Shown here one piece after another: positions 1-64,000 of a DNA stretch of 64,000 nucleotides. Source of the DNA: an uncultured Verrucomicrobiaceae bacterium (GTDB taxonomy: Bacteria; Pseudomonadota; Gammaproteobacteria; Pseudomonadales; CAMLJR01). The translations under genes were made by a program, and so were the position numbers. Under the pieces are notes generated by a model that saw nothing but the letters and a program-made list of their open reading frames with translations, was not told the DNA's origin and ran no database searches. Position 1 is the stretch's first letter, and each line of letters begins with the position of its first letter. The stretch spans positions 71,312 to 135,311 of the forward strand of contig CAZWBA010000008.1 of NCBI GenBank assembly GCA_964631955.1, in the 5' to 3' direction.

Positions 1-114
<114 letters not shown>

Positions 115-234
115 TCACTTGCAGCGCATGCGCCGCTTTCTCTTTCTATTGGCGCGGACATTATCCGCCAGAAATACTTCTCTACCAGCAATAAAAAAGC
201 CCCAACAAGTGGGGCTTTTGATTTTTCGCCAAGG

Positions 235-492
235 TCAGGCGGTAACGATGCTGACCACTTTGCGCTTGTCGAGGCCCTTGCTCTCGAACAGGACCGTGCC
301 ATCGACCGTTGCAAACAGCGTATGGTCGCGGCCGACGCCCACATTGACGCCCGGACGAATTTTGGTACCGCGCTGACGCACGATGATGCTGCCTGCAGTG
401 ACTGCCTGGCCGCCGAACGCTTTCACGCCGAGGCGTTTTGCCTGAGAATCGCGACCGTTGCGGCTGGAACCGCCTGCTTTCTTGTGTGCCAT
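235..492 (-). CDS. rpmA: 50S ribosomal protein L27
   Basis: 85-aa [27 protein letters not shown]... is the canonical L27 sequence. Confidence 0.97.
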
Positions 493-507
493 TGCTGTTC
501 TCCTGCC

Positions 508-819
508 TTACGCGATCGACGTGATTTTGATTGCGGTATACCACTGGCGATGGCCAGCGCGCTTCATGTGATGCTTACGACGGCGAAACTTGATGATTCG
601 CACTTTGTCGTGACGGCCTTGCTCAACCACTTCTGCCGTTACTTTGCTGCCAGCAACATACGGAGCGCCGATTTTGACGTTCTCGCCGTCGCTAACGAGC
701 AGCACCTTGTCGAAATCGATCGATGCACCAGTGGCGACTTCGAGCTTTTCCACTTTGAGGATTTCACCAGGCTGCACGCGATGCTGCTTGCCGCCGGTTT
801 CAATAATTGCGTAAGTCAT
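508..819 (-). CDS. rplU: 50S ribosomal protein L21
   Basis: 103-aa [29 protein letters not shown]... is the canonical L21 sequence, directly upstream of rpmA. Confidence 0.97.
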
Positions 820-984
820 TGCTTGTACTCCGTAGAGCCTGCTTGCAGGGTTTTGCGTGCTTCACATTCCGGCGAGCCGGGGCAAGTTCAGGCAGCGCGA
901 AATCGCTATCGAAAACCGCGCTTTGGTTGGTTTCATTCCCTTCATCATGCGATGCGATCGGCAGCGCAGGCTAAAGGGCGGCAA

Positions 985-1013
985 ATTCTACGCAATGCGA
1001 TCAGCGAATACAA
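985..1013 (-). promoter_or_regulatory. Possible sigma70 promoter for rplU-rpmA-obg (TTGTAT-17 nt-TAGAAT on the minus strand)
   Basis: The reverse complement reads ttgtat tcgctgatcgcattgcg tagaat, about 165 nt upstream of the rplU start. Hexamer match only. Confidence 0.3.
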
Positions 1014-1069
1014 GCTTCAACTAGAATGTAGAAGCCTGGAGTAGATGCCTTTAACATCGAAGCCTGAAA

Positions 1070-1099
1070 ATAAAAAACCCGCAGCAGCGGGTTTTTTAT
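1070..1099 (-). terminator. Rho-independent terminator (bidirectional shape) after tRNA-Leu/secG
   Basis: aaaaaacccgcagcagcgggtttttt: a GC stem cccgc/gcggg flanked by an A-run and a T-run. Confidence 0.7.
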
Positions 1100-1107
1100 T
1101 TTCAATT

Positions 1108-1192
1108 TGGTGCCCAGGACTGGACTCGAACCAGCACGGCTTGCGCCACTACCACCTCAAGGTAGCGTGTATACCAATTTCACCACCTGGGC
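1108..1192 (-). tRNA. leuU: tRNA-Leu (anticodon GAG), long variable arm, CCA encoded
   Basis: Minus-strand sequence GCCCAGGTGGTGAAATTGGTATACACGCTACCTTGAGGTGGTAGTGGCGCAAGCCGTGCTGGTTCGAGTCCAGTCCTGGGCACCA. Acceptor GCCCAGG/CCTGGGC, anticodon stem CTACC/GGTAG with loop TTGAGGT, T-arm GCTGG TTCGAGT CCAGT. Located downstream of secG, as E. coli leuU is. Confidence 0.93.
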
Positions 1193-1201
1193 TAAATCTG
1201 A

Positions 1202-1588
1202 TTACTGCGCGGGAGCGGCAGGAACCTCCCCGTCGGCAGGCGCGGAATTGTGCTCGACTGCAGGAACCTCGTCAACCGATTTTGCAGGCGCAGGGACATT
1301 TTGTTGTGCAGGAATTTCACTGACAGGTATGCCGGGAATATCGGCCTGCGCAGCCGAATTATTTTTTGCAAGCACCGACAGCGCGAGACTTGTCGCAAAA
1401 AAAACCGTCGCACCAATTGCCGTGATGCGTGTCAGCGCATTACCGCTCCCTCGACTTCCAAATAATGTTTGCGAAGCGCCCGCGCCAAACGATGCCCCCA
1501 TATCGGCGCCCTTGCCTTGCTGAATCAGGATCAGACCGATAACGCATATCGCGGTCAGAACGTGCAGAACAATAATCAACATTTGCAT
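1202..1588 (-). CDS. secG: Preprotein translocase subunit SecG
   Basis: MQMLIIVLHVLTAICVIGLILIQQGKGADMGASFGAGASQTLFGSRG... is the typical SecG core, with a C-terminal Ala/Pro-rich tail. Confidence 0.93.
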   Translation of the reverse strand: MQMLIIVLHVLTAICVIGLILIQQGKGADMGASFGAGASQTLFGSRGSGNALTRITAIGATVFFATSLALSVLAKNNSAAQADIPGIPVSEIPAQQNVPAPAKSVDEVPAVEHNSAPADGEVPAAPAQ

Positions 1589-1593
1589 ACGAC

Positions 1594-2337
1594 TTATTCC
1601 GCCGCTTTACAAATCGCGGCAAACTCCTCTGCTTTGAGTGATGCGCCCCCGACGAGGCCGCCATCGATATCCGCTTGCGCAAACAATGCGTGAGCATTAT
1701 CTGCCTTCACACTACCGCCATATAAAATCGGCACTGTATCGGCCTGCTGTGACCGCAGCTGCTGCCGAATAAATGCATGAACCTCTTGTGCCTGCTCCGG
1801 CGTTGCCGTACGTCCCGTCCCGATTGCCCAGATGGGCTCGTACGCAATCACAATGCGCCGCAGATCAGCAGCACCCAATTGTTTTTGCAGTGCGCCAAGT
1901 TGTCTTGCGATGACATCGAGCGTTTCGTTCGATTCACGTTCCGCAAGACTTTCGCCCACACAAACGATCGGCGTTAAATGATTGTCGAGCGCAACGGCTG
2001 TCTTGATGGCCACCTGCTCATCGGATTCACCGAATAGCTGACGGCGCTCCGAGTGCCCGACAATCACAAACTCACAACCGCATTCGCGCAGCATGGTTGC
2101 CGACACTTCGCCGGTGAATGCACCCTGCAACTCCGTGCAAAGATTTTGCGCACCGAGCCTGATCGAGCTGTTCGTCAGCTGTTCGCGCACAGAAGCCAGA
2201 TACACAAACGGTGGGCAGACCGCAACTTCAACGGCCGATGAGACAGGCAGTATCGACACTAACTCGCGCAGCAACTCCGCATTTCCGGCGAAATTACCGT
2301 GCATTTTCCAATTGCCGACAACCCACTTGCGACGCAT
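1594..2337 (-). CDS. tpiA: Triosephosphate isomerase
   Basis: MRRKWVVGNWKMHG...VGHSERR...AYEPIWAIGTG motifs. The start was moved to the ATG at 2337, which aligns with the E. coli TpiA N-terminus; the ORF is open to 2358. Confidence 0.95.
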   Translation of the reverse strand: MRRKWVVGNWKMHGNFAGNAELLRELVSILPVSSAVEVAVCPPFVYLASVREQLTNSSIRLGAQNLCTELQGAFTGEVSATMLRECGCEFVIVGHSERRQLFGESDEQVAIKTAVALDNHLTPIVCVGESLAERESNETLDVIARQLGALQKQLGAADLRRIVIAYEPIWAIGTGRTATPEQAQEVHAFIRQQLRSQQADTVPILYGGSVKADNAHALFAQADIDGGLVGGASLKAEEFAAICKAAE

Positions 2338-2448
2338 GCGCTCTTCACCAACCAACAACTTGGGCCAACCAAAACGGCGGGCAATGGTAAACCAAAAAGC
2401 GGGCTAATTAAACCAACAAAAAAGGCCAGCCGTTGCCGGAAAATCGGC

Positions 2449-3786
2449 TCAGCCGACGGCGCGCCTCACCACATCGGCAAGTTCGCTGCAGAGCGATTGC
2501 ACGAGCGAACCATCCTCGCCCTCGACCATCACACGCACGACTGGCTCCGTACCCGATGGACGCAGCAACACGCGACCGCGACCGGCGAGGCGACTTTCAG
2601 CCATCGCAACTGCATCGCGCACGGAAGGTGCCGCATCCAGATCGACGCGCTGCGCCAATTTGACGTTATGCATTATCTGCGGGAATTTCTGCATGCCGGA
2701 TTTCAACTCGTGCAGCGATTTACCGGTGTGGATCACCGCAAACAAGACTTTCAGCGCGGCGATAATGCCGTCGCCCGTGGTGGTCACGTCGGAACAGATG
2801 ATATGCCCTGAATTTTCGCCGCCCAATTTCCAGCCGCGCGATTGCATCAGTTCATTGACGTAACGATCGCCCACTTTCGCACGGACGAAAGGTATCTCGA
2901 GTTCAGTCAGCGCCAATTCGAATCCAAGATTCGACATCAATGTACCGACGACGCCGTTGCAGCTTCCACGTGTACGCACTTCGTCGCAGGCGATGATGTA
3001 AAGCAATTCATCGCCATCGACCAGTTCGCCGCGATGATCGACGAATAACACGCGATCGCCGTCGCCATCGAATGCAATGCCAAGATCGGCCTTCTCAAGC
3101 AATACACGGCGACGCAATGCCTCCGGGGAAGTGGACCCCACATCGGCATTGATATTCAGACCATTGGGCTCCACGCCTAACGCAATGACTGTGGCGCCCA
3201 ATTCGTCGAGCACCGCGGGTGCAACGTGATAGTTCGCGCCATTCGCGCAATCGACCACGATTTTTTTTCCGCGCAGATTGAAATACGAAGGCACCGTGCT
3301 TTTGCAAAATTCGATATAGCGGCCTTCCGCGTCGCTGACGCGCACCACTTTGCCGAGCTGTGCGGAGTCGACGGTGGTCATTCGCTCATCGATTTGTTTT
3401 TCAATGTCGAGTTCGACGGCGTCGGGCAATTTCGTGCCTTCGCTGGAAAAGAATTTGATGCCATTGTCGTGATAGGGATTATGGGATGCGCTGATCACGA
3501 TGCCCGCCTGCGCATGGAATGTACGCGTCAGATAGGCGATTGCCGGTGTCGGCATCGGTCCCAGCAACGACACGTCCACTCCTGCAGCGACAAGGCCTGC
3601 TTCCAGCGCCGACTCGAACATATATCCGGAAATGCGGGTGTCCTTTCCGATAATGACTTTACTGCGGCCCTCGCGTGCGAAAACCTTTCCCGCCGCCCAG
3701 CCCAGCTTCAATACGAACTCTGGATTGATCGGCCCCTCACCGACTAAACCGCGCACGCCATCGGTACCGAAATAACGCCTACTCAT
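2449..3786 (-). CDS. glmM: Phosphoglucosamine mutase
   Basis: [13 protein letters not shown]...[19 protein letters not shown] has the active-site Ser motif of GlmM. Confidence 0.96.
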
Positions 3787-4657
3787 TGCTGCTTTGCTCC
3801 TTCATGACTGCAGTGCATAACCGGACGACATCATTCGTCTCGCGAACATCATGCACACGAAATATGACCGCACCGCGCTGCACCGCAAGGGCCGCCAGTG
3901 CGAGACTGCCCGCCATGCGCCCATCGACGGGGCGATCGAGAATCGTACCTATCATCGATTTACGCGAAAGCCCGACCAGGATCGGACAACCCAGTGTCTG
4001 CAGCTGCGGCAGACGATTGAGCAGCGCCAGATTGTGTTGCGTGGTCTTACCGAATCCGAATCCCGGGTCGATCACGATGTTGCGGCGGGCGACCCCCAGT
4101 TTAGTACATGCCTCTATGCGCTGCGCCAGAAAGGCGGCGACCTCGCCCACCACATCGCCGTAATGTGGATCGAGCTGCATCGACCGGGGTTCACCCCGCA
4201 TGTGCATGAGGCAAGCCGGTAAACCCGTCGCCGCAGCGGCGCCGATTGCACCGGGGCGTTGCAATGCGCGCACATCATTGATAAATCCGACGCCCTTCGC
4301 AGCTGCCTCAAGCATGACTTCAGGATTGCTGGTATCGACCGAAAGCACCACATCGAGCTCGTGCACGAGCAGTTCAATGACCGGTAATACGCGATCCATT
4401 TCTTCCTGAGTCGAAACGGCTATCGCGCCGGGTCGAGTAGATTCACCGCCGATATCGATAAGGTCCGCACCATCGGCAACCATTTGCGCGGCGCGTTGCA
4501 GCACTTTATCGAGTGCCACTTTCCCTGCGGAAAAAACCGCACCGCCATCGGAAAACGAATCGGGAGTGACATTGAGAATGCCCATGACACGCGGGCGAGA
4601 CAGGTCTAAAACACGTCCGGCGCAGTTAAGCGCCGGACCGGAGTTCATTTCTGCCAT
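3779..4657 (-). CDS. folP: Dihydropteroate synthase
   Basis: [16 protein letters not shown]...[10 protein letters not shown] motifs. 8-nt overlap with the glmM start. Confidence 0.95.
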
Positions 4658-4666
4658 GCGAGTTAA

Positions 4667-6586
4667 TCAGTGCTCACCGGCTGGCCCGCCGATTGGACCC
4701 GCGCGATTGCTGTCCGAAGCTGATGGCTCGCCGCCACTCGGGCGATCATTACCCCAATCCGCCGGCGGCCGAGGCTTGCGGCCCGCCATAATATCGTCGA
4801 TTTGCGCGGCATCGATGGTTTCGTACTGCATCAGCGCATCGGACATCAAATCGAGCTTTTCGCGGTTTTCGGTTAACAACTTCTGCGCGGCTGCATAGCA
4901 CTCATCGATGATGCGACGCACCTCGTGATCGATATCCTTCGCGGTTTCGCCAGACACACTGCGCGAGCCGGTTGCTGCGCTGCGCCCGAGAAAAACTTCT
5001 TCCTCGCTCTCATCGTAAAGCAGTGGGCCCATCTTCTCGGACAAGCCCCACTTCGTCACCATGTTGCGAGCGATTTCCGTGGCACGCTTGATATCGTTCG
5101 ACGCACCCGTGGTAACGCCGTCGATACCATTGATCATCTCCTCAGCGATACGCCCGCCAAACAGCGAGCAGATATTGCTGATGATATGGCGGCGGCTCAG
5201 GCTGTAACGATCTTCCTCAGGAAGGAACATCGTCACACCGAGGGCGCGACCGCGCGGAATGATGCTGACCTTGTACACCGGGTCATGCTCAGGCATGAGA
5301 CGACCGACAATCGCATGGCCAGCTTCGTGATACGCGGTATTGCGCTTCTCGGCCTCGGACATAACCATCGATTTGCGCTCAGCGCCCATCATGATCTTGT
5401 CTTTGGCGAGTTCGAACTGGGTCATGCTGACCGTGCGCTTATTGGCGCGCGCCGCAAACAGCGCAGCCTCGTTCACAAGGTTGGCCAGATCGGCGCCGGA
5501 GAAGCCCGGCGTACCGCGTGCAATCACCGCCGGATCGACATCATCCGCCAGCGGCACTTTGCGCATGTGCACTTTGAGGATCTGCTCGCGCCCGCGGATA
5601 TCCGGCAAGCCGACCACCACCTGACGATCGAAACGACCCGGGCGCAACAAAGCGGGATCGAGTACATCGGGACGGTTGGTCGCGGCGATAACGATGATGC
5701 CGTCGTTCGCCTCGAATCCATCCATCTCCACGAGTAACTGGTTCAGTGTCTGCTCGCGTTCGTCGTGGCCACCGCCGAGACCCGCACCGCGATGGCGACC
5801 CACCGCATCGATCTCGTCGATGAAGATGATGCACGGCGATTGCTTCTTGGCCTGATCGAACATATCGCGTACACGCGAGGCGCCGACACCGACGAACATT
5901 TCGACGAAATCGGAGCCCGAAATCGAGAAGAACGGTACTTTTGCTTCACCGGCAATGGCTTTCGCCAGCAGGGTTTTACCCGTACCGGGCTGGCCGACCA
6001 TGAGAATGCCGCGCGGAATACGGCCACCCAATTTTTGGAACTTACCCGGATCGCGCAGGAATTCGACGAGCTCTTTCACGTCCTCTTTGGCTTCATCGCA
6101 ACCGGCGACATCGGCGAATGTGGTTTTGATCTGATCCTCGCCGAGCAGGCGCGCCTTGCTCTTGCCGAATGCCATCGGGCCACCCCGACCACCGGCGCCC
6201 CCCTGCATCTGACGCATGAAAAACATGAATACGATGATGATGATCAAAATCGGGAAGCTGGCCACCAGCAATTGCGACCACAGACTCTGGCCATCCGGCT
6301 TAACGACCTTGACTTCGACCTTGTGCTTGATGAGGTCGTCCATCATGCGCGGATCCTGCACCGAGTAGGGAACCACGGTTTCGAATACCGAACCGTCTGT
6401 ACGCTCGCCCGTGATGATCAAACCATCGATGGTGACCTTGCGCACAACGTCGCTTTGTACCGCCTCGACGAAGGTCGAGTAATTCATCGGCTCAGGCGCT
6501 GCGCGCATACTGAAATTGTTGAACACCGTCAGCAGAACCGCCGCGATGATCAACCACAACAGAAGATTCTTAGCCATGTCGTTCAA
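4667..6586 (-). CDS. ftsH: ATP-dependent zinc metalloprotease FtsH
   Basis: [18 protein letters not shown] segment, Walker A GPPGTGKT-like [13 protein letters not shown], and the zinc site HEAGHAIV. The start is either TTG at 6586 (a GAGAGGG motif 8 nt upstream) or ATG at 6577. Confidence 0.97.
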
Positions 6587-6939
6587 GTGCGGGGCCCTCT
6601 CTTTTGCCGCCTGATTCGCGATTTACGCGAAGTACCACCTCTGGAAAACTCCGATGCAGATTTAGCGCATCGTCAACTAAAGACACTGTACTACAGAACC
6701 CGGAGCCTCTCCATGCGCTGGCGTCCGCACTTTTACGTAGAGCGCCAGGAAAATGCCGCAGATGGGATGCAGATGGGATATTGGGGCGCCGACCGCAAAT
6801 ACAATGACTGCCAGCACCTCACCGATTTGCTTCATACCGCCACGCAGATTCGCTCTTGCCGCCGCGCCGACCTTTTACTTTCTGCTGCCATCGTTCTGCA
6901 TTACAATGCGCGCCCCTTCCCTTGACTCTTCGTATTTCC

Positions 6940-7248
6940 ATGCCTCTCGATCAGACCCGCAAAAAACAACTCCGTGCCATCGGTCATCAACTCAACCCGG
7001 TGGTGATGATTTCCGAACGCGGTGTATCGGAAGGTGTCAGCCTGGAGCTCGAGCGTGCGCTCGAAGATCACGAGCTGATCAAGGTTAAGCTGGGGATTGC
7101 AGATCCGAGTGAACGACGTGAATTGGCGGCGGCGATTTGTGAACAGCATCGTGCCGAACTGGTACAGGCAGTCGGTAAAGTTATTTTGATTTATCGCGCC
7201 GCGCAGAAGCCCAATCCTCGCCTGTCGAATCTTTTACGTCCCCTGTAA
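6940..7248 (+). CDS. yhbY: CRS1/YhbY-family RNA-binding protein
   Basis: MPLDQTRKKQLRAIGHQLNPVVMISERGVSEGVSLELERALEDHELIKVKL is the YhbY/CRM-domain signature. The ORF is open from 6856 but the homology starts at the ATG at 6940. Confidence 0.88.
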   Translation: MPLDQTRKKQLRAIGHQLNPVVMISERGVSEGVSLELERALEDHELIKVKLGIADPSERRELAAAICEQHRAELVQAVGKVILIYRAAQKPNPRLSNLLRPL

Positions 7249-7281
7249 ATTTTCTTATTCCCATAGGGGCGGACCTGCGAG

Positions 7282-7764
7282 TCAGATGTGTGTCACATCG
7301 TCGATTTCGTATTCGACGTCACCGCCCGGCGCCTTCACCACAACCACATCACCGCATTCTTTACCGATCAGTGCGCGCGCGATCGGCGAAGTGACTGAAA
7401 TACGATTCTGTTTGACGTCGGCTTCGTCCTCACCAACGATTTTGTAAGTCACCGCTTCGTCGGTTTCGCAGTTAATCAGATCGACGGTTACACCGAAAAT
7501 CACTTTGCCCGTATGCGGAATTTTAGTGATATCGATGATGCGCGCATCGGCGAGCTTGCCTTCGATTTCCTGAATGCGTCCTTCGCAAAAACTCTGCTGC
7601 TCACGTGCAGCGTGATATTCCGCGTTTTCTTTTAAATCGCCGTGCGCGCGCGCTTCCGCAATTGCCGCAATAATACGCGGGCGCACCACGCTTTTTAAAT
7701 TTTGTAATTCTTCGCGCAACGCGGCCTCCCCGGCCACGGTCATCGGAACCTGTCCCGTGCTCAT
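7282..7764 (-). CDS. greA: Transcription elongation factor GreA
   Basis: ...[34 protein letters not shown]... is nearly identical to the E. coli GreA core. ATGA overlap with the carB stop. Confidence 0.96.
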
Positions 7765-10700
7765 GCGCTTGCTCTCCCAAAGGCTTTGTGTACTTCCTGC
7801 AGCGGTCGTACCGCTTTTTCTTCACCGTGACGCAGCGCTTGCACGACTGCTTCCGCACCGGCGAGCGTGGTGCTGTAAAAAATTTTCTGCGCCAGCGCCG
7901 AGCGACGAATCGTCGACGAATCCGCGATCGCCTGACGACCCTCGGTAGTGTTGACGATCAAATGGATCTCGCCATTTTTCACCATGTCGACAATATGCGG
8001 ACGGCCTTCCGTCACCTTATTCACGCGCTGACACTCGATGCCTGCAGCGGCGAGTACGCGTTGCGTACCGCGCGTTGCGCACAAGGTAAATCCGAGCGCG
8101 ACAAGGTCGCGGCCAACCTGCACCACATCGGCTTTATCCTGATCGCGCACGCTGAGAAATACCTTGCCGTCCTTCGGCAATTTTTCACCCGCGCCCCACT
8201 GCGCTTTTGCGTAGGCTTCCGCGAAGGTATCGCCGAGCCCCATCACTTCGCCCGTCGATTTCATTTCCGGGCCGAGAATCGGATCGACACCGGGGAATTT
8301 ATTGAACGGGAATACCGCTTCTTTCACGCAGTAATACGGCGGCACCACTTCTTTCGTGAAGTGTTGCTCCGCCAGTGTTTTTCCTGCCATGCAACGCGCT
8401 GCAACTTTTGCGAGCGACACACCGATCGCTTTCGACACGAACGGCACCGTACGCGATGCGCGCGGATTCACTTCGATCACATAAACTTCGCCATCCTGCA
8501 CCGCGAGCTGCACGTTCATCAAACCGACAACGCCGAGTTCGAGCGCCATGCGCTTCACCTGCTCGCGCATTTTGTCCTGCAACTCTGCGCTCAACGAATA
8601 TGGCGGTAGCGAGCACGCCGAATCACCCGAGTGAATTCCCGCCTGCTCGATGTGCTGCATGATCGCGCCGATCACCACGGTTTCGCCATCGCTCACCGCA
8701 TCGACATCGATTTCAACCGCCGCATGCAGGAAGTGATCGAGCAACACCGGCGAATCTTCCGATACCTGCACGGCTTCGCGCATGTAGCGTTTTAATTCGT
8801 CCTCTTTGTGCACGACTTCCATCGCACGGCCACCGAGAACATAAGATGGACGCACAACCAGCGGATAACCGATTTTTTGCGCTGCAATTAATGCCTGCTC
8901 GGTCGAGCGCACAGTCGCGTTGGGCGGCTGCTTCAATTGCAAACGCTCGATCATTTGCTGGAAACGTTCGCGATCTTCCGCACGATCGATTGCATCGGGA
9001 CTTGTACCGATAATTGGTACGCCATTCGCCTCAAGATCGCGTGCTAATTTCAGCGGTGTCTGTCCGCCGAATTGCACGATTACACCTTTCGGTTTTTCTT
9101 TCGCGACGATTTCCAGAACATCTTCGAGTGTGACGGGGTCGAAATACAAACGATCAGACGTGTCGTAATCGGTCGAAACGGTTTCGGGGTTACAGTTAAC
9201 CATGATGGTCTCGTAACCGTCTTCACGCATCGCGAGCGCCGCATGTACACAGCAATAATCGAATTCAATGCCCTGACCGATACGATTCGGTCCACCGCCT
9301 AATACGAGAATTTTATCGCGCTCGCTGACGTTCGCTTCGCACTCTTCTTCGTAGGTCGAATACATGTACGCCGTGCTGGTCGAAAATTCCGCGGCACAGG
9401 TATCGACGCGCTTGAACACGGGGCGCACATTCAATTGATGGCGACGTTTGCGCAATTCTTTTTCGCTGACACCCAACAATACCGCCAGGCGCTTGTCGGA
9501 AAAACCTTTGCGCTTGAGCTCAAGCATTTTTGTTGCGGAAATATCCGACAACGCAATCGTCTTCAATGCATTTTCAGTTTTAACGAGGTCTTCGATCTGT
9601 ACGAGGAACCACGGATCGATCGCCGAATATTCGTAAACCTCATCGATATTCATGCCCGAGCGGAACGCATCGGCGACATACCAGATTCTTTCCGGACCGG
9701 GATTTTTCAATTCGCCGATCAAAATATCGCGCGCATCTTCAGCATCGATATCGACTTTATGCTCGAAACCTGCGGAACCCACTTCAAGGCCGCGCAACGC
9801 CTTCTGCACCGACTCCTGAAATGAACGACCGATCGCCATCACTTCGCCGACCGACTTCATCTGCGTGTGCAAACGCGAATTTGCTTCGGGGAATTTTTCG
9901 AACGTAAAGCGTGGAATTTTTGTAACGACGTAATCGATCGACGGTTCGAACGATGCCGGTGTTGCACCGCCGGTAATTTCGTTGCGCAATTCGTCGAGCG
10001 TATAACCAATCGCCAATTTCGCAGCGACTTTTGCAATCGGAAAACCCGTCGCTTTCGATGCCAATGCAGACGAACGCGATACGCGCGGATTCATTTCAAT
10101 GACGACCATGCGGCCATCTTTCGGATTGACGCCGAACTGAACGTTCGAGCCGCCCGTTTCAACACCGATTTCGCGCAACACGGCGATCGATGCATTACGC
10201 ATGATTTGGTATTCGCGATCGGTGAGCGTTTGCGCGGGCGCAACGGTAATCGAATCGCCGGTGTGTACGCCCATCGCATCGAAGTTTTCGATCGAACAAA
10301 TGATGATGCAGTTGTCGTTTTTATCACGCACAACTTCCATCTCGTATTCTTTCCAGCCGATCAGCGATTCATCGATCAGCAATTCTTTCGTCGGCGATAA
10401 GTCCAGACCGCGTTCGCAGATTTCCATGAATTCATCGCGGTTGTACGCGATACCACCGCCCGAACCACCCATCGTGAACGACGGGCGAATGATACATGGG
10501 AAACCGATCTGATCGAGCACCTGCAACGCTTCTTCCATACTGTGCGCAATCGCCGCGCGCGGCGATTCGAGACCGATGCGCGTCATCGCCTGACGAAATA
10601 ACTGGCGATCCTCGGCTTTATCGATGGCTTCCTTGGTCGCGCCGATCAATTCGACATTGAATTTTTCAAGTACACCATGCTTGGCCAGATCGAGCGCGCA

Positions 10701-10991
10701 ATTGAGCGCCGTTTGCCCGCCCATCGTGGGCAATAACGCATCAGGCCGCTCTTTCTCGATGATTTTTTCAACGGTGCGCCAGGTGACCGGCTCGATGTAG
10801 GTCGCATCCGCCATTTGCGGATCGGTCATGATGGTGGCGGGGTTCGAGTTCACCAGAATGACGCGATAACCTTCCTCGCGCAGCGCCTTACACGCCTGCG
10901 CACCCGAATAATCGAACTCACAGGCCTGGCCGATAACGATCGGGCCGGCGCCGATAATCAGGATGCTTTTGATGTCGGTACGTTTCGGCAT
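7761..10991 (-). CDS. carB: Carbamoyl-phosphate synthase large subunit
   Basis: 1076 aa, [42 protein letters not shown]..., duplicated ATP-grasp halves. Confidence 0.98.
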
Positions 10992-11018
10992 GTGTATTCA
11001 CTCAGATTTGCGTTAACG

Positions 11019-11108
11019 CCCCTCTCCCATTTAGGGAGAGGGGTTGGGGGTGAGGGCATTCATCGAGCGACTGCCCTCTCCCTAACCCTCTCCCCCAAAG
11101 GGAGAGGG
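11019..11108. repeat. Compound palindromic intergenic repeat built from CCCTCTCCC/GGGAGAGGG units (REP-like)
   Basis: Contains cccctctccc-attta-gggagagggg, then gggtgagggc...gccctctccc, then ccctctcc-cccaaag-ggagaggg. Located between carA and carB. Confidence 0.6.
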
Positions 11109-11129
11109 AATAAAATCTAACAGATACAG

Positions 11130-12260
11130 TTAGCGGCGCGCTTTCATCAAATCGATAAAGTGGTCGAACAACGGCGCGGCATCGTGCGGGCCCGGGCTCG
11201 CCTCCGGGTGCCCCTGAAAACTGAACGCGGGGCAATCGGTGCGATGAATACCCTGCAGCGAACCATCGAACAGCGACTTGTGCGTAACGCGCAACGTCGA
11301 TGGCAGCGTACTTTCGTCGACCGAAAAACCATGATTCTGACTGGTGATGAGCACCGTGCCGTCATCGAGATTCTGCACCGGATGATTCGCGCCGTGATGG
11401 CCGAATTTCATCTTCAGGGTTTTCGCGTCGCTGGCGAGACCGAGCAATTGATGGCCCAGGCAGATTCCAAACACGGGAATATCGGTTTTCAAAAACGCTT
11501 TAATCGCAGCGATGGCGTAATCGCACGGTTCGGGATCGCCGGGGCCGTTCGACAGGAAAATACCATCGGGCTTCAGCGCCAACACATCCGCCGCCGATGT
11601 TTGCGCGGGGACGACGGTGAGGCGGCAGCCGCGATCGACGAGCATGCGCAGGATATTGACCTTCACACCGTAGTCATAGGCGACAACGTGGAATGGCAAT
11701 TCGGCGTCAGTGAACTCTTTGAAACCTTCGCCGAGCTTCCAGCTGCCCTGACGCCAGGGATAGGACTTTTGCGTCGACACGACTTTCGCGAGATCCATGC
11801 CTTTGAGGCCGGGGAATGCACGTGCAGCGGCGAGCGCTTCGGCATCGTCGATACGACCGGCCATGATGCAGCCGTTTTGAGTGCCTTTATCGCGCAAGAT
11901 CCGCGTCAGACGGCGCGTGTCGATGCCGGCGATGCCGACCACATTGCGCGAGCGTAAATAATCGTCGAGCGATTGTGTATTGCGAAAATTGCTGGCCAGC
12001 AGCGGCAGGTCGCGAATGATCAGACCGGTCGCCCAGATCTGTTTCGCCTCCTCATCTTCGCTGTTGGTGCCGGTATTGCCGATGTGCGGATAGGTCAGTG
12101 TGACCATCTGCTGGGCGTATGACGGATCGGTGAGAATTTCCTGATAACCCGTCATCGCGGTATTGAATACGACTTCCCCTGTGGCCAATCCCTCGGCGCC
12201 AATGGCGATACCGCGGAACAGGCTGCCGTCTTCGAGGGCGAGCAGAGCTGAGACGGTCAA
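11130..12260 (-). CDS. carA: Carbamoyl-phosphate synthase small subunit (TTG start)
   Basis: [17 protein letters not shown]...GICLGHQLL glutamine amidotransferase triad region. Start codon is TTG, preceded by caggagg. Confidence 0.97.
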
Positions 12261-12407
12261 TCGAACCTCCTGACAGGGTTGTGGCGGTGCTCACTGGAAG
12301 CACTGGCTTGAAACGCATGCTTGAGACAGATGAGGCGGATGCTGGTTGCATCGAATCGGATTTCGAAACCGGAAACCCTGAAACGATTGTAGAACCGGGA
12401 CGCTTGT

Positions 12408-12446
12408 AAAAAAGCGAGATGAAGGGGCGCCTCATCTCGCTTTTTA
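12408..12446. terminator. Orphan bidirectional rho-independent terminator-like hairpin, about 150 nt upstream of carA
   Basis: aaaaaa-gcgagatga-aggggcgcc-tcatctcgc-ttttt: a 9-bp perfect stem with an A-run and a T-run. There is no gene end adjacent on either strand. Confidence 0.6.
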
Positions 12447-12793
12447 TACTGGATTTTTCCGCCGTGCTTTTTTGCGCGCTTAGCGCTGATGGGCGCTCAG
12501 GTGGCGCGCAAATCGCGGGGGGGAATTGTACGCGAACGCGCAGCGCAGTGTCCACCCGCCAATTCCCGCCCAAACCAGGCATCAAAGCGACAAGGCAATT
12601 CGTCACCTATAGTGTTTGAGGTTTCATCCAAAGTGTCCGAACAGCTCGACAAGTCCTTGATGCGGCTCTATCTGTATCAGCCTGCGCGAGTGCCAAACCG
12701 ATATCGCAAACGGTTGCGCCTGTCCGGCATGAGAATTACTATCCGCGCCATTTCGAAACGCCCAGACAATCATTCACACGCAGGACGTCCTTC

Positions 12794-13747
12794 ATGCTGC
12801 ATGTCTTCAACATCAATAACGCCACTTTGAAAGAGCAGCGCAGCGGCTCGGGCGACACTCCGGTGTCGATTACTGACGCGGCCTGGATCGACGTCACCGA
12901 TCCGAGCCCCGAAGAGCGCGCGATGATCGAAAGCGTGCACAAAGCTCCCCTGCCCGATCCCGACGAGATGGAAGAGATCGAAGCGTCGGCGCGTTTCTTT
13001 ATCGACAGCGCCGGCATTCACGTCCACTCATTGTTCCTTTACCAGAGCGAGGGTCGCCACCGAACCGATTCGGTCGCGTTCATTCTCAACGACAAACAAC
13101 TGCTGACATTCCGCGATACCGAACTGCCCGATTTTCGTCTGCTGCGCATGCGCGCGCATCGCGGCTGGGTGGAAGCGAAAAATTCGCTCGACATCATGCT
13201 CGCGCTGCTCGAACAGAAAGTCGAAAACCTCGCCGACACGCTCGAAAACATTCACCAGCGCCTGGAGGATGTCAGCCACCTCGTGCTGGAAGATGAAGAA
13301 GGCGAACTCGAAGAGGCGATCGACCGGCTTGCGAAACTCGAAGACAGCAACGGAAAAATTCGTCTGTGCCTGATGGATACGCAGCGCTCGATTTCATTTT
13401 TGCAACGCCACATCCGCAATTACCCCGAACAGCAGGAAACTTGTCGCGAAATTTTCCGCGATATCGAAACGCTGATGTCACACACCGCGTTCCTGTTCGA
13501 AAAAATCAACTTCCTCATGGATGCCGCACGAGGCTTCATCAATATCGAGCAGAACCAGATCATTAAAATCTTCTCGATCGCCGCGGTGGTTTTTCTGCCG
13601 CCAACGCTCGTTGCCAGCATGTACGGTATGAACTTCCAGATCATGCCTGAACTGAACTGGGAATTCGGTTACCCGCTGGCGGTGATGCTGATGGTTTTAT
13701 CGGGAATCGCGCCGTACTGGTATTTCAAGCGCAAGGGCTGGCTGTAA
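12794..13747 (+). CDS. corA: CorA-family magnesium/cobalt transporter
   Basis: C-terminal ...LPPTLVASMYGMNF...YFKRKGWL carries the YGMN signature and two terminal TM helices. Confidence 0.9.
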   Translation: MLHVFNINNATLKEQRSGSGDTPVSITDAAWIDVTDPSPEERAMIESVHKAPLPDPDEMEEIEASARFFIDSAGIHVHSLFLYQSEGRHRTDSVAFILNDKQLLTFRDTELPDFRLLRMRAHRGWVEAKNSLDIMLALLEQKVENLADTLENIHQRLEDVSHLVLEDEEGELEEAIDRLAKLEDSNGKIRLCLMDTQRSISFLQRHIRNYPEQQETCREIFRDIETLMSHTAFLFEKINFLMDAARGFINIEQNQIIKIFSIAAVVFLPPTLVASMYGMNFQIMPELNWEFGYPLAVMLMVLSGIAPYWYFKRKGWL

Positions 13748-13761
13748 CTTTTCCACCCTGA

Positions 13762-13801
13762 CCCGCTCCCTGAATGGCCCTAAAGGGTCTACAGGAGAGG
13801 G
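13762..13801. repeat. REP-like imperfect palindrome related to the GGGAGAGGG family, between the convergent corA and HD-GYP genes
   Basis: cgctccctgaatggccctaaagggtctacaggagaggg, with outer arms ctccctg/caggagag and an inner ggccct-aaa-gggtc. Confidence 0.4.
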
Positions 13802-13803
13802 AA

Positions 13804-15087
13804 TTAACTGCTGCGTTCGTCGGGCTTCAATGCAAAGAAATACGAAATGCGTTCGCGTGGATTTAAATACTCGAACTGCTCCGGCGTCAGCTGCGCGGGC
13901 CGCAAACTTTTGCGAATCGACAAATCGCCCTGCGCAGTCATATCGACAATCACCGCTTCCGTTTTGGGAATATCCGCCGAGTACACCATGACACCCGGCT
14001 TGAGCAATTCCTTGCGATTCAGATAAATCACGATACCGATCGATTCGTCGGACAATTGCACCAGCGTGCCCGGCGGATAAATGCCCAGCATTTTCACCAA
14101 TGCCTGCAAAACCTGTTTGTCGAATTTCGCGGCCTGCTTGGAAAACATCAGACTCAACGCTTCGTGTGGCGTCATGCTCTGTTTGGGATCGTTGTGATTA
14201 CACAACTCGTCGTAGTAATTGACGATCGCGAGAATTCTGGACAGCGGATGCATTTTGGCCGGATCGATATCGACCGGATAGCCGCTGCGATCGAGAAACA
14301 CATGATGCTGCTCGATAATTGCGAGCAACGCAGGTTTCACCGTCAATTTCAATTTCGCGTACTGGGAAATCATATCGGTTCCGAAGCGCACATGACGCGA
14401 ATAGAGATCGGCTTCGGGTTTTGTCAGCGGTACGGTTCTACGCAGCAGTTGCGGCGGCAATTTGGTATGGCCGATATCGTGCAGCAGCGATGCCAGTCCC
14501 AGCGTCATCAATTGCTCTTTATCGGTGATTCCCACTTCGCGCGCCACCAGCAGCGCCAACACCGATGAATTGAGCACGTGGTAATACATCGAGTCATCGA
14601 GATTATTGGCGTTCATCAATTGCACGAGCACTTCCTTGTCCGCGCTCACCGTGGCCACGATACTGCCAACGACCCTGGTTGCCTCGTTCATCGCCTGAAC
14701 GGGTGCGCTATTCATTTTGCCCATGAAGTCTTTGACTTCGCCGACAACCTCGTTGTATTGCTTCTCGACCTTCTGAATTTCGACACGACGCTGACTGAGT
14801 TTGCGTGCCTGCTCCTTTTTCTCGTCCCACCGCTGCTGCAATACCTGCTCGGTGCCAGCGGCATCCGGATCGGCGAGCTCGGGCGTTTCGGCAGGCAGCG
14901 GTTCGACGCGCGATCTGTCGGGGTAATACCAGACCTCCTTCAGGCCGAGCGAACGAATCAGCATGATCTGCTGCGCGTCTTTGATGCGAAACTTGCCGAG
15001 CATGAAAGGATGCTCGTTCCAGCGCAGCGGCAATTCGATATACAGCCCAGGCTGGAGCTGTTGCACCTGGAGTGACTCTCGACTCAT
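13804..15087 (-). CDS. HD-GYP domain protein with N-terminal DUF3391-like region (putative c-di-GMP phosphodiesterase)
   Basis: LLHDIGHTKLP (HD) and HHVFLDRSGYP (GYP) motifs. The N-terminus LQPGLYIELPLRWNEHPFM is typical of DUF3391-HD-GYP proteins. Confidence 0.88.
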   Translation of the reverse strand: MSRESLQVQQLQPGLYIELPLRWNEHPFMLGKFRIKDAQQIMLIRSLGLKEVWYYPDRSRVEPLPAETPELADPDAAGTEQVLQQRWDEKKEQARKLSQRRVEIQKVEKQYNEVVGEVKDFMGKMNSAPVQAMNEATRVVGSIVATVSADKEVLVQLMNANNLDDSMYYHVLNSSVLALLVAREVGITDKEQLMTLGLASLLHDIGHTKLPPQLLRRTVPLTKPEADLYSRHVRFGTDMISQYAKLKLTVKPALLAIIEQHHVFLDRSGYPVDIDPAKMHPLSRILAIVNYYDELCNHNDPKQSMTPHEALSLMFSKQAAKFDKQVLQALVKMLGIYPPGTLVQLSDESIGIVIYLNRKELLKPGVMVYSADIPKTEAVIVDMTAQGDLSIRKSLRPAQLTPEQFEYLNPRERISYFFALKPDERSS

Positions 15088-15294
15088 CGGGACTCAATCT
15101 TTGAAATCGGATTTGAAACAGATACTTGACGTTCAGCTAGTGTGGTCGAGAAAACCGCGCTTGTCACTTTGCAGCCGCCGCTCTTGTCACTGTGCCGCAA
15201 CATGGCAGCGGGCGCTTCGCGAACGTTTTTTACATTTTGGCGAGGGTGGATGGCGCGTCTACACTTGGTTGGGTGCACGCATCCGGAGACCAAC

Positions 15295-15594
15295 ATGAAC
15301 ACCGTCGTCGCAACCCTGCAGGGATCGAATCTCACGCTCAAAGTCAGCGGCCGCTTCACCTTTTCCCTCTACAAGGAATTTGCGGCCAGTTACAAAAATG
15401 TCGATCCTCACCCCGAAAGAATCGATGTCGATCTGGGTGCCGTCGAATACATCGACAGCGCAGCCCTCGGCATGCTGTTATCGATGCGCAATCATTTCGG
15501 CACCGACAGCAAGGTTTCCCTGCTGAACCCCAATGAAACCGTTAGAAAAATTCTCGAGATCGCGCGCTTCGACAAAAAATTCTCCATGTCCTGA
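15295..15594 (+). CDS. STAS-domain anti-sigma-factor antagonist (HsbA/SpoIIAA-like)
   Basis: 99 aa. VEYIDSAALGMLL contains the conserved phosphorylatable Ser context. GGAGAC lies 5 nt before the ATG at 15295; the ORF is open from 15142. Confidence 0.85.
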   Translation: MNTVVATLQGSNLTLKVSGRFTFSLYKEFAASYKNVDPHPERIDVDLGAVEYIDSAALGMLLSMRNHFGTDSKVSLLNPNETVRKILEIARFDKKFSMS

Positions 15595-15639
15595 TTCGCC
15601 CGCCCGCTTTCACCCAATCAGCTCCAGGTGCACAACGCG

Positions 15640-17325
15640 ATGAAAATTCTCGTCGTCGATCCCGAAGCCGAAATCCGCCTGCTGTTTTTTATCGCTGCGG
15701 ATGAGCTGCATTGCGAACCGCTCTTCGCCTCCGGCGGTGAGGAGGCACTCGATATCTGGCTAGAGCACGACGACATCGGTCTGGTGCTTATTTCCACCGA
15801 TTTACCCGACATGAATTGCTGCAACCTGGCGGATCACCTGCGCAGTGCAGAACGCGGCTATCGCGGCGCGATCGTTTTTCTGAGTCACTCCGAGGATTCG
15901 ACGCTGCTCGTCAAATTATTCGAGCACGGCGACGATGTTGTCATCAAACCGTTCAGCCAGGCAGTGCTGCTGGCAAAATTGCTGGCGATGCAGCGTACGC
16001 GCGCACTGTATCTGCAACTCGACAAACACAATCGAGAACTCGAACAGTTTCGCAGCCAGACCGAAGCGGAGGTGCAGATCGCCACCGATGTTTTCTCGTA
16101 TATCAATGCGCAGAATTTGCCAGCGGTACCCGGCGTCACCACTTTTCTCTCGGCGTATTCATCGTTCAGCGGCGATTTATTGCTGATGGCGCCGCGCCCC
16201 GGCGAAGGCTTCAATGTATTGATCGCCGACATCACGGGCCACGGTCTGCCAGCGGCGATCGGTACGATTCCCATCGCCGAAACATTTTTCACCATGACCA
16301 GCAAGGGTTTTGGCGTCGGCGATATCGCGCGCGAAATGAACAAGGTATTTCGCAAGCGCATGCCCGATTATTTATTGTGTGCAGCAATTTTGATCGCCGT
16401 GCAGGACAACGGCCAGCGTCTGCATATCTGGTCGGGCGGAATGCCCGCGCAATTCATTCTCGATAAACACGGACGCGTCGAATCATTCATCAAATCGCGA
16501 CATATGGCGCTCGGCGCATTGCTCGACAGCGAATTCGAGGATAGCGTCATCAGCATCGATTTACATCGCGATCAACAGATTCTCTGCTTCACCGATGGTG
16601 TAACGGAGACGAATAACAAAACCGGAGAATTATTCGGCGAAGACAATTTACTCTCAGCCATCGCGGCATCGGCCGACACAGGCATCATCGAACGGATCAT
16701 CGGTGCGCTATATCGATTCGTCGGCAATGGCAAACTCAGCGACGACGTCACCGTTTTCTGTTTCAACAATGCCGAATATACCGGCGTCGCTCCATCCGCC
16801 ACCACTACCGATATGGAGGAGGTCGACGGCTTTCGCTGGCAGACGCATCTGCAACTCGACCCACCGCAACTGCGCAATGAAAATCCGCTCGAACTGATTT
16901 TCAGCACATTACCGGCGCACCCCATCATTCGCGCAGCGCGTGCAGATATTTCCTTCATCATCAATGAGCTGTTTATCAACGCACTCGATCACGGCCTGCT
17001 CGGCCTGCAATCGGAAATGAAAGAACAGGAAGACGGCTTGCTGGAATATTTTTCACAGCGCGCGCAAAGACTCGCGGCGCTCGATGAAGGCTGCATCGAA
17101 CTCGAAATCACCTGCACCGTCAGCGAAGGCATCGGCGCCTTCACGATTCGCTGCAGCGACAGCGGGCCCGGATTCAGTTTCGCAGCCGCCCTGCGCACCG
17201 AGGAAAGCGACTGGCGTCACAGCGGCCGAGGCCTGAGCACCGTCGCGGCCATGTGCGATGAACTGGAGTCGAACGAGTGCGGCAATAGCATCAGCGCGCG
17301 TTATCACTGGCCGCGCATCGCATAA
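15640..17325 (+). CDS. Response regulator with REC, PP2C (SpoIIE) phosphatase and RsbW-like Ser kinase (HATPase) domains (HsbR-like)
   Basis: REC: MKILVVDPE...LISTDLPDMN. PP2C: SGDLLLMAP, IADITGHGLPAA, FTDGVTE, DDVTVFCF. HATPase: INELFINALDHG, SDSGPGF, GRGLSTV. Confidence 0.88.
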   Translation: MKILVVDPEAEIRLLFFIAADELHCEPLFASGGEEALDIWLEHDDIGLVLISTDLPDMNCCNLADHLRSAERGYRGAIVFLSHSEDSTLLVKLFEHGDDVVIKPFSQAVLLAKLLAMQRTRALYLQLDKHNRELEQFRSQTEAEVQIATDVFSYINAQNLPAVPGVTTFLSAYSSFSGDLLLMAPRPGEGFNVLIADITGHGLPAAIGTIPIAETFFTMTSKGFGVGDIAREMNKVFRKRMPDYLLCAAILIAVQDNGQRLHIWSGGMPAQFILDKHGRVESFIKSRHMALGALLDSEFEDSVISIDLHRDQQILCFTDGVTETNNKTGELFGEDNLLSAIAASADTGIIERIIGALYRFVGNGKLSDDVTVFCFNNAEYTGVAPSATTTDMEEVDGFRWQTHLQLDPPQLRNENPLELIFSTLPAHPIIRAARADISFIINELFINALDHGLLGLQSEMKEQEDGLLEYFSQRAQRLAALDEGCIELEITCTVSEGIGAFTIRCSDSGPGFSFAAALRTEESDWRHSGRGLSTVAAMCDELESNECGNSISARYHWPRIA

Positions 17326-17364
17326 ATCGATATGGAAAATTATCGATACCGCGCTTCGATTAAA

Positions 17365-18252
<888 letters not shown>

Positions 18253-18460
18253 TTACACTGCACGAATTATTTCACCAAACACAAGAGTATCCCGCAGTTT
18301 CGATAGATATTGGCCCGCTCAATAACGGTCACCCGAACACAGATCGAGCCAATTTTAATTTTCGTTGAATTCGCACAACACTTTCTGCCGGTGGAGTCCC
18401 TATCGATAGGGACTTCATCGGCCTGCACAGACAAAACGACCTCTGCACAAAACAAACGAT

Positions 18461-19603
18461 CTAATTCGAATCACCAAAAAAATTCTTCATCCCCTCAAAC
18501 CAGGAACCTTTGCGAGGTGATTGCTGATTACCTTCCGATTCGAGGGTCTGTTGCAATTCACGCAACAACTCTTTCTGGCGCTTCGTCAAATTCACCGGTG
18601 TTTCGACCACGATACGACAGAGCAAATCACCAGGCCCACCACCGCGAACCGGCGTTACCCCCTTGCCGCGCAAACGAAATAATTTTCCTGTCTGCGTTTC
18701 CTGCGGAATTTTCAATTTCACGCGACCTTCGAGCGTCGGTACTTCGAGCTCACCACCGAGTGCCGCATCGGCGAAACTCACCGGCACTTCGCAATACAAA
18801 TGTTTGCCATCGCGTTCGAAAATCGGATGCTCGCGCACCGAAATCTGCACATACAAATCGCCGACCGGCCCACCATCGGGACCCGCCTCACCTTCGCCTG
18901 CAAGACGAATGCGATCGCCTGTATCCACTCCCGGCGGAACTTTGACCGACAACGTTTTGGTTTCTTCAACCACACCGCGCCCATAACATTTGCCGCATGG
19001 GTCCGCGATCATTTTTCCCTTGCCGCGACAATTCGGGCAGGTTTGCTGCACGGAGAAAAATCCCTGTTGCATGCGAATCTGGCCAGCGCCCGCACATGTC
19101 GTACACGTCACCGGTGAACTGCCTTTCTTCGCGCCCGAACCATTGCACTCATCGCAATGAATCAATGTCGGCACGCGAATTTTCGTCGTTGTGCCTTTCA
19201 CGGCTTCTTCAAGGCTGATTTCAAGCGAATAGCGCAAATCCGATCCGCGTTGCGGACCGCCACGCTGACCACCGCGTCCGCCGCCAAAAATATCGCCGAA
19301 GACATCGCCGAAAATGTCGGAGAAACTCGCACCGCCGGCACCACCGCCAAAACCACCCGGGCCACCGCCAGCGCTGCCATCGACCGCGGCATGACCGAAC
19401 TGGTCGTACGCAGAACGCTTCTGCGAATCCGACAGCACTTCGTACGCATGATTCGCCTCCTTGAATTTCTCCTCGGCCTCCTTGTCGCCAGGATTGCGAT
19501 CGGGATGGTATTTCATCGCGACACGGCGGTAGGCTTTTTTGATATCGGCTTCGGCGGCGTCACGAGCTACACCGAGAACTTCGTAATAATCGCGTTTCGA
19601 CAT
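18461..19603 (-). CDS. dnaJ: Molecular chaperone DnaJ
   Basis: [12 protein letters not shown]...YHPDRN J-domain, G/F region, and four CxxCxGxG zinc motifs. Confidence 0.98.
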
Positions 19604-19690
19604 TTTGTTTAGTTCTTCGTCAGCATCATCGTAGGGGCGCTGATTGCAGCCCCGTTCATCACATTAAAAACAACCCACGTCAGAAACAAC

Positions 19691-19720
19691 AAAGTCAGCA
19701 TGGCGAGCCATGCTGACTTT
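19691..19720 (-). terminator. Strong intercistronic stem-loop between dnaK and dnaJ (partial terminator/attenuator candidate)
   Basis: Minus strand aaagtcagcatgg-ctcg-ccatgctgacttt, followed by gttgtttc. Confidence 0.5.
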
Positions 19721-19743
19721 GCGAACCCGTTTGCCAAAGAAGA

Positions 19744-21663
19744 TTACTTATCCTCTTTGACTTCCTCGAATTCGGCATCGACAACATCGTCCCCGCCCGC
19801 CGCAGAATCATTTCCACCGGCTTGTTGCGCGCCGCCTTTTGCTTGCTGTTCAGCGTACATCTTCTGCGCCAAGCCGCTCGATGCTTCAGTCAGTTTCTGT
19901 GTCGCTGCTTCGATGGCTTCTTTGTCATCGCCTTTAACGACTTCTTCAACTTGCTTGATTGCAGCTTCTATCGCAGCTTTCTCGTCAGCGGTAACTTTGT
20001 CGCCAGCCTCTTGCAATGTTTTTTGCGTCGCGTGCACAAGACCTTCAGCGGTGTTACGCACTTGCGCGAGTTCGGCAAATTTCTTATCCGACTCGGCATT
20101 CGCCTCAGCATCGGCAACCATTTTCTTGATTTCGTCCTCGCTCAAGCCGCTCGACGCAGTGATGCGAATCGATTGCTGTTTGCCGGTCGCCTTGTCTTTC
20201 GCCGACACATTCAGAATGCCATTGGCGTCGATATCGAACGTTACTTCGATCTGCGGCATGCCGCGCGGCGACGACGGAATATCGGTCAAATCGAAACGGC
20301 CGAGCGATTTATTCGCTGCCGCCTGCTTACGCTCGCCCTGCACGACGTGAATCGTCACGGCCGTTTGATTATCTTCCGCAGTCGAAAACACCTGCGATTT
20401 CTTGGTGGGAATCGTGGTGTTCTTGTCGATCAGCGGCGTGGCGACACCACCCATCGTTTCGATGCCGAGTGTCAGCGGCGTGACGTCGAGCAGCAATACA
20501 TCTTTCACGTCACCGCTCAATACCGCGCCCTGAATCGCTGCGCCCATGGCAACGGCTTCATCAGGATTCACATCCTTGCGCGGCTCCTGACCGAAGAAGG
20601 CTGCAACTTTCGTTTGCACCATCGGCATACGCGTTTGACCGCCGACGAGAATGACCTCGTTGATTTCCGACGCCGACTTGCCCGCGTCTTTCAGCGCCTG
20701 GCGGCACGGCTCGATCGAACGCTCGACCAGATTTTCCACTAACGCTTCAAGTTTGGCGCGCGTGAGCTTGATGACCAGATGCTTCGGACCCGTTGCATCG
20801 GCGGTGATGTACGGCAGATTCACTTCGGTCTGCTGGCTCGACGACAATTCGATTTTCGCTTTTTCTGCCGCTTCCTTCAGACGCTGCATCGCCAGCGGAT
20901 CACCTTTTAGATCGATGCCGTTGTCTTTCTTGAATTCGTCAGCGAAATAGTTGATCAGCACCATGTCGAAGTCTTCACCGCCGAGGAAGGTATCGCCGTT
21001 GGTGGAAAGCACTTCGAATTGTTTTTCACCGTCGACATCGGCGATTTCGATGATCGAAATATCGAAGGTGCCGCCGCCGAGGTCGTAAACCGCGATCACG
21101 CGATCGCCACCCTCTTTATCGATACCGTAGGCAAGCGCCGCCGCGGTCGGCTCGTTGATGATGCGTTTGACATCGAGGCCCGCGATGCGGCCGGCATCTT
21201 TCGTCGCCTGACGCTGTGAATCGTTGAAATAGGCAGGAACGGTGATGACGGCTTCTTTGATTTCCTCGCCGAGATAGTCCTCGGCGGTCTTTTTCATTTT
21301 CTTGAGCACTTCGGCCGAAATCTGCGGCGCAGCCATTTTCTTGCCGTTGACTTCAACCCACGCATCGCCGTTGTCAGCCTTGACGATTTTGTACGGCACC
21401 ATATTGATGTCTTTCTGCACGACGTCATCGGTGAAGCGGCGGCCGATCAAACGCTTGACCGCGTACAGCGTATTTTTCGGGTTGGTGACCGCCTGACGCT
21501 TGGCGCTCTGACCCACGAGAATTTCGTCATTATCGGTATACGCAACGATCGAAGGCGTCGTGCGCGCGCCTTCGGCGTTCTCGATAACCTTTACCTTGTC
21601 ACCGTCGAGAATGGCCACGCACGAGTTCGTGGTGCCGAGGTCAATACCGATCATTTTTGCCAT
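19744..21663 (-). CDS. dnaK: Molecular chaperone DnaK (Hsp70)
   Basis: [18 protein letters not shown]...DLGGGTFD... over 639 aa. Confidence 0.99.
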
Positions 21664-21732
21664 GGTTCATCTCCAGATTCAAAACTTGAGGCCGCGCTTG
21701 CCGCTGCGGCGCTAAATTCATTGCTTGACGCC

Positions 21733-21763
21733 TATATTGGCGCTGACCCCGATAATTCAAGGG
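21733..21763 (-). promoter_or_regulatory. Sigma32 (heat-shock) promoter for dnaK-dnaJ
   Basis: Minus strand cCCTTGAAt-tatcggggtcagcg-CCAATATA matches the sigma32 consensus CTTGAAA-N13-15-CCCCATnT. Confidence 0.6.
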
Positions 21764-21849
21764 CTATTTTTGGTTCGTCACGCCTGCGCAAGCGGGAATC
21801 CATGAACTCACAGCCCTGGCTTTCCGTCCGCGCGGGAACGACGAGACAT

Positions 21850-22431
21850 TCATGCGGTTTCGTCGATTTTCTTCGCCGCGCCTTTTGCGACGACCACCAT
21901 GGCCGCGCGCAGCAAACGACCGCTCAGCGTGTAGCCCTTCTGCATCACATGCAGGACAGAATTGGGCTCGGCGGCGGGATTGTCGACGATCGATACGGCT
22001 TCGTGGAATTGCGGATCGAAAGGCGCGCCGAGCGGATCGACCTGTTCGATCTGGCATTTCTTCAGCGCATCGAGGAGCGATTTGTACGTCAGCTCGACAC
22101 CTTCGAGCATCGGCTTTATGACCTCGCTGTTGCGATCGGCCGACTCCAGCGCCCGCTCCAGATTATCGCTGACGGGCAGAATCGCATTGGCGAACTTTTC
22201 AAGCGCGTATTTATGCGCGTTCTCGACATCCTTCTCGGCCCGGCGACGAACATTCTGCGCCTCGGCAGCGGCGCGCAAGGTTTGATCTTTGGCATCGGCC
22301 ACCTGCTGCTGCAATTGCTCGATCTGAGCCTGCAATGCGGCGATATCGACGTCGGGTTGCTCAGCGACCGGCGCAGTGGCGTCGGTAGCGGCTTGGGATT
22401 CTTCGACAGGGGGATTTTGCGGCTCTGTCAC
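21850..22431 (-). CDS. grpE: Nucleotide exchange factor GrpE
   Basis: ...RAAAEAQNVRRRAEKDVENAHKYALEKFANAILPVSDNLERAL... Start placed at the GTG at 22431, 5 nt after GGAGAG; the ORF is open to the GTG at 22449. Confidence 0.93.
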   Translation of the reverse strand: MTEPQNPPVEESQAATDATAPVAEQPDVDIAALQAQIEQLQQQVADAKDQTLRAAAEAQNVRRRAEKDVENAHKYALEKFANAILPVSDNLERALESADRNSEVIKPMLEGVELTYKSLLDALKKCQIEQVDPLGAPFDPQFHEAVSIVDNPAAEPNSVLHVMQKGYTLSGRLLRAAMVVVAKGAAKKIDETA

Positions 22432-22479
22432 AACAACTCTCCGTAACACGTACTCGAAAGGAAGATTCAGGTCCGGCGC

Positions 22480-22510
22480 TAGATGGGGCCGTTATTTTGG
22501 ATTTCAACCC
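22480..22510 (-). promoter_or_regulatory. Sigma32 (heat-shock) promoter for grpE
   Basis: Minus strand gggTTGAAA-tccaaaataacgg-CCCCATCTA is a near-perfect match to the sigma32 consensus. Confidence 0.65.
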
Positions 22511-22548
22511 CGACCCGCAGGGGTGGGCCTGCGTGTCCGCCCGATTCA

Positions 22549-22577
22549 TAAAAAAAGGCGGACACATAGGTCCGCCC
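22549..22577 (-). terminator. Rho-independent terminator after hrcA
   Basis: Minus strand ggcggacc-tatg-tgtccgcc followed by ttttttt. Confidence 0.7.
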
Positions 22578-22593
22578 CTACAGATGCGAGGAT

Positions 22594-23637
22594 TTAAATC
22601 GGATTCAGCGCCAGACTCAGCATCCGCGCGGTCAGGTCGACGATGGGAATCACGCGTTCATAGGCCATCCGCGTCGGGCCGATGACACCGAGCACGCCCA
22701 GCGTCTGCCCTGCGCTTTGATACGGCGCGGTGATCACCGAAAAATCGCCCAGAACTTCGTAACCCGCTTCCTCGCCGATGAAAATCTGCACGCCATCGGC
22801 GCGAATACAGCGATCGACGAGATCGAGAATGTCGCGCTTCTGCTGAAAGGCATCGAACAGACCCTTGAGCTTGTCGAAGTTTTCAGGACCGGTGGAGCCG
22901 ATGAGACCCGCCTCGCCCGTCACCACATAATCGCGCTGCGGGGTATCGCTTGCGGCTTCGAGCGCCTTGTTGGCCAGATCGAGCGTCTGCTGCAGATGGC
23001 GGTCGATCGAGGCGCGGTCGACCTGCATGGCATCGAGCAATGCCTGCCTCACATCATTGAGCTCACGACCGCCAAAACGCTGATTGATCAGATTTGCCGC
23101 CTGCTGCAACTCGATCGCCGAATAGGACCGGTTCGTGTAGATCACGCGATTTTGCACCTCGCGCTCATTGACCACGAGAATCACCAGCACGCGATTGTCC
23201 GACAGCGGTAAAAACTCGACCTGCCGCAACTGTTCCCGCTGCGAGCGCGGCAATGTCACCAGCCCGGCCTGCGCGGTGATGCGGGCCAGCAGTTGCGATG
23301 CGCTCTCGACCAGCTCCTTCGCGGATTTGTCGGGATTGAGCTCGTGTCTGAGACTGGCGATGGCATCTGCTTCGAGCTGCTGCACCGTGAGCAGCGAATC
23401 CACGAACAGACGATAGCCCTGCACGGTCGGCACGCGACCGGCGGAAGTATGCGGCGCGCGAATGAGCCCGACCTCCTCGAGATCCGCCATGATATTGCGC
23501 ACGGTGGCCGCACTGACCGGCAGGCCGCTCGATTCGAGCAATGCCCTCGAACCGACCGGCTGACCCTCGCGGATATAGCGTTCGATAAGCGCTTTGAGCA
23601 GCAATTGACTGCGTTCGGAAATCAGTTCGTTGGCCAT
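22594..23637 (-). CDS. hrcA: Heat-inducible transcription repressor HrcA
   Basis: MANELISERSQLLLKALIERYIREGQPVGSRAL...RNIMADLEEVGLI is the HrcA winged-helix N-terminus. 347 aa. Confidence 0.95.
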   Translation of the reverse strand: MANELISERSQLLLKALIERYIREGQPVGSRALLESSGLPVSAATVRNIMADLEEVGLIRAPHTSAGRVPTVQGYRLFVDSLLTVQQLEADAIASLRHELNPDKSAKELVESASQLLARITAQAGLVTLPRSQREQLRQVEFLPLSDNRVLVILVVNEREVQNRVIYTNRSYSAIELQQAANLINQRFGGRELNDVRQALLDAMQVDRASIDRHLQQTLDLANKALEAASDTPQRDYVVTGEAGLIGSTGPENFDKLKGLFDAFQQKRDILDLVDRCIRADGVQIFIGEEAGYEVLGDFSVITAPYQSAGQTLGVLGVIGPTRMAYERVIPIVDLTARMLSLALNPI

Positions 23638-23768
23638 GATGCATGCGAAATTCGGTCGACGGCAGGGAATATTGCACGGCTGCCGAATAAGATCAACGAA
23701 GCGGCGTAATATGATCGACGATCATTCCGGACGGAATACGCAACCCTTACAGCGCGAGCGAAACAGTC

Positions 23769-24236
23769 ATGGCAGCGATATCCAGACCCGACATCGAAAC
23801 CCCCGCCGATATCGATCTGCTGGTCGAAACGTTCTACAAAAAATATGTCCTCGACGATCCGGTCATCGGCTTTTTCTTCACCGACATCGCGCACATCGAG
23901 CTCGACCGACATCTGCCGAAAATCAGCGCATTCTGGCAACTGCAATTACTCGGCAGGATCGGCTACAGCGGACAAACCTTCGTCGCCCATCGCGACCTGC
24001 ACACGCAGGCTCAACTGACGGAGGATCATTTTCATCGGTGGCTGCATTTATTCGAGAAAACCATCGACGAACTGTTCAGCGGCCCGCGCGCGGAAACTGC
24101 CAGACAGCGCGCTCGCACAATTGCACGCTCGATGCAGCGCGCACTCGCCAATAAACCGATCTCAGAGGAACGCATGGAGGAATTGCGTGGCGTGCAGCAT
24201 GTCGCCGCGCGCCGGCAACAGAAGAATCACGAGTGA
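23769..24236 (+). CDS. Group III truncated hemoglobin-like protein
   Basis: LVETFYKKYVLDDPVIGFFF...ISAFWQLQLLG...YSGQTFVAHRDLH...HFHRWLHLFEKTI resembles the trHbIII (Ctb-like) pattern. Recognised from memory only. Confidence 0.7.
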   Translation: MAAISRPDIETPADIDLLVETFYKKYVLDDPVIGFFFTDIAHIELDRHLPKISAFWQLQLLGRIGYSGQTFVAHRDLHTQAQLTEDHFHRWLHLFEKTIDELFSGPRAETARQRARTIARSMQRALANKPISEERMEELRGVQHVAARRQQKNHE

Positions 24237-24263
24237 GATTGGTGCGATACGAACAGCGCTTCG

Positions 24264-24899
24264 CTACCAGCCTCGCGGCAGCGCCTTGCGCAAAATGATC
24301 GCGCCCGTGGTCTGTTCGATATAACCGCCAATCGCCAGTTCGCGCATGATGCGGCTGACCATTTCCCGCGATGCACCCACCATATCCGCGATCTCCTGAT
24401 GCGTTAATTTCAGCGCGGCGGTTTCACTCTCGGCTGATCGCTGCTGCAACAGATTGGCGACACGCCCATACACATCGAGCAAGGCCAGATCGCGTACACT
24501 GCCCGTGAGCGAGCGAATACGGCGGGCCATGCCGCGCATCATGGCGATCGCTGCACCATTTTCACCTTTCAGAAATTCGTGAAAATCCTGCTGAGAAATA
24601 ATCTGGAGCACGGTGGGTGCAACGGTAATGACCGATGCCGAGCGCGGCGCGCCGTCGATAAGCGCGAGTTCGCCAAAATAATCGCCGCCTTCGAGCCAGC
24701 TCAGCACCACCTGCCGGCCATCGTCACCATTTACGAACACCTTCAGATTGCCCGACACCACGATATAAAAATTATTGTGCGTGTCACCTTCGGTGACGAT
24801 GATCGAATTCTTGGGGTATTTATACTGCTTGGCACAACGCAATAATTTATCGGCCGCACCGTCGGAGAGCTCGGAAAACAGATCGATTTTTTTTAACAT
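24264..24899 (-). CDS. Crp/Fnr-family transcriptional regulator with a cyclic-nucleotide-binding domain
   Basis: cNMP cassette GDYFGELALIDGAPRSASV and C-terminal HTH THQEIADMVGASREMVSRIMREL. AAGGAG lies 5 nt before the ATG at 24899. Confidence 0.9.
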   Translation of the reverse strand: MLKKIDLFSELSDGAADKLLRCAKQYKYPKNSIIVTEGDTHNNFYIVVSGNLKVFVNGDDGRQVVLSWLEGGDYFGELALIDGAPRSASVITVAPTVLQIISQQDFHEFLKGENGAAIAMMRGMARRIRSLTGSVRDLALLDVYGRVANLLQQRSAESETAALKLTHQEIADMVGASREMVSRIMRELAIGGYIEQTTGAIILRKALPRGW

Positions 24900-24947
24900 G
24901 TCGGCTCCTTGTGTGGCCCGATTGTACAAACTATCAATCGCGTATTA

Positions 24948-24969
24948 AACCGTCCTCATCACAACGGTT
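24948..24969. promoter_or_regulatory. Inverted repeat AACCGT-N10-ACGGTT in the divergent crp-like/cyclase control region (candidate operator)
   Basis: aaccgtcctcatcacaacggtt has perfect 6-bp arms and lies in the 107-bp divergent intergenic region. Confidence 0.25.
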
Positions 24970-25006
24970 AAATATCCGTTCTCAACACCACAGGATTGCA
25001 TTATCG

Positions 25007-27013
25007 ATGCCGCAGCGACGCGAACTCATGCCACTCAAATCCGCCATCGCGATTTTATGCGCTGCGGCGGTGCTGCTGCTTTCACCACCCGGGCTGCAGC
25101 TCGAAGAAAATTTCGGGTTGCGATTATTATTTGCCTTGCGCGGCGAACGTCCCGCTCCCGATGCCGTCACCATCATTGCGCTCGACGAGGAAAGCAGCGC
25201 AATGCTGTCGTTACCCGATCTCGATCAGCTGGAGCGCTGGCCGCGATCGGTTTACGCGAAACTCATCCGCATTCTCGCCGATAACGGCGTCGCGGTCGTG
25301 GCGATGGATATCGCCTTTCTGGCAGCGGGCGATTCCGCTGACGATATCGCACTCGCCAATGCCATGCGTGCAGCTGGCAATGTGGTTATTTTAAAAATGC
25401 TCGATCGTGTCGACCCCGAAGCGGGCGCCGGCCCGCTGACCGAATGGCAGCTGCCACCGCTCGATCTGTTCGCCGACAATGCCGCTGCGGTAGGCGCGTT
25501 CACGCTTCCCGATCATGCAATAAAAAAATACACCACGCTGTTTCCGGATACGCCCGAAGGCACGGAGGCGGCCATGCCTCTGCTCGCACTGCAAATCCAT
25601 TACGGCGCAGCGCATGCGAAATTACCCGGCCTGCTCGACGATATCGGCGAACCGGTGCTGGCACAGCAGTTGAGAGAAAAACATAACGCAGCGCTATCGG
25701 CCGCGCGACTGCGATCCGCGCTTCTGCAAAACTCCTCCCTGGCCAATGCATTGATCGAAACAGCCGGCGACTCGCTAACCGAATCCGAGCGTCGGCAGTT
25801 GAAAATATTGCTGCAGGCCTATCGGGCACCCGATCCGATTTATCTCAACTTTTACGGCCCGCAACGCACCATTCGCACCCTGTCGCTCAGCGATGTGTTG
25901 CGCAACTCCGATGCCGCTGAAGTCAACGCTCTGCGCGGTCATGCCGTTTTCATCGGTTTATCCGAACGTTTGCACAAGCAGCGGGATTATTTTTTCACCG
26001 CTTATTCGAACGATCGCGAAAATCGCATCAGCGGCGTCGAAGTGGCTGCGACACTTTTTGCAAATTTGCGCGACAACCAGGTACTGCACGCAGCGCCCAC
26101 GTGGATCCAGCTGATGTTACTGTTCGGTTGGGGCGGAATATTATTCGTTACGGCGCAACGCCTGGCAGCAACGCAATGGCTGCTGCTCACTGCAGCATTC
26201 ACGGCTGCCTACGCGTTTCTCGCACTGTGGCTATTTGCACATTACGCTCTATGGCTGCCCATATGCATTCCACTCGCAATTGCGACACCCGCGTTAGCAC
26301 TCCTGGCCATTTGGCATTACTACCGCGACATGGCTCGATCCGAACGCGCGGTCGCCGACGCACTGAGTCTTTATGTTCCTGCGGATATTGTCGTCGCAGC
26401 GCGTACGAACCGCGATCGATTACTCAACGAACATCGTCAGATCGAAGCATTTTGTCTGCTCACCGACATCGTCGGCTTTACCGCACTTTCAGAGCAACAT
26501 TCACCCGAATACATGCATGACCTCATGAACCGTTATTACAGTGAAATCGTTGCGGCCATCGAGCGCCAGAGCGGCTTCGTCGCCAATATCGTTGGCGATG
26601 GATTGCTCGCCTTGTGGCCTAATTCAGATTCTTCGGGGATAATTCGCAGCGATAATATGCAAAAACTGGCGACCACCGTTTGCCGCACCGCGCTCGATAT
26701 CGTCGACGCGAGCGATCGCATGAGCAAAGCGGGCGAATCGTTGAAAACCTGCATCGGCATTCATTTCGGACCACTATCGCTCGGTCATCTCGGTGCGGGA
26801 CAACATTTCGAATACGCCCCGGTGGGCGACACGATCAATACGACTGCGCGCGTCGAATCGAGCAACCGGCAACTGAATTCGCGCATCCTGATCAGCGAAA
26901 CCGTGCACGAATATTTATCGGGTTTCGAAGTGCTCGATCATGGCAAGGTAACACTCAAGGGCAAGCGTGAAGCGCTCGCACTTTACGAACTGCTGGCAGA
27001 GAAAAAACACTGA
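25007..27013 (+). CDS. CHASE2 sensor-domain class III nucleotidyl cyclase
   Basis: N-terminal TM, then LRLLFALRGERPAPDAVTIIALDEES (CHASE2), a cluster of three or more TM helices, then the cyclase domain LLTDIVGFT...NIVGDGLLALW...GDTINTTARVES. Confidence 0.9.
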   Translation: MPQRRELMPLKSAIAILCAAAVLLLSPPGLQLEENFGLRLLFALRGERPAPDAVTIIALDEESSAMLSLPDLDQLERWPRSVYAKLIRILADNGVAVVAMDIAFLAAGDSADDIALANAMRAAGNVVILKMLDRVDPEAGAGPLTEWQLPPLDLFADNAAAVGAFTLPDHAIKKYTTLFPDTPEGTEAAMPLLALQIHYGAAHAKLPGLLDDIGEPVLAQQLREKHNAALSAARLRSALLQNSSLANALIETAGDSLTESERRQLKILLQAYRAPDPIYLNFYGPQRTIRTLSLSDVLRNSDAAEVNALRGHAVFIGLSERLHKQRDYFFTAYSNDRENRISGVEVAATLFANLRDNQVLHAAPTWIQLMLLFGWGGILFVTAQRLAATQWLLLTAAFTAAYAFLALWLFAHYALWLPICIPLAIATPALALLAIWHYYRDMARSERAVADALSLYVPADIVVAARTNRDRLLNEHRQIEAFCLLTDIVGFTALSEQHSPEYMHDLMNRYYSEIVAAIERQSGFVANIVGDGLLALWPNSDSSGIIRSDNMQKLATTVCRTALDIVDASDRMSKAGESLKTCIGIHFGPLSLGHLGAGQHFEYAPVGDTINTTARVESSNRQLNSRILISETVHEYLSGFEVLDHGKVTLKGKREALALYELLAEKKH

Positions 27014-27101
27014 ATATGTGCACGATGCTGACCGAATAATTTTTCAGCACGCGAACGGATTTTTCCAGACTCTTACGACTTGCAAGGAAGGGGTCTCCCC
27101 G

Positions 27102-30100
27102 ATGAAACAACGTCAATTGCATTCGCGAAAAAAATTAGGCGCGATTTCATTCCGACATTTAATCAACACACGCAGCTGTCTGTTCATCGCGTTAAATCTG
27201 GCGATGGGTTTATCTCACGCCGATTGCGACAACGCAGCCGGGCGCCTTGAAAGCAGCGAAGGCAAGGTGACTATCGAGCAGAATGGTCAATGGCAGCCGC
27301 TGGCAATTGGTAGCTGCGTGCCGACGAATGCGCGCATACAGGTGAGTGACGGCCGCGCCGTCTTTCGCCTCGCCAACGAAACTCTGCTGCGCACCTCCAG
27401 CTCTACCCTGCTGCGCTTCTCCGCGCCTCAGGAAAAAAGCTGGATTCGCCTGTTCGATGGCATTCTGCATTTCATCACCCGCACGCCCCATGCTTTCGAT
27501 GTAGAAACCGATTACGTCAACGCCGGTGTGAAAGGCACCGAATTCATGCTGACCGCCAATCGCGCAGAACAGTACGGCGAAATCGTCATGCTCGAAGGCG
27601 AAGTGCTCGCGAGCAACAAGCGGGGGCAACAGCAGATTCGCAGCGGTGAAGCGATCATTGCGCGCAGCGGCGAGGCGCCCCGCATTTTCACGGTTCCGAG
27701 CCTGCGCAATGCTGTGCAATGGACGCTCCATTATCCCCCGCTTCCGAATTCATCGCCGCGCTTTCAATCCGCGCTCACTTATTTGTATCGCAACGATGCA
27801 GCCGCCGCCCTGAGCGAACTGGAAAAACTGTCTATCACCGAACACGATGCCGATTACTTTGCTCTGCTGGCTGCGATTGGCTTACATCGCGGTGAAATCA
27901 CACCGGCACGCAATGCCATTGGCAGCGCGCTGGCATTGCAACCCGATCACGCGCAAACCCTGGCACTGAATTCAATCGCTGAACTGGTTATCGGCAATCA
28001 TGCAGAAGCCAAGCGCCTTCTCGATCGCGCGAACGATTCACGCAGCTCCGCAGCATTGATCGCTCGCTCCTATCTCCAGCAAGCGCAATTCGAATTGGCA
28101 GCTGCATTAACTAGCGCACAGCAGGCGGCCAGTCTCGATTCGAATTCCCCACTCATACAAGCACGCATCGCCGAGCTGTCACTCATGACTGGCGATATTT
28201 CGCAGGCGAGACAATCCGCGCGTAACGCGATTGCCCTGCAACCCGAATACGCCCGCGCCCACACTATCGCGGGTTTCGCGTTTATGCAGCAACTTGAATT
28301 CGATGAGGCCGAAACCGAATTCAAACGCGCCATTGAACTCGACGCAACTGACTCCCTGCCGCGATTAGGATTGGGGTTAATTCAAATACGCCACAATCAC
28401 GTGAGCGAAGGTCGCGAACAACTGGCGATTGCCGTCGCTCTCGATCCGGGGCAATCGTTATTGCGCAGTTATTTGGGCAAGGCGTATCAGGAAGAAAGTC
28501 GCGAGCGATTGGCGAGCGATCAATATGCACTGGCGAAAACTTTCGATAGCGCCGATCCGACACCGTGGCTGTATTCCGCGCTGCTCGCACAAGTACAGAA
28601 CCGCCCGTTCGATGCACTCGATGATTTAAATCGCTCGATCGAGCTCAACGATAATCGCGCGGTTTATCGCTCGCGTTTGCAACTCGATGCCGACGAAGCC
28701 ACGCGCACGGCAAGTCAGGCGGAAATCTATCGCGAATTGGGGTTCGACACACTCGCACAACGCGCCGCCGCGCGCGCTGTCAGCACCGCACCCAGTGAGC
28801 ATGGTGGTCATCGTCAATTGGCTGAAGCTTACGCAGACAACCCTCAATACGATGCCGCACGCGCAAGCGAAGTTCTGCAAGCACAACTTCTACAACCGCT
28901 CTCCGCAACACCGATATTGCCGCTGCTTGGCGAAACCAATTTACTCGCTATCGAAGGCGCAGGGCCTTCGGCATTAGGCTTTCGCGAATACAACGCGATG
29001 TTTGTGCGCGAAAAACCGTGGCTTTCTGTTTCCGGATTAGGCGGTAGCAACAACACCGGCGCAGGTGAGGTTTCGTTGAGCGGTGTTTATGATCGATTTT
29101 CGTATGCAGTGTCCCAATATCATTATGAAACGGCTGGCTATCGCGACAATAACGATGCGCGTTACGACGTAACATCTGCTTATACAAAATTCCAAGCAAA
29201 TGAGCATATTTCTTTTTTATTACAAGCAGCGAGTAGAGAAGAAGATCGCGGCGATTTAAATGAAAGTCTATTGAGCGATCAAGAGCTGCCATTTATTAAT
29301 GTCGAGAATAAAATCGACTCCGTCTTACTAGGTAGCCATGTGAAAATTTCATCCGACATTGATGTACTAGCAACTCTGGGATATCAAGATGGTAAATACA
29401 AACAACTTACACGCATTCCTCTTTTAGACGTCACTTTCGATCAAGACCAAAATACTTCTAATGCCGAAATTCAAACACAAATTAGCAGCAGAGTCGGGCG
29501 CTTTACGGTTGGTGCTGAATGGGTTGAAACAGACATCAAGATGCTAACTCGCAACACCACATCCGATCCAATTCTCCAGCTTTTTTTGGAACCGCAAGTT
29601 ACGGCAGATGAGACAGACTTTTATCGCACAGGTTATGGCTATTGGTCTTTATCACCCTTCAAGCCATTGGAGTTCACTCTTGGAGTGGCCTACGCGGAAC
29701 TTGATGCGGATGCATTTACGAAAAAGCTCTCCGGGTGGTATCCGAAAGCGGCCATAGTTTATCGTCCAGATTCGGCTCTAAGCTTGCGTGCGGCCTATTT
29801 TCAATCGTTAAGGCGACCTTTCGCTGACGAACAGACGTTAGAACCAACTCAACTTGGCGGATTCAATCAACTCGTAGATGAAACAGAAGGTATCGAATCA
29901 GATCAATACGCTGTTGGATTCGATTTCGATATGGGTTATGGCCATCACCTCAATGGAGAAATTCTCACAAGAAAATCGGCAATACCTTTAGTAGATCCAA
30001 TCGATGGTTTTCTGCGAAGCGATGCAGAGCAGAAATTGGGCTCAATAGCCTGGAGTTGGAGCGCCGATCCCTGGGCAATATCATTAAAATATCTGTATGA

Positions 30101-30470
30101 AAAAGATGAGTACGTAGAGGATGACCAATCATTCGAAGGAAAACCTTCCCCTCTTACGACTCATCGCTTACCGTTTCGAATTCAGTGGCAATCTAAGGCC
30201 GGCTTGTCGATATCGGCAGTTACCACTTATCTCGACCAGAAAGCAGAATTTGATAGAGGTCTAACTAAAAGAAGCGAAAGCTTTACGCTATTCGACATCG
30301 TGGCGAGCTACCCTTTTTGGAATCGCCGCCTTGAAGCAGAATTTCGTTGCAACAATTTATTTGTTAAATCATTTACCTATCAAAATATCAACCTTTATGA
30401 TCCGTCACCGAGACTGTCACCGTACATCCCTGAGAGGACTTTTCTTGCTGGGGTCAAATTTAATTATTAA
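27102..30470 (+). CDS. Secreted FecR-domain / multi-TPR / C-terminal outer-membrane beta-barrel fusion protein (1122 aa)
   Basis: Signal peptide ...FIALNLAMGLSHA. FecR-like LLRFSAPQEKSWIRLFDGILHFITR...VETDYVNAGVKGTEFML. At least 6 TPR-like repeats (ALQPDHAQT.., ALQPEYARAH.., AIELDATDS.., ALDPGQSLL..). TonB-dependent-receptor-like barrel strings LSLRAAYFQSLRRPFADEQTLEPTQLGGFNQ and the terminal ERTFLAGVKFNY. AAGGAAGGGG lies before the ATG at 27102. Confidence 0.8.
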   Translation: MKQRQLHSRKKLGAISFRHLINTRSCLFIALNLAMGLSHADCDNAAGRLESSEGKVTIEQNGQWQPLAIGSCVPTNARIQVSDGRAVFRLANETLLRTSSSTLLRFSAPQEKSWIRLFDGILHFITRTPHAFDVETDYVNAGVKGTEFMLTANRAEQYGEIVMLEGEVLASNKRGQQQIRSGEAIIARSGEAPRIFTVPSLRNAVQWTLHYPPLPNSSPRFQSALTYLYRNDAAAALSELEKLSITEHDADYFALLAAIGLHRGEITPARNAIGSALALQPDHAQTLALNSIAELVIGNHAEAKRLLDRANDSRSSAALIARSYLQQAQFELAAALTSAQQAASLDSNSPLIQARIAELSLMTGDISQARQSARNAIALQPEYARAHTIAGFAFMQQLEFDEAETEFKRAIELDATDSLPRLGLGLIQIRHNHVSEGREQLAIAVALDPGQSLLRSYLGKAYQEESRERLASDQYALAKTFDSADPTPWLYSALLAQVQNRPFDALDDLNRSIELNDNRAVYRSRLQLDADEATRTASQAEIYRELGFDTLAQRAAARAVSTAPSEHGGHRQLAEAYADNPQYDAARASEVLQAQLLQPLSATPILPLLGETNLLAIEGAGPSALGFREYNAMFVREKPWLSVSGLGGSNNTGAGEVSLSGVYDRFSYAVSQYHYETAGYRDNNDARYDVTSAYTKFQANEHISFLLQAASREEDRGDLNESLLSDQELPFINVENKIDSVLLGSHVKISSDIDVLATLGYQDGKYKQLTRIPLLDVTFDQDQNTSNAEIQTQISSRVGRFTVGAEWVETDIKMLTRNTTSDPILQLFLEPQVTADETDFYRTGYGYWSLSPFKPLEFTLGVAYAELDADAFTKKLSGWYPKAAIVYRPDSALSLRAAYFQSLRRPFADEQTLEPTQLGGFNQLVDETEGIESDQYAVGFDFDMGYGHHLNGEILTRKSAIPLVDPIDGFLRSDAEQKLGSIAWSWSADPWAISLKYLYEKDEYVEDDQSFEGKPSPLTTHRLPFRIQWQSKAGLSISAVTTYLDQKAEFDRGLTKRSESFTLFDIVASYPFWNRRLEAEFRCNNLFVKSFTYQNINLYDPSPRLSPYIPERTFLAGVKFNY

Positions 30471-30490
30471 AGAATGATGTAGGTATGTCC

Positions 30491-30514
30491 GCCTCCACGT
30501 ATTCACGTGGAGGC
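30491..30514. terminator. Perfect 10-bp stem-loop between convergent genes
   Basis: gcctccacgt-attc-acgtggaggc. No U-run, so its role as a terminator is inferred from position only. Confidence 0.45.
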
Positions 30515-30525
30515 ATGACAAATTA

Positions 30526-30921
30526 TCACTGGCAAAACGCTGCACCGGGTATGACGTAAGCGCGTCCATTAACGATGATGAAATAACATTGCGGACTGCC
30601 ATGATATTTAGTAATCGAGATATCCGACATTTGTTCAACCTGAACTTTATGCCCCGGTCGGAAAATTGGACATACATCGGATGATTTAGGATCTGTGCTG
30701 CATTTATCCCCGATCGGCTTCCCAGCACTGTCCTTAATAACCAATTCGCCATCCGCTTTAATCGTAAAAGTCACTTCCTTAAGCGGAGTAGGTTCCTCAG
30801 GCTTTGGCGGTCGTTCAGGATGCCCTTTCTCCACAGCACATGCCGTCATACTTAATAAAACCAACGCTACTGAAGCTGTACTTTTAAAACAACGCCCCCA
30901 GAAATTCGGTAAGACACTCAT
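30526..30921 (-). CDS. Small lipoprotein of unknown function (131 aa)
   Basis: Signal peptide plus lipobox-like VLLSMTAC, a Pro-rich tether EKGHPERPPKPEEPTPLK, and four further Cys. AGGGAGAA RBS. AT-richer than the backbone. Confidence 0.7.
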   Translation of the reverse strand: MSVLPNFWGRCFKSTASVALVLLSMTACAVEKGHPERPPKPEEPTPLKEVTFTIKADGELVIKDSAGKPIGDKCSTDPKSSDVCPIFRPGHKVQVEQMSDISITKYHGSPQCYFIIVNGRAYVIPGAAFCQ

Positions 30922-31050
30922 TACATTTCTCCCTTTTGCAACCGGTCAATAATTAACTGCTTTGTTAAATCGAAAAATAGAAATAGCAACAACGCACAGC
31001 ACTCAAGCAAAACGTGCTGCGCGAATCATAATGGGAGAACACTTATGTGG

Positions 31051-31794
31051 CTATGGATTCTTATTGAATGCTAATGGATGACGTGAACGTAATGTGATGC
31101 CGTCTTCGTTACGCAGACCCCAATGCGTATACCAGCCAGCAGGACTGGGATTGTAAAGCGAGACATATAAGTTCGGCGAAATGGAGCGGCGCACAACGAA
31201 TCGATAGCCGGTTTGCTCGTCATCCAGCTGCATAACTGAAAAATTAAAAAATCCCGCCGTATCGCTCACTGTCGTCATCGAATAAACGGCGGGCATGCTG
31301 GTTGGGTGGTAATAGCAAAGAAGGGGCTGAAATATCGCTGGATTATTGCCGAGCAATTGTCTGAATGATGTATTGGAAAGCGATTTTGCCGCAGCAGCAA
31401 GCAATTCGAAGCCAGGCACATTAGGTAACTGTGCGATATCAGCAAATTGCGTTGCAGGCACATCGACAATGGACGTCGCCGCACTGGCATAAAGGTCGAC
31501 TGGCCGTAAACGTTCTAAAAACAATTTGCGGAAATTGCTCAAAACACTATCCGGCAAACTGGTCGCCAGAGTTTTCAAGGAAGCCACGATTTGCAATTCG
31601 ACCTGTGCGCCTGCTACCGAGACTTGCTGCAAGTCCTGAATACCCAATATACGACCGTGTATTTTTTGTCGCGGGTTGCATTGCGGCGCTAACTCCCGGA
31701 AGCTCTCGCGCTTTAGATTGTCGATCGTATCGGCGATCGGCGTCGACTTGACGACTTCAGGTGTTCGACTTGCTGCTGGAACGATCTGATTCAT
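31051..31794 (-). CDS. Hypothetical protein (247 aa), no signal peptide, no recognisable motif
   Basis: ORF open to the GTG at 31902, but AAGGAG sits 8 nt before the ATG at 31794 (MNQIVPAASRTPE...). I could not assign a family. Confidence 0.55.
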   Translation of the reverse strand: MNQIVPAASRTPEVVKSTPIADTIDNLKRESFRELAPQCNPRQKIHGRILGIQDLQQVSVAGAQVELQIVASLKTLATSLPDSVLSNFRKLFLERLRPVDLYASAATSIVDVPATQFADIAQLPNVPGFELLAAAAKSLSNTSFRQLLGNNPAIFQPLLCYYHPTSMPAVYSMTTVSDTAGFFNFSVMQLDDEQTGYRFVVRRSISPNLYVSLYNPSPAGWYTHWGLRNEDGITLRSRHPLAFNKNP

Positions 31795-32149
31795 GGCACT
31801 CACTCCTTTGCGATCTGTAGCGACAACTCCGTGTAAATACAACTCCGCAAACGAGATCCAAGCATGCCCTTCAGAAGATCGTTCCGCAGCGCAGTTATGC
31901 ACCAGCAGGTTGTGAAAAATTACCGAACCAGTCGCGCTCGAAGCCGGCCGAAAGGTAATAAATCACACGACCACCGCCATTTTCATACTGAGATGCGCTA
32001 CCGCCTCCGGTTACAGTGACCTAGTCGATAGGGATTCGGCCACAGGGTCGACAAGCAATTTGGAGCACGAATTGGATGTCGATGGACTGCATGGATGCCT
32101 GCACAGGGACGTGCCACACGGATCACGCCGATGCAAATTCTTTCCACAA

Positions 32150-32183
32150 TAAAAAAGGGTCGCACGAAGGCGACCCTTTTTTA
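32150..32183 (-). terminator. Rho-independent terminator after the cold-shock gene (bidirectional shape)
   Basis: aaaaaagggtcgc-acgaag-gcgacccttttttatt. Confidence 0.8.
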
Positions 32184-32224
32184 TTGCTGCCAATTGCCCG
32201 CCGCGAAGCGAGCAACCTCAGTAT

Positions 32225-32434
32225 TTAGATAACAGTGACGTTCTCAGCCTGCGGGCCTTTTTTGCCCTGGGTCACAGTGAACTGCACTTGCTGACCTTCA
32301 GCCAGGGTTTTGAAGCCGCCGCTGTTGATTGCGCTGAAATGTACGAATACATCGGGACCGCTTTCCGGAGTGATGAAGCCAAAACCTTTGGATTCGTTGA
32401 ACCATTTGACGGTGCCAGTGGTGGTGTTTGCCAT
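32225..32434 (-). CDS. cspA: Cold-shock protein, CspA family
   Basis: [36 protein letters not shown] with RNP1/RNP2 motifs. 69 aa. Confidence 0.96.
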
Positions 32435-32702
32435 GTCTATAAACCTGTAAAAATAAAAAAAGATGAATTCGATTTCTCGAAGCGCTAGCAATGGGAGGTT
32501 ACTGAGAGGTTAGCGAGGAGCGAGAGAACTGCGAGATACCGACGCTTCTAACTGGCCGTTTAATAACAAGCACACTGGTTAGCTGGTGCACAGCCTAACC
32601 GCTAACAGATATCTGTCAATCACTATTTTCACCTAGAAGCGATTTAGCGCGACAACCTGCCCTCACGCAGCATAGACTGAGCCCTCTATAAAGGACATCG
32701 CG

Positions 32703-32897
32703 ATGACCAAACTCAATCGAACCGTTTCGCATGCGAAGCACTCCGCTCCGCCCTTCCATCAGCAACGTGAAATCGCCGTACAGACTGCAGCATTTCTCGC
32801 AAACGGCGGCAAAATCCAGCAAATCCCAAGCGGCGTCAGCGGCCAGCCAAAGCTCGGCGGGCCAAGCCTGACAACTGCCGAAGTCAAAACTGAGTGA
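32703..32897 (+). CDS. Small hypothetical protein (64 aa) with an FLxxGGKIQxIP motif
   Basis: AAGGA lies 7 nt before the ATG. The motif AAFLANGGKIQQIPSG reminds me of the conserved core of SutA-type RNAP-associated small proteins, but this is unverified. Confidence 0.45.
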   Translation: MTKLNRTVSHAKHSAPPFHQQREIAVQTAAFLANGGKIQQIPSGVSGQPKLGGPSLTTAEVKTE

Positions 32898-32980
32898 ACA
32901 GCGCTGTCGGCGCGGCGCCCCCATTAATTTTTTTGTTTCTATCTATCCGGCTGTATTGACTCTTCCCCTCCACCGAAATA

Positions 32981-32996
32981 CTGTATAAAAAAACAG
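32981..32996 (+). promoter_or_regulatory. LexA (SOS) box upstream of recN
   Basis: CTGTATAAAAAAACAG is a perfect CTGT-N8-ACAG gammaproteobacterial SOS box, 27 nt upstream of the recN ATG. Confidence 0.8.
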
Positions 32997-33022
32997 TCTT
33001 TCGAGAACAGCCGGAGAACGCC

Positions 33023-34711
33023 ATGCTCACCCATCTCACTGTCGATAATTTTGCGATCGCCGAACATATCGAAACCGAATTCGCCGGGGGCATGACCGTT
33101 CTGACAGGTGAGACCGGCGCAGGTAAATCGATTCTCCTCGATGCGCTCGGCCTGGCGCTGGGCGACCGGACCGATGCCGGTATCGTGCGCGCCGGAGCCG
33201 AACGTGCCGATATTCACGCCGCATTCGATATCAGCAATATCCCGGAAGCGAAAGCATGGCTTGAAGCGCGCGATCTTATCGCCGGCGATGAATGCTTATT
33301 GCGTCGCACCATCACCAGCGAAGGGCGTTCGCGCGGCTATATCAATGGGCAACCTGCAACGCTGCAGGATTTGAAATCGATCGGCGAGCTGCTCATCGAT
33401 ATTTACAGTCAGCATGCGCACCAATCGCTACTGCAGCGTGCCCATCAGCGCAAATTGCTCGACGCCTGCGCCGGCACCGAAGCGCTCGCCGACACCGTGA
33501 AAACCATCGCACAGCATTATCAGCACTGCACCGAACAGCTTGATCGCCTGCATAACCAGCACGATGAGACAACGGCGCGAGTGCAGTTACTAAGTTATCA
33601 GGTCGAAGAGCTCGACAAGCTCGATCTCGCTGCCGGCGAATTATCAGCGCTGGAAGATGAGCGTCGCACGCTCGCCAACGGTGAGCAGATTTTGCGTAAC
33701 TCGCAACACGCGCTCGCCCTGTGTCGCGAAGGCGAAATCAATGTCGTTAATATTTTGAATCAGGCACTCAAGTCATTGGCAGAGCTCGACGCAAAGCAAC
33801 CCGCGCTGCTGCAGGCCGAAGACATGCTCAATACCGCACTGATTCAGGTAGAGGAAGCGAGCCATGAACTGCAACATTACGTAGATGGTTTTGAACTCGA
33901 TCCGCAGCGCTTGACGGAGGTGGAAGCGAGGCTCGATACCATTTACGACATCGCGCGCAAACATCGCGTGCAGCCGCAACAACTGGCCGAGCTTCATTCC
34001 CAGTTGCGCGCCGAACTCGATAATGTCGCTGGCGGCGGCGAGCGTATCGAGCATCTGCAAAAGGAATTGAAAACATTGCGTGCCGACTACGACAGGCACA
34101 CGCAGGAGCTCAGCAGGCGGCGCACTCAGGCTGCACAGAAACTACAGAAGCAGGTGGAAAAACAATTGCAGGCGCTGGCGATGGGCGGTTGCCGTTTCAG
34201 TGTCGCGCTGACATCGAGAGCAACGCCGCTATCGCAAGACAAACCAGGCACGGTGCACGCGCACGGCAATGAAGATATCGAATTCCTCATCAGCACCAAC
34301 CCGGGCACACCACCGCAGGCACTCAATCGCATCGCATCGGGCGGCGAGCTGTCGCGCATCAGCCTTGCGATTCAGGTGATTACAGCGCAGACCAGCGCCA
34401 TCCCCACCCTTGTGTTCGACGAAGTCGATGTCGGCATCGGCGGTGCGACCGCAGAGGTCGTCGGCAATCTTCTTCGCGAACTCGGCAGCCGCGGACAGGT
34501 GTTATGCGTGACACATCAGCCTCAAGTTGCAAGCAAGGGCCATCAACACTTCAGCGTGGAAAAAATTGCCGAGAAAAAAACCGTACGCACCCGGTTACGC
34601 AAACTGAGCGAAGATGAAAAGGTCGAGGAAATCGCACGTATGCTCGGTGGTATTACTGTCACCGAACAGAGTCGGGCGCATGCAAAGGAGATGCTGAGCT
34701 TTACACATTAA
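33023..34711 (+). CDS. recN: DNA repair protein RecN
   Basis: MLTHLTVDNFAIAEHIETEFAGGMTVLTGETGAGKSILLDAL... and C-terminal ASGGELSRISLA...VFDEVD. Confidence 0.97.
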   Translation: MLTHLTVDNFAIAEHIETEFAGGMTVLTGETGAGKSILLDALGLALGDRTDAGIVRAGAERADIHAAFDISNIPEAKAWLEARDLIAGDECLLRRTITSEGRSRGYINGQPATLQDLKSIGELLIDIYSQHAHQSLLQRAHQRKLLDACAGTEALADTVKTIAQHYQHCTEQLDRLHNQHDETTARVQLLSYQVEELDKLDLAAGELSALEDERRTLANGEQILRNSQHALALCREGEINVVNILNQALKSLAELDAKQPALLQAEDMLNTALIQVEEASHELQHYVDGFELDPQRLTEVEARLDTIYDIARKHRVQPQQLAELHSQLRAELDNVAGGGERIEHLQKELKTLRADYDRHTQELSRRRTQAAQKLQKQVEKQLQALAMGGCRFSVALTSRATPLSQDKPGTVHAHGNEDIEFLISTNPGTPPQALNRIASGGELSRISLAIQVITAQTSAIPTLVFDEVDVGIGGATAEVVGNLLRELGSRGQVLCVTHQPQVASKGHQHFSVEKIAEKKTVRTRLRKLSEDEKVEEIARMLGGITVTEQSRAHAKEMLSFTH

Positions 34712-34712
34712 A

Positions 34713-35126
34713 TTATTTCTTTTTGCGGACATAGAGCACGAGGCTGTGATCGACGAGTTCAAAACCACGATCGGCGACCAGCTGACGCTGGCGTTTTTCG
34801 ATCATTTCGTCAATAAATTCGATGACTTCGCCCGTATCGAGATTGACCATATGATCATGATGCTGAGATTTTGCGAGTTCGAATACGGAATGACCGGATT
34901 CGAAATTGTGGCGACTCACCAAACCGGCTGTTTCGAACTGGGTCAGGACGCGATAAACCGTGGCCAGACCGACATCCTCTCCCTGCTCGAGCAAATGTTT
35001 GTAGACATCTTCAGCACTGAGGTGATGATTATCGGTTTCCGCCTGCTCAAGCAACTGCAGAATTTTGATGCGCGGCAACGTGACCTTGAGGCCAGCCTTT
35101 TTCAGTTCCTGATTCTCTCCGCCCAT
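34713..35126 (-). CDS. fur: Ferric uptake regulator Fur
   Basis: ELKKAGLKVTLPRIKILQLLEQ...HHDHMVNLDTGEVIEF. Start placed at the ATG at 35126 to match the E. coli Fur N-terminus. Confidence 0.95.
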   Translation of the reverse strand: MGGENQELKKAGLKVTLPRIKILQLLEQAETDNHHLSAEDVYKHLLEQGEDVGLATVYRVLTQFETAGLVSRHNFESGHSVFELAKSQHHDHMVNLDTGEVIEFIDEMIEKRQRQLVADRGFELVDHSLVLYVRKKK

Positions 35127-35265
35127 TGCCTGCCCCCTACATTTATCAGTCATTTTCCGGTCTGCAGCGCATCGTCCAATTCGCGCAACGCGTCATCCGG
35201 CTTACCATTGTGAGATCAATTGGGATATTATCACGCCGCCGCCGTGATCATCCCAGGTTTCATCG

Positions 35266-35649
35266 ATGCCATTCAATTTATTACACATCGTTCGCACTCT
35301 CGCTCCTGCTTTCGCCGTCGTCCTCTTGAGCGCGTGTAGCAATCTCGAATTTCCGTGGGTTTATCGTATCGATATCGATCAGGGCAATATCATCACCCAG
35401 GAAATGGTCGATCAGCTCAAGCCCGGCCTCACCCGCGATCAGGTCAAATATGTCATGGGCTCGCCGCTGGTGGTCGACCCTTTTCACCCCGATCGCTGGG
35501 ATTATGTTTATACCCTGCGCAAGGGCGACGGTTCGCGCAAACGCGAACAGCTTTCAGTGTTTTTCAGAGACGATATCCTGATTTCCCTGAGCGGCGATTT
35601 TTTACCCGCATCAGCGCGAACCTCAAGCCCGGCAACGCAGACGAATTAA
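35266..35649 (+). CDS. bamE: Outer membrane protein assembly factor BamE (OmlA/SmpA)
   Basis: Lipobox VLLSAC, then YRIDIDQGNIITQEMVDQLKPGLTRDQVKYVMGSP. Divergent from fur, as in Pseudomonas and Xanthomonas. Confidence 0.9.
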   Translation: MPFNLLHIVRTLAPAFAVVLLSACSNLEFPWVYRIDIDQGNIITQEMVDQLKPGLTRDQVKYVMGSPLVVDPFHPDRWDYVYTLRKGDGSRKREQLSVFFRDDILISLSGDFLPASARTSSPATQTN

Positions 35650-35693
35650 ACGCCGCGAAATACTCTCCGTAACGAACCCCGCAAGCCCCGAGC

Positions 35694-35987
35694 TCAGCGT
35701 TTGTGTTGCGCACGCTGACGCCGTGCTGCTTTGGGATCAGCAATCAGCGGCCGATAAATTTCTATACGGTCGCCATTGCGCAATTTTGCCTGCTCAGGGC
35801 GCTCAATCACCTTGCCGAAAATACCGATTACCGCTGTGCTCCAATCGATTCCGCCGCCAATTTCGAATGCCTGTGCGATACCTGAACGCTGCGCGGCGGC
35901 CAGCACAGTGCAATCATCTTCCACCTGCAATTCGATGAGACACTGGCGATCAGGCAACGCATACACCACTTCGATGGATATCATCAC
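35694..35987 (-). CDS. rnfH: RnfH-family ubiquitin-like protein
   Basis: ISIEVVYALPDRQ...GIFGKVIERPEQAKLRNGDRIEIYRPLIADPK is the typical RnfH/YfjF pattern. Confidence 0.85.
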   Translation of the reverse strand: MMISIEVVYALPDRQCLIELQVEDDCTVLAAAQRSGIAQAFEIGGGIDWSTAVIGIFGKVIERPEQAKLRNGDRIEIYRPLIADPKAARRQRAQHKR

Positions 35988-36001
35988 ATCTCTCTAAATC
36001 G

Positions 36002-36439
36002 TTACCGCGCGCCGTACAGCTGATGCGCGCGTCTGACGAGCGCATCGACCATCTGATTGGCGACGCTGTCGAACATTTTGCGCGCGGCGAAATTGAGCAG
36101 ACGACCCGATAATTCGAACTCCAGATGCAGCGAAATCTTGCATGCATGCTCGCCGAGAGGATGAAATGTCCACACTCCATGAAATTTACTGAATGGCCCC
36201 TCGACCAGCGTCATATCGATACGCTCGGGCGGTATCAACCGATTGCGCGTGGTGAAACTGTAACGCAATCCGCCTTTGGCGAGATCGAGTCGCGCCTCGA
36301 TAGTATCGTTAGTTTTATGAACGATGGTCGCGCCCGCACAACCATCCATGAATTGCGGGTAGGTTTCGATCGCGTTGACGAGTTCGAACATGGCCTGCGC
36401 GGAATATGGCACCAACGCACTGCGTTGAATCGTAGTCAT
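36002..36439 (-). CDS. ratA: RatA/YfjG-family SRPBCC protein (ribosome association toxin / CoQ-binding family)
   Basis: VPYSAQAMFELVNAIETYPQFMDGC... Conserved pairing with rnfH next to smpB. Confidence 0.88.
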   Translation of the reverse strand: MTTIQRSALVPYSAQAMFELVNAIETYPQFMDGCAGATIVHKTNDTIEARLDLAKGGLRYSFTTRNRLIPPERIDMTLVEGPFSKFHGVWTFHPLGEHACKISLHLEFELSGRLLNFAARKMFDSVANQMVDALVRRAHQLYGAR

Positions 36440-36510
36440 TGTTGAATCGTGATCGTTAACGGGGGTTTCGTCGAAATGAATAGAGGGTTCGATGATAGCT
36501 CAAAGGAAAA

Positions 36511-37887
36511 TCACAGCGCCTGTGTCCATACGCGGTACACACCCATGATTAGAATCAGCGCGATCGCGGGCGGGGCAATATAGCGCAAGGTCGCGCGCCA
36601 AAGCCAAAACAAACGCGGTCGATGGGTGAGCATTTCATCGCGGATCGACTCAGGCCGCATGCGCCAGCCGACCAGAATGGCAAGCAGCAATGCACAGAGC
36701 GGCAACAGAACATCGGCGCTGATCCAGTCGATCCAGGCAAACAGGCTCTTGCCGCCGGGCCGCCACGCCGGCCACAGGCTGAACGAGCCGATGCTGAGCA
36801 AGCCGAGCAAGCAACCGATGACGGCAAATAATGCGGCGGCGCGGGGACGCGACCAGCGCGTACGCTGCACCAGCCACGCGGTAGCCGGCTCAAGCAAGGC
36901 CACCGTCGAGCCGAATGCCGCCAGCAGGACCATGACAAAAAACGCCGTGCCAATCACGGAGCCATACGGCAGGTTGCCAAAAATATACGGCAGCGTGACA
37001 AAAATGAGACCCGGTCCATAACTCGGCTGCACGCGGTGCGCGAATACCAGCGGAAAAATCGCCAGCCCCGCGAGCAGTGCCACTACCACATGCAGCAGCA
37101 CCACGATACTCAGCGTCCGCAACAGCGAGCGTTGCGCCGGCATGTAAGCGCCAAAACTGATCATCGCCCCCATGCCGATGCCGAGCGAGAAAAATGCCTG
37201 CCCCAGGGCGGCGAGCGCGCCGTCGGTCGTCCATTGTTTGAAATTGGGGGCGAACATGAATTCGATCGCAGCGGGCATATCGCCCATGCGCAACGCAGTC
37301 AGCACCATGACCAGCAATAAAACCAGCAGGGCGGGCGCCAGCACGGTAAACAACGCGCCAAGTCCGCGCGCCACGCCAAGCGCAACGAATAACCACGCAA
37401 AGAACAAGAACAGCGCCTGCAGGCCGGCCTGATGCCAGCCGTTGCCGAGCAGCTGGCCGAATTGCTCGCCGATCTGACGTGCACTCGCTGCGGAAAGATC
37501 GCCGCTATAAATCCAGTTGCAGTAGGTCATGAGCCAGCCGCCGACCACGCTCAGGTAGGACAGAATGATCAGCGCGGCAATGCCGCTGAGCCACCCCACC
37601 CATCGCCAGTTACGACTCAGCGCCGATTCGAGCAACACCATTTCCATCGCATGCACGGGATCGCCCCGGCCGCGCGAACCGAGCAACACTTCGGCGACGA
37701 GCACCGGTGTTGCGACCAGTATCATGCACAACAGATACATGAGCACGAATCCGGCGCCACCGTTGACTCCGGCCAGGTAGGCAAACTTCCACAAGCTGCC
37801 AAGACCGATGGTTGCGCCGGTGGCTGCGGCGATGAAGGTCCATTGACTGGTCCAGCCGCCATGCAGCGATTGGCGGGCTAGGCGCAC
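36511..37887 (-). CDS. Sodium-dependent transporter, NSS (SNF) family
   Basis: WTSQWTFIAAATGATIGLGSLWKFAYLAGVNGGAGF is the NSS TM1 signature. About 11-12 hydrophobic segments. GTG start preceded by GGAG. Confidence 0.9.
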   Translation of the reverse strand: MRLARQSLHGGWTSQWTFIAAATGATIGLGSLWKFAYLAGVNGGAGFVLMYLLCMILVATPVLVAEVLLGSRGRGDPVHAMEMVLLESALSRNWRWVGWLSGIAALIILSYLSVVGGWLMTYCNWIYSGDLSAASARQIGEQFGQLLGNGWHQAGLQALFLFFAWLFVALGVARGLGALFTVLAPALLVLLLVMVLTALRMGDMPAAIEFMFAPNFKQWTTDGALAALGQAFFSLGIGMGAMISFGAYMPAQRSLLRTLSIVVLLHVVVALLAGLAIFPLVFAHRVQPSYGPGLIFVTLPYIFGNLPYGSVIGTAFFVMVLLAAFGSTVALLEPATAWLVQRTRWSRPRAAALFAVIGCLLGLLSIGSFSLWPAWRPGGKSLFAWIDWISADVLLPLCALLLAILVGWRMRPESIRDEMLTHRPRLFWLWRATLRYIAPPAIALILIMGVYRVWTQAL

Positions 37888-38038
37888 AGATTCACTCCGG
37901 CCAGGTCGATTAGCATTTCCGATACACCTGCATCCAAATGAGGGAGCACTAGTTTATGCCGTGTCGTACGCACTTATGACTCAATTCTGGCACTGTCGAC
38001 GTATTCAAGCCTGAACCCGCTCTCTATAATGCGCCGCC

Positions 38039-38518
38039 ATGACTAAAAACTCTCAGCAAAACAATACCATCGCGCAGAACAAAAAAGCGCGCTTCGATTA
38101 CCACCTCGAGGAAAAAATCGAGGCGGGCATCGCCCTGCAAGGCTGGGAGGTGAAGAGCCTGCGCGCAGGCAAGGCCCAGCTCACCGACTCCTACGTGCTG
38201 CTAAAAAATAGCGAAGCGTGGCTGCTCGGCGCCCTCATCACCCCATTGCAGACCACGTCAACGCATTTTGTGATTGACCCCCAGCGCACACGCAAACTGC
38301 TGCTCAATCGCAAGCAACTCAATCAATTGATCGGCGGCGTTCAGCAAAAAGGCTACACGTGCGTCTGTTTATCTCTGTACTGGAAGGGCCATCTGGTCAA
38401 GGCAGAAATCGCGCTCGCGAAAGGCAAGCAATTGCACGATAAACGCGAAACGGAAAAAGAACGCGACTGGAATCGTGAAAAACAACGCATCGTACGCCAC
38501 GCTGCACGCACGAATTAA
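38039..38518 (+). CDS. smpB: SsrA-binding protein SmpB
   Basis: [38 protein letters not shown]... is the canonical SmpB sequence. Confidence 0.97.
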
Positions 38519-38681
38519 GCAAAACTTGTCGCGCTTTCCACACCGATTTTGCGTAAAGCCACAACGGGCGGGATACTTTCCAAGTCATTAGATGCACAAA
38601 AAATTTATCGATAGTTGATTTAGATAAACATTCTCTAAGACAGCGATTGAAAAAAGCGGGCTCAGCACCCATAGTGATCGC

Positions 38682-38760
38682 AGGCATACTTGTATGCCTA
38701 TGCACTCTCTCCCAGGCGGAGAGAAAGGGGATGCGGTTGGCGCAACACCACCGCATCCCC
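38682..38760 (+). other. Cluster of three consecutive stem-loops between smpB and ssrA
   Basis: aggcata-cttg-tatgcct, then tctctcc-caggc-ggagaga, then ggggatgcggt-tggcgcaacacc-accgcatcccc (11-bp stem). Confidence 0.4.
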
Positions 38761-38827
38761 GTGTCAACGCAGCATCCGATCAGCCTTATCGAGAGGGTGT
38801 GGTGAGAGAGTGAAGCAAGACGAATTC

Positions 38828-39180
38828 GGGGGCGTTCTGGATTCGACGTTGGTAACAAAACCTGAGGTGCATGTCGTGATGGCAGCCAATCACGTAAATC
38901 CAAAGCTGCAATCAAATAGTCGCAAACGACGAAACGTACGCTCTGGCGGCTTAAGCCCGCCGGACAGTTGGTGATTGACGTCAGATAGAGAAACCAACTG
39001 TCATTTCATCTGACTCGCTATTCGGCTCGTCCGGCGCCGGATAGTTAAAACCCTACGGAATCGCGATTCACGTCCTGCCCGTTGGGCTGTGAAAAGTTAA
39101 ATTAATTAACGGAACCTAAACATGTAGAGCCAAAGGCGGAGAACTAGCGGACAGGGGTTCAATTCCCCTCGCCTCCACCA
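38828..39180 (+). ncRNA. ssrA: tmRNA (SsrA), tag peptide ANDETYALAA
   Basis: 5' GGGGGCGTTCTGGATTCGAC pairs with the 3' ...GGGGTTCAATTCCCCTCGCCTCCACCA (G3:U wobble, Ala identity). Resume codon GCA at 38922 and TAA at 38952 give GCA AAC GAC GAA ACG TAC GCT CTG GCG GCT TAA. Confidence 0.95.
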
Positions 39181-39190
39181 TCCAAAATGA

Positions 39191-39226
39191 AGGGCTAAGT
39201 GAATCAATCGCTTGGCCCTTTTTTCT
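39191..39226 (+). terminator. Rho-independent terminator after ssrA
   Basis: agggctaag-tgaatcaatcg-cttggccct followed by tttttt. Confidence 0.7.
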
Positions 39227-39264
39227 GTCTACTCGCTGTGTGTGCCACACAAATTGGCACGAAA

Positions 39265-39534
39265 ATGACCGCGACCGTCCCTCACACACTACTTCGAATG
39301 GTACTTTTTACTTTAATGTCGCTACCCTGCCGGTATCCTGCGCGCGTCTCATTGAAAACTAACAGCCGAACTCAGGCGATGAAACTCGCCGGGATTCTGG
39401 CTGACTTTTTAAGCAGCCTGGGGCACCAGAACTTAAAGCTCGAACAATTGCGACAGATTGCGGCTAGATGGTTACAGCGCTGGCCGCACGACAGGCTGCC
39501 GGGCATCTGGCGACTGCTGTGGCTTTCTTCATAA
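39265..39534 (+). pseudogene. Probable frameshifted, truncated N-terminal stub of a tyrosine integrase next to tmRNA
   Basis: Two frames together give ...LLR/NGTFYFNVA... and ...RVSLKTNSRTQAMKLAGILADF. This resembles the G-x-YYFR...SLKT-x-D-xx-A pattern of integrase N-termini. No catalytic domain follows. Confidence 0.35.
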
Positions 39535-39834
39535 CTTCAACACGTGAAATTTCTCCAATCTTTCAGCCGGGTTCTAGATAAGCGATCAATGGGAATCGCC
39601 CGGGTAGCCACCCAGTACCGCCAGAAATGCCTGGCCAACATCATCGTCATTCGCCACATAAAAAGCTGATTGACGCCCTCCTGGCATGACAGGTGCCGGC
39701 CGGAAAAACCGCCCAAGAAAACTTAAACTTTTATATAAAAATCAATAATATGCGTAAAAATTTAATCATCTTTTTTTGCAGCCAGACAGGGGCTAATTTG
39801 GTAAAACTCACTCCCATTCTGACGGAGAGAACGC

Positions 39835-40650
39835 ATGACTTTTCAGCAGCCCGATCATGTATTTTTAGAGGAAAAAGAATTTGTTTTGACCGAATTTTCT
39901 GCAGGACGGTTGTTCGATCCCGAAGCACACGGCTTCTCGCCCGGGCGTATATCAACAAGCTGCTATCGGGGTTACATGTGCGATTTTCGTATCTCCGATG
40001 ATCGTCTTTTCCTCGACACGCTCACTATTGCCAACAAGAGACCTCCAACCCTTGGCGTGATACGCGATGCGCTCATGTGGGGTGCTCACAGTATTCATCG
40101 CGAAAGCAGGGGTGTTCTTGAACGCAAGCTAAATACATTGAGCGACCTTTTCACTCCCCCGGAAATTTCTCGTGGCGATACGACAAGCCATTGGGCCTAC
40201 GATTATGCCGAATGGAAGATGCCTGTATTCAACGGCGTTACGCCGGAACAAGATCGTCACGCGGAGGAAACTTTCAAGGAGGGGGAGTTCGTATCTGCGA
40301 CCTTATCGTGGTCGCCCTCATGGCATGGCTATGACATCTACAGAAAGCTGGCATTTCCGCTGTCTTACACCGGAGCTGTCCTGCTGGGAGCTAATAAACC
40401 AGATGATTTGTTTCAAATGACCGGTTGTGCCATGCCACAAGACTACGACATCGTGCTGCAGGTGGAGTTTGAGGAGGGGGCCGTAACCGCCTGCAAGGAT
40501 GTATCCGAAATTTTTGCGACGTTCCGCGCCCGATATGAGCGCAACATCTATGAGGACTACGACCTGGACTATACAGGCCCCTTTCCGGACTTACAGCGCA
40601 ATGGTCGCCGTTACCTGAAACGGCACCTGGCGCCCGGCTTCACCTTCTGA
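39835..40650 (+). CDS. Hypothetical protein (271 aa), orphan cargo of the tmRNA-adjacent islet
   Basis: GGAGAGAA RBS, intact ORF, no signal peptide or TM segment, no motif I recognise. Preceded by a very AT-rich spacer. Confidence 0.6.
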   Translation: MTFQQPDHVFLEEKEFVLTEFSAGRLFDPEAHGFSPGRISTSCYRGYMCDFRISDDRLFLDTLTIANKRPPTLGVIRDALMWGAHSIHRESRGVLERKLNTLSDLFTPPEISRGDTTSHWAYDYAEWKMPVFNGVTPEQDRHAEETFKEGEFVSATLSWSPSWHGYDIYRKLAFPLSYTGAVLLGANKPDDLFQMTGCAMPQDYDIVLQVEFEEGAVTACKDVSEIFATFRARYERNIYEDYDLDYTGPFPDLQRNGRRYLKRHLAPGFTF

Positions 40651-40716
40651 CACGGCATGCTTACCGCGGCAGCATGGACAACACTGCCGCCCCCACGCCC
40701 GCAGGTGAATTGCGGG

Positions 40717-41157
40717 CTACCATTGCAGATAAAACATCGCTTTGGCCAGCAGCACGATCATCAGCACATGGCCGAACACGCTGAAATGCAGACGCCGGGA
40801 GCGCCGGCCGTTCAGGAGGCCCCGCCGACGCCAGATCATCGCCGCGGCGAAATGCCCCAGCACGCTGATCGCAAGCAGGATTTTGAGTGTCAGCAGCGAT
40901 CCGAAGCTCGTGGCCAGCGGCTGCGATAATGATGCCCGGTGCTGCCATGCCAGGCCGATTCCTGCGCCATAGAGCGTCAGCAGCACCCAGGGCATCACTC
41001 TCACCGCCCGATTGCCGACCGCCTGCTCGACCTGTCGCATCACCTCGTGCGGCAGATGCCGGCGCACGCCCTCAAGCATGACCACCTCAAAAAAAACGGT
41101 GCCAGCAAACGCGATCGCCGCCAGCAGATGGAGCACCTGTAGTACACCGTAATTCAT
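40717..41157 (-). CDS. Integral membrane protein (146 aa, about 4 TM), unknown function
   Basis: Four hydrophobic stretches (LHLLAAIAFAGTVFF, VMPWVLLTLYGAGIGL, LLTLKILLAISVLGHF, VFGHVLMIVLLAKAMF). Backbone-like GC content. Confidence 0.65.
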   Translation of the reverse strand: MNYGVLQVLHLLAAIAFAGTVFFEVVMLEGVRRHLPHEVMRQVEQAVGNRAVRVMPWVLLTLYGAGIGLAWQHRASLSQPLATSFGSLLTLKILLAISVLGHFAAAMIWRRRGLLNGRRSRRLHFSVFGHVLMIVLLAKAMFYLQW

Positions 41158-41173
41158 GAATTTCTCCCGTGGA

Positions 41174-41908
41174 CTAACGTGTCAGTTCGTAGGCGCAAAT
41201 AGTGACGGCCGATGCGAGGTTCAACGAATCGATCGCCGCCGCACCCGAAATTCCAAAAATGTTTTCCTCCAGCGACTTCAGCCCGCTTCGCGGCACACCG
41301 CGCGCTTCGTTGCCAAATACATAGCAGTCGAAATTTTTAAAATTGGCGCTCTGAATATTTGTGCCGTGCATATCCAGGCACGCGATTTGCGAAAACCGTT
41401 CGGGCAGTGTTGCAAGCGGCACATCGATTTCCACGGGTACGTGAAAGATGGCGCCCATGCTCGCGCGCACGACTTTATCGTTGTAAAGATCGACACTGTT
41501 CGGACTTAACAGGCAGCGAAAATTTCCGAACCATGCGAGTGTGCGCAAAACGGTACCGAGATTGCCGGGGTCCTGAATTTCATGCAGATAAATTGCGCGC
41601 GCACCGGTCTGGGCGGTCTGGAGCTGCGCGTGTGCGAGGTCCAGCATGGGCACCACCGCAACGATACCCTGCGGCGTTCTGGTGGCCGCAATCTGTGCGA
41701 GCTGGCGTTCGCCGATGACGCGGGTTTTCAGCGGGCTCTGCCAGTTCGAATACGCATCGGTGACATACAAAAGGCTTTCGCGCAGCCGCGGATTCGTGAC
41801 GAGCGCCTTCTGCAATTCCAGTATCAGATGCTCGCCCTCCAGCAAAAAATGACCGAATTCATCGCGGTATTTTTTCTGGTGAAGTTTTTTGACGTCATCC
41901 CATTTCAT
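41174..41908 (-). CDS. TrmH/SpoU-family RNA 2'-O-methyltransferase
   Basis: IQDPGNLGTVLRT, YVFGNEARGVP and LNLASAVTICAYE are SpoU motifs 1-3. Confidence 0.88.
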   Translation of the reverse strand: MKWDDVKKLHQKKYRDEFGHFLLEGEHLILELQKALVTNPRLRESLLYVTDAYSNWQSPLKTRVIGERQLAQIAATRTPQGIVAVVPMLDLAHAQLQTAQTGARAIYLHEIQDPGNLGTVLRTLAWFGNFRCLLSPNSVDLYNDKVVRASMGAIFHVPVEIDVPLATLPERFSQIACLDMHGTNIQSANFKNFDCYVFGNEARGVPRSGLKSLEENIFGISGAAAIDSLNLASAVTICAYELTR

Positions 41909-41942
41909 TTTTTTAACCCGACGGCTTTACGTTTGCGCTCGA

Positions 41943-43604
41943 TCACACCGATACGAATTCGGCCACAATATTTTTTGCAACCGCTTCTGCAATTTTTATC
42001 CCGTCGACACCTGCCGATAAAATCCCGCCCGCATAGCCAGCGCCCTCGCCTGCCGGATACAGACCCCGCGTATTGAGGCTCTGCAGCGTTTCGTGATCGC
42101 GCGTGATACGCACGGGGGATGACGTGCGCGTTTCCACGCCTGTCAGCACCGCATCGTCTCGATCGAATCCGTGAAGCTGTCTGCCGAAGGCGGGCAATGC
42201 TTCGCGTATCGCCTCGATGGCATACGCAGGCAGTGCGCTGGCAAGATCGGTGAGATGGACGCCGGGCCTGTACGAAGGCTCGACTTCGCCGAGAGCTTTC
42301 GAGGGCACGCCGCGAATAAAATCGCCGACCAGTTGCGCAGGCGCACAGTAATCGCTGCCGCCCAGCACGAATGCGTGCGATTCGAGCTTCTCCTGCAATG
42401 CCACGCCGGCCAGCACATCGCCGGGAAAATCCTTTTCAGGATCGATGCCGACCACAATACCCGCGTTCGCATTGCGTTCGTTGCGCGAATACTGACTCAT
42501 GCCGTTGGTGACGACACGCTCCGGCTCCGATGTCGCCGCGACGACCGTACCGCCAGGGCACATGCAGAAACTATAAACAGCGCGGCCCTTTCCGTGACCA
42601 CGAGTGGCGTGATAAACCAGTTTGTAATCGGCCGCGCCGAGCTCGGAATGCCCGGCATATTTCCCGAGGCGCGCGCTGTCGATGAGAGACTGCGGATGCT
42701 CGATGCGAAAACCAATCGCAAACGGTTTCGCTTCGATATAGACACCGCGCTTTTGCAGCATGCGAAACGTGTCGCGCGAGCTATGACCGAGCGCGAGGAC
42801 GACATGACGCGAATAAATCGTTTCGCCATTCGCCAGCACGACACCTTCGACCGCCCCCTTTTTCTTATCTGAGGGCTCGATCAATAAATCGGTGACGCGG
42901 CTATCAAAACGGACTTCGCCACCGAGCGCGATAATTTCCTCACGCATCGCAGCCACCACGCCAGTCAGACGAAACGTGCCGATATGCGGCTTGCTCACGT
43001 ACAGAATTTCTTCAGGCGCGCCGGCACGCACGAATTCATGCATGACTTTACGTCCATAAAATTTCGGATCCTTGATCTGGCTGTAGAGCTTTCCATCCGA
43101 AAACAAACCCGCGCCACCCTCGCCGAATTGCACATTCGATTCGGATGTGAGGATTTTTTTCCGCCACAAATCCCATGTATCCCTGGTGCGCCGACGTACA
43201 TCCCTGCCGCGCTCCAGCACAAGCGGCTGAAACCCCATCTGCGCCAGCACTAACGCCGCGAATAAGCCGCACGGACCGAAACCGATGACGACGGGACGTG
43301 CGCGTTTGTCGTTCGCAAACCCGGAAGGCGCTTGCGCAACCGGATAATAATTCATGTCGGGTGCAGGTTTTATGTGCGCATCGCCGGCGAATCGCCGCAA
43401 CACCTCTGCCTCGCCGCGCACGTCGACATCGACGATATAGACGAACAGGATCGCGCTGTTTTTTCTGCGCGCGTCGTAACTGCGCTTGAACATATGAATC
43501 GCCAGCACATCATCGGCGCCAATTTGCAGGCGTCCGGCGATGGCAGCGCGCAAGGCGTCGGCGGGATGATCGAGTGGCAGGGCGAGTTCGGTGATGCGAA
43601 TCAT
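41943..43604 (-). CDS. FAD-dependent oxidoreductase (COG2509-like)
   Basis: PVVIGFGPCGLFAALVL dinucleotide-binding motif and C-terminal GLYPAGEGAGYAGGILSAGVDG. Start placed at the ATG at 43604 (MIRITEL...). Confidence 0.85.
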   Translation of the reverse strand: MIRITELALPLDHPADALRAAIAGRLQIGADDVLAIHMFKRSYDARRKNSAILFVYIVDVDVRGEAEVLRRFAGDAHIKPAPDMNYYPVAQAPSGFANDKRARPVVIGFGPCGLFAALVLAQMGFQPLVLERGRDVRRRTRDTWDLWRKKILTSESNVQFGEGGAGLFSDGKLYSQIKDPKFYGRKVMHEFVRAGAPEEILYVSKPHIGTFRLTGVVAAMREEIIALGGEVRFDSRVTDLLIEPSDKKKGAVEGVVLANGETIYSRHVVLALGHSSRDTFRMLQKRGVYIEAKPFAIGFRIEHPQSLIDSARLGKYAGHSELGAADYKLVYHATRGHGKGRAVYSFCMCPGGTVVAATSEPERVVTNGMSQYSRNERNANAGIVVGIDPEKDFPGDVLAGVALQEKLESHAFVLGGSDYCAPAQLVGDFIRGVPSKALGEVEPSYRPGVHLTDLASALPAYAIEAIREALPAFGRQLHGFDRDDAVLTGVETRTSSPVRITRDHETLQSLNTRGLYPAGEGAGYAGGILSAGVDGIKIAEAVAKNIVAEFVSV

Positions 43605-43716
43605 CGGAGATCCTGGCCGGTAGCCCCGGCAGAGGAATGAGCGGGTAGAATGGGCGCGAATTATACGTTGAGCCTTCCCTCTTTTCCAAAAGAGGGATCG
43701 AGGGGATTTCAGAAAG

Positions 43717-44340
43717 ATGGCACGATCCAAAAGCAGTCACCGCTGGATGCAGGAACACGTCAACGACCCCTACGTCAAACAGGCGCAGAAAGACGGTTAC
43801 CGCTCGCGCGCTGCGTACAAACTCATCGAGCTGAACGAAAAGGACAAGCTGATTCGCCCCGGCATGCTGATCATGGATCTGGGCTCGACGCCCGGCGGCT
43901 GGTCCCAAATCGCGGGGCGTCTCGTCGGCGATCATGGTCGCGTTATCGCCACCGACATTCTGCCGATGGATGCGCTCGAAAATGTCGATTTCATTCAGGG
44001 TGATTTCACCGAACAAATCGTGTTCGATCAATTGCTCACGCTGCTGGGCGAACGCAAACCCGATCTAATCATTTCGGATATGGCGCCGAATCTGAGCGGA
44101 ATCGATTCGGCCGATCAGGCGTCGTCGATTTATCTGCTCGAACTCGCGCTCGATATGGCGCGGCGCGTATTGAAACCCAAAGGCAATTTCGTGGCGAAGG
44201 TTTTTCAGGGTGAAGGCTCGGACGATTTTCTGAAAGAATTGCGCACATCGTTCGAGAAAGTCGTGGTTCGCAAACCCGCGGCGTCGCGTTCGCGTTCTCG
44301 TGAAGTCTATGTCGTCGCAAAAAATTTTAATGGACCCTAG
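43717..44340 (+). CDS. rlmE: 23S rRNA (uridine2552-2'-O)-methyltransferase RlmE (FtsJ)
   Basis: SSHRWMQEHVNDPYVKQAQKDGYRSRAAYKLIELNEKDKLIRPGMLIMDLGSTPGGWSQ closely parallels E. coli RlmE. Confidence 0.95.
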   Translation: MARSKSSHRWMQEHVNDPYVKQAQKDGYRSRAAYKLIELNEKDKLIRPGMLIMDLGSTPGGWSQIAGRLVGDHGRVIATDILPMDALENVDFIQGDFTEQIVFDQLLTLLGERKPDLIISDMAPNLSGIDSADQASSIYLLELALDMARRVLKPKGNFVAKVFQGEGSDDFLKELRTSFEKVVVRKPAASRSRSREVYVVAKNFNGP

Positions 44341-44384
44341 AGAAATACCTTTTCCATTTAAATTTTTCGCACCTGGTTCGCCCT

Positions 44385-45572
44385 TTAAAGCTTCAGCACT
44401 TCGCGTGTGTGACGCGCAATCATCAGCTCCTCGTTGGTCGGAATGACCCACACCGAAATACCTGCTCCAGAGGCGGAAATACAGGGAGCGTTTGCCCGAT
44501 TCGCCGCTTCATCCACCGTAATGCCGAGCCATGCCAGACGGGCGCCGATCAGCGAGCGAATTTCCGCCGATCGCTCACCGATACCCGCGGTAAATACCAG
44601 CGCATCGATGCCACCCAGCGTCGCCGTTAGAGAGGCAATTTCGCGCGCCACATGAAACACGAAATATTCGACGGCGAGTCTGGCTCGGGACTCGTGCGAT
44701 TCCAGCAGATCGCGCATGTCGGATGAAATGCCGGAAATGCCGAGCAGGCCGGACTTCTTGTAAAACAGCGATTCCAGATCGTCGACACTCATATTGCGTT
44801 CGCGCAACAGATAGAGAATGACACCGGGGTCGAGCTGGCCGCAGCGTGTGCCCATCGGCAAACCGTCGAGCGCGCTGAAACCCATCGTCGAATCGATGCT
44901 GCGCCCCACGTTCAACGCGCACAAACTGGCGCCGCTGCCGAGATGTGCGACGATAACGCGACGCTGCGCGATAGCGGGCGCAATGCTGCGCAGTGCATGC
45001 GCGATATATTCGTAGGAGAGGCCGTGAAAACCATAGCGCCTCACACCCGCCTCGTATAACTCGTAGGGCAGCGCGAATAATTCGGTCACGACATCGTGTT
45101 CCTGATGAAATGCCGTATCGAAACATCCGACTTGTGGAACGCCCGGTAATGCCTTCGCCATGGCGCGCACGACAGCGAGATTATGCGGTTGATGCAGCGG
45201 CGCCAGAGGATTAAATGTTTCGAGATAAGCGATTACTTCATCGTCCAGACACAGCGGCGCGCTGTATCGCGAACCACCGTGCACGATGCGATGACCGACG
45301 GCGATAATTTCTGTCGTGCTGCTACGCTCTGCTATCGCCTTCGCCAACGATGCGGTCGCCGTCTGTGGAGAGCCCGCCTCGCTTGCACTCAGCGATCGCT
45401 CGTGGCGATCTTCCCCTTCCTGCACGATTAAACGCGAGCGGGCACTGCCGATCCCTTCAATTTGCCCGCGCAAATCCAGGACGAGTTCGCCGCTGTCGCT
45501 GATATTGAAAATACTGAACTTGAGACTTGATGAGCCTGCGTTAACGATCAACAACGCCCGACGATCACGCAT
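44385..45572 (-). CDS. ackA: Acetate kinase
   Basis: LLIVNAGSSSLKFSIF...VGHRIVHGG...GFHGLSYEY motifs. Confidence 0.95.
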   Translation of the reverse strand: MRDRRALLIVNAGSSSLKFSIFNISDSGELVLDLRGQIEGIGSARSRLIVQEGEDRHERSLSASEAGSPQTATASLAKAIAERSSTTEIIAVGHRIVHGGSRYSAPLCLDDEVIAYLETFNPLAPLHQPHNLAVVRAMAKALPGVPQVGCFDTAFHQEHDVVTELFALPYELYEAGVRRYGFHGLSYEYIAHALRSIAPAIAQRRVIVAHLGSGASLCALNVGRSIDSTMGFSALDGLPMGTRCGQLDPGVILYLLRERNMSVDDLESLFYKKSGLLGISGISSDMRDLLESHESRARLAVEYFVFHVAREIASLTATLGGIDALVFTAGIGERSAEIRSLIGARLAWLGITVDEAANRANAPCISASGAGISVWVIPTNEELMIARHTREVLKL

Positions 45573-45664
45573 GTCACTGCACCCCGGCCATTTCGCATGT
45601 GCTGCCTATGCTACATGACCGGGAAATATTATCGGGTACATGATTTAACACACGCAGAAAAATC

Positions 45665-47824
45665 CTATGCGGAGAATTTACTCACCGCCTTCTGCAAATC
45701 GATCGACAACTGCTGCAAACCCTGCGCAGCGCCCGCCGCATCACTTACCTGCCTGCTATTACGCTGTGCCGATTCGGTGATGCGTGCGATCTGCCCGGCA
45801 ATCTGTTCGCCCGTCTGCATTTGTTCGCGCGCGGCCACGACGATACCGCTGACCATGCGCACCGTTTCATCGGCACCGCTATTGATTTGATCGAGCGATT
45901 GTCCAGCGCGCGCCGCCAGTTCCGCGCTACGCTCGACTTGTGCGCGGCAGGTTTCCATTGTCGACACCGCACGCGCAGTGTCTTCCTGAATCGTTGCGAT
46001 CATCGAGGTAATGTCGTTAGCCGAACTCGATGTGCGTTGCGCCAGATTGCGCACCTCATCGGCAACCACGGAAAATCCGCGGCCCTGTTCGCCAGCACGC
46101 GCGGCCTCAATGGCCGCATTGAGCGCGAGCAGATTGGTTTGATCAGCGATGCTTTTAATCGCGTGCGTAATTTTATTGATTTCATCCGAACGGCGATCGA
46201 GCGTAATGATGAGCTCGGACAATTCGCTGATGGCCTCCGCACTTTTCTGCATCGCGTGCGTCGCTTCGCGCACGACTTCGTTGCCTTCCTGCGAAAACGT
46301 ACTCGCATTGCGTGCAATCGATTCGGTCGCACTCGCATGCTCGGCAACGCGATTGATACTTTCGGTCATTTGCGTAACGGCGTGCGCGCTCGACGATGCC
46401 GCGTCATTCTGCTCATAAGAGCCCTGCGCAACCTGCGACGACAATTGCGCGAGCGTCGATGATGAATGCATCACGCGCTCCGCCACCGCGAGCACGCTGC
46501 TGACCGTGTCGTCGATCTTGTCGACGAAACTATTGATCCAGCGCCCGAGCTCACCACCTTCATCCTGCGCCAGCTGCGCCGCATCGATTCGCTGCCCGAG
46601 CGATTCGCCACACTCGGCAATACCGAGCAGCACCCGCGACATCGCGTCGGTACGCCGGCCAAGACTCCACGCTTCCACCGCGTTGAGCGCCATGGCGACC
46701 GTACCCGCCGCACCCATGCCGACGAGCCACCATACAGGCGTCATCAATGCCGTCGTCGCCTGTAAAATGCCGAGCGCCGCAGCGCTTCCCAGCGCAGTCC
46801 ATAAAATATTTTTCAGGACGCGAAACAGCAGCGGACGGCGGCGATAAACCTCTTCGAGATCGGCCTCGCACATCATGCCCCAGCGATCGGGCGAACCCGT
46901 TACCGTGAACGTAGTGCCCTTGCCGATCACCGGCACGTGACGATAATCGGGATAACCCGGATATTTCACGAAAATATTTTCACCGCAGCGAATCGTTTCG
47001 CGCACGCCTGGATGCAACTCCTGATTTGCCGGATCGGTAAAACGCAACTCGAGTTCGGTGTGTTGTTTGACGCGAACGATGCCGTATGCGGTGCGCACAC
47101 CCTCGCGCAAATTGTCGCCGAGCGTGAATGAATCGTCCTCGAAACGCGAACGCGATAACGCAGTGCCTGCCGCGATATGCGAATCGAATTTTGATTCCAC
47201 CATGAATAAATAATTGTCGCCGGAATCGCGATAGACGTGCCCGGCTTCGCGCTGAATAATGTCGCTGAGCACATCATTCGGCACACGCCCGCACAAACAG
47301 CCGACGGTGCGACCATCGCGCGCAATCGGCTGGTAAAACATCAATGTAATCGCATCGTGAAATTTCGACGTCGTCGGACCCAGTGCCCGTGTGAGTGAAT
47401 CGCTGTAAGGACCGTGCAGAAAAGGCGCTTTCAATCCCGCCGCAACTGCACGTGCATCGAGATCGCGCTTGCCGACATGCGGCGCGTGCGTGGACGACAA
47501 CACGGCGCCCTGCTCGTCGATAATGAACAGTTCGGAAAAATCCGGCGTACGCTGACGCCATTCAGCGAGCCGATGCTCCTGTTGCGACAGCGAAGAAGAC
47601 GCTGCCTGCTGCGCCAGAGCATTCAATATTCCCCACTGGCTGTTTACCCATAATTGAATATGGTTGCGCCGGCTGGTGGCGATGCCCTCGAAAATTTGTT
47701 CGACGATGGGATAAATGGACTGATTGATAAAGCAGGAACGACCCAGACGCAATTTGCCGTTTGCGCCAAACCAGGACAGCCAGTTGCGCTCTCTCTGTGA
47801 TAACCGCATTGAATCACTCTTCAT
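45665..47824 (-). CDS. Methyl-accepting chemotaxis protein with an N-terminal Cache-like domain, a TM hairpin, HAMP and MA domains
   Basis: C-terminal [33 protein letters not shown]. Two adjacent TM helices ([44 protein letters not shown]). N-terminal [13 protein letters not shown]...[21 protein letters not shown] before the ATG at 47824. Confidence 0.92.
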
Positions 47825-48124
47825 TTTTATTCCCCGACAGCCGCCCGACGCGTAACTCATGCAAGCTGCGCAGATCAGGCACATTTATTATTCGACCGCA
47901 CCAATCCCTGCGGTAAATCGCTGTAGACCAGCGGCGCCGTTGCCGCTCCGGAATAAAAAGAAAGGTCTCAAACCCTGATCGACGAATTGCATCGCCATTG
48001 ATGAATGCCATCGATCAGGCCAGCGACATTCTGGATCAGAAAAAAGAGTAGTTCAGAACGGGGGAAATAAAAGGCGCTGTGACGAGGTGTGGACAAGCGG
48101 CCTGCAGGCGTCATCGAAACTCGC

Positions 48125-48170
48125 CGTTTTCGGGATATTTACAAAGGCGTTTTCGGGATACCTACAAATA
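48125..48170 (+). repeat. Tandem 23-bp direct repeat (19/23 identical) upstream of the small secreted-protein gene
   Basis: cgttttcgggatatttacaaagg | cgttttcgggatacctacaaata. Confidence 0.6.
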
Positions 48171-48215
48171 AGTGCCAGAGCCATTTCCGGGCAATTGGCA
48201 GCCCGGGGCGCCTTG

Positions 48216-48245
48216 TTGACACTGGGAAAATTTCACGTTTATGAT
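48216..48245 (+). promoter_or_regulatory. Candidate sigma70 promoter (TTGACA-N18-TATGAT)
   Basis: ttgaca ctgggaaaatttcacgtt tatgat, about 75 nt upstream of the ATG at 48320. Confidence 0.4.
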
Positions 48246-48319
48246 CCGTCACCGCGTATGGATGTACATGATGTCGCGGGTCATATCAAACAAATACATC
48301 ACAGAACGGATTATTTACT

Positions 48320-48646
48320 ATGCGCGCCCCGCTTCGTTTTCTCGCATTGATTCTTCTATTTTCCCCATCCGTTGTTCTTGCCGATGCAAAATCCGATATG
48401 GCGGAAATGCAGAAGCAGCTGAACCAGGAAGTCATGGACAGCGAATTCGAGACCGAGGATGTCGCGAAAATCGACGGTTACATCAAGGATGCGATGAAGA
48501 AGGATCTGAAACCCAAAACCACTCCCCCACAAAACTGGCAACCCGGCTATACCTGTGACAGCTATTATCGTCGCTATTATCGCTACAACTATTACGGATA
48601 TCGTGACTGCCTGTATCACTATCGCTATTACGGCCGTTACTGGTAA
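48320..48646 (+). CDS. Small secreted protein with an extreme Tyr/Arg-rich C-terminus (108 aa)
   Basis: Signal peptide MRAPLRFLALILLFSPSVVLA, an acidic helical middle, and the tail CDSYYRRYYRYNYYGYRDCLYHYRYYGRYW. Confidence 0.6.
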   Translation: MRAPLRFLALILLFSPSVVLADAKSDMAEMQKQLNQEVMDSEFETEDVAKIDGYIKDAMKKDLKPKTTPPQNWQPGYTCDSYYRRYYRYNYYGYRDCLYHYRYYGRYW

Positions 48647-48705
48647 GCCAGAATAATAAATACCTGCATTTCAAACCCATATACTCACATTTGAAGGAGC
48701 CCGTC

Positions 48706-49467
48706 ATGATGACAGCGATTCGTCCGTTAAAATTCGCAGCCATCCTCAGCCTCGTCGCATTACTGGGAGGCTGCGCCGCAAGCCAGGTCGCATTGTCGAA
48801 AAAAGATCTCGACGTCCAGTCGCGCACGTCGACAGCAATCTTTGTCGATCCGGTCGCCAAAGAAAAACGCACCATCTATCTCGATATCAAAAGCGGCGTG
48901 ATGGAGTTTGACCGGCGCGCATTCAAACAATTCGTGAAAGAACAATTCACTGAGCTCAACGATAACGGTTATCAAATCATCGACGATCCCGATAAGGCCC
49001 AATTCCTCATGGTGGCTTACGTGTTGAATCTGGAAAAAGCCAGCCCGACAGCCGCAGAAGCCGCTCTCGGCCAGGGTTACATGGGAGGCGCAGTTGCCGC
49101 AGGTGCGGTCGCCGGCGGTCTGGGAAATTCATCGAACCCCTATCGCGGCGCAGTAGCCGGCGCAGTGATCGGTGGCGCAGCTGAATTCATCTCCAGCAGC
49201 CTGGTCAAGGACGTAACTTACATGCTGGTGTGCGACGTTCAGATTCAGGAGAAAGCCAAAGAGGGTGTCATCGTCCGTAAAGATACGAAAATCAACACGA
49301 AAGTATCCGATGCGGGCTCGAGTCAACAGCGGGTTTCCGAAGCAACCGATCGCAAGGAATATCGCACCCGTATTGTCACCACGGCCAACAAGGCCAATCT
49401 GAAGCTCGAAGAAGCGCAGGAGCTGATGTTCAAGAAGACCGCGTATTCGATGTCGGGATTCTTTTAA
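48706..49467 (+). CDS. traT: TraT-family complement-resistance / surface-exclusion lipoprotein homologue
   Basis: Lipobox ALLGGC. ALSKKDLDVQSRTSTAIFVDP, VTYMLVCDVQIQ and YRTRIVTTANKANLKLEEA parallel F-plasmid TraT blocks ([51 protein letters not shown], recalled from memory). GAAGGAG lies before the ATG at 48706. Confidence 0.85.
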   Translation: MMTAIRPLKFAAILSLVALLGGCAASQVALSKKDLDVQSRTSTAIFVDPVAKEKRTIYLDIKSGVMEFDRRAFKQFVKEQFTELNDNGYQIIDDPDKAQFLMVAYVLNLEKASPTAAEAALGQGYMGGAVAAGAVAGGLGNSSNPYRGAVAGAVIGGAAEFISSSLVKDVTYMLVCDVQIQEKAKEGVIVRKDTKINTKVSDAGSSQQRVSEATDRKEYRTRIVTTANKANLKLEEAQELMFKKTAYSMSGFF

Positions 49468-49492
49468 TCGGTTAGAAAAGTCTTTCCGAAAA

Positions 49493-49523
49493 CAAAAAAG
49501 CCGGCAATTGCCGGCTTTTTTGT
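49493..49523. terminator. Bidirectional rho-independent terminator between traT and lysS
   Basis: aaaaaagccggcaattgccggctttttt. Confidence 0.8.
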
Positions 49524-49547
49524 TTCAGCGATTTATTGCAGCGATGT

Positions 49548-51038
49548 CTACAGCGGTCGCATGTGCGGGAACAACAGCACATCGCGAATCGATGGCGAAT
49601 TGGTAAATAGCATCACCAGTCGATCGATGCCGATACCCTCGCCCGCTGTCGGCGGCAAACCGTATTCGAGCGCGGTGACGTAATCGGCGTCGTAATACAT
49701 CGCTTCATCATCGCCCGCTTCTTTTTCCCTGACCTGTTGCTGAAAACGCTCGGCCTGATCTTCGGCGTCGTTCAGCTCGGAGAAGCCGTTCGCGATTTCG
49801 CGACCGCCGATGAAGAACTCGAAACGATCGGTGACGAATGGATCGTCATCACTGCGGCGTGCCAGCGGCGATACTTCGGTTGGATATTTGGTGATGAATG
49901 TCGGCTGCTCGAGTTTTTCTTCGACCGTTGCCTCGAAAATCTCGATTTGAATTTTGCCGAGACCCCAGGTGTCCTTGACCTGGATTTCCAATTTCCCGGC
50001 GATGGCTTTGGCACCTGCCATCGTTTTCAATTCGTCGGCGTTGATGTCGGGGTTGTAGTGCAGAATCGAATCGAATACCGAGAGACGCGCGAACGGTTTG
50101 CCGAAATCGAATTGCCTGCCCTGATAGTCGATGAGCGTGGTGCCCAGAATGCGTTGCGCCAAATAACGCAGCATGTCTTCGGTCAGATCCATGAGATCGT
50201 GATAATCGGCGTAAGCCTGATAAAACTCGATCATGGTGAATTCTGGATTATGGCGTGTCGATAAACCTTCGTTACGGAAGTTACGGTTGATTTCGAATAC
50301 GCGCTCAAAACCACCGACGACCAGACGTTTCAAATACAGCTCGGGAGAAATACGCAGGAACATCGAAAGGTCGAGCGCGTTGTGGAATGTCTCGAACGGC
50401 TTCGCGCTCGCACCACCCGGTATTGCCTGCATCATCGGCGTTTCGACTTCAAGATAATCGCGATCGGTCAGATAATCGCGAATGCCATCGATCAATTGCG
50501 AACGAATGCGGAAGGTGCGGCGCGCGTCTTCGTTCATGATCAGATCGACATAGCGCTGCCGGTATTTAATTTCCTGATCTTGCAGGCCGTGATATTTATC
50601 GGGCAGCGGACGCAGCGATTTTGTCAGCAGCTCGACCTTTTCGAGATAGACGTACAGATCGCCCTTGCCCGATTTATGCACGGGGCCTTCACAGCCGATG
50701 ATATCGCCGATATCCCAGGTTTTGCTTTCGTTGATGACCGCTTCGGGTAATTGCTTCTTATCGACATAGGCTTGAATGCGCCCGGTCATATCCTGCAGTA
50801 CGAGAAATGGGCCGCGCATCGCCATGATGCGGCCAGCGATTTTCGCTTTGCGATTCAGCGTTTCGAGTTCCTCTTTCGATTTATCGCCGAGTTCTTTCTG
50901 CAAGGTTTCAGCGTAGTTATCGCGACGGAATGCGTTCGGAAATGCGTTGCGCTGCTGACGAATCGCGTTCAGCTTCGCGCGGCGTTCGGCGATGAGCTTG
51001 TTTTCGTCGGGCGCAGTGGAATTCTGTTCGTCAGTCAT
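49548..51038 (-). CDS. lysS: Lysine--tRNA ligase (class II)
   Basis: 496 aa with ...[20 protein letters not shown]...[12 protein letters not shown] motifs. Confidence 0.98.
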
Positions 51039-51041
51039 GGT

Positions 51042-52140
51042 TTATAAACCCTGTTTCAAGGAAGCAACAATAAACTGGTCGAGTGCGCCGTCGAGTACGG
51101 CCTGGCAATTACTCGTCTGCACATTGGTGCGTAGATCTTTTACGCGTGAATCATCGAGCACGTATGAGCGAATCTGACTGCCCCAGCCGATATCGGATTT
51201 CGAATCTTCCATCACCTGCGCAGCGGCGTTACGTTTTTGCATTTCCAGCTCGTACAACTTCGCGCGCAACATTTTCCAGGCACGGTCGCGGTTCTGATGT
51301 TGCGAGCGCTCGGTCTGACACTGCACGACGGTATTAGTCGGTATGTGCGTGAGTCGAACCGCCGAATCGGTTTTGTTGATGTGCTGACCGCCGGCACCGC
51401 TGGCCCGATAGGTATCGGTGCGAACGTCCGCAGGATTGATGTCGATCTCGATATCGTCGTCGATTTCGGGCGAGACGAATACCGCAGAAAACGATGTGTG
51501 ACGGCGATTGCCCGAATCGAACGGCGATTTGCGCACCAGACGATGTACGCCGATTTCCGTGCGCAGCCAGCCGAATGCGTATTCGCCCTGCACATAAATC
51601 GTCGCGCCTTTAATGCCTGCGACTTCACCGTCAGACACTTCGACGAGTTCGGCCTTGAAACCTTTGTCTTCGCACCAGCGCAGATACATGCGCAGCAACA
51701 TGCTGGCCCAATCCTGCGCCTCGGTGCCGCCGGAGCCGGATTGAATATCGAGGTAGGCGTTATTGGCATCCATCTCGCCGGAGAACATACGGCGAAATTC
51801 GAGATCAGCGAGTTTTTTTCCGAGAGTTTCCAGATCAGCGGCGACCGCATTCGCGGTGTCTTCATCGTCTTCGGCAACGGCCATATCGAGCAACTCGCTC
51901 GCATCGGCCAAACCGCTGTCCATACTCTCGATGGTTTTGACAACGCTTTCGAGCGACGCCCGTTCCTTGCCGAGCTCCTGCGCGCGCTGCGGGTTATCCC
52001 ATACGCTCGGCTCGCCGAGTTCGAGCTCGACCTCCGCTAAACGTTCTTTCTTGTTGGCGTAGTCAAAGATACCCCCTGAGCACATCGGTGCGGTCGGCAT
52101 AATCTTTGATGGCATTGCGCAACGGATTGACTTCTAACAT
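51042..52140 (-). CDS. prfB: Peptide chain release factor 2, with the programmed +1 frameshift
   Basis: ORF0 is [25 protein letters not shown], followed by TGA in the context AGG GGG TAT CTT TGA C (52068-52062). The +1 frame continues [15 protein letters not shown]... with the SPF and GGQ ([11 protein letters not shown]) motifs. Segments: 52140..52066 and 52064..51042. Confidence 0.97.
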
Positions 52141-52260
52141 CTGGGAGACCGGATCTGCAGGATTTAAAGGGGCGGGATTTTAACCGATTTGCCGCCGGCG
52201 CCCAACCCGAAAAGACAGCAAGGCCGCTATAAAACCGCTGCCGATCGAACGAGCCGGACT

Positions 52261-54000
52261 CTACATCGCTTCGATATGTTCCACCAGCAATTGCACGCTC
52301 TGCTGTCCACGCCACTCGTTGATATCGAGACGATAGGCCGCGCGAATATTTTTGACTTCGGTATTCGGCCACTGACGCGTATCGATACCGAAGCAAATTG
52401 CATCGATAACTTGCTGCGGCGAATGGGGATGGGCCAGCACCATTTTCAGATGCCGTTCACCGACGAGACGCTGCTGTAACAATTGAAATTCGCCGTCGAA
52501 TAACGGTTCGGGAAAATGCTGCCCCCACGGCCCGCCATCCCGCAACACCTGTGCAACTTCGAGCGAGAACGAGTCCGGCGTCAGTTCGCCATCGCTGAGC
52601 AGCACCGCAGTCAAATCTTCTTCGGTGAGGTGCTCGCGCACAACGGCATCAAATGCTTTCTCGAACGTTTTGAATTTGTCGCGCGACAAACTCAGACCTG
52701 CAGCCATCGCATGACCACCGAATTTATCGAGCAGGCCAGGATATGTCGTCGCCACCGCATCGAGCGCATCGCGAATATGTAAGCCGGGAATCGAGCGAGC
52801 CGAACCTTTGATCGTCACACCATCATCCGCATCCGCGAAAGCAATCGTCGGTCGGTGATAACGATCTTTAATGCGCGACGCGAGAATACCGATAACACCC
52901 TGATGCCATTCGGAGCGATACAAACTCACTCCCCACGGCAGCGCATTTGCATCGGAAAAATGTAACAGCTCAAGCGCCTGCAGGGCTTCGCGTTGCATGG
53001 TCGACTCGATCGCGCGACGATCGTGATTGAGCTCGTCGAGTTGCTGTGCAATTTCGCGCGCGTGATAGGGATCGTCGGTCAACAAACATTGAATGCCGAG
53101 CGTCATATCGTCGAGTCGGCCCGCTGCATTCAAACGCGGCCCGACTGCGAAACCGAGATCGCTCGCGACAATACGATCAAGCGAACGCTTGCCCACTTCG
53201 AGCAAGGCTTTAATACCGGGACGGCAGCGCCCTGCGCGAATGCGACGCAAACCTTGCGCAACGAGTACGCGATTGTTGTGATCGAGCGCAACCACATCGG
53301 CCACTGTGCCGAGTGCAACGAGATCGAGCAAATCAGCCAGATTGGGCTCGGAAATATTTCGGCTGGCGAACCAGTTTCGATTGCGTAATTCCGTGCGCAA
53401 TGCGCTCAGCACATAAAAAATAACGCCGACACCGGCGAGATTTTTGCTCGGAAAACCGCAACCCGGCTGATTGGGGTTAACGATACACGCTGCCGCAGGA
53501 ATTTGTTTTCCCGGTAGATGGTGATCGGTAACGAGTACGCGAATGCCGAGCGTATTTGCGGCAGCCACGCCATCGCAACTCGAAATTCCGTTGTCGACCG
53601 TGATAATTAAATCGGGGTTTTTCTGCGCCGCGACGGCAACTATTTCCGGTGTTAATCCGTAACCGTATTCAAAACGGTTCGGCACCAGGAAATCGACGTG
53701 CGCCGCGCCCATCGCCCGCAATGCCAATACGCCGAGTGCCGTGCTCGTCGCGCCGTCCGCATCGAAATCGCCGATGATAAGCATCGATTGCTTTTGCTCG
53801 ATGCAGTCGGCAATTAGTTTTGCCGCATCGGACAGACCTTTGAATTGATCGGGAGTTTTTAAACGATTCAATTCGTGAGTGAGCTGTTCGCTATCGAATA
53901 CACCGCGCGAAGCGTAGATATTCGCGAGAACCGAATGAGTATCAACAGAAAAATTTGTTGCTTGAGATATTACAGGGCGACGACGAATTTGCTTTTGCAT
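52261..54000 (-). CDS. recJ: Single-stranded-DNA-specific exonuclease RecJ
   Basis: IIGDFDADGATSTA, VTDHH and GGHAMAAG are DHH/DHHA1 motifs. Confidence 0.96.
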   Translation of the reverse strand: MQKQIRRRPVISQATNFSVDTHSVLANIYASRGVFDSEQLTHELNRLKTPDQFKGLSDAAKLIADCIEQKQSMLIIGDFDADGATSTALGVLALRAMGAAHVDFLVPNRFEYGYGLTPEIVAVAAQKNPDLIITVDNGISSCDGVAAANTLGIRVLVTDHHLPGKQIPAAACIVNPNQPGCGFPSKNLAGVGVIFYVLSALRTELRNRNWFASRNISEPNLADLLDLVALGTVADVVALDHNNRVLVAQGLRRIRAGRCRPGIKALLEVGKRSLDRIVASDLGFAVGPRLNAAGRLDDMTLGIQCLLTDDPYHAREIAQQLDELNHDRRAIESTMQREALQALELLHFSDANALPWGVSLYRSEWHQGVIGILASRIKDRYHRPTIAFADADDGVTIKGSARSIPGLHIRDALDAVATTYPGLLDKFGGHAMAAGLSLSRDKFKTFEKAFDAVVREHLTEEDLTAVLLSDGELTPDSFSLEVAQVLRDGGPWGQHFPEPLFDGEFQLLQQRLVGERHLKMVLAHPHSPQQVIDAICFGIDTRQWPNTEVKNIRAAYRLDINEWRGQQSVQLLVEHIEAM

Positions 54001-54061
54001 TTATGCGAAACTCGCTCAGTCTAATCTATTGGAGCTTCCACCACCGAGATTACCGCGAACA

Positions 54062-54154
54062 TCCGGTTGGTATTTTCGAAAACGCTGCAAGCACATCCAT
54101 GTAAGCTCCGTCGGCGACATCGTGTCGCCGGCGGTTTCGAAAATACCAACCGGA
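54062..54154. repeat. 93-bp inverted-repeat element (24-bp arms, 1 mismatch) enclosing a second 8-bp hairpin, between thrC and recJ
   Basis: The arms tccggttggtattttcgaaaacgc and gcggtttcgaaaataccaaccgga enclose an inner hairpin, cggcgaca-tcg-tgtcgccg. Confidence 0.6.
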
Positions 54155-54181
54155 CATTCGCTACCCAGCATTCGAGAAGAT

Positions 54182-55579
54182 TTAAGCCTTAATATTCGCA
54201 GCGATGAACTGCTGTACTTTGGCGATATCGTTCGGCAGCACTGTCATCCGCTCTTCGCGCTCGAACAAATCCGCCATGTGATGTGGTAACGGCACATCGT
54301 CTGGATAACCTGCCTGCTTCACAGCGTCAGGGAATTTCGCAGGATGTGCAGTCGCTAGCGTAATCATCGGTGTGGTTTTATCTCGACGGCATTCGCGCGC
54401 CGCTTTCACACCAATTGCCGAATGCGGATCGAGCAGATACTCGGTTTTTTTCCACACTTCGCCAATCGTCGCTACGGTAGTTTTGTCGTCCACCGCATAA
54501 CTATCAAACAAACCGCGCGCTTTCGCGAATGCTGATTCGCTGAGCTTCACATCGCCTTTATTGAAATCGCTCATCAATGTGTCGATGGCCGCACCATTGC
54601 GATCGTAGCAATCGAACAGCAGACGCTCGAAGTTACTCGAAATAACAATATCCATACTCGGTGACAGCGTGTGCTGCAGTGGATGCTTGCTATAAAGATT
54701 ACTGCTGATCAGGCGATGCAAAATATCGTTCGCATTCGTCGCGATAACAAGCTGCTCGATCGGCAGGCCCATTTGTTTGGCGAGATAGCCCGCATAGATA
54801 TCGCCGAAATTACCGGTCGGCACCGAGAATGAAACTGCACGATGCGGACCGCCGAGCGCGAGCGCCGCATAAAAGTAATAAACGATCTGCGCCATGATGC
54901 GCGCCCAGTTGATCGAATTCACCGCGACGAGCTGGCGATCGCTCGGCAAAAATTGCTGCGCTCCGAAACTCGCTTTCACCATCGCCTGGCAATCATCGAA
55001 ATTACCTGCGATAGCGATGTTATGAATTTTTTCGCCAATTACGGTGGTCATTTGACGGCGCTGTACGTCGGACACGCGATTGTGCGGATGCAGAATAAAA
55101 ATATCGATATTCTTGCAACGCTTGCAGCCTTGAATCGCCGCAGAACCGGTATCGCCCGATGTCGCGCCCATGATCACGACTTTGCGCTGATTGCGCTCAA
55201 GCACGTAATCGAGCAAACGACCCAGCATTTGCAACGCAAAATCTTTGAAAGCGAGCGTCGGGCCCTGATGCAATTCCATCACCCAGTCGTTGTGATCGAG
55301 CTGAACGAGTGGCGCAATGGCGGGATGACGGAAATCGACATAGGTATCGTCGATGATTTTTTTCAAATCCGCAGCGGGAATACAGTCGGCAACAAATGGC
55401 TGCACGATTTTGAAAGCAAGATCGGTATAACTCAAACCTGCCCAGCTCGCGATTTCTTCGCGCGAATATTTCGGCAAGGTTTCAGGAACGTATAAGCCAC
55501 CATCGGGTGCGAGGCCCGTTAGCAATACGTCTTCAAAATTCAGTGCGGGTGCTTTACCGCGGGTACTGATGTATTTCAT
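54182..55579 (-). CDS. thrC: Threonine synthase
   Basis: MKYISTRGKAPALNFEDVLLTGLAPDGGLYVPE...PTLAFKDFALQ contains the PLP lysine motif. Start at the ATG at 55579. Confidence 0.96.
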   Translation of the reverse strand: MKYISTRGKAPALNFEDVLLTGLAPDGGLYVPETLPKYSREEIASWAGLSYTDLAFKIVQPFVADCIPAADLKKIIDDTYVDFRHPAIAPLVQLDHNDWVMELHQGPTLAFKDFALQMLGRLLDYVLERNQRKVVIMGATSGDTGSAAIQGCKRCKNIDIFILHPHNRVSDVQRRQMTTVIGEKIHNIAIAGNFDDCQAMVKASFGAQQFLPSDRQLVAVNSINWARIMAQIVYYFYAALALGGPHRAVSFSVPTGNFGDIYAGYLAKQMGLPIEQLVIATNANDILHRLISSNLYSKHPLQHTLSPSMDIVISSNFERLLFDCYDRNGAAIDTLMSDFNKGDVKLSESAFAKARGLFDSYAVDDKTTVATIGEVWKKTEYLLDPHSAIGVKAARECRRDKTTPMITLATAHPAKFPDAVKQAGYPDDVPLPHHMADLFEREERMTVLPNDIAKVQQFIAANIKA

Positions 55580-55743
55580 CAATAAAATTCTCTTGTGAAA
55601 TTTAAAATTGCTTGAAAAACGTATCAAGGGAAATCAGTGCAAGGCGCGGGTACAAAAACAACCGGAGTTTACACGTCAGTAAATGAGGATTGTTTTTGTA
55701 TCCACAACGCAGCAATGATGAACGCAGTAGTTTTTCATCAATT

Positions 55744-57051
55744 TTAACCGGCGAGTGATTCGACGCGAATACGTACCACCTCGCCATCGATGCTATCGAG
55801 CGCTTCGATTTGCGCGATGGCCGATGCAATCAAACGCTCTTGCGTGCGATTGGTAAGAATAATCACGGGCACGTGATTCTGATTCACCGCCGGCTCTTTC
55901 TGAATCAATGCTTCGATGCTGATACCCAGATCCGACAGAATCTGCGCAACGCGCGATAACACACCGGGTTTGTCGTGTGCGGAGATGCGCAAATAATATG
56001 AAGACACCACATCATCGATACCGAGTACCGGTGTGCTGTCGAGCGCATTCGATTGAAACGCGAGATAGGGCACGCGGTATTTTGGATCGGTATTCAACGT
56101 GCGCGCCACATCGATGATGTCGGCAATCACTGCCGATGCAGTCGGCTCACTGCCCGCACCCGGGCCGTAATATAAGCTCGGGCCACCCGCATCGCCTTTA
56201 ACCAGTACCGCGTTCATCACGCCGTTTACATTCGCGATCAAACGTTTTTCCGGAATCAGCGTTGGATGCACGCGCAATTCGATACCTTTTTCGGTGCGGC
56301 GCGCGATACCCAAACTTTTAATGCGATAGCCCAGTTGCTCGGCGTATTCGACATCGATCGGCGCGATGCGCGTAATACCTTCGGTATATACCTTGTTGAA
56401 TTGCAGCGGAATACCGAATGCAATCGATGCAAGAATCATCAATTTGTGCGACGCATCGATGCCCTCGACATCGAAGGTCGGATCGGCCTCGGCATAACCG
56501 AGCGCCTGCGCTTCTTTTAAAACATCGGCGAATGAACGGCCTTTCTCGCGCATTTCCGTGAGAATGAAATTGCTTGTGCCGTTGATAATGCCCGCGAGCC
56601 ATTCAATACGATTCGCTGCCAGGCCTTCGCGGATGGCTTTGATGACGGGGATACCGCCGGCAACCGCCGCTTCGAATGCAACATTCACTCCGCGCGCCTG
56701 CGCCGCTGCGAAAATTTCGTTGCCATACTGGGCAATGAGTGCCTTGTTCGCGGTGACAACATGCTTGCCATTATCGATTGCGCGCAAAACCAGTTCGCGA
56801 GCCGTGGTAGTGCCGCCAATCAATTCGACGAGAATTTGAATATCAGGATTGTCGGCAACTGCGAATACATCATGGGTGACGGCAACGCTTCCTGTCGGGC
56901 TGCCTGGATTTTCACGACGTGCGCCGATCTGCTCGACCACAATCGAGCAGCCCGCGCGTGCGGAAATCACTTGGCTATTGCGTTTGAGTACATTGAAAGT
57001 ACCACTGCCCACGGTACCGAGACCGCAGATGCCTACCTTGATTGGGTTCAT
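55744..57051 (-). CDS. hom: Homoserine dehydrogenase (with C-terminal ACT domain)
   Basis: MNPIKVGICGLGTVGSGTF...ANKALIA...GIINGTSNFILT. Start at the ATG at 57051. Confidence 0.96.
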   Translation of the reverse strand: MNPIKVGICGLGTVGSGTFNVLKRNSQVISARAGCSIVVEQIGARRENPGSPTGSVAVTHDVFAVADNPDIQILVELIGGTTTARELVLRAIDNGKHVVTANKALIAQYGNEIFAAAQARGVNVAFEAAVAGGIPVIKAIREGLAANRIEWLAGIINGTSNFILTEMREKGRSFADVLKEAQALGYAEADPTFDVEGIDASHKLMILASIAFGIPLQFNKVYTEGITRIAPIDVEYAEQLGYRIKSLGIARRTEKGIELRVHPTLIPEKRLIANVNGVMNAVLVKGDAGGPSLYYGPGAGSEPTASAVIADIIDVARTLNTDPKYRVPYLAFQSNALDSTPVLGIDDVVSSYYLRISAHDKPGVLSRVAQILSDLGISIEALIQKEPAVNQNHVPVIILTNRTQERLIASAIAQIEALDSIDGEVVRIRVESLAG

Positions 57052-57185
57052 TGAGAGCCGACCGGTTATCAAAAAGTGATGCTTGAAAGCAGAAAAAACG
57101 AACGCGGATTTTATTGCAGTAAGGCTGACATTAAAACCAAAAACTTCGATCCCCCACGGAGGGCTGAGCAAGCTTTCCCATAACG

Positions 57186-57215
57186 AAAAAAAGCGGCCGC
57201 AGCCGCCTCTTTTTC
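57186..57215 (-). terminator. Rho-independent terminator after dsbC
   Basis: Minus strand gaggcggc-tgcg-gccgc followed by ttttttt. Confidence 0.6.
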
Positions 57216-57256
57216 ACGCAGTCGCCGATCGACCATTCCTCGTCGATCACCCTGCC

Positions 57257-58006
57257 CTATTTAATACCGAGACGCTCGGCCAGCTCTTTCGCCGGCACAT
57301 ACCCCGGAATCAATTCGCCGCCCGCCGTGATCAGGCTTGGCGTACCAGTGACACCGATCCGTTCGCCCAGCTGGAATTGGGCCGTCACGGGATTATCCGC
57401 ACAGGTATTGATGGGAACGCTCTCACCTCTCTTGAAGCGCGTCAGCGTGCCCTGACGATCCTTGGCGCACCATGCCGTTACGATTTTTTGATAGGACTCC
57501 GAACCGACCCCCGCCCGCGGATAAGCGATATAGCGAATTTCGATACCCAGGGCGTTGAGCTCCGGCACCTCCTGGTGCAATTTCCTGCAGTAGCCGCAAT
57601 CGATATCGGTGAATACATTGAGCACAGCCTTGGTCGGCCCTTTTGGCTTGAAGATGATCATATCCTTAGCCTTGATCGTCGCGATTTCTTTCGCACGCAA
57701 ACCCGACGCACGCTGCTCGCTCAAATTCACATAGGCTTTATTCTCCACGGTGTACATTTCACCGTGCACGAAATACTTGCCATCTGGCGATGCGTAGACC
57801 ATCGGACCGTCTTTTATCTGCACGGCGTACAAGCCTGGAATTTCACTCGATGCAATCGATTCGACCTTGACGTCGGGACGCACTTCCAGCGACTTTCTGA
57901 TTGCAGCCTCGATTTTATCGACCGACTGTTTATCGGACGACTGAGCGGCGGCGGGTAATGCGATCAACGCGATCGATGCCAGCATCGTCGCCAATAGTTT
58001 TTTCAT
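57257..58006 (-). CDS. dsbC: Thiol:disulfide interchange protein DsbC
   Basis: Signal peptide MKKLLATMLASIALIALPAAA and active site FTDIDCGYCRKLH. The start is ATG 58006 or 58012. Confidence 0.9.
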   Translation of the reverse strand: MKKLLATMLASIALIALPAAAQSSDKQSVDKIEAAIRKSLEVRPDVKVESIASSEIPGLYAVQIKDGPMVYASPDGKYFVHGEMYTVENKAYVNLSEQRASGLRAKEIATIKAKDMIIFKPKGPTKAVLNVFTDIDCGYCRKLHQEVPELNALGIEIRYIAYPRAGVGSESYQKIVTAWCAKDRQGTLTRFKRGESVPINTCADNPVTAQFQLGERIGVTGTPSLITAGGELIPGYVPAKELAERLGIK

Positions 58007-58176
58007 CGTCATTCTCTCTATCGACTTGCAGATGTTTCGCATGAGTACGCGCCATCATGAGTACAGCGCCATACAGTATGGCTCAGCGCGCGTATTCTGC
58101 CGGGGAAGTGTGACATTCGAACGCGATTCGCTCGGCTGGTTCCTCCAGCTTCTGCGTAACAGCCGACAAAAACCCA

Positions 58177-58206
58177 TAAAAAAAGCAGCCGAAGCTGCTT
58201 TTTTTA
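58177..58206 (-). terminator. Rho-independent terminator after the rpsP-rimM-trmD-rplS operon
   Basis: aaaaaaagcagc-cgaa-gctgcttttttt. Confidence 0.75.
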
Positions 58207-58248
58207 CTGCGGGCGCGGCGACTGCGTCTATCGCCATCACATACAGGA

Positions 58249-58599
58249 TTAATTGAGCTTTTCCTTGATGCGCGCCGCTTTGCCGCTGAGTTCGCGCAGG
58301 TAATAGAGCTTGGCTTTGCGCACATCGCCACGACGAACGAGCTGAATACCATCAATGAGCGGGCTATGCGTCTGGAAGGTACGCTCCACGCCAACACCGT
58401 GGGAAATTTTGCGTACGGTAAATGCAGAATTGAAACCGCGATTGCGCTTGGCGATCACAACACCCTCAAATGCCTGAATACGCTCGCGATCACCCTCTTT
58501 CACTTTCACTTGCACAATGATGGTGTCGCCAGGACTGAACTCAGGCACGTTCTGCTTGAGCTGCTCGGCTTCCAGTTGCGCGATGATTTTGTTCGCCAT
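58249..58599 (-). CDS. rplS: 50S ribosomal protein L19
   Basis: [46 protein letters not shown]... Confidence 0.98.
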
Positions 58600-58654
58600 G
58601 ATTATTTCCTCAATTACAAATCTAGAACTTTAAGCCTTAAAACCAGAAACAGTT

Positions 58655-59422
58655 TTACAGCTTATCAATTTTCATTTTTTGCTCGCGAATTTTTTGTTCA
58701 CCAATAAATTCATCGAGCAAACGATGCTGTTCCTTATCGAGCTCCCGCTGCGCAAGCAGCTCGGGACGTCGCAACCATGTTCGACCTAGAGCCTGCTTCA
58801 GGCGCCAGCGCCGAATCAACTCGTGATTACCGCTGAGCAATACCTCCGGCACACGAAGATTTTCATACTCTTCAGGCCGTGTGTAGTGCGGGCAATCGAG
58901 CAGGCCATCGGTAAACGAATCCTGCTGCGCCGATTGCTCATCGCCCAATGCTCCGGGCAATAAACGCGTCACCGCGTCGATCATTACCATCGCGGCCAGC
59001 TCACCACCGCTCAACACGTAATCGCCGATCGACCATTCTTCGTCGATTTCGGTTTCGATCACGCGCTCATCGATACCTTCGTAACGCCCCGCGACCAAAA
59101 TCAGTTGCTCGCGCGCTGCTAATTCTTCCGCACCGCGCTGATCGAACTTGCGACCTTGCGGCGACAGATAAATCACCTTCGCCTGCGGCAATTCCTTGCG
59201 CGCTGCCGTTATCGCTGCGCGCAACGGTTCAATCTTCATCACCATGCCAGGGCCGCCGCCGTAGGGCCGGTCATCCACGGTTTGATGACGATCACTGGTA
59301 AACGTGCGTGGATTCCAGCACTCCACCTTTAACAATCCGCTATCGACTGCGCGACTCGTGATACCGCAGTCGATCACCGCATCGAACATCTCGGGAAACA
59401 GCGTGATCACACCGATATGCAT
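58655..59422 (-). CDS. trmD: tRNA (guanine37-N1)-methyltransferase TrmD
   Basis: [13 protein letters not shown]...[13 protein letters not shown]...[10 protein letters not shown] motifs. Confidence 0.97.
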
Positions 59423-59459
59423 GTGTCGCGCTTCTCCGCGGTATTTTCAGTTCGTTGCG

Positions 59460-60026
59460 TTAAAAATCCGGATCCCAATCAACTCGCATCGTCTGCGCAG
59501 CGAGATCGATTTCGAGCACGACCTGCTCAGGCAGGTAAGGGATCAAGCGCTCTTTGCGATCGATGCTGTGCTCATCGCCTTTAACGACCAACACATCGTT
59601 AGCGCCGGTTTCGAGCAAGTGATCGACTCGCCCCAGCACCAACCTGCCGCGCTGCGGATGATCGGTAATCACCTGCAACCCTTCCAATTGGCGCCAGTAA
59701 TATTCGTTTTCGGGCAGCAACGGTAGTTGTGTCGCCACCACGGCCACATCGCAACCGACGTACGTTGCGGCCTGCTCGGGATCATCGACCCCTTTCAGCT
59801 TCACTATCAGCCCCTTGCCGTGCGTTTTGCCCTCGGCGACTTGAGCTACCTGCCACACTCGCTGTCCGTCAATCTGGCCGTGACGCTGAATCTGGCAGTA
59901 GTGATAATCGAGAAAGTTATCCAACGGATCCGTGTAGGAATAAACCTTCAACCACCCCTTGACACCAAACGTTCCGGTAAAGCGGCCGATCACCACAAGA
60001 TCGGCGGGGGCGATCGTCATACTCAA
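59460..60026 (-). CDS. rimM: Ribosome maturation factor RimM
   Basis: [24 protein letters not shown]... plus a PRC-barrel C-terminus. 4-nt overlap with rpsP. Confidence 0.95.
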
Positions 60027-60271
60027 GCGGGTTGCTGTGCCTGTTTGACCAGCGTCGCGACGCGATCAGAGAGTTGCGCGCCCTGGCCAACCCAGTGATT
60101 CAAGCGTTCGAAGTCAACGCGCAGACGCTCTTCACCGCCGCGCGCGACCGGATTGAAGAAGCCGATGCGCTCCAGATAGTTACCGCTGCGCGGGCTGCGG
60201 CTGTCGGTGACCGTCAGGTGGTAGAAAGGACGCTTTTTGGCGCCGCCGCGTGCTAAACGAATCGTTACCAT
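60023..60271 (-). CDS. rpsP: 30S ribosomal protein S16
   Basis: [41 protein letters not shown]... Confidence 0.97.
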
Positions 60272-60467
60272 TGTGATTCCCAGAATTTGTGCGCCGCGAA
60301 ATCACTCCGCACACGCAATCAATACAGTAAATCTGGCTGAGCGGCCAGAAAGGCGCGGTATTGTAAGTGAAAGATCCCGCTTTGCAAACGCTTTAGTGCA
60401 CTCTTTCATGAGGAAAACCCACTTTTAGTGTGCAGAAAAGCGCCGAGAACTAGAGGCGCCGGCCCAA

Positions 60468-61838
60468 TCAGCGGCCAGGGAAGCCTCCGCCTCCGCCCAG
60501 CGCACCGCCCATGCCGCGCATCATGCTGGCGAGACCGCCTTTCGAAGTCACCTTTTTCATCATTTTCTGCATCATCTTGTGCTGCTTGAGCAGACGATTC
60601 AGATCCTGAATATCGGTCCCCGAACCCAGGGTGATGCGGCGCTTGCGCGAGCCATTCAATAATTCGGGATCGCGACGCTCGGCCGGCGTCATCGAATTGA
60701 TCAGCGCCTCCATCTGCGCGAATTGCTTTACTCCGGCCTGGGCCTGCGCCATCTGCGCGACATTACCCATGCCCGGCAATTTGTCGAGCATGCTGGTGAT
60801 GCCGCCCATATTTTTCATCTGCTGCAATTGATCGCGCAGATCTTCGAGATCGAAACCCTTGCCTTTCTTGATTTTCTTCGCAAGCTTCTCGGCTTTGGTT
60901 TTATCGAGTTTCTGCTCGGCTTCTTCAATGAGCGACAAAATATCGCCCATGCCGAGAATACGCGACGCGATACGATCGGGATGGAACGGATCGAGCGCAA
61001 CGGTTTTCTCGCCGACGCCGATAAATTTAATCGGCTTACCGGTGATATGACGAACCGACAGCGCCGCGCCGCCACGTGTATCCGCATCCGCTTTCGTGAG
61101 AATCACACCGGTCAATGGCAGCGCATCGCTAAATGCCTTCGCAGTATTCGCAGCATCCTGACCTGTCATCGCATCGACGACGAACAAGGTTTCCGCGGGG
61201 TTCACCGCCGCGTGCAGCGCCTTGATTTCATCCATCATGTCGGCGTCGATATGCAGACGGCCGGCGGTATCGACGATGACGACATCGCAAAACTTGATGC
61301 GAGCGGCATCGATCGCCGCCTTCGCGATATCGACAGGCTTCTGCTCTGTCGAGCTCGGGAAAAATTTCGCACCGACCTCATAGGCCAACGTTTCGAGCTG
61401 TTTAATGGCGGCGGGACGATAAACGTCGGCACTGACCAGCATTACCGACTTCTTTTCCTTCTCCTTCAAATAACGTGCGAGCTTGGCCGCCGATGTGGTT
61501 TTACCCGCACCCTGCAGACCCGCCATCAAAACCACAGCAGGCGGCTGTACAGCCAGCTGTAATTTCTCATTGCGTTCACCCATCACGCGCTCGAGCTCGT
61601 CCTTAACGATTTTGACGAACATCTGGCCAGGGCTCAGGCTTTTGCTGACCTCCTGTCCCACCGCGCGCGCTTTTACTGCCTCGACGAAGTCTTTCACCAC
61701 CGGCAATGCCACATCGGCTTCGAGCAGGGCCATGCGCACTTCGCGCGTCGCTTCCTGCACGTTCTCTTCGGAAAGGCGCGCCTGCCCAGTGATATGGCGC
61801 AGCGTTTTTGACAGACGGTCGGTTAAATTCTCAAACAT
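60468..61838 (-). CDS. ffh: Signal recognition particle protein Ffh
   Basis: MFENLTDRLSKTLRHITGQARL..., GLQGAGKTT, DTAGRL, and a Met-rich M domain. Confidence 0.98.
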   Translation of the reverse strand: MFENLTDRLSKTLRHITGQARLSEENVQEATREVRMALLEADVALPVVKDFVEAVKARAVGQEVSKSLSPGQMFVKIVKDELERVMGERNEKLQLAVQPPAVVLMAGLQGAGKTTSAAKLARYLKEKEKKSVMLVSADVYRPAAIKQLETLAYEVGAKFFPSSTEQKPVDIAKAAIDAARIKFCDVVIVDTAGRLHIDADMMDEIKALHAAVNPAETLFVVDAMTGQDAANTAKAFSDALPLTGVILTKADADTRGGAALSVRHITGKPIKFIGVGEKTVALDPFHPDRIASRILGMGDILSLIEEAEQKLDKTKAEKLAKKIKKGKGFDLEDLRDQLQQMKNMGGITSMLDKLPGMGNVAQMAQAQAGVKQFAQMEALINSMTPAERRDPELLNGSRKRRITLGSGTDIQDLNRLLKQHKMMQKMMKKVTSKGGLASMMRGMGGALGGGGGFPGR

Positions 61839-62001
61839 TGAATCGATCCACCAGAGTTACGCACAAAATATTGCAGCCCGAACACATGACCTATGTCTGC
61901 GCTTAACGAGCCGCTTGCTTTCGGATAGCAAACTGTTGAAGTATACCGGATTCGTTTTTACCCCGTCCTTCCGCCTTTATCATGGATTTGCAGAACGCAC
62001 G

Positions 62002-62808
62002 ATGATTCACGCTGTCGCCAGCATCACCGCCGTGGTGCTTTATCTCGCCGCAGCGCTGTATCAAGGCCTGTATTTGTTCAATCAGAAACACCGGCCCGCT
62101 CGCGGTTTATTTCTTACGCTCGGCGCCCTCGCCACCGTGGCGCATGGCATCAGCAGCATGGGATTGATTTATACCAGCCAGGGCATCGATCTCGGCTTTT
62201 TCCGCATGCTTTCGCTCGTATTCTGGTTTGTTAGCGTCATCGGTGTTTTGAATGGCCTGCGCCGCCCTGTCGACACTGCATTAGCGCTACTGTTTCCGCT
62301 CAGCGCCATGTCGATTCTGATTTCATTCCTGCACGCGCCCGGTGCGAATTTTCAAAATCTGGGCACCGGTGTTTTCACGCACATCATTCTTTCGATTCTC
62401 GCTTATAGCGTGCTGGCGCTGTGTGCATTGCAGGCGCTGGTACTGGCCGCTCAGGAACGTGCGCTCAAGAAGCGCCATCTCGCTGGCGTGCTCAATGTTT
62501 TGCCGCCATTGCAGACCATGGAGGCCATGCTGTTTGAGCTACTGTGGGCCGGTTTGATTTTACTCAGCATCGCGATCCTGACCGGTGCGCTTTACGTCGA
62601 AAACCTGTTCGCACAACACCTCGTGCATAAAACGGTATTCTCGATTATCAGCTGGTGTATTTTTGCCGGTTTGTTATGGGGGCACCGGCAACTCGGCTGG
62701 CGCGGTCATACCGCCGTGCGCTGGACCCTCGCCGGTTTCGCAACGCTGGTTCTGGCGTATTTCGGAACCAAGTTTGTTCTCGAGCTGATCCTGCATCGCG
62801 CAGGCTGA
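62002..62808 (+). CDS. ypjD: Cytochrome c assembly (CcsA-like) family inner membrane protein, YpjD-like
   Basis: 8 hydrophobic segments. Divergent from ffh, as E. coli ypjD is. The ORF is open from 61483, but that part is antisense to ffh; the start is placed at the ATG at 62002 (MIHAVASITAVVLYL). Confidence 0.85.
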   Translation: MIHAVASITAVVLYLAAALYQGLYLFNQKHRPARGLFLTLGALATVAHGISSMGLIYTSQGIDLGFFRMLSLVFWFVSVIGVLNGLRRPVDTALALLFPLSAMSILISFLHAPGANFQNLGTGVFTHIILSILAYSVLALCALQALVLAAQERALKKRHLAGVLNVLPPLQTMEAMLFELLWAGLILLSIAILTGALYVENLFAQHLVHKTVFSIISWCIFAGLLWGHRQLGWRGHTAVRWTLAGFATLVLAYFGTKFVLELILHRAG

Positions 62809-62889
62809 GCCGTCCGGATATCGGCGCGGTTGCTCGCCAGCTTTTTTTTCTTCAAGATAGCCCTCCCCAGCTGACACAGGATCGTATTT

Positions 62890-64000
62890 TTGAACGAGGT
62901 TCCTTTAGGACTCCTGTTTTTCGCGCTCGGCGCACTTATCCTGCTTTCCGCGTTTTTCTCGGGCTCCGAGACCGGCATGATGGCATTGAACCGCTATCGA
63001 CTGAAGCATCTGGCATCGAGCGGACATAAAGGGGCGAAGCGCGCCTCGCAATTGCTCGAACATCCCGAGCGACTCATCGGCTTCGTCCTTATCGGCAATA
63101 CACTTGCAAACGTGCTGGCCTCGGCGCTCGCCACGATTATTGCGATCCGGCTATTTGGCGATAACGGAATAGCAGTCACCATTGCCACTTTTCTAGTCGC
63201 CGTCACATTGTTGATCTTTTCCGAAGTCGCACCGAAAACCGTGGCTGCACTTTATCCCGAACACATCGCACTCCCGTTCAGCCATGTCTTGAAGCCACTG
63301 CTGCGCTGGACCTATCCCGCCGTGTGGTTCGTGAACTCCATTACCAACCGCATGCTCCGGCTGATTGGCATCGACCTCGCCAAGCGCGAGGAAGAGCCGC
63401 TCAGCCAGGACGAACTGCGCACCATCGTCAACGATGCTGGAGAAATCATTCCGCAACGGCATCAGGGCATGCTGCTCAATATTCTCGACCTCGAACAGAT
63501 GTCGATCGATGACATCATGGTTCCGCGCGGCGAGGTGATCGGGCTTGATCTCGACGACGATGATGCAACACTGCTCCATCAACTCAGCGAATGCGAATTC
63601 ACCCGCATTCCGGTATTCAAGGCGGATATCAACAATATTATCGGCGTGCTGCATCTGCGCTCGGTCAGCCGCATTATCGATAGCGGTGGCGCCTTGAACC
63701 GTCGCGCATTGATGAAGGAAATCGACGAACCCTATTTCGTCCCCGAAGGCACGCCGCTGCATACGCAATTGTTTAATTTTCAGAAGCAAAAACGCCGCCT
63801 CGCGATTGTGGTCGACGAATACGGCGTGGTACAGGGCCTGATTGCGCTCGAAGACATTCTTGAAGAAATCGTCGGCGAATTCACTTCCAACCTGAGCGAT
63901 GATTCCGAAGAAATCATCGAGCAGAACGACGGCTCTTTCGTCATCGAAGGCAGCGCGGGCATTCGTGAAATCAATCGCACGCTCGACTGGAAACTGCCAA
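62890..64000 (+). CDS. CNNM/CorB-family (DUF21-CBS pair) Mg/Co efflux-type protein, 3' end outside the window
   Basis: Not in the ORF track (no stop in the window). My translation reads LLSAFFSGSETGMMALNRYRLKHLA...FSEVAPKTVA...DDIMVPRGEV...RLAIVVDEYGVVQGLIALEDILEEIVGEF. Only a TTG at 62890 is available as a start after the in-frame TGA at 62872. Confidence 0.88.
   Translation, partial: MNEVPLGLLFFALGALILLSAFFSGSETGMMALNRYRLKHLASSGHKGAKRASQLLEHPERLIGFVLIGNTLANVLASALATIIAIRLFGDNGIAVTIATFLVAVTLLIFSEVAPKTVAALYPEHIALPFSHVLKPLLRWTYPAVWFVNSITNRMLRLIGIDLAKREEEPLSQDELRTIVNDAGEIIPQRHQGMLLNILDLEQMSIDDIMVPRGEVIGLDLDDDDATLLHQLSECEFTRIPVFKADINNIIGVLHLRSVSRIIDSGGALNRRALMKEIDEPYFVPEGTPLHTQLFNFQKQKRRLAIVVDEYGVVQGLIALEDILEEIVGEFTSNLSDDSEEIIEQNDGSFVIEGSAGIREINRTLDWKLP

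Follow-up and report, generated by a model that had tools for sequence, protein, structure and literature searches.

The closest described relative of the system considered here is the NsrA/CyaK/Clr pathway of Sinorhizobium meliloti, in which NsrA (SMb20775) is reported to be an outer-membrane protein needed for signal perception (Garnerone et al., 2018, J Bacteriol 200:e00019-18). For the response, NsrA is needed together with either CyaK or CyaD1/D2 (Sorroche et al., 2020, PMC7529298): CHASE2 cyclases sense the ribosomal protein uL2 through NsrA, cAMP rises and Clr becomes active (PMC13001267), and CyaD1 deprived of its CHASE2 domain is constitutive (PMC5498481). This requirement for signal-dependent cyclase activation has been established for S. 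meliloti only (PMC7529298, PMC13001267). Elsewhere, FecR-domain proteins and CHASE2 sensors are encoded side by side in Campylobacterota (PMC9239204) and in Burkholderia (PMC5192318). The original prediction for the DNA described here, that no characterised system of this kind exists, is contradicted by the first of these cases, given the homology to NsrA presented below. Its proposed relay from the outer membrane through a CHASE2 cyclase to a Crp-type factor agrees with the model already put forward, on genetic grounds, for the homologous NsrA/CyaK/Clr pathway.

The window, that is, the whole stretch of 64,000 nucleotides that was analysed, contains a cassette of three genes: a Crp-like regulator (24264-24899, minus strand), a CHASE2 class III cyclase (25007-27013, plus strand) and a gene for a protein with FecR, TPR and barrel regions (27102-30470, plus strand). 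The regulator and cyclase genes are divergent and separated by 107 bp (24900-25006), while cyclase and barrel genes lie on the same strand across a gap of 88 nt (27014-27101), in which no terminator-like site was found. The 211-, 668- and 1122-aa translations have exact matches with identical starts in a public protein collection, all on one 152,383-bp contig. The three open reading frames, both gaps and the C-terminal FLAGVKFNY had been predicted correctly, and the domain calls for all three genes were borne out by the Pfam search that the original prediction had proposed.

The 1122-aa product starts with a signal peptide (aa 1-39) and matches the Pfam families FecR (2.2e-09, aa 83-168), several TPR families and TonB_dep_Rec_b-barrel (1.6e-14, aa 680-945). 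In an AlphaFold2 model (mean pLDDT 90, pTM 0.88) it folds into a FecR beta-sandwich with pLDDT above 84 (aa 45-197, nt 27234-27692), a TPR solenoid of 24 helices (aa 219-597, nt 27756-28892), a linker of only about 42 residues before the first barrel strand (aa 598-639, nt 28893-29018) and a barrel of 22 strands (aa 640-1122, nt 29019-30467), which ends in Phe-Asn-Tyr. Foldseek relates the barrel to the TonB-dependent transporters BauA, FptA, FpvA, BtuB and FecA (E about 1e-16), and the assignment as an outer-membrane barrel holds on both grounds; no Pfam match to a Plug or STN domain was obtained in the protein. The best-conserved part of the barrel is loop L7, RRPFADEQTLEPTQLGGFNQLVDETEGI (aa 904-931, nt 29811-29894), placed between strands 13 and 14 by the DSSP string, with a mean column conservation of 0.73 vs 0.47 for the whole barrel; E914 and Q923 never vary among 119 homologues, and Q911, P915 and F921 are kept in at least 90%. 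Most other outward loops score between 0.06 and 0.49, with the exception of the 8-aa loop L2 (0.72). Conservation in the protein is highest at the TPR-barrel junction and in L7, and not in the remaining outward loops. Loop L7 may fold into the barrel lumen.

An array of periplasmic TPRs joined to a C-terminal outer-membrane barrel is also the layout of PgaA, BcsC, PelB and Slam. These barrels have 14-16 strands and are set in operons for polysaccharide or surface-lipoprotein export. The comparison with them, made in the original prediction, is therefore a loose one: the order of TPR and barrel is shared, whereas the window barrel is a 22-strand, TonB-receptor-like structure instead of a porin with 14 or 16 strands, comes with a FecR domain and has a signalling enzyme encoded beside it.

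The relation to NsrA extends over the full length of the protein. Aligned with hhalign, the family profile (positions 33-1099) matches NsrA (residues 30-1187) with a probability of 99.9% and an E value of 7.5e-34 over 1005 aligned columns at 20% identity, a relation not detected by plain tblastn at 1e-5. Both proteins are exported, measure about 1100-1200 aa and combine an N-terminal FecR domain and a TPR array with a C-terminal barrel, and the Pfam content of NsrA (FecR at 2.3e-15, TPR) matches that of the window protein. CyaK likewise contains CHASE2 and cyclase domains and aligns with the window cyclase by BLASTP (1e-20, 25% identity); nsrA and cyaK are annotated as neighbours on pSymB, and the window barrel gene, like nsrA, adjoins a same-strand gene for a CHASE2 class III cyclase. 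A Crp-family cyclic-nucleotide receptor is the reader in both cases. The arrangements differ in gene order (cyclase before barrel in the window, nsrA before cyaK in S. meliloti) and in the place of the reader gene, adjacent and divergent in the window and, in the pSymB stretch examined, not found beside nsrA-cyaK. Since identity is only about 20%, function may have diverged from that of NsrA; moreover, the cue is probably different from that of S. meliloti, because the closest relative is a Spongiibacteraceae MAG (69%) and not a plant symbiont.

The 668-aa cyclase comprises a CHASE2 domain (aa 18-379, nt 25058-26143; Pfam 1.4e-32) and a Guanylate_cyc class III catalytic domain (aa 484-656, nt 26456-26974; 2.6e-22). 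With hydrophobic segments at aa 6-32 and aa 391-438, its topology reads as one transmembrane helix, CHASE2, a hydrophobic stretch of roughly three helices and the catalytic domain, which is that of an inner-membrane receptor with CHASE2 predicted to lie in the periplasm. The catalytic set, two metal-binding Asp together with the transition-state Asn and Arg, is present in this putative nucleotide cyclase, as it is in 65 of the 66 cyclase sequences aligned. The base is generally specified by a pair of residues, Lys with Asp or Thr for ATP and Glu with Cys, Ser or Gly for GTP (PMC6005667). At these positions, occupied by Glu/Cys in NPR1, by Lys/Thr in P. aeruginosa CyaB and by Lys/Ser in CyaK, the window cyclase has Asn (ANIVGD) and Ala (FEYAPVGD), so that neither the ATP-specific adenylate cyclase signature nor the GTP-specific guanylate cyclase signature is found. 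Most linked cyclases of the family have Asp/Arg there, and six other family loci have Glu/Gly, the pair of the guanylate cyclase Cya2 of Synechocystis (PDB 2W01); Cya2, which shares CHASE2, transmembrane segments and a class III cyclase with the window enzyme, is among the solved-structure matches of the latter (6.8e-13). The absence of the adenine-specifying Lys-Asp/Thr pair from the linked cyclases looks like a new point.

The 211-aa regulator is a Crp/Clr-like, cyclic-nucleotide-dependent transcription factor by its Pfam matches (cNMP_binding 1.3e-22, HTH_Crp_2 2.7e-13, Crp 1.3e-08), and its closest solved structures are Vfr, GlxR and CAP (about 1e-25). Following the Crp signature defined by an E(X)nRS cassette and a base-contact motif in the C-helix (PMC10187061), it carries the phosphate-ribose cassette (FGE...RSAS) and a CAP-like recognition helix (R-E-...-R), keeping E72, R82, S83, R180, E181 and R185 of CAP. 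At the positions of CAP T127-S128, however, it has Leu-Thr in place of the Thr-Ser or Thr-Thr motif of the Gram-negative members of this family, the latter being present in Clr as Thr140-Thr141. The 25 regulators linked to a cassette in the loci retrieved all show such a replacement (Leu-Thr in 21, Ala-Thr in 4), which also appears to be a new point. Neither the cyclase, without a canonical pair, nor the regulators, without the Thr127-Ser128 of CAP, point to a particular messenger; cAMP may still be the one, since SYCRP1 (Leu-Asn) and TTHA1437 (Ala-Asp) use it in spite of having no such motif (PMC10187061).

The divergent intergenic region (24900-25006) contains a sigma-70-like promoter match on the minus strand (24948-24921), whose TACAAT box sits inside a block, ATTGTACAA, common to two family loci (L003 and L031), and an inverted repeat, TATTAAACCGT-N10-ACGGTTAAATA, at 24943-24974, which is not kept in either of them. 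A search for TGTGA-N6-TCACA with up to two mismatches found no site in this region, and no Crp-type operator was found in the cassette, which speaks against the original description of these 107 bp as a control region. Boxes resembling TGTGA-N6-TCACA do occur in the barrel family, upstream of crp-barrel-cyclase operons in loci of Methylomonas and close to the crp-like gene in one Nitrosomonas locus. A transcriptional output through the Crp-like regulator of the window is predicted, and the missing operator counts against it. A box of this type autoregulates the gcyA/gcyB/gcyC-cgrA operon of the cGMP system of Rhodospirillum centenum (PMC4681086). A nucleotide cyclase with extra "non-catalytic subunits" is linked there to a Crp homologue (Marden et al., 2011; PMC4681086), and a possible homology of GcyB, GcyC or RC1_3783 to the FecR/TPR/barrel protein serves as a lead only.

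The barrel-protein family is large, with 4,194 clusters at 50% identity (E<=1e-30), and gene linkage was counted in 52 homologous loci whose flanks each extend for 3 kb or more. A CHASE2 gene is present in 48 of them and lies within 1.5 kb in 46, an adjacency far above chance, and a Crp-like gene lies within 5 kb in 22 (42%). What is conserved is the barrel-CHASE2 pair, to which a Crp gene is linked in fewer than half of the loci. Layouts of the same kind recur in Methylomonas, in a Thermodesulfobacteriota MAG and in a relative with 54% identity. The FecR and CHASE2 distance matrices correlate (r=0.80, a value inflated by shared phylogeny), and, given the catalytic domain, the partial correlation is 0.63; that between FecR and the catalytic domain given CHASE2 is 0.21. 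In two loci (L048 and L051) the partner is a CHASE2-SpoIIE protein with a PP2C phosphatase output, which makes CHASE2 the constant partner and the output domain the variable one. In the Burkholderia "BiofilmReg" operon a FecR-domain protein is likewise encoded beside a CHASE2 histidine kinase, although that protein is of LysM+FecR type and, unlike the window protein, without a barrel (PMC5192318). The cyclase cluster of Campylobacterota also has a FecR protein encoded beside the CHASE2 sensor; according to its description, an outer-membrane protein with FecR and a TPR protein have separate genes there, and the cluster includes a phosphodiesterase (PMC9239204). The outputs found beside FecR and CHASE2 therefore comprise cyclase, kinase and PP2C phosphatase.

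Two genes on the minus strand follow the cassette. The interval originally proposed, ending at 30921, also covers a 131-aa lipoprotein-like gene (LSMTA-C; 30526-30921) that the prediction did not mention. It has no Pfam or NCBIfam match; L003 has a homologue (5.3e-19) at the equivalent position, turned the same way, none was found in other clades, and it is possibly a clade-specific accessory or target gene. Next comes a 283-aa open reading frame (31051-31902; 247 aa from a likely Met start at 31794), also without a family match, which shows synteny with the cassette within the close clade, its homologue being next in line in L003 (1.3e-47). A 17-bp block, GGTAATTT(T/G)TCACAACC, is kept upstream of it (window 31908-31924, L003 15150-15166).

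Taken together, the domain architecture, the fold, the full-length homology to NsrA and the conserved barrel-CHASE2 pair make it fairly likely that the window cassette belongs, as a distant member, to the trans-envelope signalling modules of NsrA/CHASE2-cyclase/Clr type. The 1122-aa protein would be anchored in the outer membrane by its 22-strand, TonB-receptor-like barrel without a Pfam Plug, and its TPR solenoid, together with the FecR domain at the N-terminus, would reach into the periplasm and touch the CHASE2 domain that the inner-membrane cyclase exposes there. A cue at or within the outer membrane would alter this putative contact and lift the inhibition imposed by CHASE2, and the cyclic nucleotide produced would bind the adjacent Crp-like factor and change transcription. 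Both the physical contact and the direction of signal flow, from the outer membrane to the cyclase, are inferred, as is the nature of the cue. Against the module count the linkage of a Crp gene in only 42% of the loci, the non-canonical base-specifying residues of the cyclase and, in a 22-strand barrel that would need closing, the absence of a Pfam Plug.

The same absence, in a barrel of transporter-like 22 strands, would suit a protein that is mainly a channel, exporting the cyclic nucleotide or taking up a solute, for example, with the cyclase partner gating transport or being gated by it and the signal running from inside to outside; R. centenum, whose Crp-linked cyclase system is at most a putative relative, secretes cGMP during encystment (PMC4681086). 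We regard such a channel as improbable: by the genetics of S. meliloti, NsrA takes part in perceiving the signal and so acts ahead of cAMP synthesis (PMC7529298, PMC13001267), no TonB/ExbBD or inner-membrane transporter genes were found among the scanned neighbours, and an open 22-strand pore would harm the cell, the conservation of L7 and of the linker suggesting a closed barrel. Classical Fec-type signalling, or TonB-dependent uptake, merely beside an unrelated cyclase and regulator, is hardly credible. It has in its favour the Pfam matches to FecR and TonB_dep_Rec_b-barrel and the NCBI name "TonB-dependent receptor" for NsrA homologues, and the window does share with FecA-FecR-FecI an outer-membrane barrel of TonB-receptor type and a periplasmic FecR-fold domain carrying information inwards. 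It is contradicted by the architecture of the window protein: FecR forms part of the barrel protein instead of an inner-membrane anti-sigma factor, and a Plug is missing from the Pfam matches. A FecR anti-sigma factor of its own, anchored in the membrane, is likewise absent, no ECF sigma factor occurs among the scanned neighbours (hrcA, grpE, dnaK, recN, fur), the output would be a cyclic nucleotide, and a CHASE2 gene is linked within 1.5 kb in 46 of 52 loci; the Fec comparison of the original prediction is thus an analogy only.

A module that senses the state of the envelope or cell damage, instead of acting as a receptor for a specific external ligand, is a more serious alternative, albeit still an unlikely one. 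Here the membrane-bridging barrel-TPR-FecR protein would change its grip on CHASE2 if the outer membrane is perturbed, if cationic proteins or peptides released by lysed cells bind, or if the periplasm becomes wider or narrower. The signal dependent on NsrA and CyaK is found in plant, yeast and bacterial extracts and was traced to the very basic uL2, for which an electrostatic interaction was proposed (PMC7529298), and the predicted outward loops of the window barrel are net acidic (22 Asp+Glu vs 10 Lys+Arg). Furthermore, the peak of conservation at the TPR-barrel junction and L7 is more in keeping with a conserved mechanical element than with a ligand site that varies, and the family is found in free-living nitrifiers, methanotrophs and sulfate reducers without a plant host. 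Conversely, not every basic protein is a signal in S. meliloti (PMC7529298), and the cassette has no linked genes of an envelope-stress regulon. The NsrA-type module, for all the size of its barrel-protein family, has barely been studied, with CHASE2 as its constant part and a varied output domain.

The cassette consists of a crp-like regulator gene (24264-24899, minus strand; 211 aa from the first Met, in an ORF that reaches 24929), a CHASE2 cyclase gene (25007-27013, plus strand; 668 aa from Met) and the gene of a FecR-TPR-barrel protein (27102-30470, plus strand; 1122 aa from Met), and the ORF list of the window places all three where the original prediction had put them. In fact, the three products are present exactly in a public protein collection, on one contig of 152,383 bp, so that the predicted gene starts match an independent gene call. 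Pfam recovered every domain that had been named in the three proteins: cNMP_binding and HTH_Crp_2 in the regulator; CHASE2 (aa 18-379) and Guanylate_cyc (aa 484-656) in the cyclase; FecR (aa 83-168), TPR families and TonB_dep_Rec_b-barrel (aa 680-945) in the 1122-aa protein. The last 140 residues of the latter show a weak NCBIfam match to the ends of TonB-dependent heme receptors, and its translation does end in FLAGVKFNY, as had been reported. The hydropathy of the cyclase reveals one hydrophobic segment ahead of CHASE2 and a hydrophobic block behind it, which puts this domain in the periplasm.

The original prediction also stated that no characterised system of this kind was known to it. This claim of novelty fails, since the three-gene relay proposed corresponds in essence to a model already published for a homologous system, formed in S. 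meliloti by the outer-membrane perception protein NsrA, the CHASE2 cyclase CyaK and the Crp-family regulator Clr. The CHASE2 cyclases of S. meliloti raise cAMP on sensing the ribosomal protein uL2 via NsrA, and cAMP activates Clr (PMC13001267). Related observations are that CyaD1 without CHASE2 produces cAMP constitutively (PMC5498481), that FecR-domain genes are linked to CHASE2 genes in cyclase clusters of Campylobacterota (PMC9239204) and that in a Burkholderia operon a FecR-domain gene is linked to a CHASE2 histidine kinase (PMC5192318).

The relationship to the rhizobial system is a distant one. tblastn with the window's 1122-aa protein against plasmids gave no match at 1e-5; nsrA and cyaK were reached on pSymB by tblastn with an alphaproteobacterial family member as query (E<=1), and in the annotated pSymB record they adjoin on one strand. 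NsrA (1200 aa) has FecR and TPR Pfam matches, and CyaK combines CHASE2 and cyclase. A family profile of 24 sequences aligned with NsrA over 1005 columns, corresponding to NsrA residues 30-1187 (probability 99.9%, E 7.5e-34, about 20% identity), from which the window protein is a distant, full-length NsrA homologue; furthermore, the window cyclase matches CyaK at 1e-20. Both this homology and the membership of the window cassette in the NsrA/CHASE2-cyclase/Crp kind are close to certain. The two systems differ in gene order, which is barrel then cyclase in S. meliloti (nsrA, cyaK) and cyclase then barrel in the window, and in the base-specifying pair of the cyclase, which is Lys/Ser in CyaK and Asn/Ala in the window. 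A match on an Azospirillum plasmid was discarded: the TPR protein there is unrelated and has a classical FecI/FecR/TonB-receptor set next to it. The best 120 matches of a search for NsrA homologues were confined to Rhizobiaceae and did not include R. centenum, and literature searches for a link between the gcyA/B/C genes of R. centenum and this family were empty.

The 1122-aa protein was modelled by AlphaFold2 from an alignment of 119 homologues, with a mean pLDDT of 90 and a pTM of 0.88. The model comprises a signal helix (aa 20-34), a beta-sandwich (aa 45-197), 24 helices (aa 219-597), a linker of lower confidence (aa 598-639) and 22 strands (aa 640-1122), so that only about 42 residues lie between the TPR array and strand 1. 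The barrel turns on the side of the termini are of 2-5 residues, and the loops on the opposite side are longer. In a Foldseek search of the PDB the top matches were TonB-dependent transporters only (BauA, FptA, FpvA, BtuB and FecA; E about 1e-16, probability 1.0), and the predicted C-terminal barrel thus survives both modelling and structural comparison. Among the 119 sequences, conservation peaks in the C-terminal half of the TPR array (0.74), in the linker (0.64) and in loop L7 (0.73), against 0.47 for the whole barrel and 0.06-0.49 for most other outward loops. L7 (aa 904-931, nt 29811-29894) is formally an outward loop and carries several invariant or near-invariant residues (QTLEPTQ.GGFNQ). 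Pfam reported no Plug domain in the 1122-aa protein, and L7 matches the best TPR segments in conservation even though it belongs to a barrel of this kind. We infer that L7 and the linker would close the barrel and make up the transducing element.

Proteins of this architecture form a large family. A word-indexed search returned 738 matches, mostly of about 1100 aa and with the same domains as the window protein, and when 1.84 billion representatives were searched exhaustively with a profile, 4,194 clusters (50% identity), spread across many phyla, scored E<=1e-30; the best 150 of them are nearly all close to full length. In a scan of one genome per species, at least 596 places carry the family. 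The matches listed include Nitrosomonas europaea, Nitrosospira, Methylomonas, Thiodiazotropha, Desulfosarcina, Nitrospirota, Brocadia and Rokubacteria, and the closest of them to the window protein is from a Spongiibacteraceae MAG (69% identity). Culturable organisms with the cassette include Methylomonas, N. europaea and Desulfosarcina variabilis.

In order to describe the neighbourhoods, all ORFs of 82 homologous loci were searched with the proteins of the window, and those with 3 kb or more of sequence on either side, 52 in all, were counted. A CHASE2 gene is present in 48 of these, lies within 1.5 kb of a barrel gene in 46, and joins CHASE2 and cyclase in a single ORF in 47. The triad as originally predicted is conserved in part: the barrel-CHASE2 pair holds (46/52), whereas a Crp-like gene occurs within 5 kb in only 22/52 loci. 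The order of the window, with the cyclase ahead of the barrel on one strand, is the commonest (35 loci); in 10 loci the barrel comes first, as it does in S. meliloti and Methylomonas. In two loci the gene beside the FecR-TPR-barrel gene encodes CHASE2 fused to SpoIIE, a PP2C phosphatase, with no cyclase (L048:4893-7187 and L051:14295-16496), which indicates that the constant partner of the barrel protein is the CHASE2 domain and not its output. This constancy is the strongest genomic argument for a putative functional contact between the barrel protein and CHASE2. A mirror-tree comparison of 54 pairs points in the same direction, with r of 0.80 for FecR and CHASE2, 0.78 for FecR and TPR of the same protein and 0.70 for CHASE2 and its own catalytic domain; the partial correlation of FecR and CHASE2 given the catalytic domain is 0.63, against 0.21 for FecR and the catalytic domain given CHASE2. 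Because shared ancestry inflates such correlations, we count them as weak support for a contact between FecR and CHASE2. Some loci depart from the common arrangement. Two paralogous FecR-TPR-barrel genes, in tandem or close, accompany a single CHASE2 cyclase in five loci (L019, L061, L065, L066 and L081). In a Thermodesulfobacteriota MAG (L002:8667-10830) the protein is divided over two adjacent gene calls, one of 487 aa for CHASE2 and one of 228 aa for a cyclase of the Glu/Gly type, which is either a real split or a frameshift. At L068:16890-19259 there is no CHASE2 gene within 10 kb of the barrel gene, and a gene for a cNMP_binding-CBS-DUF294 nucleotidyltransferase is nearby.

In the window cyclase both metal-binding Asp residues are kept, as are Asn and Arg of the transition state; the base-specifying pair is not. 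In HMMER alignments with solved structures, its Asn (ANIVGD) aligns with Glu of NPR1 and Lys of P. aeruginosa CyaB, and its Ala (FEYAPVGD) with Cys and Thr of the same proteins, respectively. Of the barrel-linked cyclases of L001-L082 and the window (catalytic domain 26390-27013), 26 carry Asp/Arg, 8 Asn/Arg, 6 Glu/Gly and 5 Asn/Ala, this last group being made up of the window, L079 and three close relatives; a few other combinations also occur. The Asp/Arg pair, in which the charges are swapped, is not known to us from any cyclase that has been studied. Adenylate cyclases have Lys-Asp/Thr, mammalian guanylate cyclases Glu-Cys/Ser and the CHASE2-regulated guanylate cyclase Cya2 Glu-Gly (PMC6005667, PMC5995499); the Lys-Asp/Thr pair is almost never seen in the barrel-linked CHASE2 cyclases. 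The product of most of these enzymes, that of the window included, cannot be read from sequence.

The linked regulators are similarly distinctive. The window regulator and all 25 linked Crp-like proteins of the fetched loci keep the phosphate cassette of CAP (E72, R82, S83) and its recognition-helix residues (R180, E181, R/K185); at the positions of T127-S128, Leu-Thr is found in the window regulator and in 21/25, and Ala-Thr in the other 4/25. Residues are numbered by the CAP sequence, and this numbering is consistent with the HMMER alignment to Vfr. Gram-negative members have Thr-Ser or Thr-Thr at these positions, and the cAMP-dependent SYCRP1 and TTHA1437 have Leu-Asn and Ala-Asp, respectively (PMC10187061). 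The Leu/Ala-Thr signature marks a distinct subclass of regulators, without identifying the ligand. Leu at position 127 was dropped as evidence for cGMP, since SYCRP1 and TTHA1437, which depend on cAMP, also lack Thr there.

Around the 5' ends of the linked crp genes there is an enrichment of CAP-like boxes (1.2 per kb vs 0.32 per kb overall), and none is found there in the window or in its close relatives L003 and L031. In the Methylomonas loci L001, L030, L035 and L052, the crp-barrel-cyclase operon is immediately preceded by CAP-type boxes TGTGAAATACTTCACC/T (about 9040-9130), and a perfect CAP-type box, TGTGAGATTTCTCACA, occurs in a Nitrosomonas locus (L074 14870-14885); these sites suggest autoregulation in the loci concerned. 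A scan of the window for TGTGA-N6-TCACA gave no excess (17 sites vs 21 expected) and no site in the intergenic regions of the cassette. The region 24900-25006 contains a promoter-like match for the crp gene and an inverted repeat (24943-24974), which we do not call an operator, as it is not conserved in close relatives.

The cassette is flanked on the left by hrcA-grpE-dnaK and on the right by a cold-shock-like gene, recN and fur, and G+C falls to 0.47-0.50 at 28-32 kb of the window, against about 0.55 around. L003, the relative at 54% identity, has different outer flanks and yet shares the whole series of five genes with the window: crp, cyclase and barrel, followed by a lipoprotein-like gene of 131 aa and then by one of 283 aa. 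Within this clade the block thus travels as one piece, and the low G+C together with the different flanks suggests that it was acquired as such. The last two genes, to which no function is assigned, come after the barrel gene and on the opposite, minus strand (30526-30921 and 31051-31902; counterparts in L003 at 13479-13985 and 14043-15092), and may be accessory or target genes of the module. Upstream of the 283-aa gene there is a conserved 17-bp block, GGTAATTT(T/G)TCACAACC (window 31908-31924, minus; L003 15150-15166). Some 35 bp beyond this block, again upstream, TGTGACTTTTTTCACC in L003 (15201-15216) differs from the CAP box by a single mismatch; in the window counterpart (31954-31971, minus) just the TGTGA half is left. 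An ORF of 155 aa that separates hrcA from the crp-like gene (23769-24236, plus) has a sub-threshold Pfam match to the bacterial-like (truncated) globins (Bac_globin, E 0.0037); it is not conserved beside the cassette of L003.

The best-supported reading of the cassette, and probably the correct one, is a relay of the NsrA type, in which we infer that the proteins touch, which way the signal runs, what the cue is and which nucleotide is made. The main rival is a variant of this relay in which the module may report the state of the envelope or cell damage rather than a specific ligand: NsrA responds to a basic ribosomal protein that is ubiquitous, and conservation in the barrel falls outside the variable outward loops. 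A function of the barrel as a channel is unlikely, and so is a classical Fec or TonB role for the protein. Within the NsrA-type relay, the messenger could be cGMP or another cNMP, because the cyclases carry Asp/Arg, Asn/Arg or Asn/Ala and the regulators belong to the Leu/Ala-Thr subclass. That most members of the family of NsrA-like proteins and CHASE2 cyclases, those of the window among them, use cGMP or another cNMP and not cAMP, and that the FecR domain of the outer-membrane partner, not a small molecule, is the long-sought 'ligand' of CHASE2, is a tentative proposal that we regard as rather doubtful.

The sensor domain CHASE2 is common in bacteria and has, to our knowledge, no established ligand; the sole functional clue to it comes from one rhizobial system. 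The cassette of the window is not a new kind of system but a further, distant example of a known and barely studied one, and its remaining interest lies in the non-canonical signatures of cyclases and regulators across the family. The NsrA-type FecR-TPR-barrel family is large and has CHASE2 as its invariant partner in the genome, whatever the output domain, which would turn a curiosity of symbiosis into a general design for signalling from the outer to the inner membrane, with the prospect that CHASE2 may sense a partner protein and not a small molecule.

Follow-up and report, generated by a model that had tools for sequence, protein, structure and literature searches.

In Sinorhizobium meliloti, the outer-membrane barrel receptor NsrA works with the CHASE2 adenylate cyclases CyaK, CyaD1 and CyaD2 and the Crp-like regulator Clr. 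NsrA is required for signal perception upstream of the cyclases and Clr, and its barrel loops are the sole surface-exposed part of the protein (PMC7529298, PMC13001267). In Campylobacterota, gene clusters for a CHASE2 cyclase, an outer-membrane protein with a FecR domain and a TPR protein were described and their horizontal movement was inferred (PMC9239204). We analyzed a window (the whole stretch of DNA studied here, 64,000 nucleotides) in which the gene for a receptor with the FecR-TPR-barrel architecture of NsrA lies directly beside a CHASE2 cyclase gene, as in the nsrA-cyaK arrangement annotated in CP140934.1. Compared by description, the Campylobacterota clusters group the same domain set with a CHASE2 cyclase. 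However, FecR and TPR are separate proteins there, a phosphodiesterase is added, and the description contains neither a cassette nor a compositional seam.

An NsrA-like receptor and its module

The window receptor (identical to database protein P0012) matched NsrA in BLASTP over FecR and TPR (E = 7e-14). With hhalign, the match to NsrA orthologues covered 996 columns including the barrel (probability 100%, E = 2.8e-39). Judged by these alignments, the receptor is a full-length distant homologue of Sinorhizobium NsrA, with an identity of only about 19–23%. The gene order is reversed, the cyclase lying upstream of the receptor in the window, and the Crp-like gene is found inside the cluster. Rhizobial nsrA, in contrast, has no small downstream partner gene and is abutted by cyaK. 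Its GC3 seam is almost nil (0.81 to 0.74 at most), and a comparison of four orthologues gave congruent N and C halves.

Pfam matches of the receptor were FecR, TPR and TonB_dep_Rec_b-barrel (the last with 1.4e-14), and the AlphaFold2 model had a pLDDT of 90 and a pTM of 0.87. A Foldseek search with the barrel returned TonB-dependent transporters as top matches (E about 1e-16). The receptor shares the 22-strand barrel fold with FpvA, BauA, PqqU, FhuA and BtuB and ends, like these transporters, in an aromatic residue. Unlike them, it has no plug domain and no TonB box, its N-terminal part is a periplasmic FecR-TPR arm of 600 residues, and its partner is a CHASE2 cyclase, not TonB-ExbBD. Presumably, its role is signalling rather than transport. 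TonB-dependent transporter barrels are classic receptors for phage, colicin and pyocin.

The pyoverdine/fpvA region of Pseudomonas aeruginosa is reportedly a hypervariable receptor locus shaped by recombination and selection. Otherwise near-identical strains are said to carry deeply diverged alleles of the outer-membrane receptor and of the cognate neighbour gene(s), with an atypical, lower-GC codon usage and an allele tree that reportedly contradicts the genome tree. The cassette described below is alike in its diverged receptor and neighbour alleles, its lower GC and its tree conflict. It differs in that the border of the exchange falls within the receptor ORF, past strand 4–5, and each event makes an in-frame chimera. 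Furthermore, a single small (lipo)protein takes the place of a biosynthetic cluster as the co-varying partner, and the receptor would, by analogy with NsrA, feed a cyclic-nucleotide pathway.

The receptor belongs to a conserved module of five genes (Crp-like regulator, CHASE2 cyclase, receptor, partner lipoprotein and 247-aa protein; Table 1), and the synteny of this module was preserved among relatives. The cyclase gene adjoins the receptor gene in every close relative. L001 and L083–L086 have the gene for the 212-aa Crp-family regulator upstream of the cyclase as well; it is the module's conserved first gene. Translation of the cyclase probably begins further downstream than the listed GTG. 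In 24 of 63 family loci, the barrel gene is directly followed by a relative of the partner gene, and a search of Pfam and NCBIfam with the partner lipoprotein gave no match. The two genes beyond the receptor had been called orphans in the sequence-only reading, but both are kept beside the receptor in all close relatives. From its sequence, the intergenic hairpin is a possible bidirectional terminator. It was not called in a consensus terminator scan because it lacks a T run.

Table 1. Coordinates of the module genes and of the parts of the variable block (window positions)
Feature	Position	Strand	Basis or remark
Crp-family cyclic-nucleotide-binding transcription regulator	24264..24929	-	NCBIfam CRP, E = 1.8e-36
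Fusion of CHASE2 sensor (inner-membrane) and adenylate/guanylate cyclase	24911..27013	+	Pfam CHASE2 1.6e-32, Guanylate_cyc 2.8e-22
NsrA-like outer-membrane receptor, 1122 aa	27102..30470	+	Pfam, AlphaFold2, Foldseek, hhalign
Receptor parts			Signal peptide; FecR beta domain aa 45–197; TPR solenoid aa 219–597; linker; 22-strand plug-less barrel aa 640–1121
Left anchor, barrel strands 1–4 (aa 640–700)	29019..29201	+	Conserved; goes with the N half
In-frame recombination junction, left cassette border (aa 695–718, strands 4–5)	29184..29255	+	Identity change-points
Variable barrel cassette, strands 5–22 (aa 701–1122)	29202..30470	+	Most AT-rich coding segment of the window
Perfect 10-bp hairpin, GCCTCCACGT-ATTC-ACGTGGAGGC	30491..30514	.	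Intergenic, between two convergent genes
Partner lipoprotein, small, Cys-rich, 131 aa, lipobox LLSMTAC	30526..30921	-	Belongs to the AT-rich variable cassette
Indel-rich intergenic region, right border of the cassette	30922..31050	.	Gapped and unalignable against L001/L002; identity returns at about 31060
Conserved 247-aa protein of unknown function, right flank	31051..31794	-	Present in all close relatives

Composition of the block and of the wider family

Total GC fell from ~0.55 to 0.44 at about 29.07–29.10 kb, in agreement with a drop noted earlier near 29.08–29.2 kb, and a recount of five 60-nt lines gave exactly the G+C values reported before (39, 26, 21, 24 and 30). In 300-nt windows, GC was 0.53–0.59 over 27.1–29.1 kb and 0.39–0.45 over 29.1–31.0 kb. 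The pair of 1-kb bins at 29–31 kb (0.437 and 0.436) was the lowest of 64, followed by a bin of 0.483. Likewise, the lowest-GC 1.9-kb window of the whole 64 kb was 29201–31100 (GC 0.433, z = −5.1 against other windows). A maximum-likelihood fit with two change-points placed the block from 29070/29101 to 31550/31669 (GC 0.44 inside, 0.548 outside). No other compositional feature of the 64-kb window is as extreme as the block at 29.2–31.1 kb.

GC3 also stepped down at the seam, from about 0.55–0.68 to 0.31–0.46. Expected GC3 was computed from each amino-acid composition with the codon preferences seen in 21 further long ORFs of the window. The cassette (aa 701–1122) had a GC3 of 0.36 against 0.62 expected (z = −10.8), and GC3 was lowered inside nearly every synonymous family. 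Thus amino-acid composition does not explain the GC3 step. About half of the total GC drop is carried by GC1 and GC2, that is, by the amino-acid composition of the barrel, and left anchor strands 1–4 are already AT-richer (Tyr/Asn/Asp-rich). GC3 sagged gradually from about 28.6–28.8 kb, with a single-change-point optimum at aa 566 (about 28.8 kb). Therefore, the seam is sharp in total GC and less sharp in GC3; a GC3 step was to be expected from the sequence-only reading and exists. That reading had also placed both downstream genes in the AT-richer block. The lipoprotein gene was strongly depleted in GC3 (0.39 against 0.63 expected), whereas the 247-aa gene was only mildly to moderately so (0.49 against 0.65).

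The seam was found in every clade member. Significant GC3 change-points at window aa 650–745 were detected in at least 16 loci of Gammaproteobacteria, Desulfobulbales, Alphaproteobacteria and Competibacterales. The same step is therefore seen at one structural position in different phyla. In the Desulfobulbaceae pair L015/L027, this position separates a GC3 of about 0.8 from one of 0.4 and a pS of about 0.35 from one of 0.6–0.86; the step takes in the partner gene, and the next gene is normal again. Most family loci (about 40 of 71) had no GC3 step. Together with the rhizobial nsrA genes, this indicates that cassette behaviour is lineage-dependent.

Replacement of the barrel cassette in sister lineages

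Related loci were compared with each other and with the window; all were metagenome contigs or MAGs, and taxonomy and same-species pairing were inferred from nucleotide identity only. L085 and L087 were 97–100% identical over 15.6 kb, but only 40–65% identical at L085:~12100–13845. This stretch begins at barrel aa ~700 and includes the entire partner gene, and identity returns just upstream of the partner start codon. In this pair, dS was 0.048 in the cyclase, 0.147 in the N half and 0.132 in the 247-aa gene, against 2.64 (saturated) in the barrel and saturation in the partner. L088 and L089 were 88–100% identical in 150-nt windows and then 47–65% from aa ~692. The window and L002 were 70–85% identical, 40–50% from ~29240 to ~30920, and again 70% in the 247-aa gene. 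L002 showed the same pattern against L001. Alignment of related loci, which had been proposed as a check of the seam, thus revealed a barrel half swapped between near-identical sister contigs.

At the protein level, barrels were 32–69% identical among clade members with N halves 69–98% identical. N-half and barrel identities were 97% and 49% for P0017/P0020, and 98% and 46% for P0025/P0028. Across these pairs, the barrels of P0017 and P0028 were 68% identical, and that of P0020 was 64–67% identical to those of P0025/P0029. The barrel tree and the partner-type tree disagreed with the flank trees. Barrel and partner types did not co-vary strictly: the partner of L087 is like that of L088 and its barrel like that of L089, and L002 and L086 shared 73% identity in the partner proteins and 39% in the barrels. 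L002 has an additional partner paralogue in the region corresponding to the right border.

The left border was placed by identity change-points that cluster at window 29184–29253, at aa 695 (P0013/P0014), 708 (P0012/P0014 and P0025/P0028), 710 (P0017/P0020), 713 (P0018/P0024) and 718 (P0012/P0032). Nucleotide-level breaks were found at L085:~12100, at L088:~2850 and at window ~29240 against L002. Mean pairwise identity was 0.68–0.78 in strands 1–4 versus 0.28–0.57 in strands 5–22. The identity matrix of the left-anchor segment was congruent with that of the N half, as was cyclase evolution. The 247-aa gene tree was congruent with N half and cyclase, and the protein was 95% identical between L085 and L087 (dS 0.13). 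This gene is inherited vertically and does not belong to the exchanged unit. The segment past the seam does have a history apart from that of the FecR-TPR half. Of the two downstream genes, for both of which a different origin had been suggested, this holds for the lipoprotein gene, which travels with the variable block, and not for the 247-aa gene.

Origin of the seam and its alternatives

We consider it likely that the seam forms the left border of an allelic cassette that is hypervariable, sits in a conserved signalling module and is exchanged between related lineages. The FecR-TPR periplasmic part and the first four barrel strands would pass vertically together with the cyclase. Strands 5–22 and the adjacent partner gene (window ~29.2–30.95 kb) would exist as many deeply diverged alleles, swapped among related lineages via homologous recombination. 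With crossovers in the conserved strand 4–5 region and upstream of the partner gene, the reading frame would be kept every time. Each allele is AT-richer than its host. The segment may be so diverged that it no longer recombines internally and loses a GC-favouring effect of recombination, or the alleles may circulate within a somewhat lower-GC gene pool.

The sequence-only reading had instead proposed a domain-level chimera, in which a single transfer or recombination joined a foreign barrel and two foreign genes to a native FecR-TPR gene. The sharp drop in GC and GC3 at a domain boundary and the extreme AT-richness of the block fit such an event, and in-frame replacement at this junction does happen in relatives (L085/L087, L088/L089 and L002). 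Nevertheless, we regard a single fusion of unrelated halves as quite improbable. The FecR-TPR-barrel architecture is found in several phyla, in over 100 homologues with a length of about 1100 aa, and in a sensitive search with the barrel alone every full-length match had this architecture. Since the architecture is old and all barrel relatives lie within the same family, the receptor gene did not arise by grafting on a foreign domain. Both halves of the receptor, for which the chimera would predict different relatives, have the same nearest neighbour, P0013/L001 (83–86% identity in the N half, 67–69% in the barrel half), and are comparable in synonymous divergence. Conserved architecture, a seam carried by all clade members and this shared neighbour largely refute a one-off event, and vertical inheritance of the 247-aa gene argues in the same direction. 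Neither integrase, tRNA nor flanking repeats, the classical marks of a transferred island, were found around the seam. A recent swap was not shown for the window's own genome; its barrel allele is shared with the closest relative, and the seam here was inherited rather than newly formed.

Fast evolution of the barrel and lipoprotein gene in place, by relaxed constraint or positive selection with AT-biased mutation and without a separate history, is unlikely. It agrees with a barrel that is quicker than the N half family-wide (about 25% versus 40% identity in distant members; 63–76% versus 76–89% in rhizobial NsrA). Cassette GC3 also correlates with host GC3 (r = 0.73), as expected for a long resident segment. 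When the window is compared with L001, the barrel exceeds the N half 2.5-fold in dN and only moderately in dS; dS is already about 1 throughout (1.8 in the barrel), and therefore the two histories are indistinguishable within this pair. The sister pairs, however, contradict evolution in place. Synonymous divergence rises more than 18-fold at the junction between contigs otherwise 97–100% identical, and since this jump affects one segment alone, point mutation cannot be the cause. In addition, barrel alleles cross lineages against the flank tree, and the borders are sharp and identical in independent pairs. A coding effect, by which the barrel draws AT-rich codons through its amino acids (Tyr, Asn, Asp, Lys, Phe, Ser) or domain-specific codon selection, is a partial contributor, given that essentially all of the 71 family loci have reduced GC1 and GC2 in the barrel half (baseline total GC difference about −0.03 to −0.07). 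As a full explanation it is very improbable and is refuted by a GC3 0.26 under the amino-acid expectation; moreover, the halves of most family members are equal in GC3, and the depletion runs on into the non-barrel lipoprotein gene on the opposite strand. Finally, the sequences are all metagenome-derived and the junction adjoins a conserved segment open to mis-joins, so that a contig could merge reads of two organisms. Such an artefact is extremely unlikely: more than 10 assemblies, made independently in different projects, agree in gene order, intact frame and seam residue, and L085/L087 are near-identical on both sides of the divergent block, unlike a simple two-organism join.

For cassette exchange between related lineages, the NsrA-CyaK-Clr model suggests that the barrel, with the partner, is the surface-exposed sensing part. 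By this analogy, a signal received by the barrel would travel through TPR and FecR to the cyclase's CHASE2 domain and, via cAMP or cGMP, reach the Crp-like regulator. Allele diversity may be maintained by selection on the surface receptor, through phage or bacteriocin pressure or differing ligand specificity. The overall barrel dN/dS of 0.1–0.18 indicates purifying selection. Variation affected both strands and loops, with two long loops conserved, which fits old alleles and gives no direct sign of surface selection. In summary, the seam would mark where the receptor barrel and its partner gene are replaced wholesale, not a one-off fusion of unrelated halves.

Composition of the receptor gene and its products

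The G+C content was followed in 300-nt windows and dropped within the receptor gene from 0.53–0.59 at 27.1–29.1 kb to 0.39–0.45 at 29.1–31.0 kb. The two bins at 29–31 kb were the lowest of all 64 1-kb bins (GC 0.437 and 0.436), and 29201–31100 was the GC minimum among 1.9-kb windows of the whole sequence (0.433, z = -5.1). When two change-points were fitted by likelihood across the full window, the block fell between 29070/29101 and 31550/31669, with a GC of 0.44 inside and 0.548 outside. The step was visible at third codon positions as well, where the decrease was gradual and set in at about 28.6–28.8 kb, ahead of the seam. Thus, the G+C step near 29.1 kb described in the sequence-only reading was confirmed, and all five of its 60-nt G+C counts were exact on recount.

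Expected GC3 values, controlled for amino acids, were calculated with the codon preferences seen in 21 further long ORFs of the window. Residues 701–1122 of the receptor had a GC3 of 0.36 against an expected 0.62 (z = -10.8), and the lipoprotein gene downstream had 0.39 against 0.63. The 247-aa gene that follows was only mildly atypical (0.49 against 0.65). About half of the total GC drop came from GC1 and GC2, i.e. from the amino-acid composition of the barrel, and this share was found in essentially every family member. An amino-acid or codon artefact is therefore a contributor, but only a partial one, because the GC3 deficit persists after amino-acid control.

The probable start of the receptor is the ATG at 27102, giving 1122 aa with a sequence identical to database protein P0012. 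A mechanical ORF opens at a GTG at 26967, where it overlaps the 3' end of the cyclase gene; the ATG is favoured as the true start by both the database protein and the signal peptide. Pfam matched a FecR domain, TPR repeats and a TonB-dependent-receptor-type barrel, and an AlphaFold2 model (pLDDT 90, pTM 0.87) gave the domain limits listed in the table. When this model was searched with Foldseek, the best 50 matches were all TonB-dependent transporters. The receptor is predicted to share their 22-strand outer-membrane beta-barrel, but its FecR and TPR parts precede the barrel in place of a plug with a TonB box. No Pfam match to the Plug domain (PF07715) was obtained in the receptor at E <= 0.01, and the model contained no plug fold. 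Thus, the protein was not classed as a TonB-dependent transporter. Two 28-residue loops, aa 904–931 (nt 29811–29894) and aa 1085–1112 (nt 30354–30437), were among the best-conserved parts of the barrel. The former (QTLEPTQ..GFNQ) is conserved family-wide; conservation of the latter was measured within the close clade only. Both may fold into the lumen and replace the missing plug.

Domains of the receptor and members of the partner gene family
Feature	Position	Strand	Basis
Signal helix	receptor N terminus		AlphaFold2 model
FecR beta domain	aa 45-197		AlphaFold2 model
TPR solenoid (a linker follows it)	aa 219-597		AlphaFold2 model
22-strand barrel without plug	aa 640-1121		AlphaFold2 model, strands by DSSP
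Partner (lipoprotein) gene, window	30526-30921	-	profile and motif
Partner members elsewhere	L015:3146-3385; L027:11309-11551; L042:11269-11694		family profile
Further partner members	L054:11240-11557; L058:5126-5482; and others		family profile

The N half, comprising the FecR and TPR part, had more than 600 homologues, nearly all of about 1100 aa and with the same three-part architecture, in Gammaproteobacteria, Alphaproteobacteria, Desulfobacterota, Verrucomicrobiota and others. When aa 701–1122 alone were used in an exhaustive HMMER search, 1321 relatives were retrieved. The full-length matches were all about 1050–1160 aa long, except one of 1765 aa, and were hit in their C-terminal barrel region (approximately residues 700–1130 in typical relatives). 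Hence, the kin of the barrel all lie within the same FecR–TPR–barrel family. These searches indicate that the receptor is not a chimera of two unrelated halves. Relatives in the genome collection were found with the clade alignment; a single-protein query gave no confirmed relative. In tblastn against plasmids, the full-length receptor gave nothing at 1e-5, and the rhizobial NsrA locus was reached via the N half at E <= 1.

Exchange of barrel and partner gene in sister lineages

Identities were compared among 24 close relatives for the N half (aa 40–635), the first barrel strands (aa 636–720) and the rest of the barrel. The first two segments agreed in their relationships, and the remaining barrel gave a different picture. 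For the homologues P0017 and P0020, N-half identity was 97% and barrel identity 49%, and for P0025 and P0028 the values were 98% and 46%. Across these lineages, the barrels of P0017 and P0028 were 68% identical, and that of P0020 was 64–67% identical to those of P0025/P0029. In its N half, P0014 shared 84–88% identity with both the window protein and P0013, and in its barrel 33–35%.

Two related metagenome contigs, L085 and L087, were 97–100% identical over 15.6 kb, except for L085:~12100 to ~13845, where identity was 40–65%. The divergent block extended from barrel residue ~700 to the stop codon and on through the spacer and the whole lipoprotein gene; identity resumed just upstream of the lipoprotein start codon. 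For L088 and L089, identity on the left side fell from 88–100% (150-nt windows) to 47–65%, with the L089 contig ending before the right border. The window and contig L002 were 70–85% identical to ~29240, 40–50% to ~30920 and, after an indel-rich spacer, 70% in the 247-aa gene. Near-identical flanks around a deeply diverged block were seen in sister lineages, not in the window genome. In six pairs the identity change-points fell at window residues 695–718 (nt 29184–29253), which sit at strands 4–5 of the model.

The comparison of L085 with L087 gave dS values of 0.048 for the cyclase, 0.147 for the N half, 0.149 for the junction segment and 0.132 for the 247-aa gene. The value for the barrel was 2.64 (saturated), and the lipoprotein gene was saturated as well. 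Cyclase, N half, junction segment and 247-aa gene were mutually congruent and the barrel and lipoprotein gene incongruent, as judged from identity matrices rather than formal tree tests. These comparisons indicate that the segment past the seam has its own recombination-driven history within the family. The cassette is the barrel from strand 5 together with the partner lipoprotein gene (~29.2–30.95 kb), and it excludes the 247-aa gene. The sequence-only reading had assigned a different origin to the barrel and both downstream genes, in a domain chimera that left the reading frame intact. What held of this is a probable separate, recombination-driven history of barrel and lipoprotein gene behind a frame-keeping junction. 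The 247-aa gene falls outside the unit and is congruent with the flanks, the architecture is ancient, and the variable part is an allelic cassette present clade-wide. The segments flanking the L085/L087 cassette, the receptor N half (L085:10001–12100) and the 247-aa gene (L085:16059–16808), showed a dS of 0.13–0.15, about three times that of the cyclase further off. Such a rise would follow from hitch-hiking of the flanks with an old polymorphism or from their co-import.

The barrel of the window was nearest to that of P0013 from contig L001 (67–69%), which also had the nearest N half (83–86%), and the lipoproteins of both were 87–88% identical. Window and L001 were separated by a dS of ~1.0–1.1 in the N half and in the cyclase, and by one of 1.8 in the barrel. 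In the trio of window, L001 and L002, the odd allele was that of L002. The separate check of both halves suggested with the sequence-only reading thus returned the same nearest neighbour, and no swap was demonstrable in the window lineage. Every clade member carries the seam, which was therefore inherited in the window.

A one-off graft of a foreign barrel was rejected: the kin of the barrel all belong to the same family, both halves of the window protein share their nearest neighbour, and the seam is clade-wide. If the barrel and lipoprotein gene had purely accelerated in place, neither the jump in dS at the border nor the barrel alleles common to different lineages would be expected, and this explanation is contradicted. 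An assembly artefact is unlikely because more than 10 independent assemblies share the junction, with near-identical flanks on both sides. A diversity-generating retroelement was rejected as well, as the divergent stretch is 1.8 kb long, contains indels and is saturated at synonymous sites. A tblastn search of the window found no silent cassette copies for gene conversion.

A classical genomic island was ruled out, since the synteny of the module is conserved and no integrase, tRNA/tmRNA site or flanking direct repeats were found at the block borders; repeats there were short and at chance level only. A tRNA search within 20–40 kb found none. Only a tmRNA was detected (38828–39180, + strand, tag ANDETYALAA), ~7 kb beyond the block. 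Genes for tmRNA are common island insertion sites. The tmRNA and the 1-kb bin of lower GC that follows it (39001–40000, GC 0.487) are unrelated to the cassette.

Gene module, partner family and recurrence across phyla

The receptor belongs to a five-gene module. A Crp-family regulator and a CHASE2 adenylate/guanylate cyclase lie upstream, and the Cys-rich 131-aa lipoprotein and the 247-aa protein are encoded downstream on the opposite strand. The gap between the end of the cyclase and the start of the receptor is 88 nt. Nine related contigs from independent assemblies kept the order and orientation of these genes and differed in their outer flanks. Since both downstream genes are conserved beside the receptor in relatives, they are not the orphans that they had been called. 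The 247-aa protein had no family match. The CHASE2 cyclase adjoins the receptor in the 9 related contigs and likewise in nsrA-cyaK.

Further features were observed around the module. Just past the Crp-like gene, a 155-aa ORF (23769–24236, +) occupies the same place in L001 (85% identity) and L086 (66%) and may be a sixth module member; its homologues in these two contigs have no precomputed Pfam match on record. A perfect 10-bp hairpin lies at 30491–30514 between the convergent receptor and lipoprotein genes. At 32147–32186, 3' of a cold-shock protein gene (32225–32491, -), a perfect inverted repeat of 17 nt with A/T runs resembles a terminator acting in both directions. To the right of the module, the outer flank is fluid, with a phage-type integrase (L083:15413–16210, +) directly after the 247-aa gene in L083. 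An extra gene of 575–593 aa without domain match stands between the partner and 247-aa genes at L085:14120–15901, L087:6884–8665 and L088:4962–6689.

Across 71 genome loci, GC1 and GC2 were always slightly lower in the barrel half. The GC3 drop exceeded 0.10 in about 17 of them, belonging to different orders, and significant change-points of GC3 fell at window residues 650–745 in at least 16. At L003, L015, L027 and L042 the low-GC block extended from the barrel start to ~470 nt beyond the stop codon. In the Desulfobulbaceae loci L015 and L027, GC3 fell from ~0.8 to ~0.4 and pS rose from ~0.35 to 0.6–0.86 at the equivalent residue. The small downstream gene there shared the low GC3, and the next gene was back at 0.72. 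The seam is, in part, a property of the wider family. Distant barrels were only 23–28% identical to the window barrel, below the identity of their N halves. Cross-phylum sharing of the cassette was rejected on these grounds, which argue for diversification within lineages.

The small gene of L015 and L027 is a relative of the window lipoprotein, with the shared motif Y-x-[GS]-[SN]-P-x-[CW]...I-N-G-x-x-Y-[VY]-I-P. With an iterated profile, a partner-type gene was found directly 3' of the barrel gene in 24 of 63 loci from several phyla. The family is small and fast-evolving, is covered by no database family, and has a C-terminal motif like KY-x-GSP-x-C...ING-x-x-Y-[VY]-IP. The Desulfobulbaceae partner proteins are apparently without signal peptide, and the AlphaFold2 model of the window lipoprotein was of low confidence (pLDDT 48). 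Contig L002 has a second, diverged paralogue (L002:6925–7383, +; clade-profile E = 1e-18) between its first partner gene and its 247-aa gene; the corresponding spacer of the window (30922–31050) is indel-rich.

Relation to NsrA and proposed role of the cassette

To our knowledge, no outer-membrane input to CHASE2 cyclases is known other than the NsrA-type receptors, whose ligand is still debated. A profile of 109 members of the window family was aligned by hhalign with a profile built from four NsrA orthologues, of which one is annotated nsrA. The probability was 100% (E = 2.8e-39) over 996 aligned columns including the barrel (query 47–1109, template 24–1196). In BLASTP, the window protein matched an Ensifer NsrA-like ORF at E = 7e-14. 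This ORF of 1216 aa carries FecR and TPR, lies directly upstream of a CHASE2 cyclase and is 71% identical to the annotated nsrA adjoining cyaK. The window receptor thus shares with NsrA full-length homology, a FecR–TPR–barrel in one secreted polypeptide and the linkage to a CHASE2 cyclase. Rhizobial nsrA differs from the window receptor in that it lacks a partner gene, shows hardly any GC3 step and is congruent in its two halves.

In S. meliloti, NsrA is an outer-membrane receptor required to perceive a proteinaceous signal, which activates CHASE2 cyclases and then, via cAMP, the Crp-like regulator Clr; the barrel loops are described as its sole surface-exposed part (PMC7529298, PMC13001267). 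Signal perception is known there from genetics, and the window shows a Crp-family gene in the cluster. By analogy, we infer that the window module is a trans-envelope sensor. Its barrel, possibly with the partner lipoprotein, would face outward, and the TPR–FecR arm would reach the CHASE2 domain of the cyclase. The module would signal through a cyclic nucleotide, which the neighbouring Crp-like protein would sense.

Surface barrels with the transporter fold are typically targeted by phages and bacteriocins. Such pressure, or the role of the barrel as the presumed ligand-binding part, could maintain many alleles. Segment-wide dN/dS was 0.1–0.18; the short external loops were the least conserved parts (0.06–0.31), and the strands varied as well. 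The AT-richness is not due to expression level, since composition changes inside one gene, nor to amino-acid content, given the amino-acid-controlled GC3 deficit. Cassette GC3 tracked host GC3 (r = 0.73, slope 0.61) and was 0.07–0.27 below it in all 11 clade loci, which argues for long residence under a persistent local downward pressure. The block may be exchanged only as a whole and thereby lose the GC-favouring effect of recombination, or the cassette may circulate through a pool of somewhat lower GC.

The locus is one more example of hypervariable surface-receptor loci, a kind already known. Within the literature searched, the cassette, the partner protein and the recurrence of the junction across phyla are new for the NsrA family. 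A presumably surface-exposed barrel and a small, previously unrecognised partner gene form a hypervariable recombining unit in several phyla, with a fixed in-frame junction after strand 4–5. This points to the specificity-carrying part of the receptor. The sister-lineage alleles are natural chimeras usable for domain swaps, and the partner protein is a new candidate component of NsrA-type systems. The locus is also a clean case in which a GC3 step within a gene marks a recombination boundary, not a recent foreign insertion, which is of use in reading compositional scans and in asking whether lack of recombination lowers GC.

A further reading is put forward only tentatively, and we consider it rather unlikely as a whole. 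Strands 5–22 and the partner, located in or on the plug-less barrel, would be a self-contained, swappable recognition module of trans-envelope cyclic-nucleotide signalling, and the AT-richness would be the footprint of a long-lived, internally non-recombining balanced polymorphism. If this recognition-module reading were true, exchange would re-tune sensing or susceptibility to attack at the strain level, while the FecR–TPR arm and the CHASE2 cyclase stay constant. It would be a modular sensor-head, ranging from Gammaproteobacteria to Desulfobacterota and undescribed for the NsrA family.
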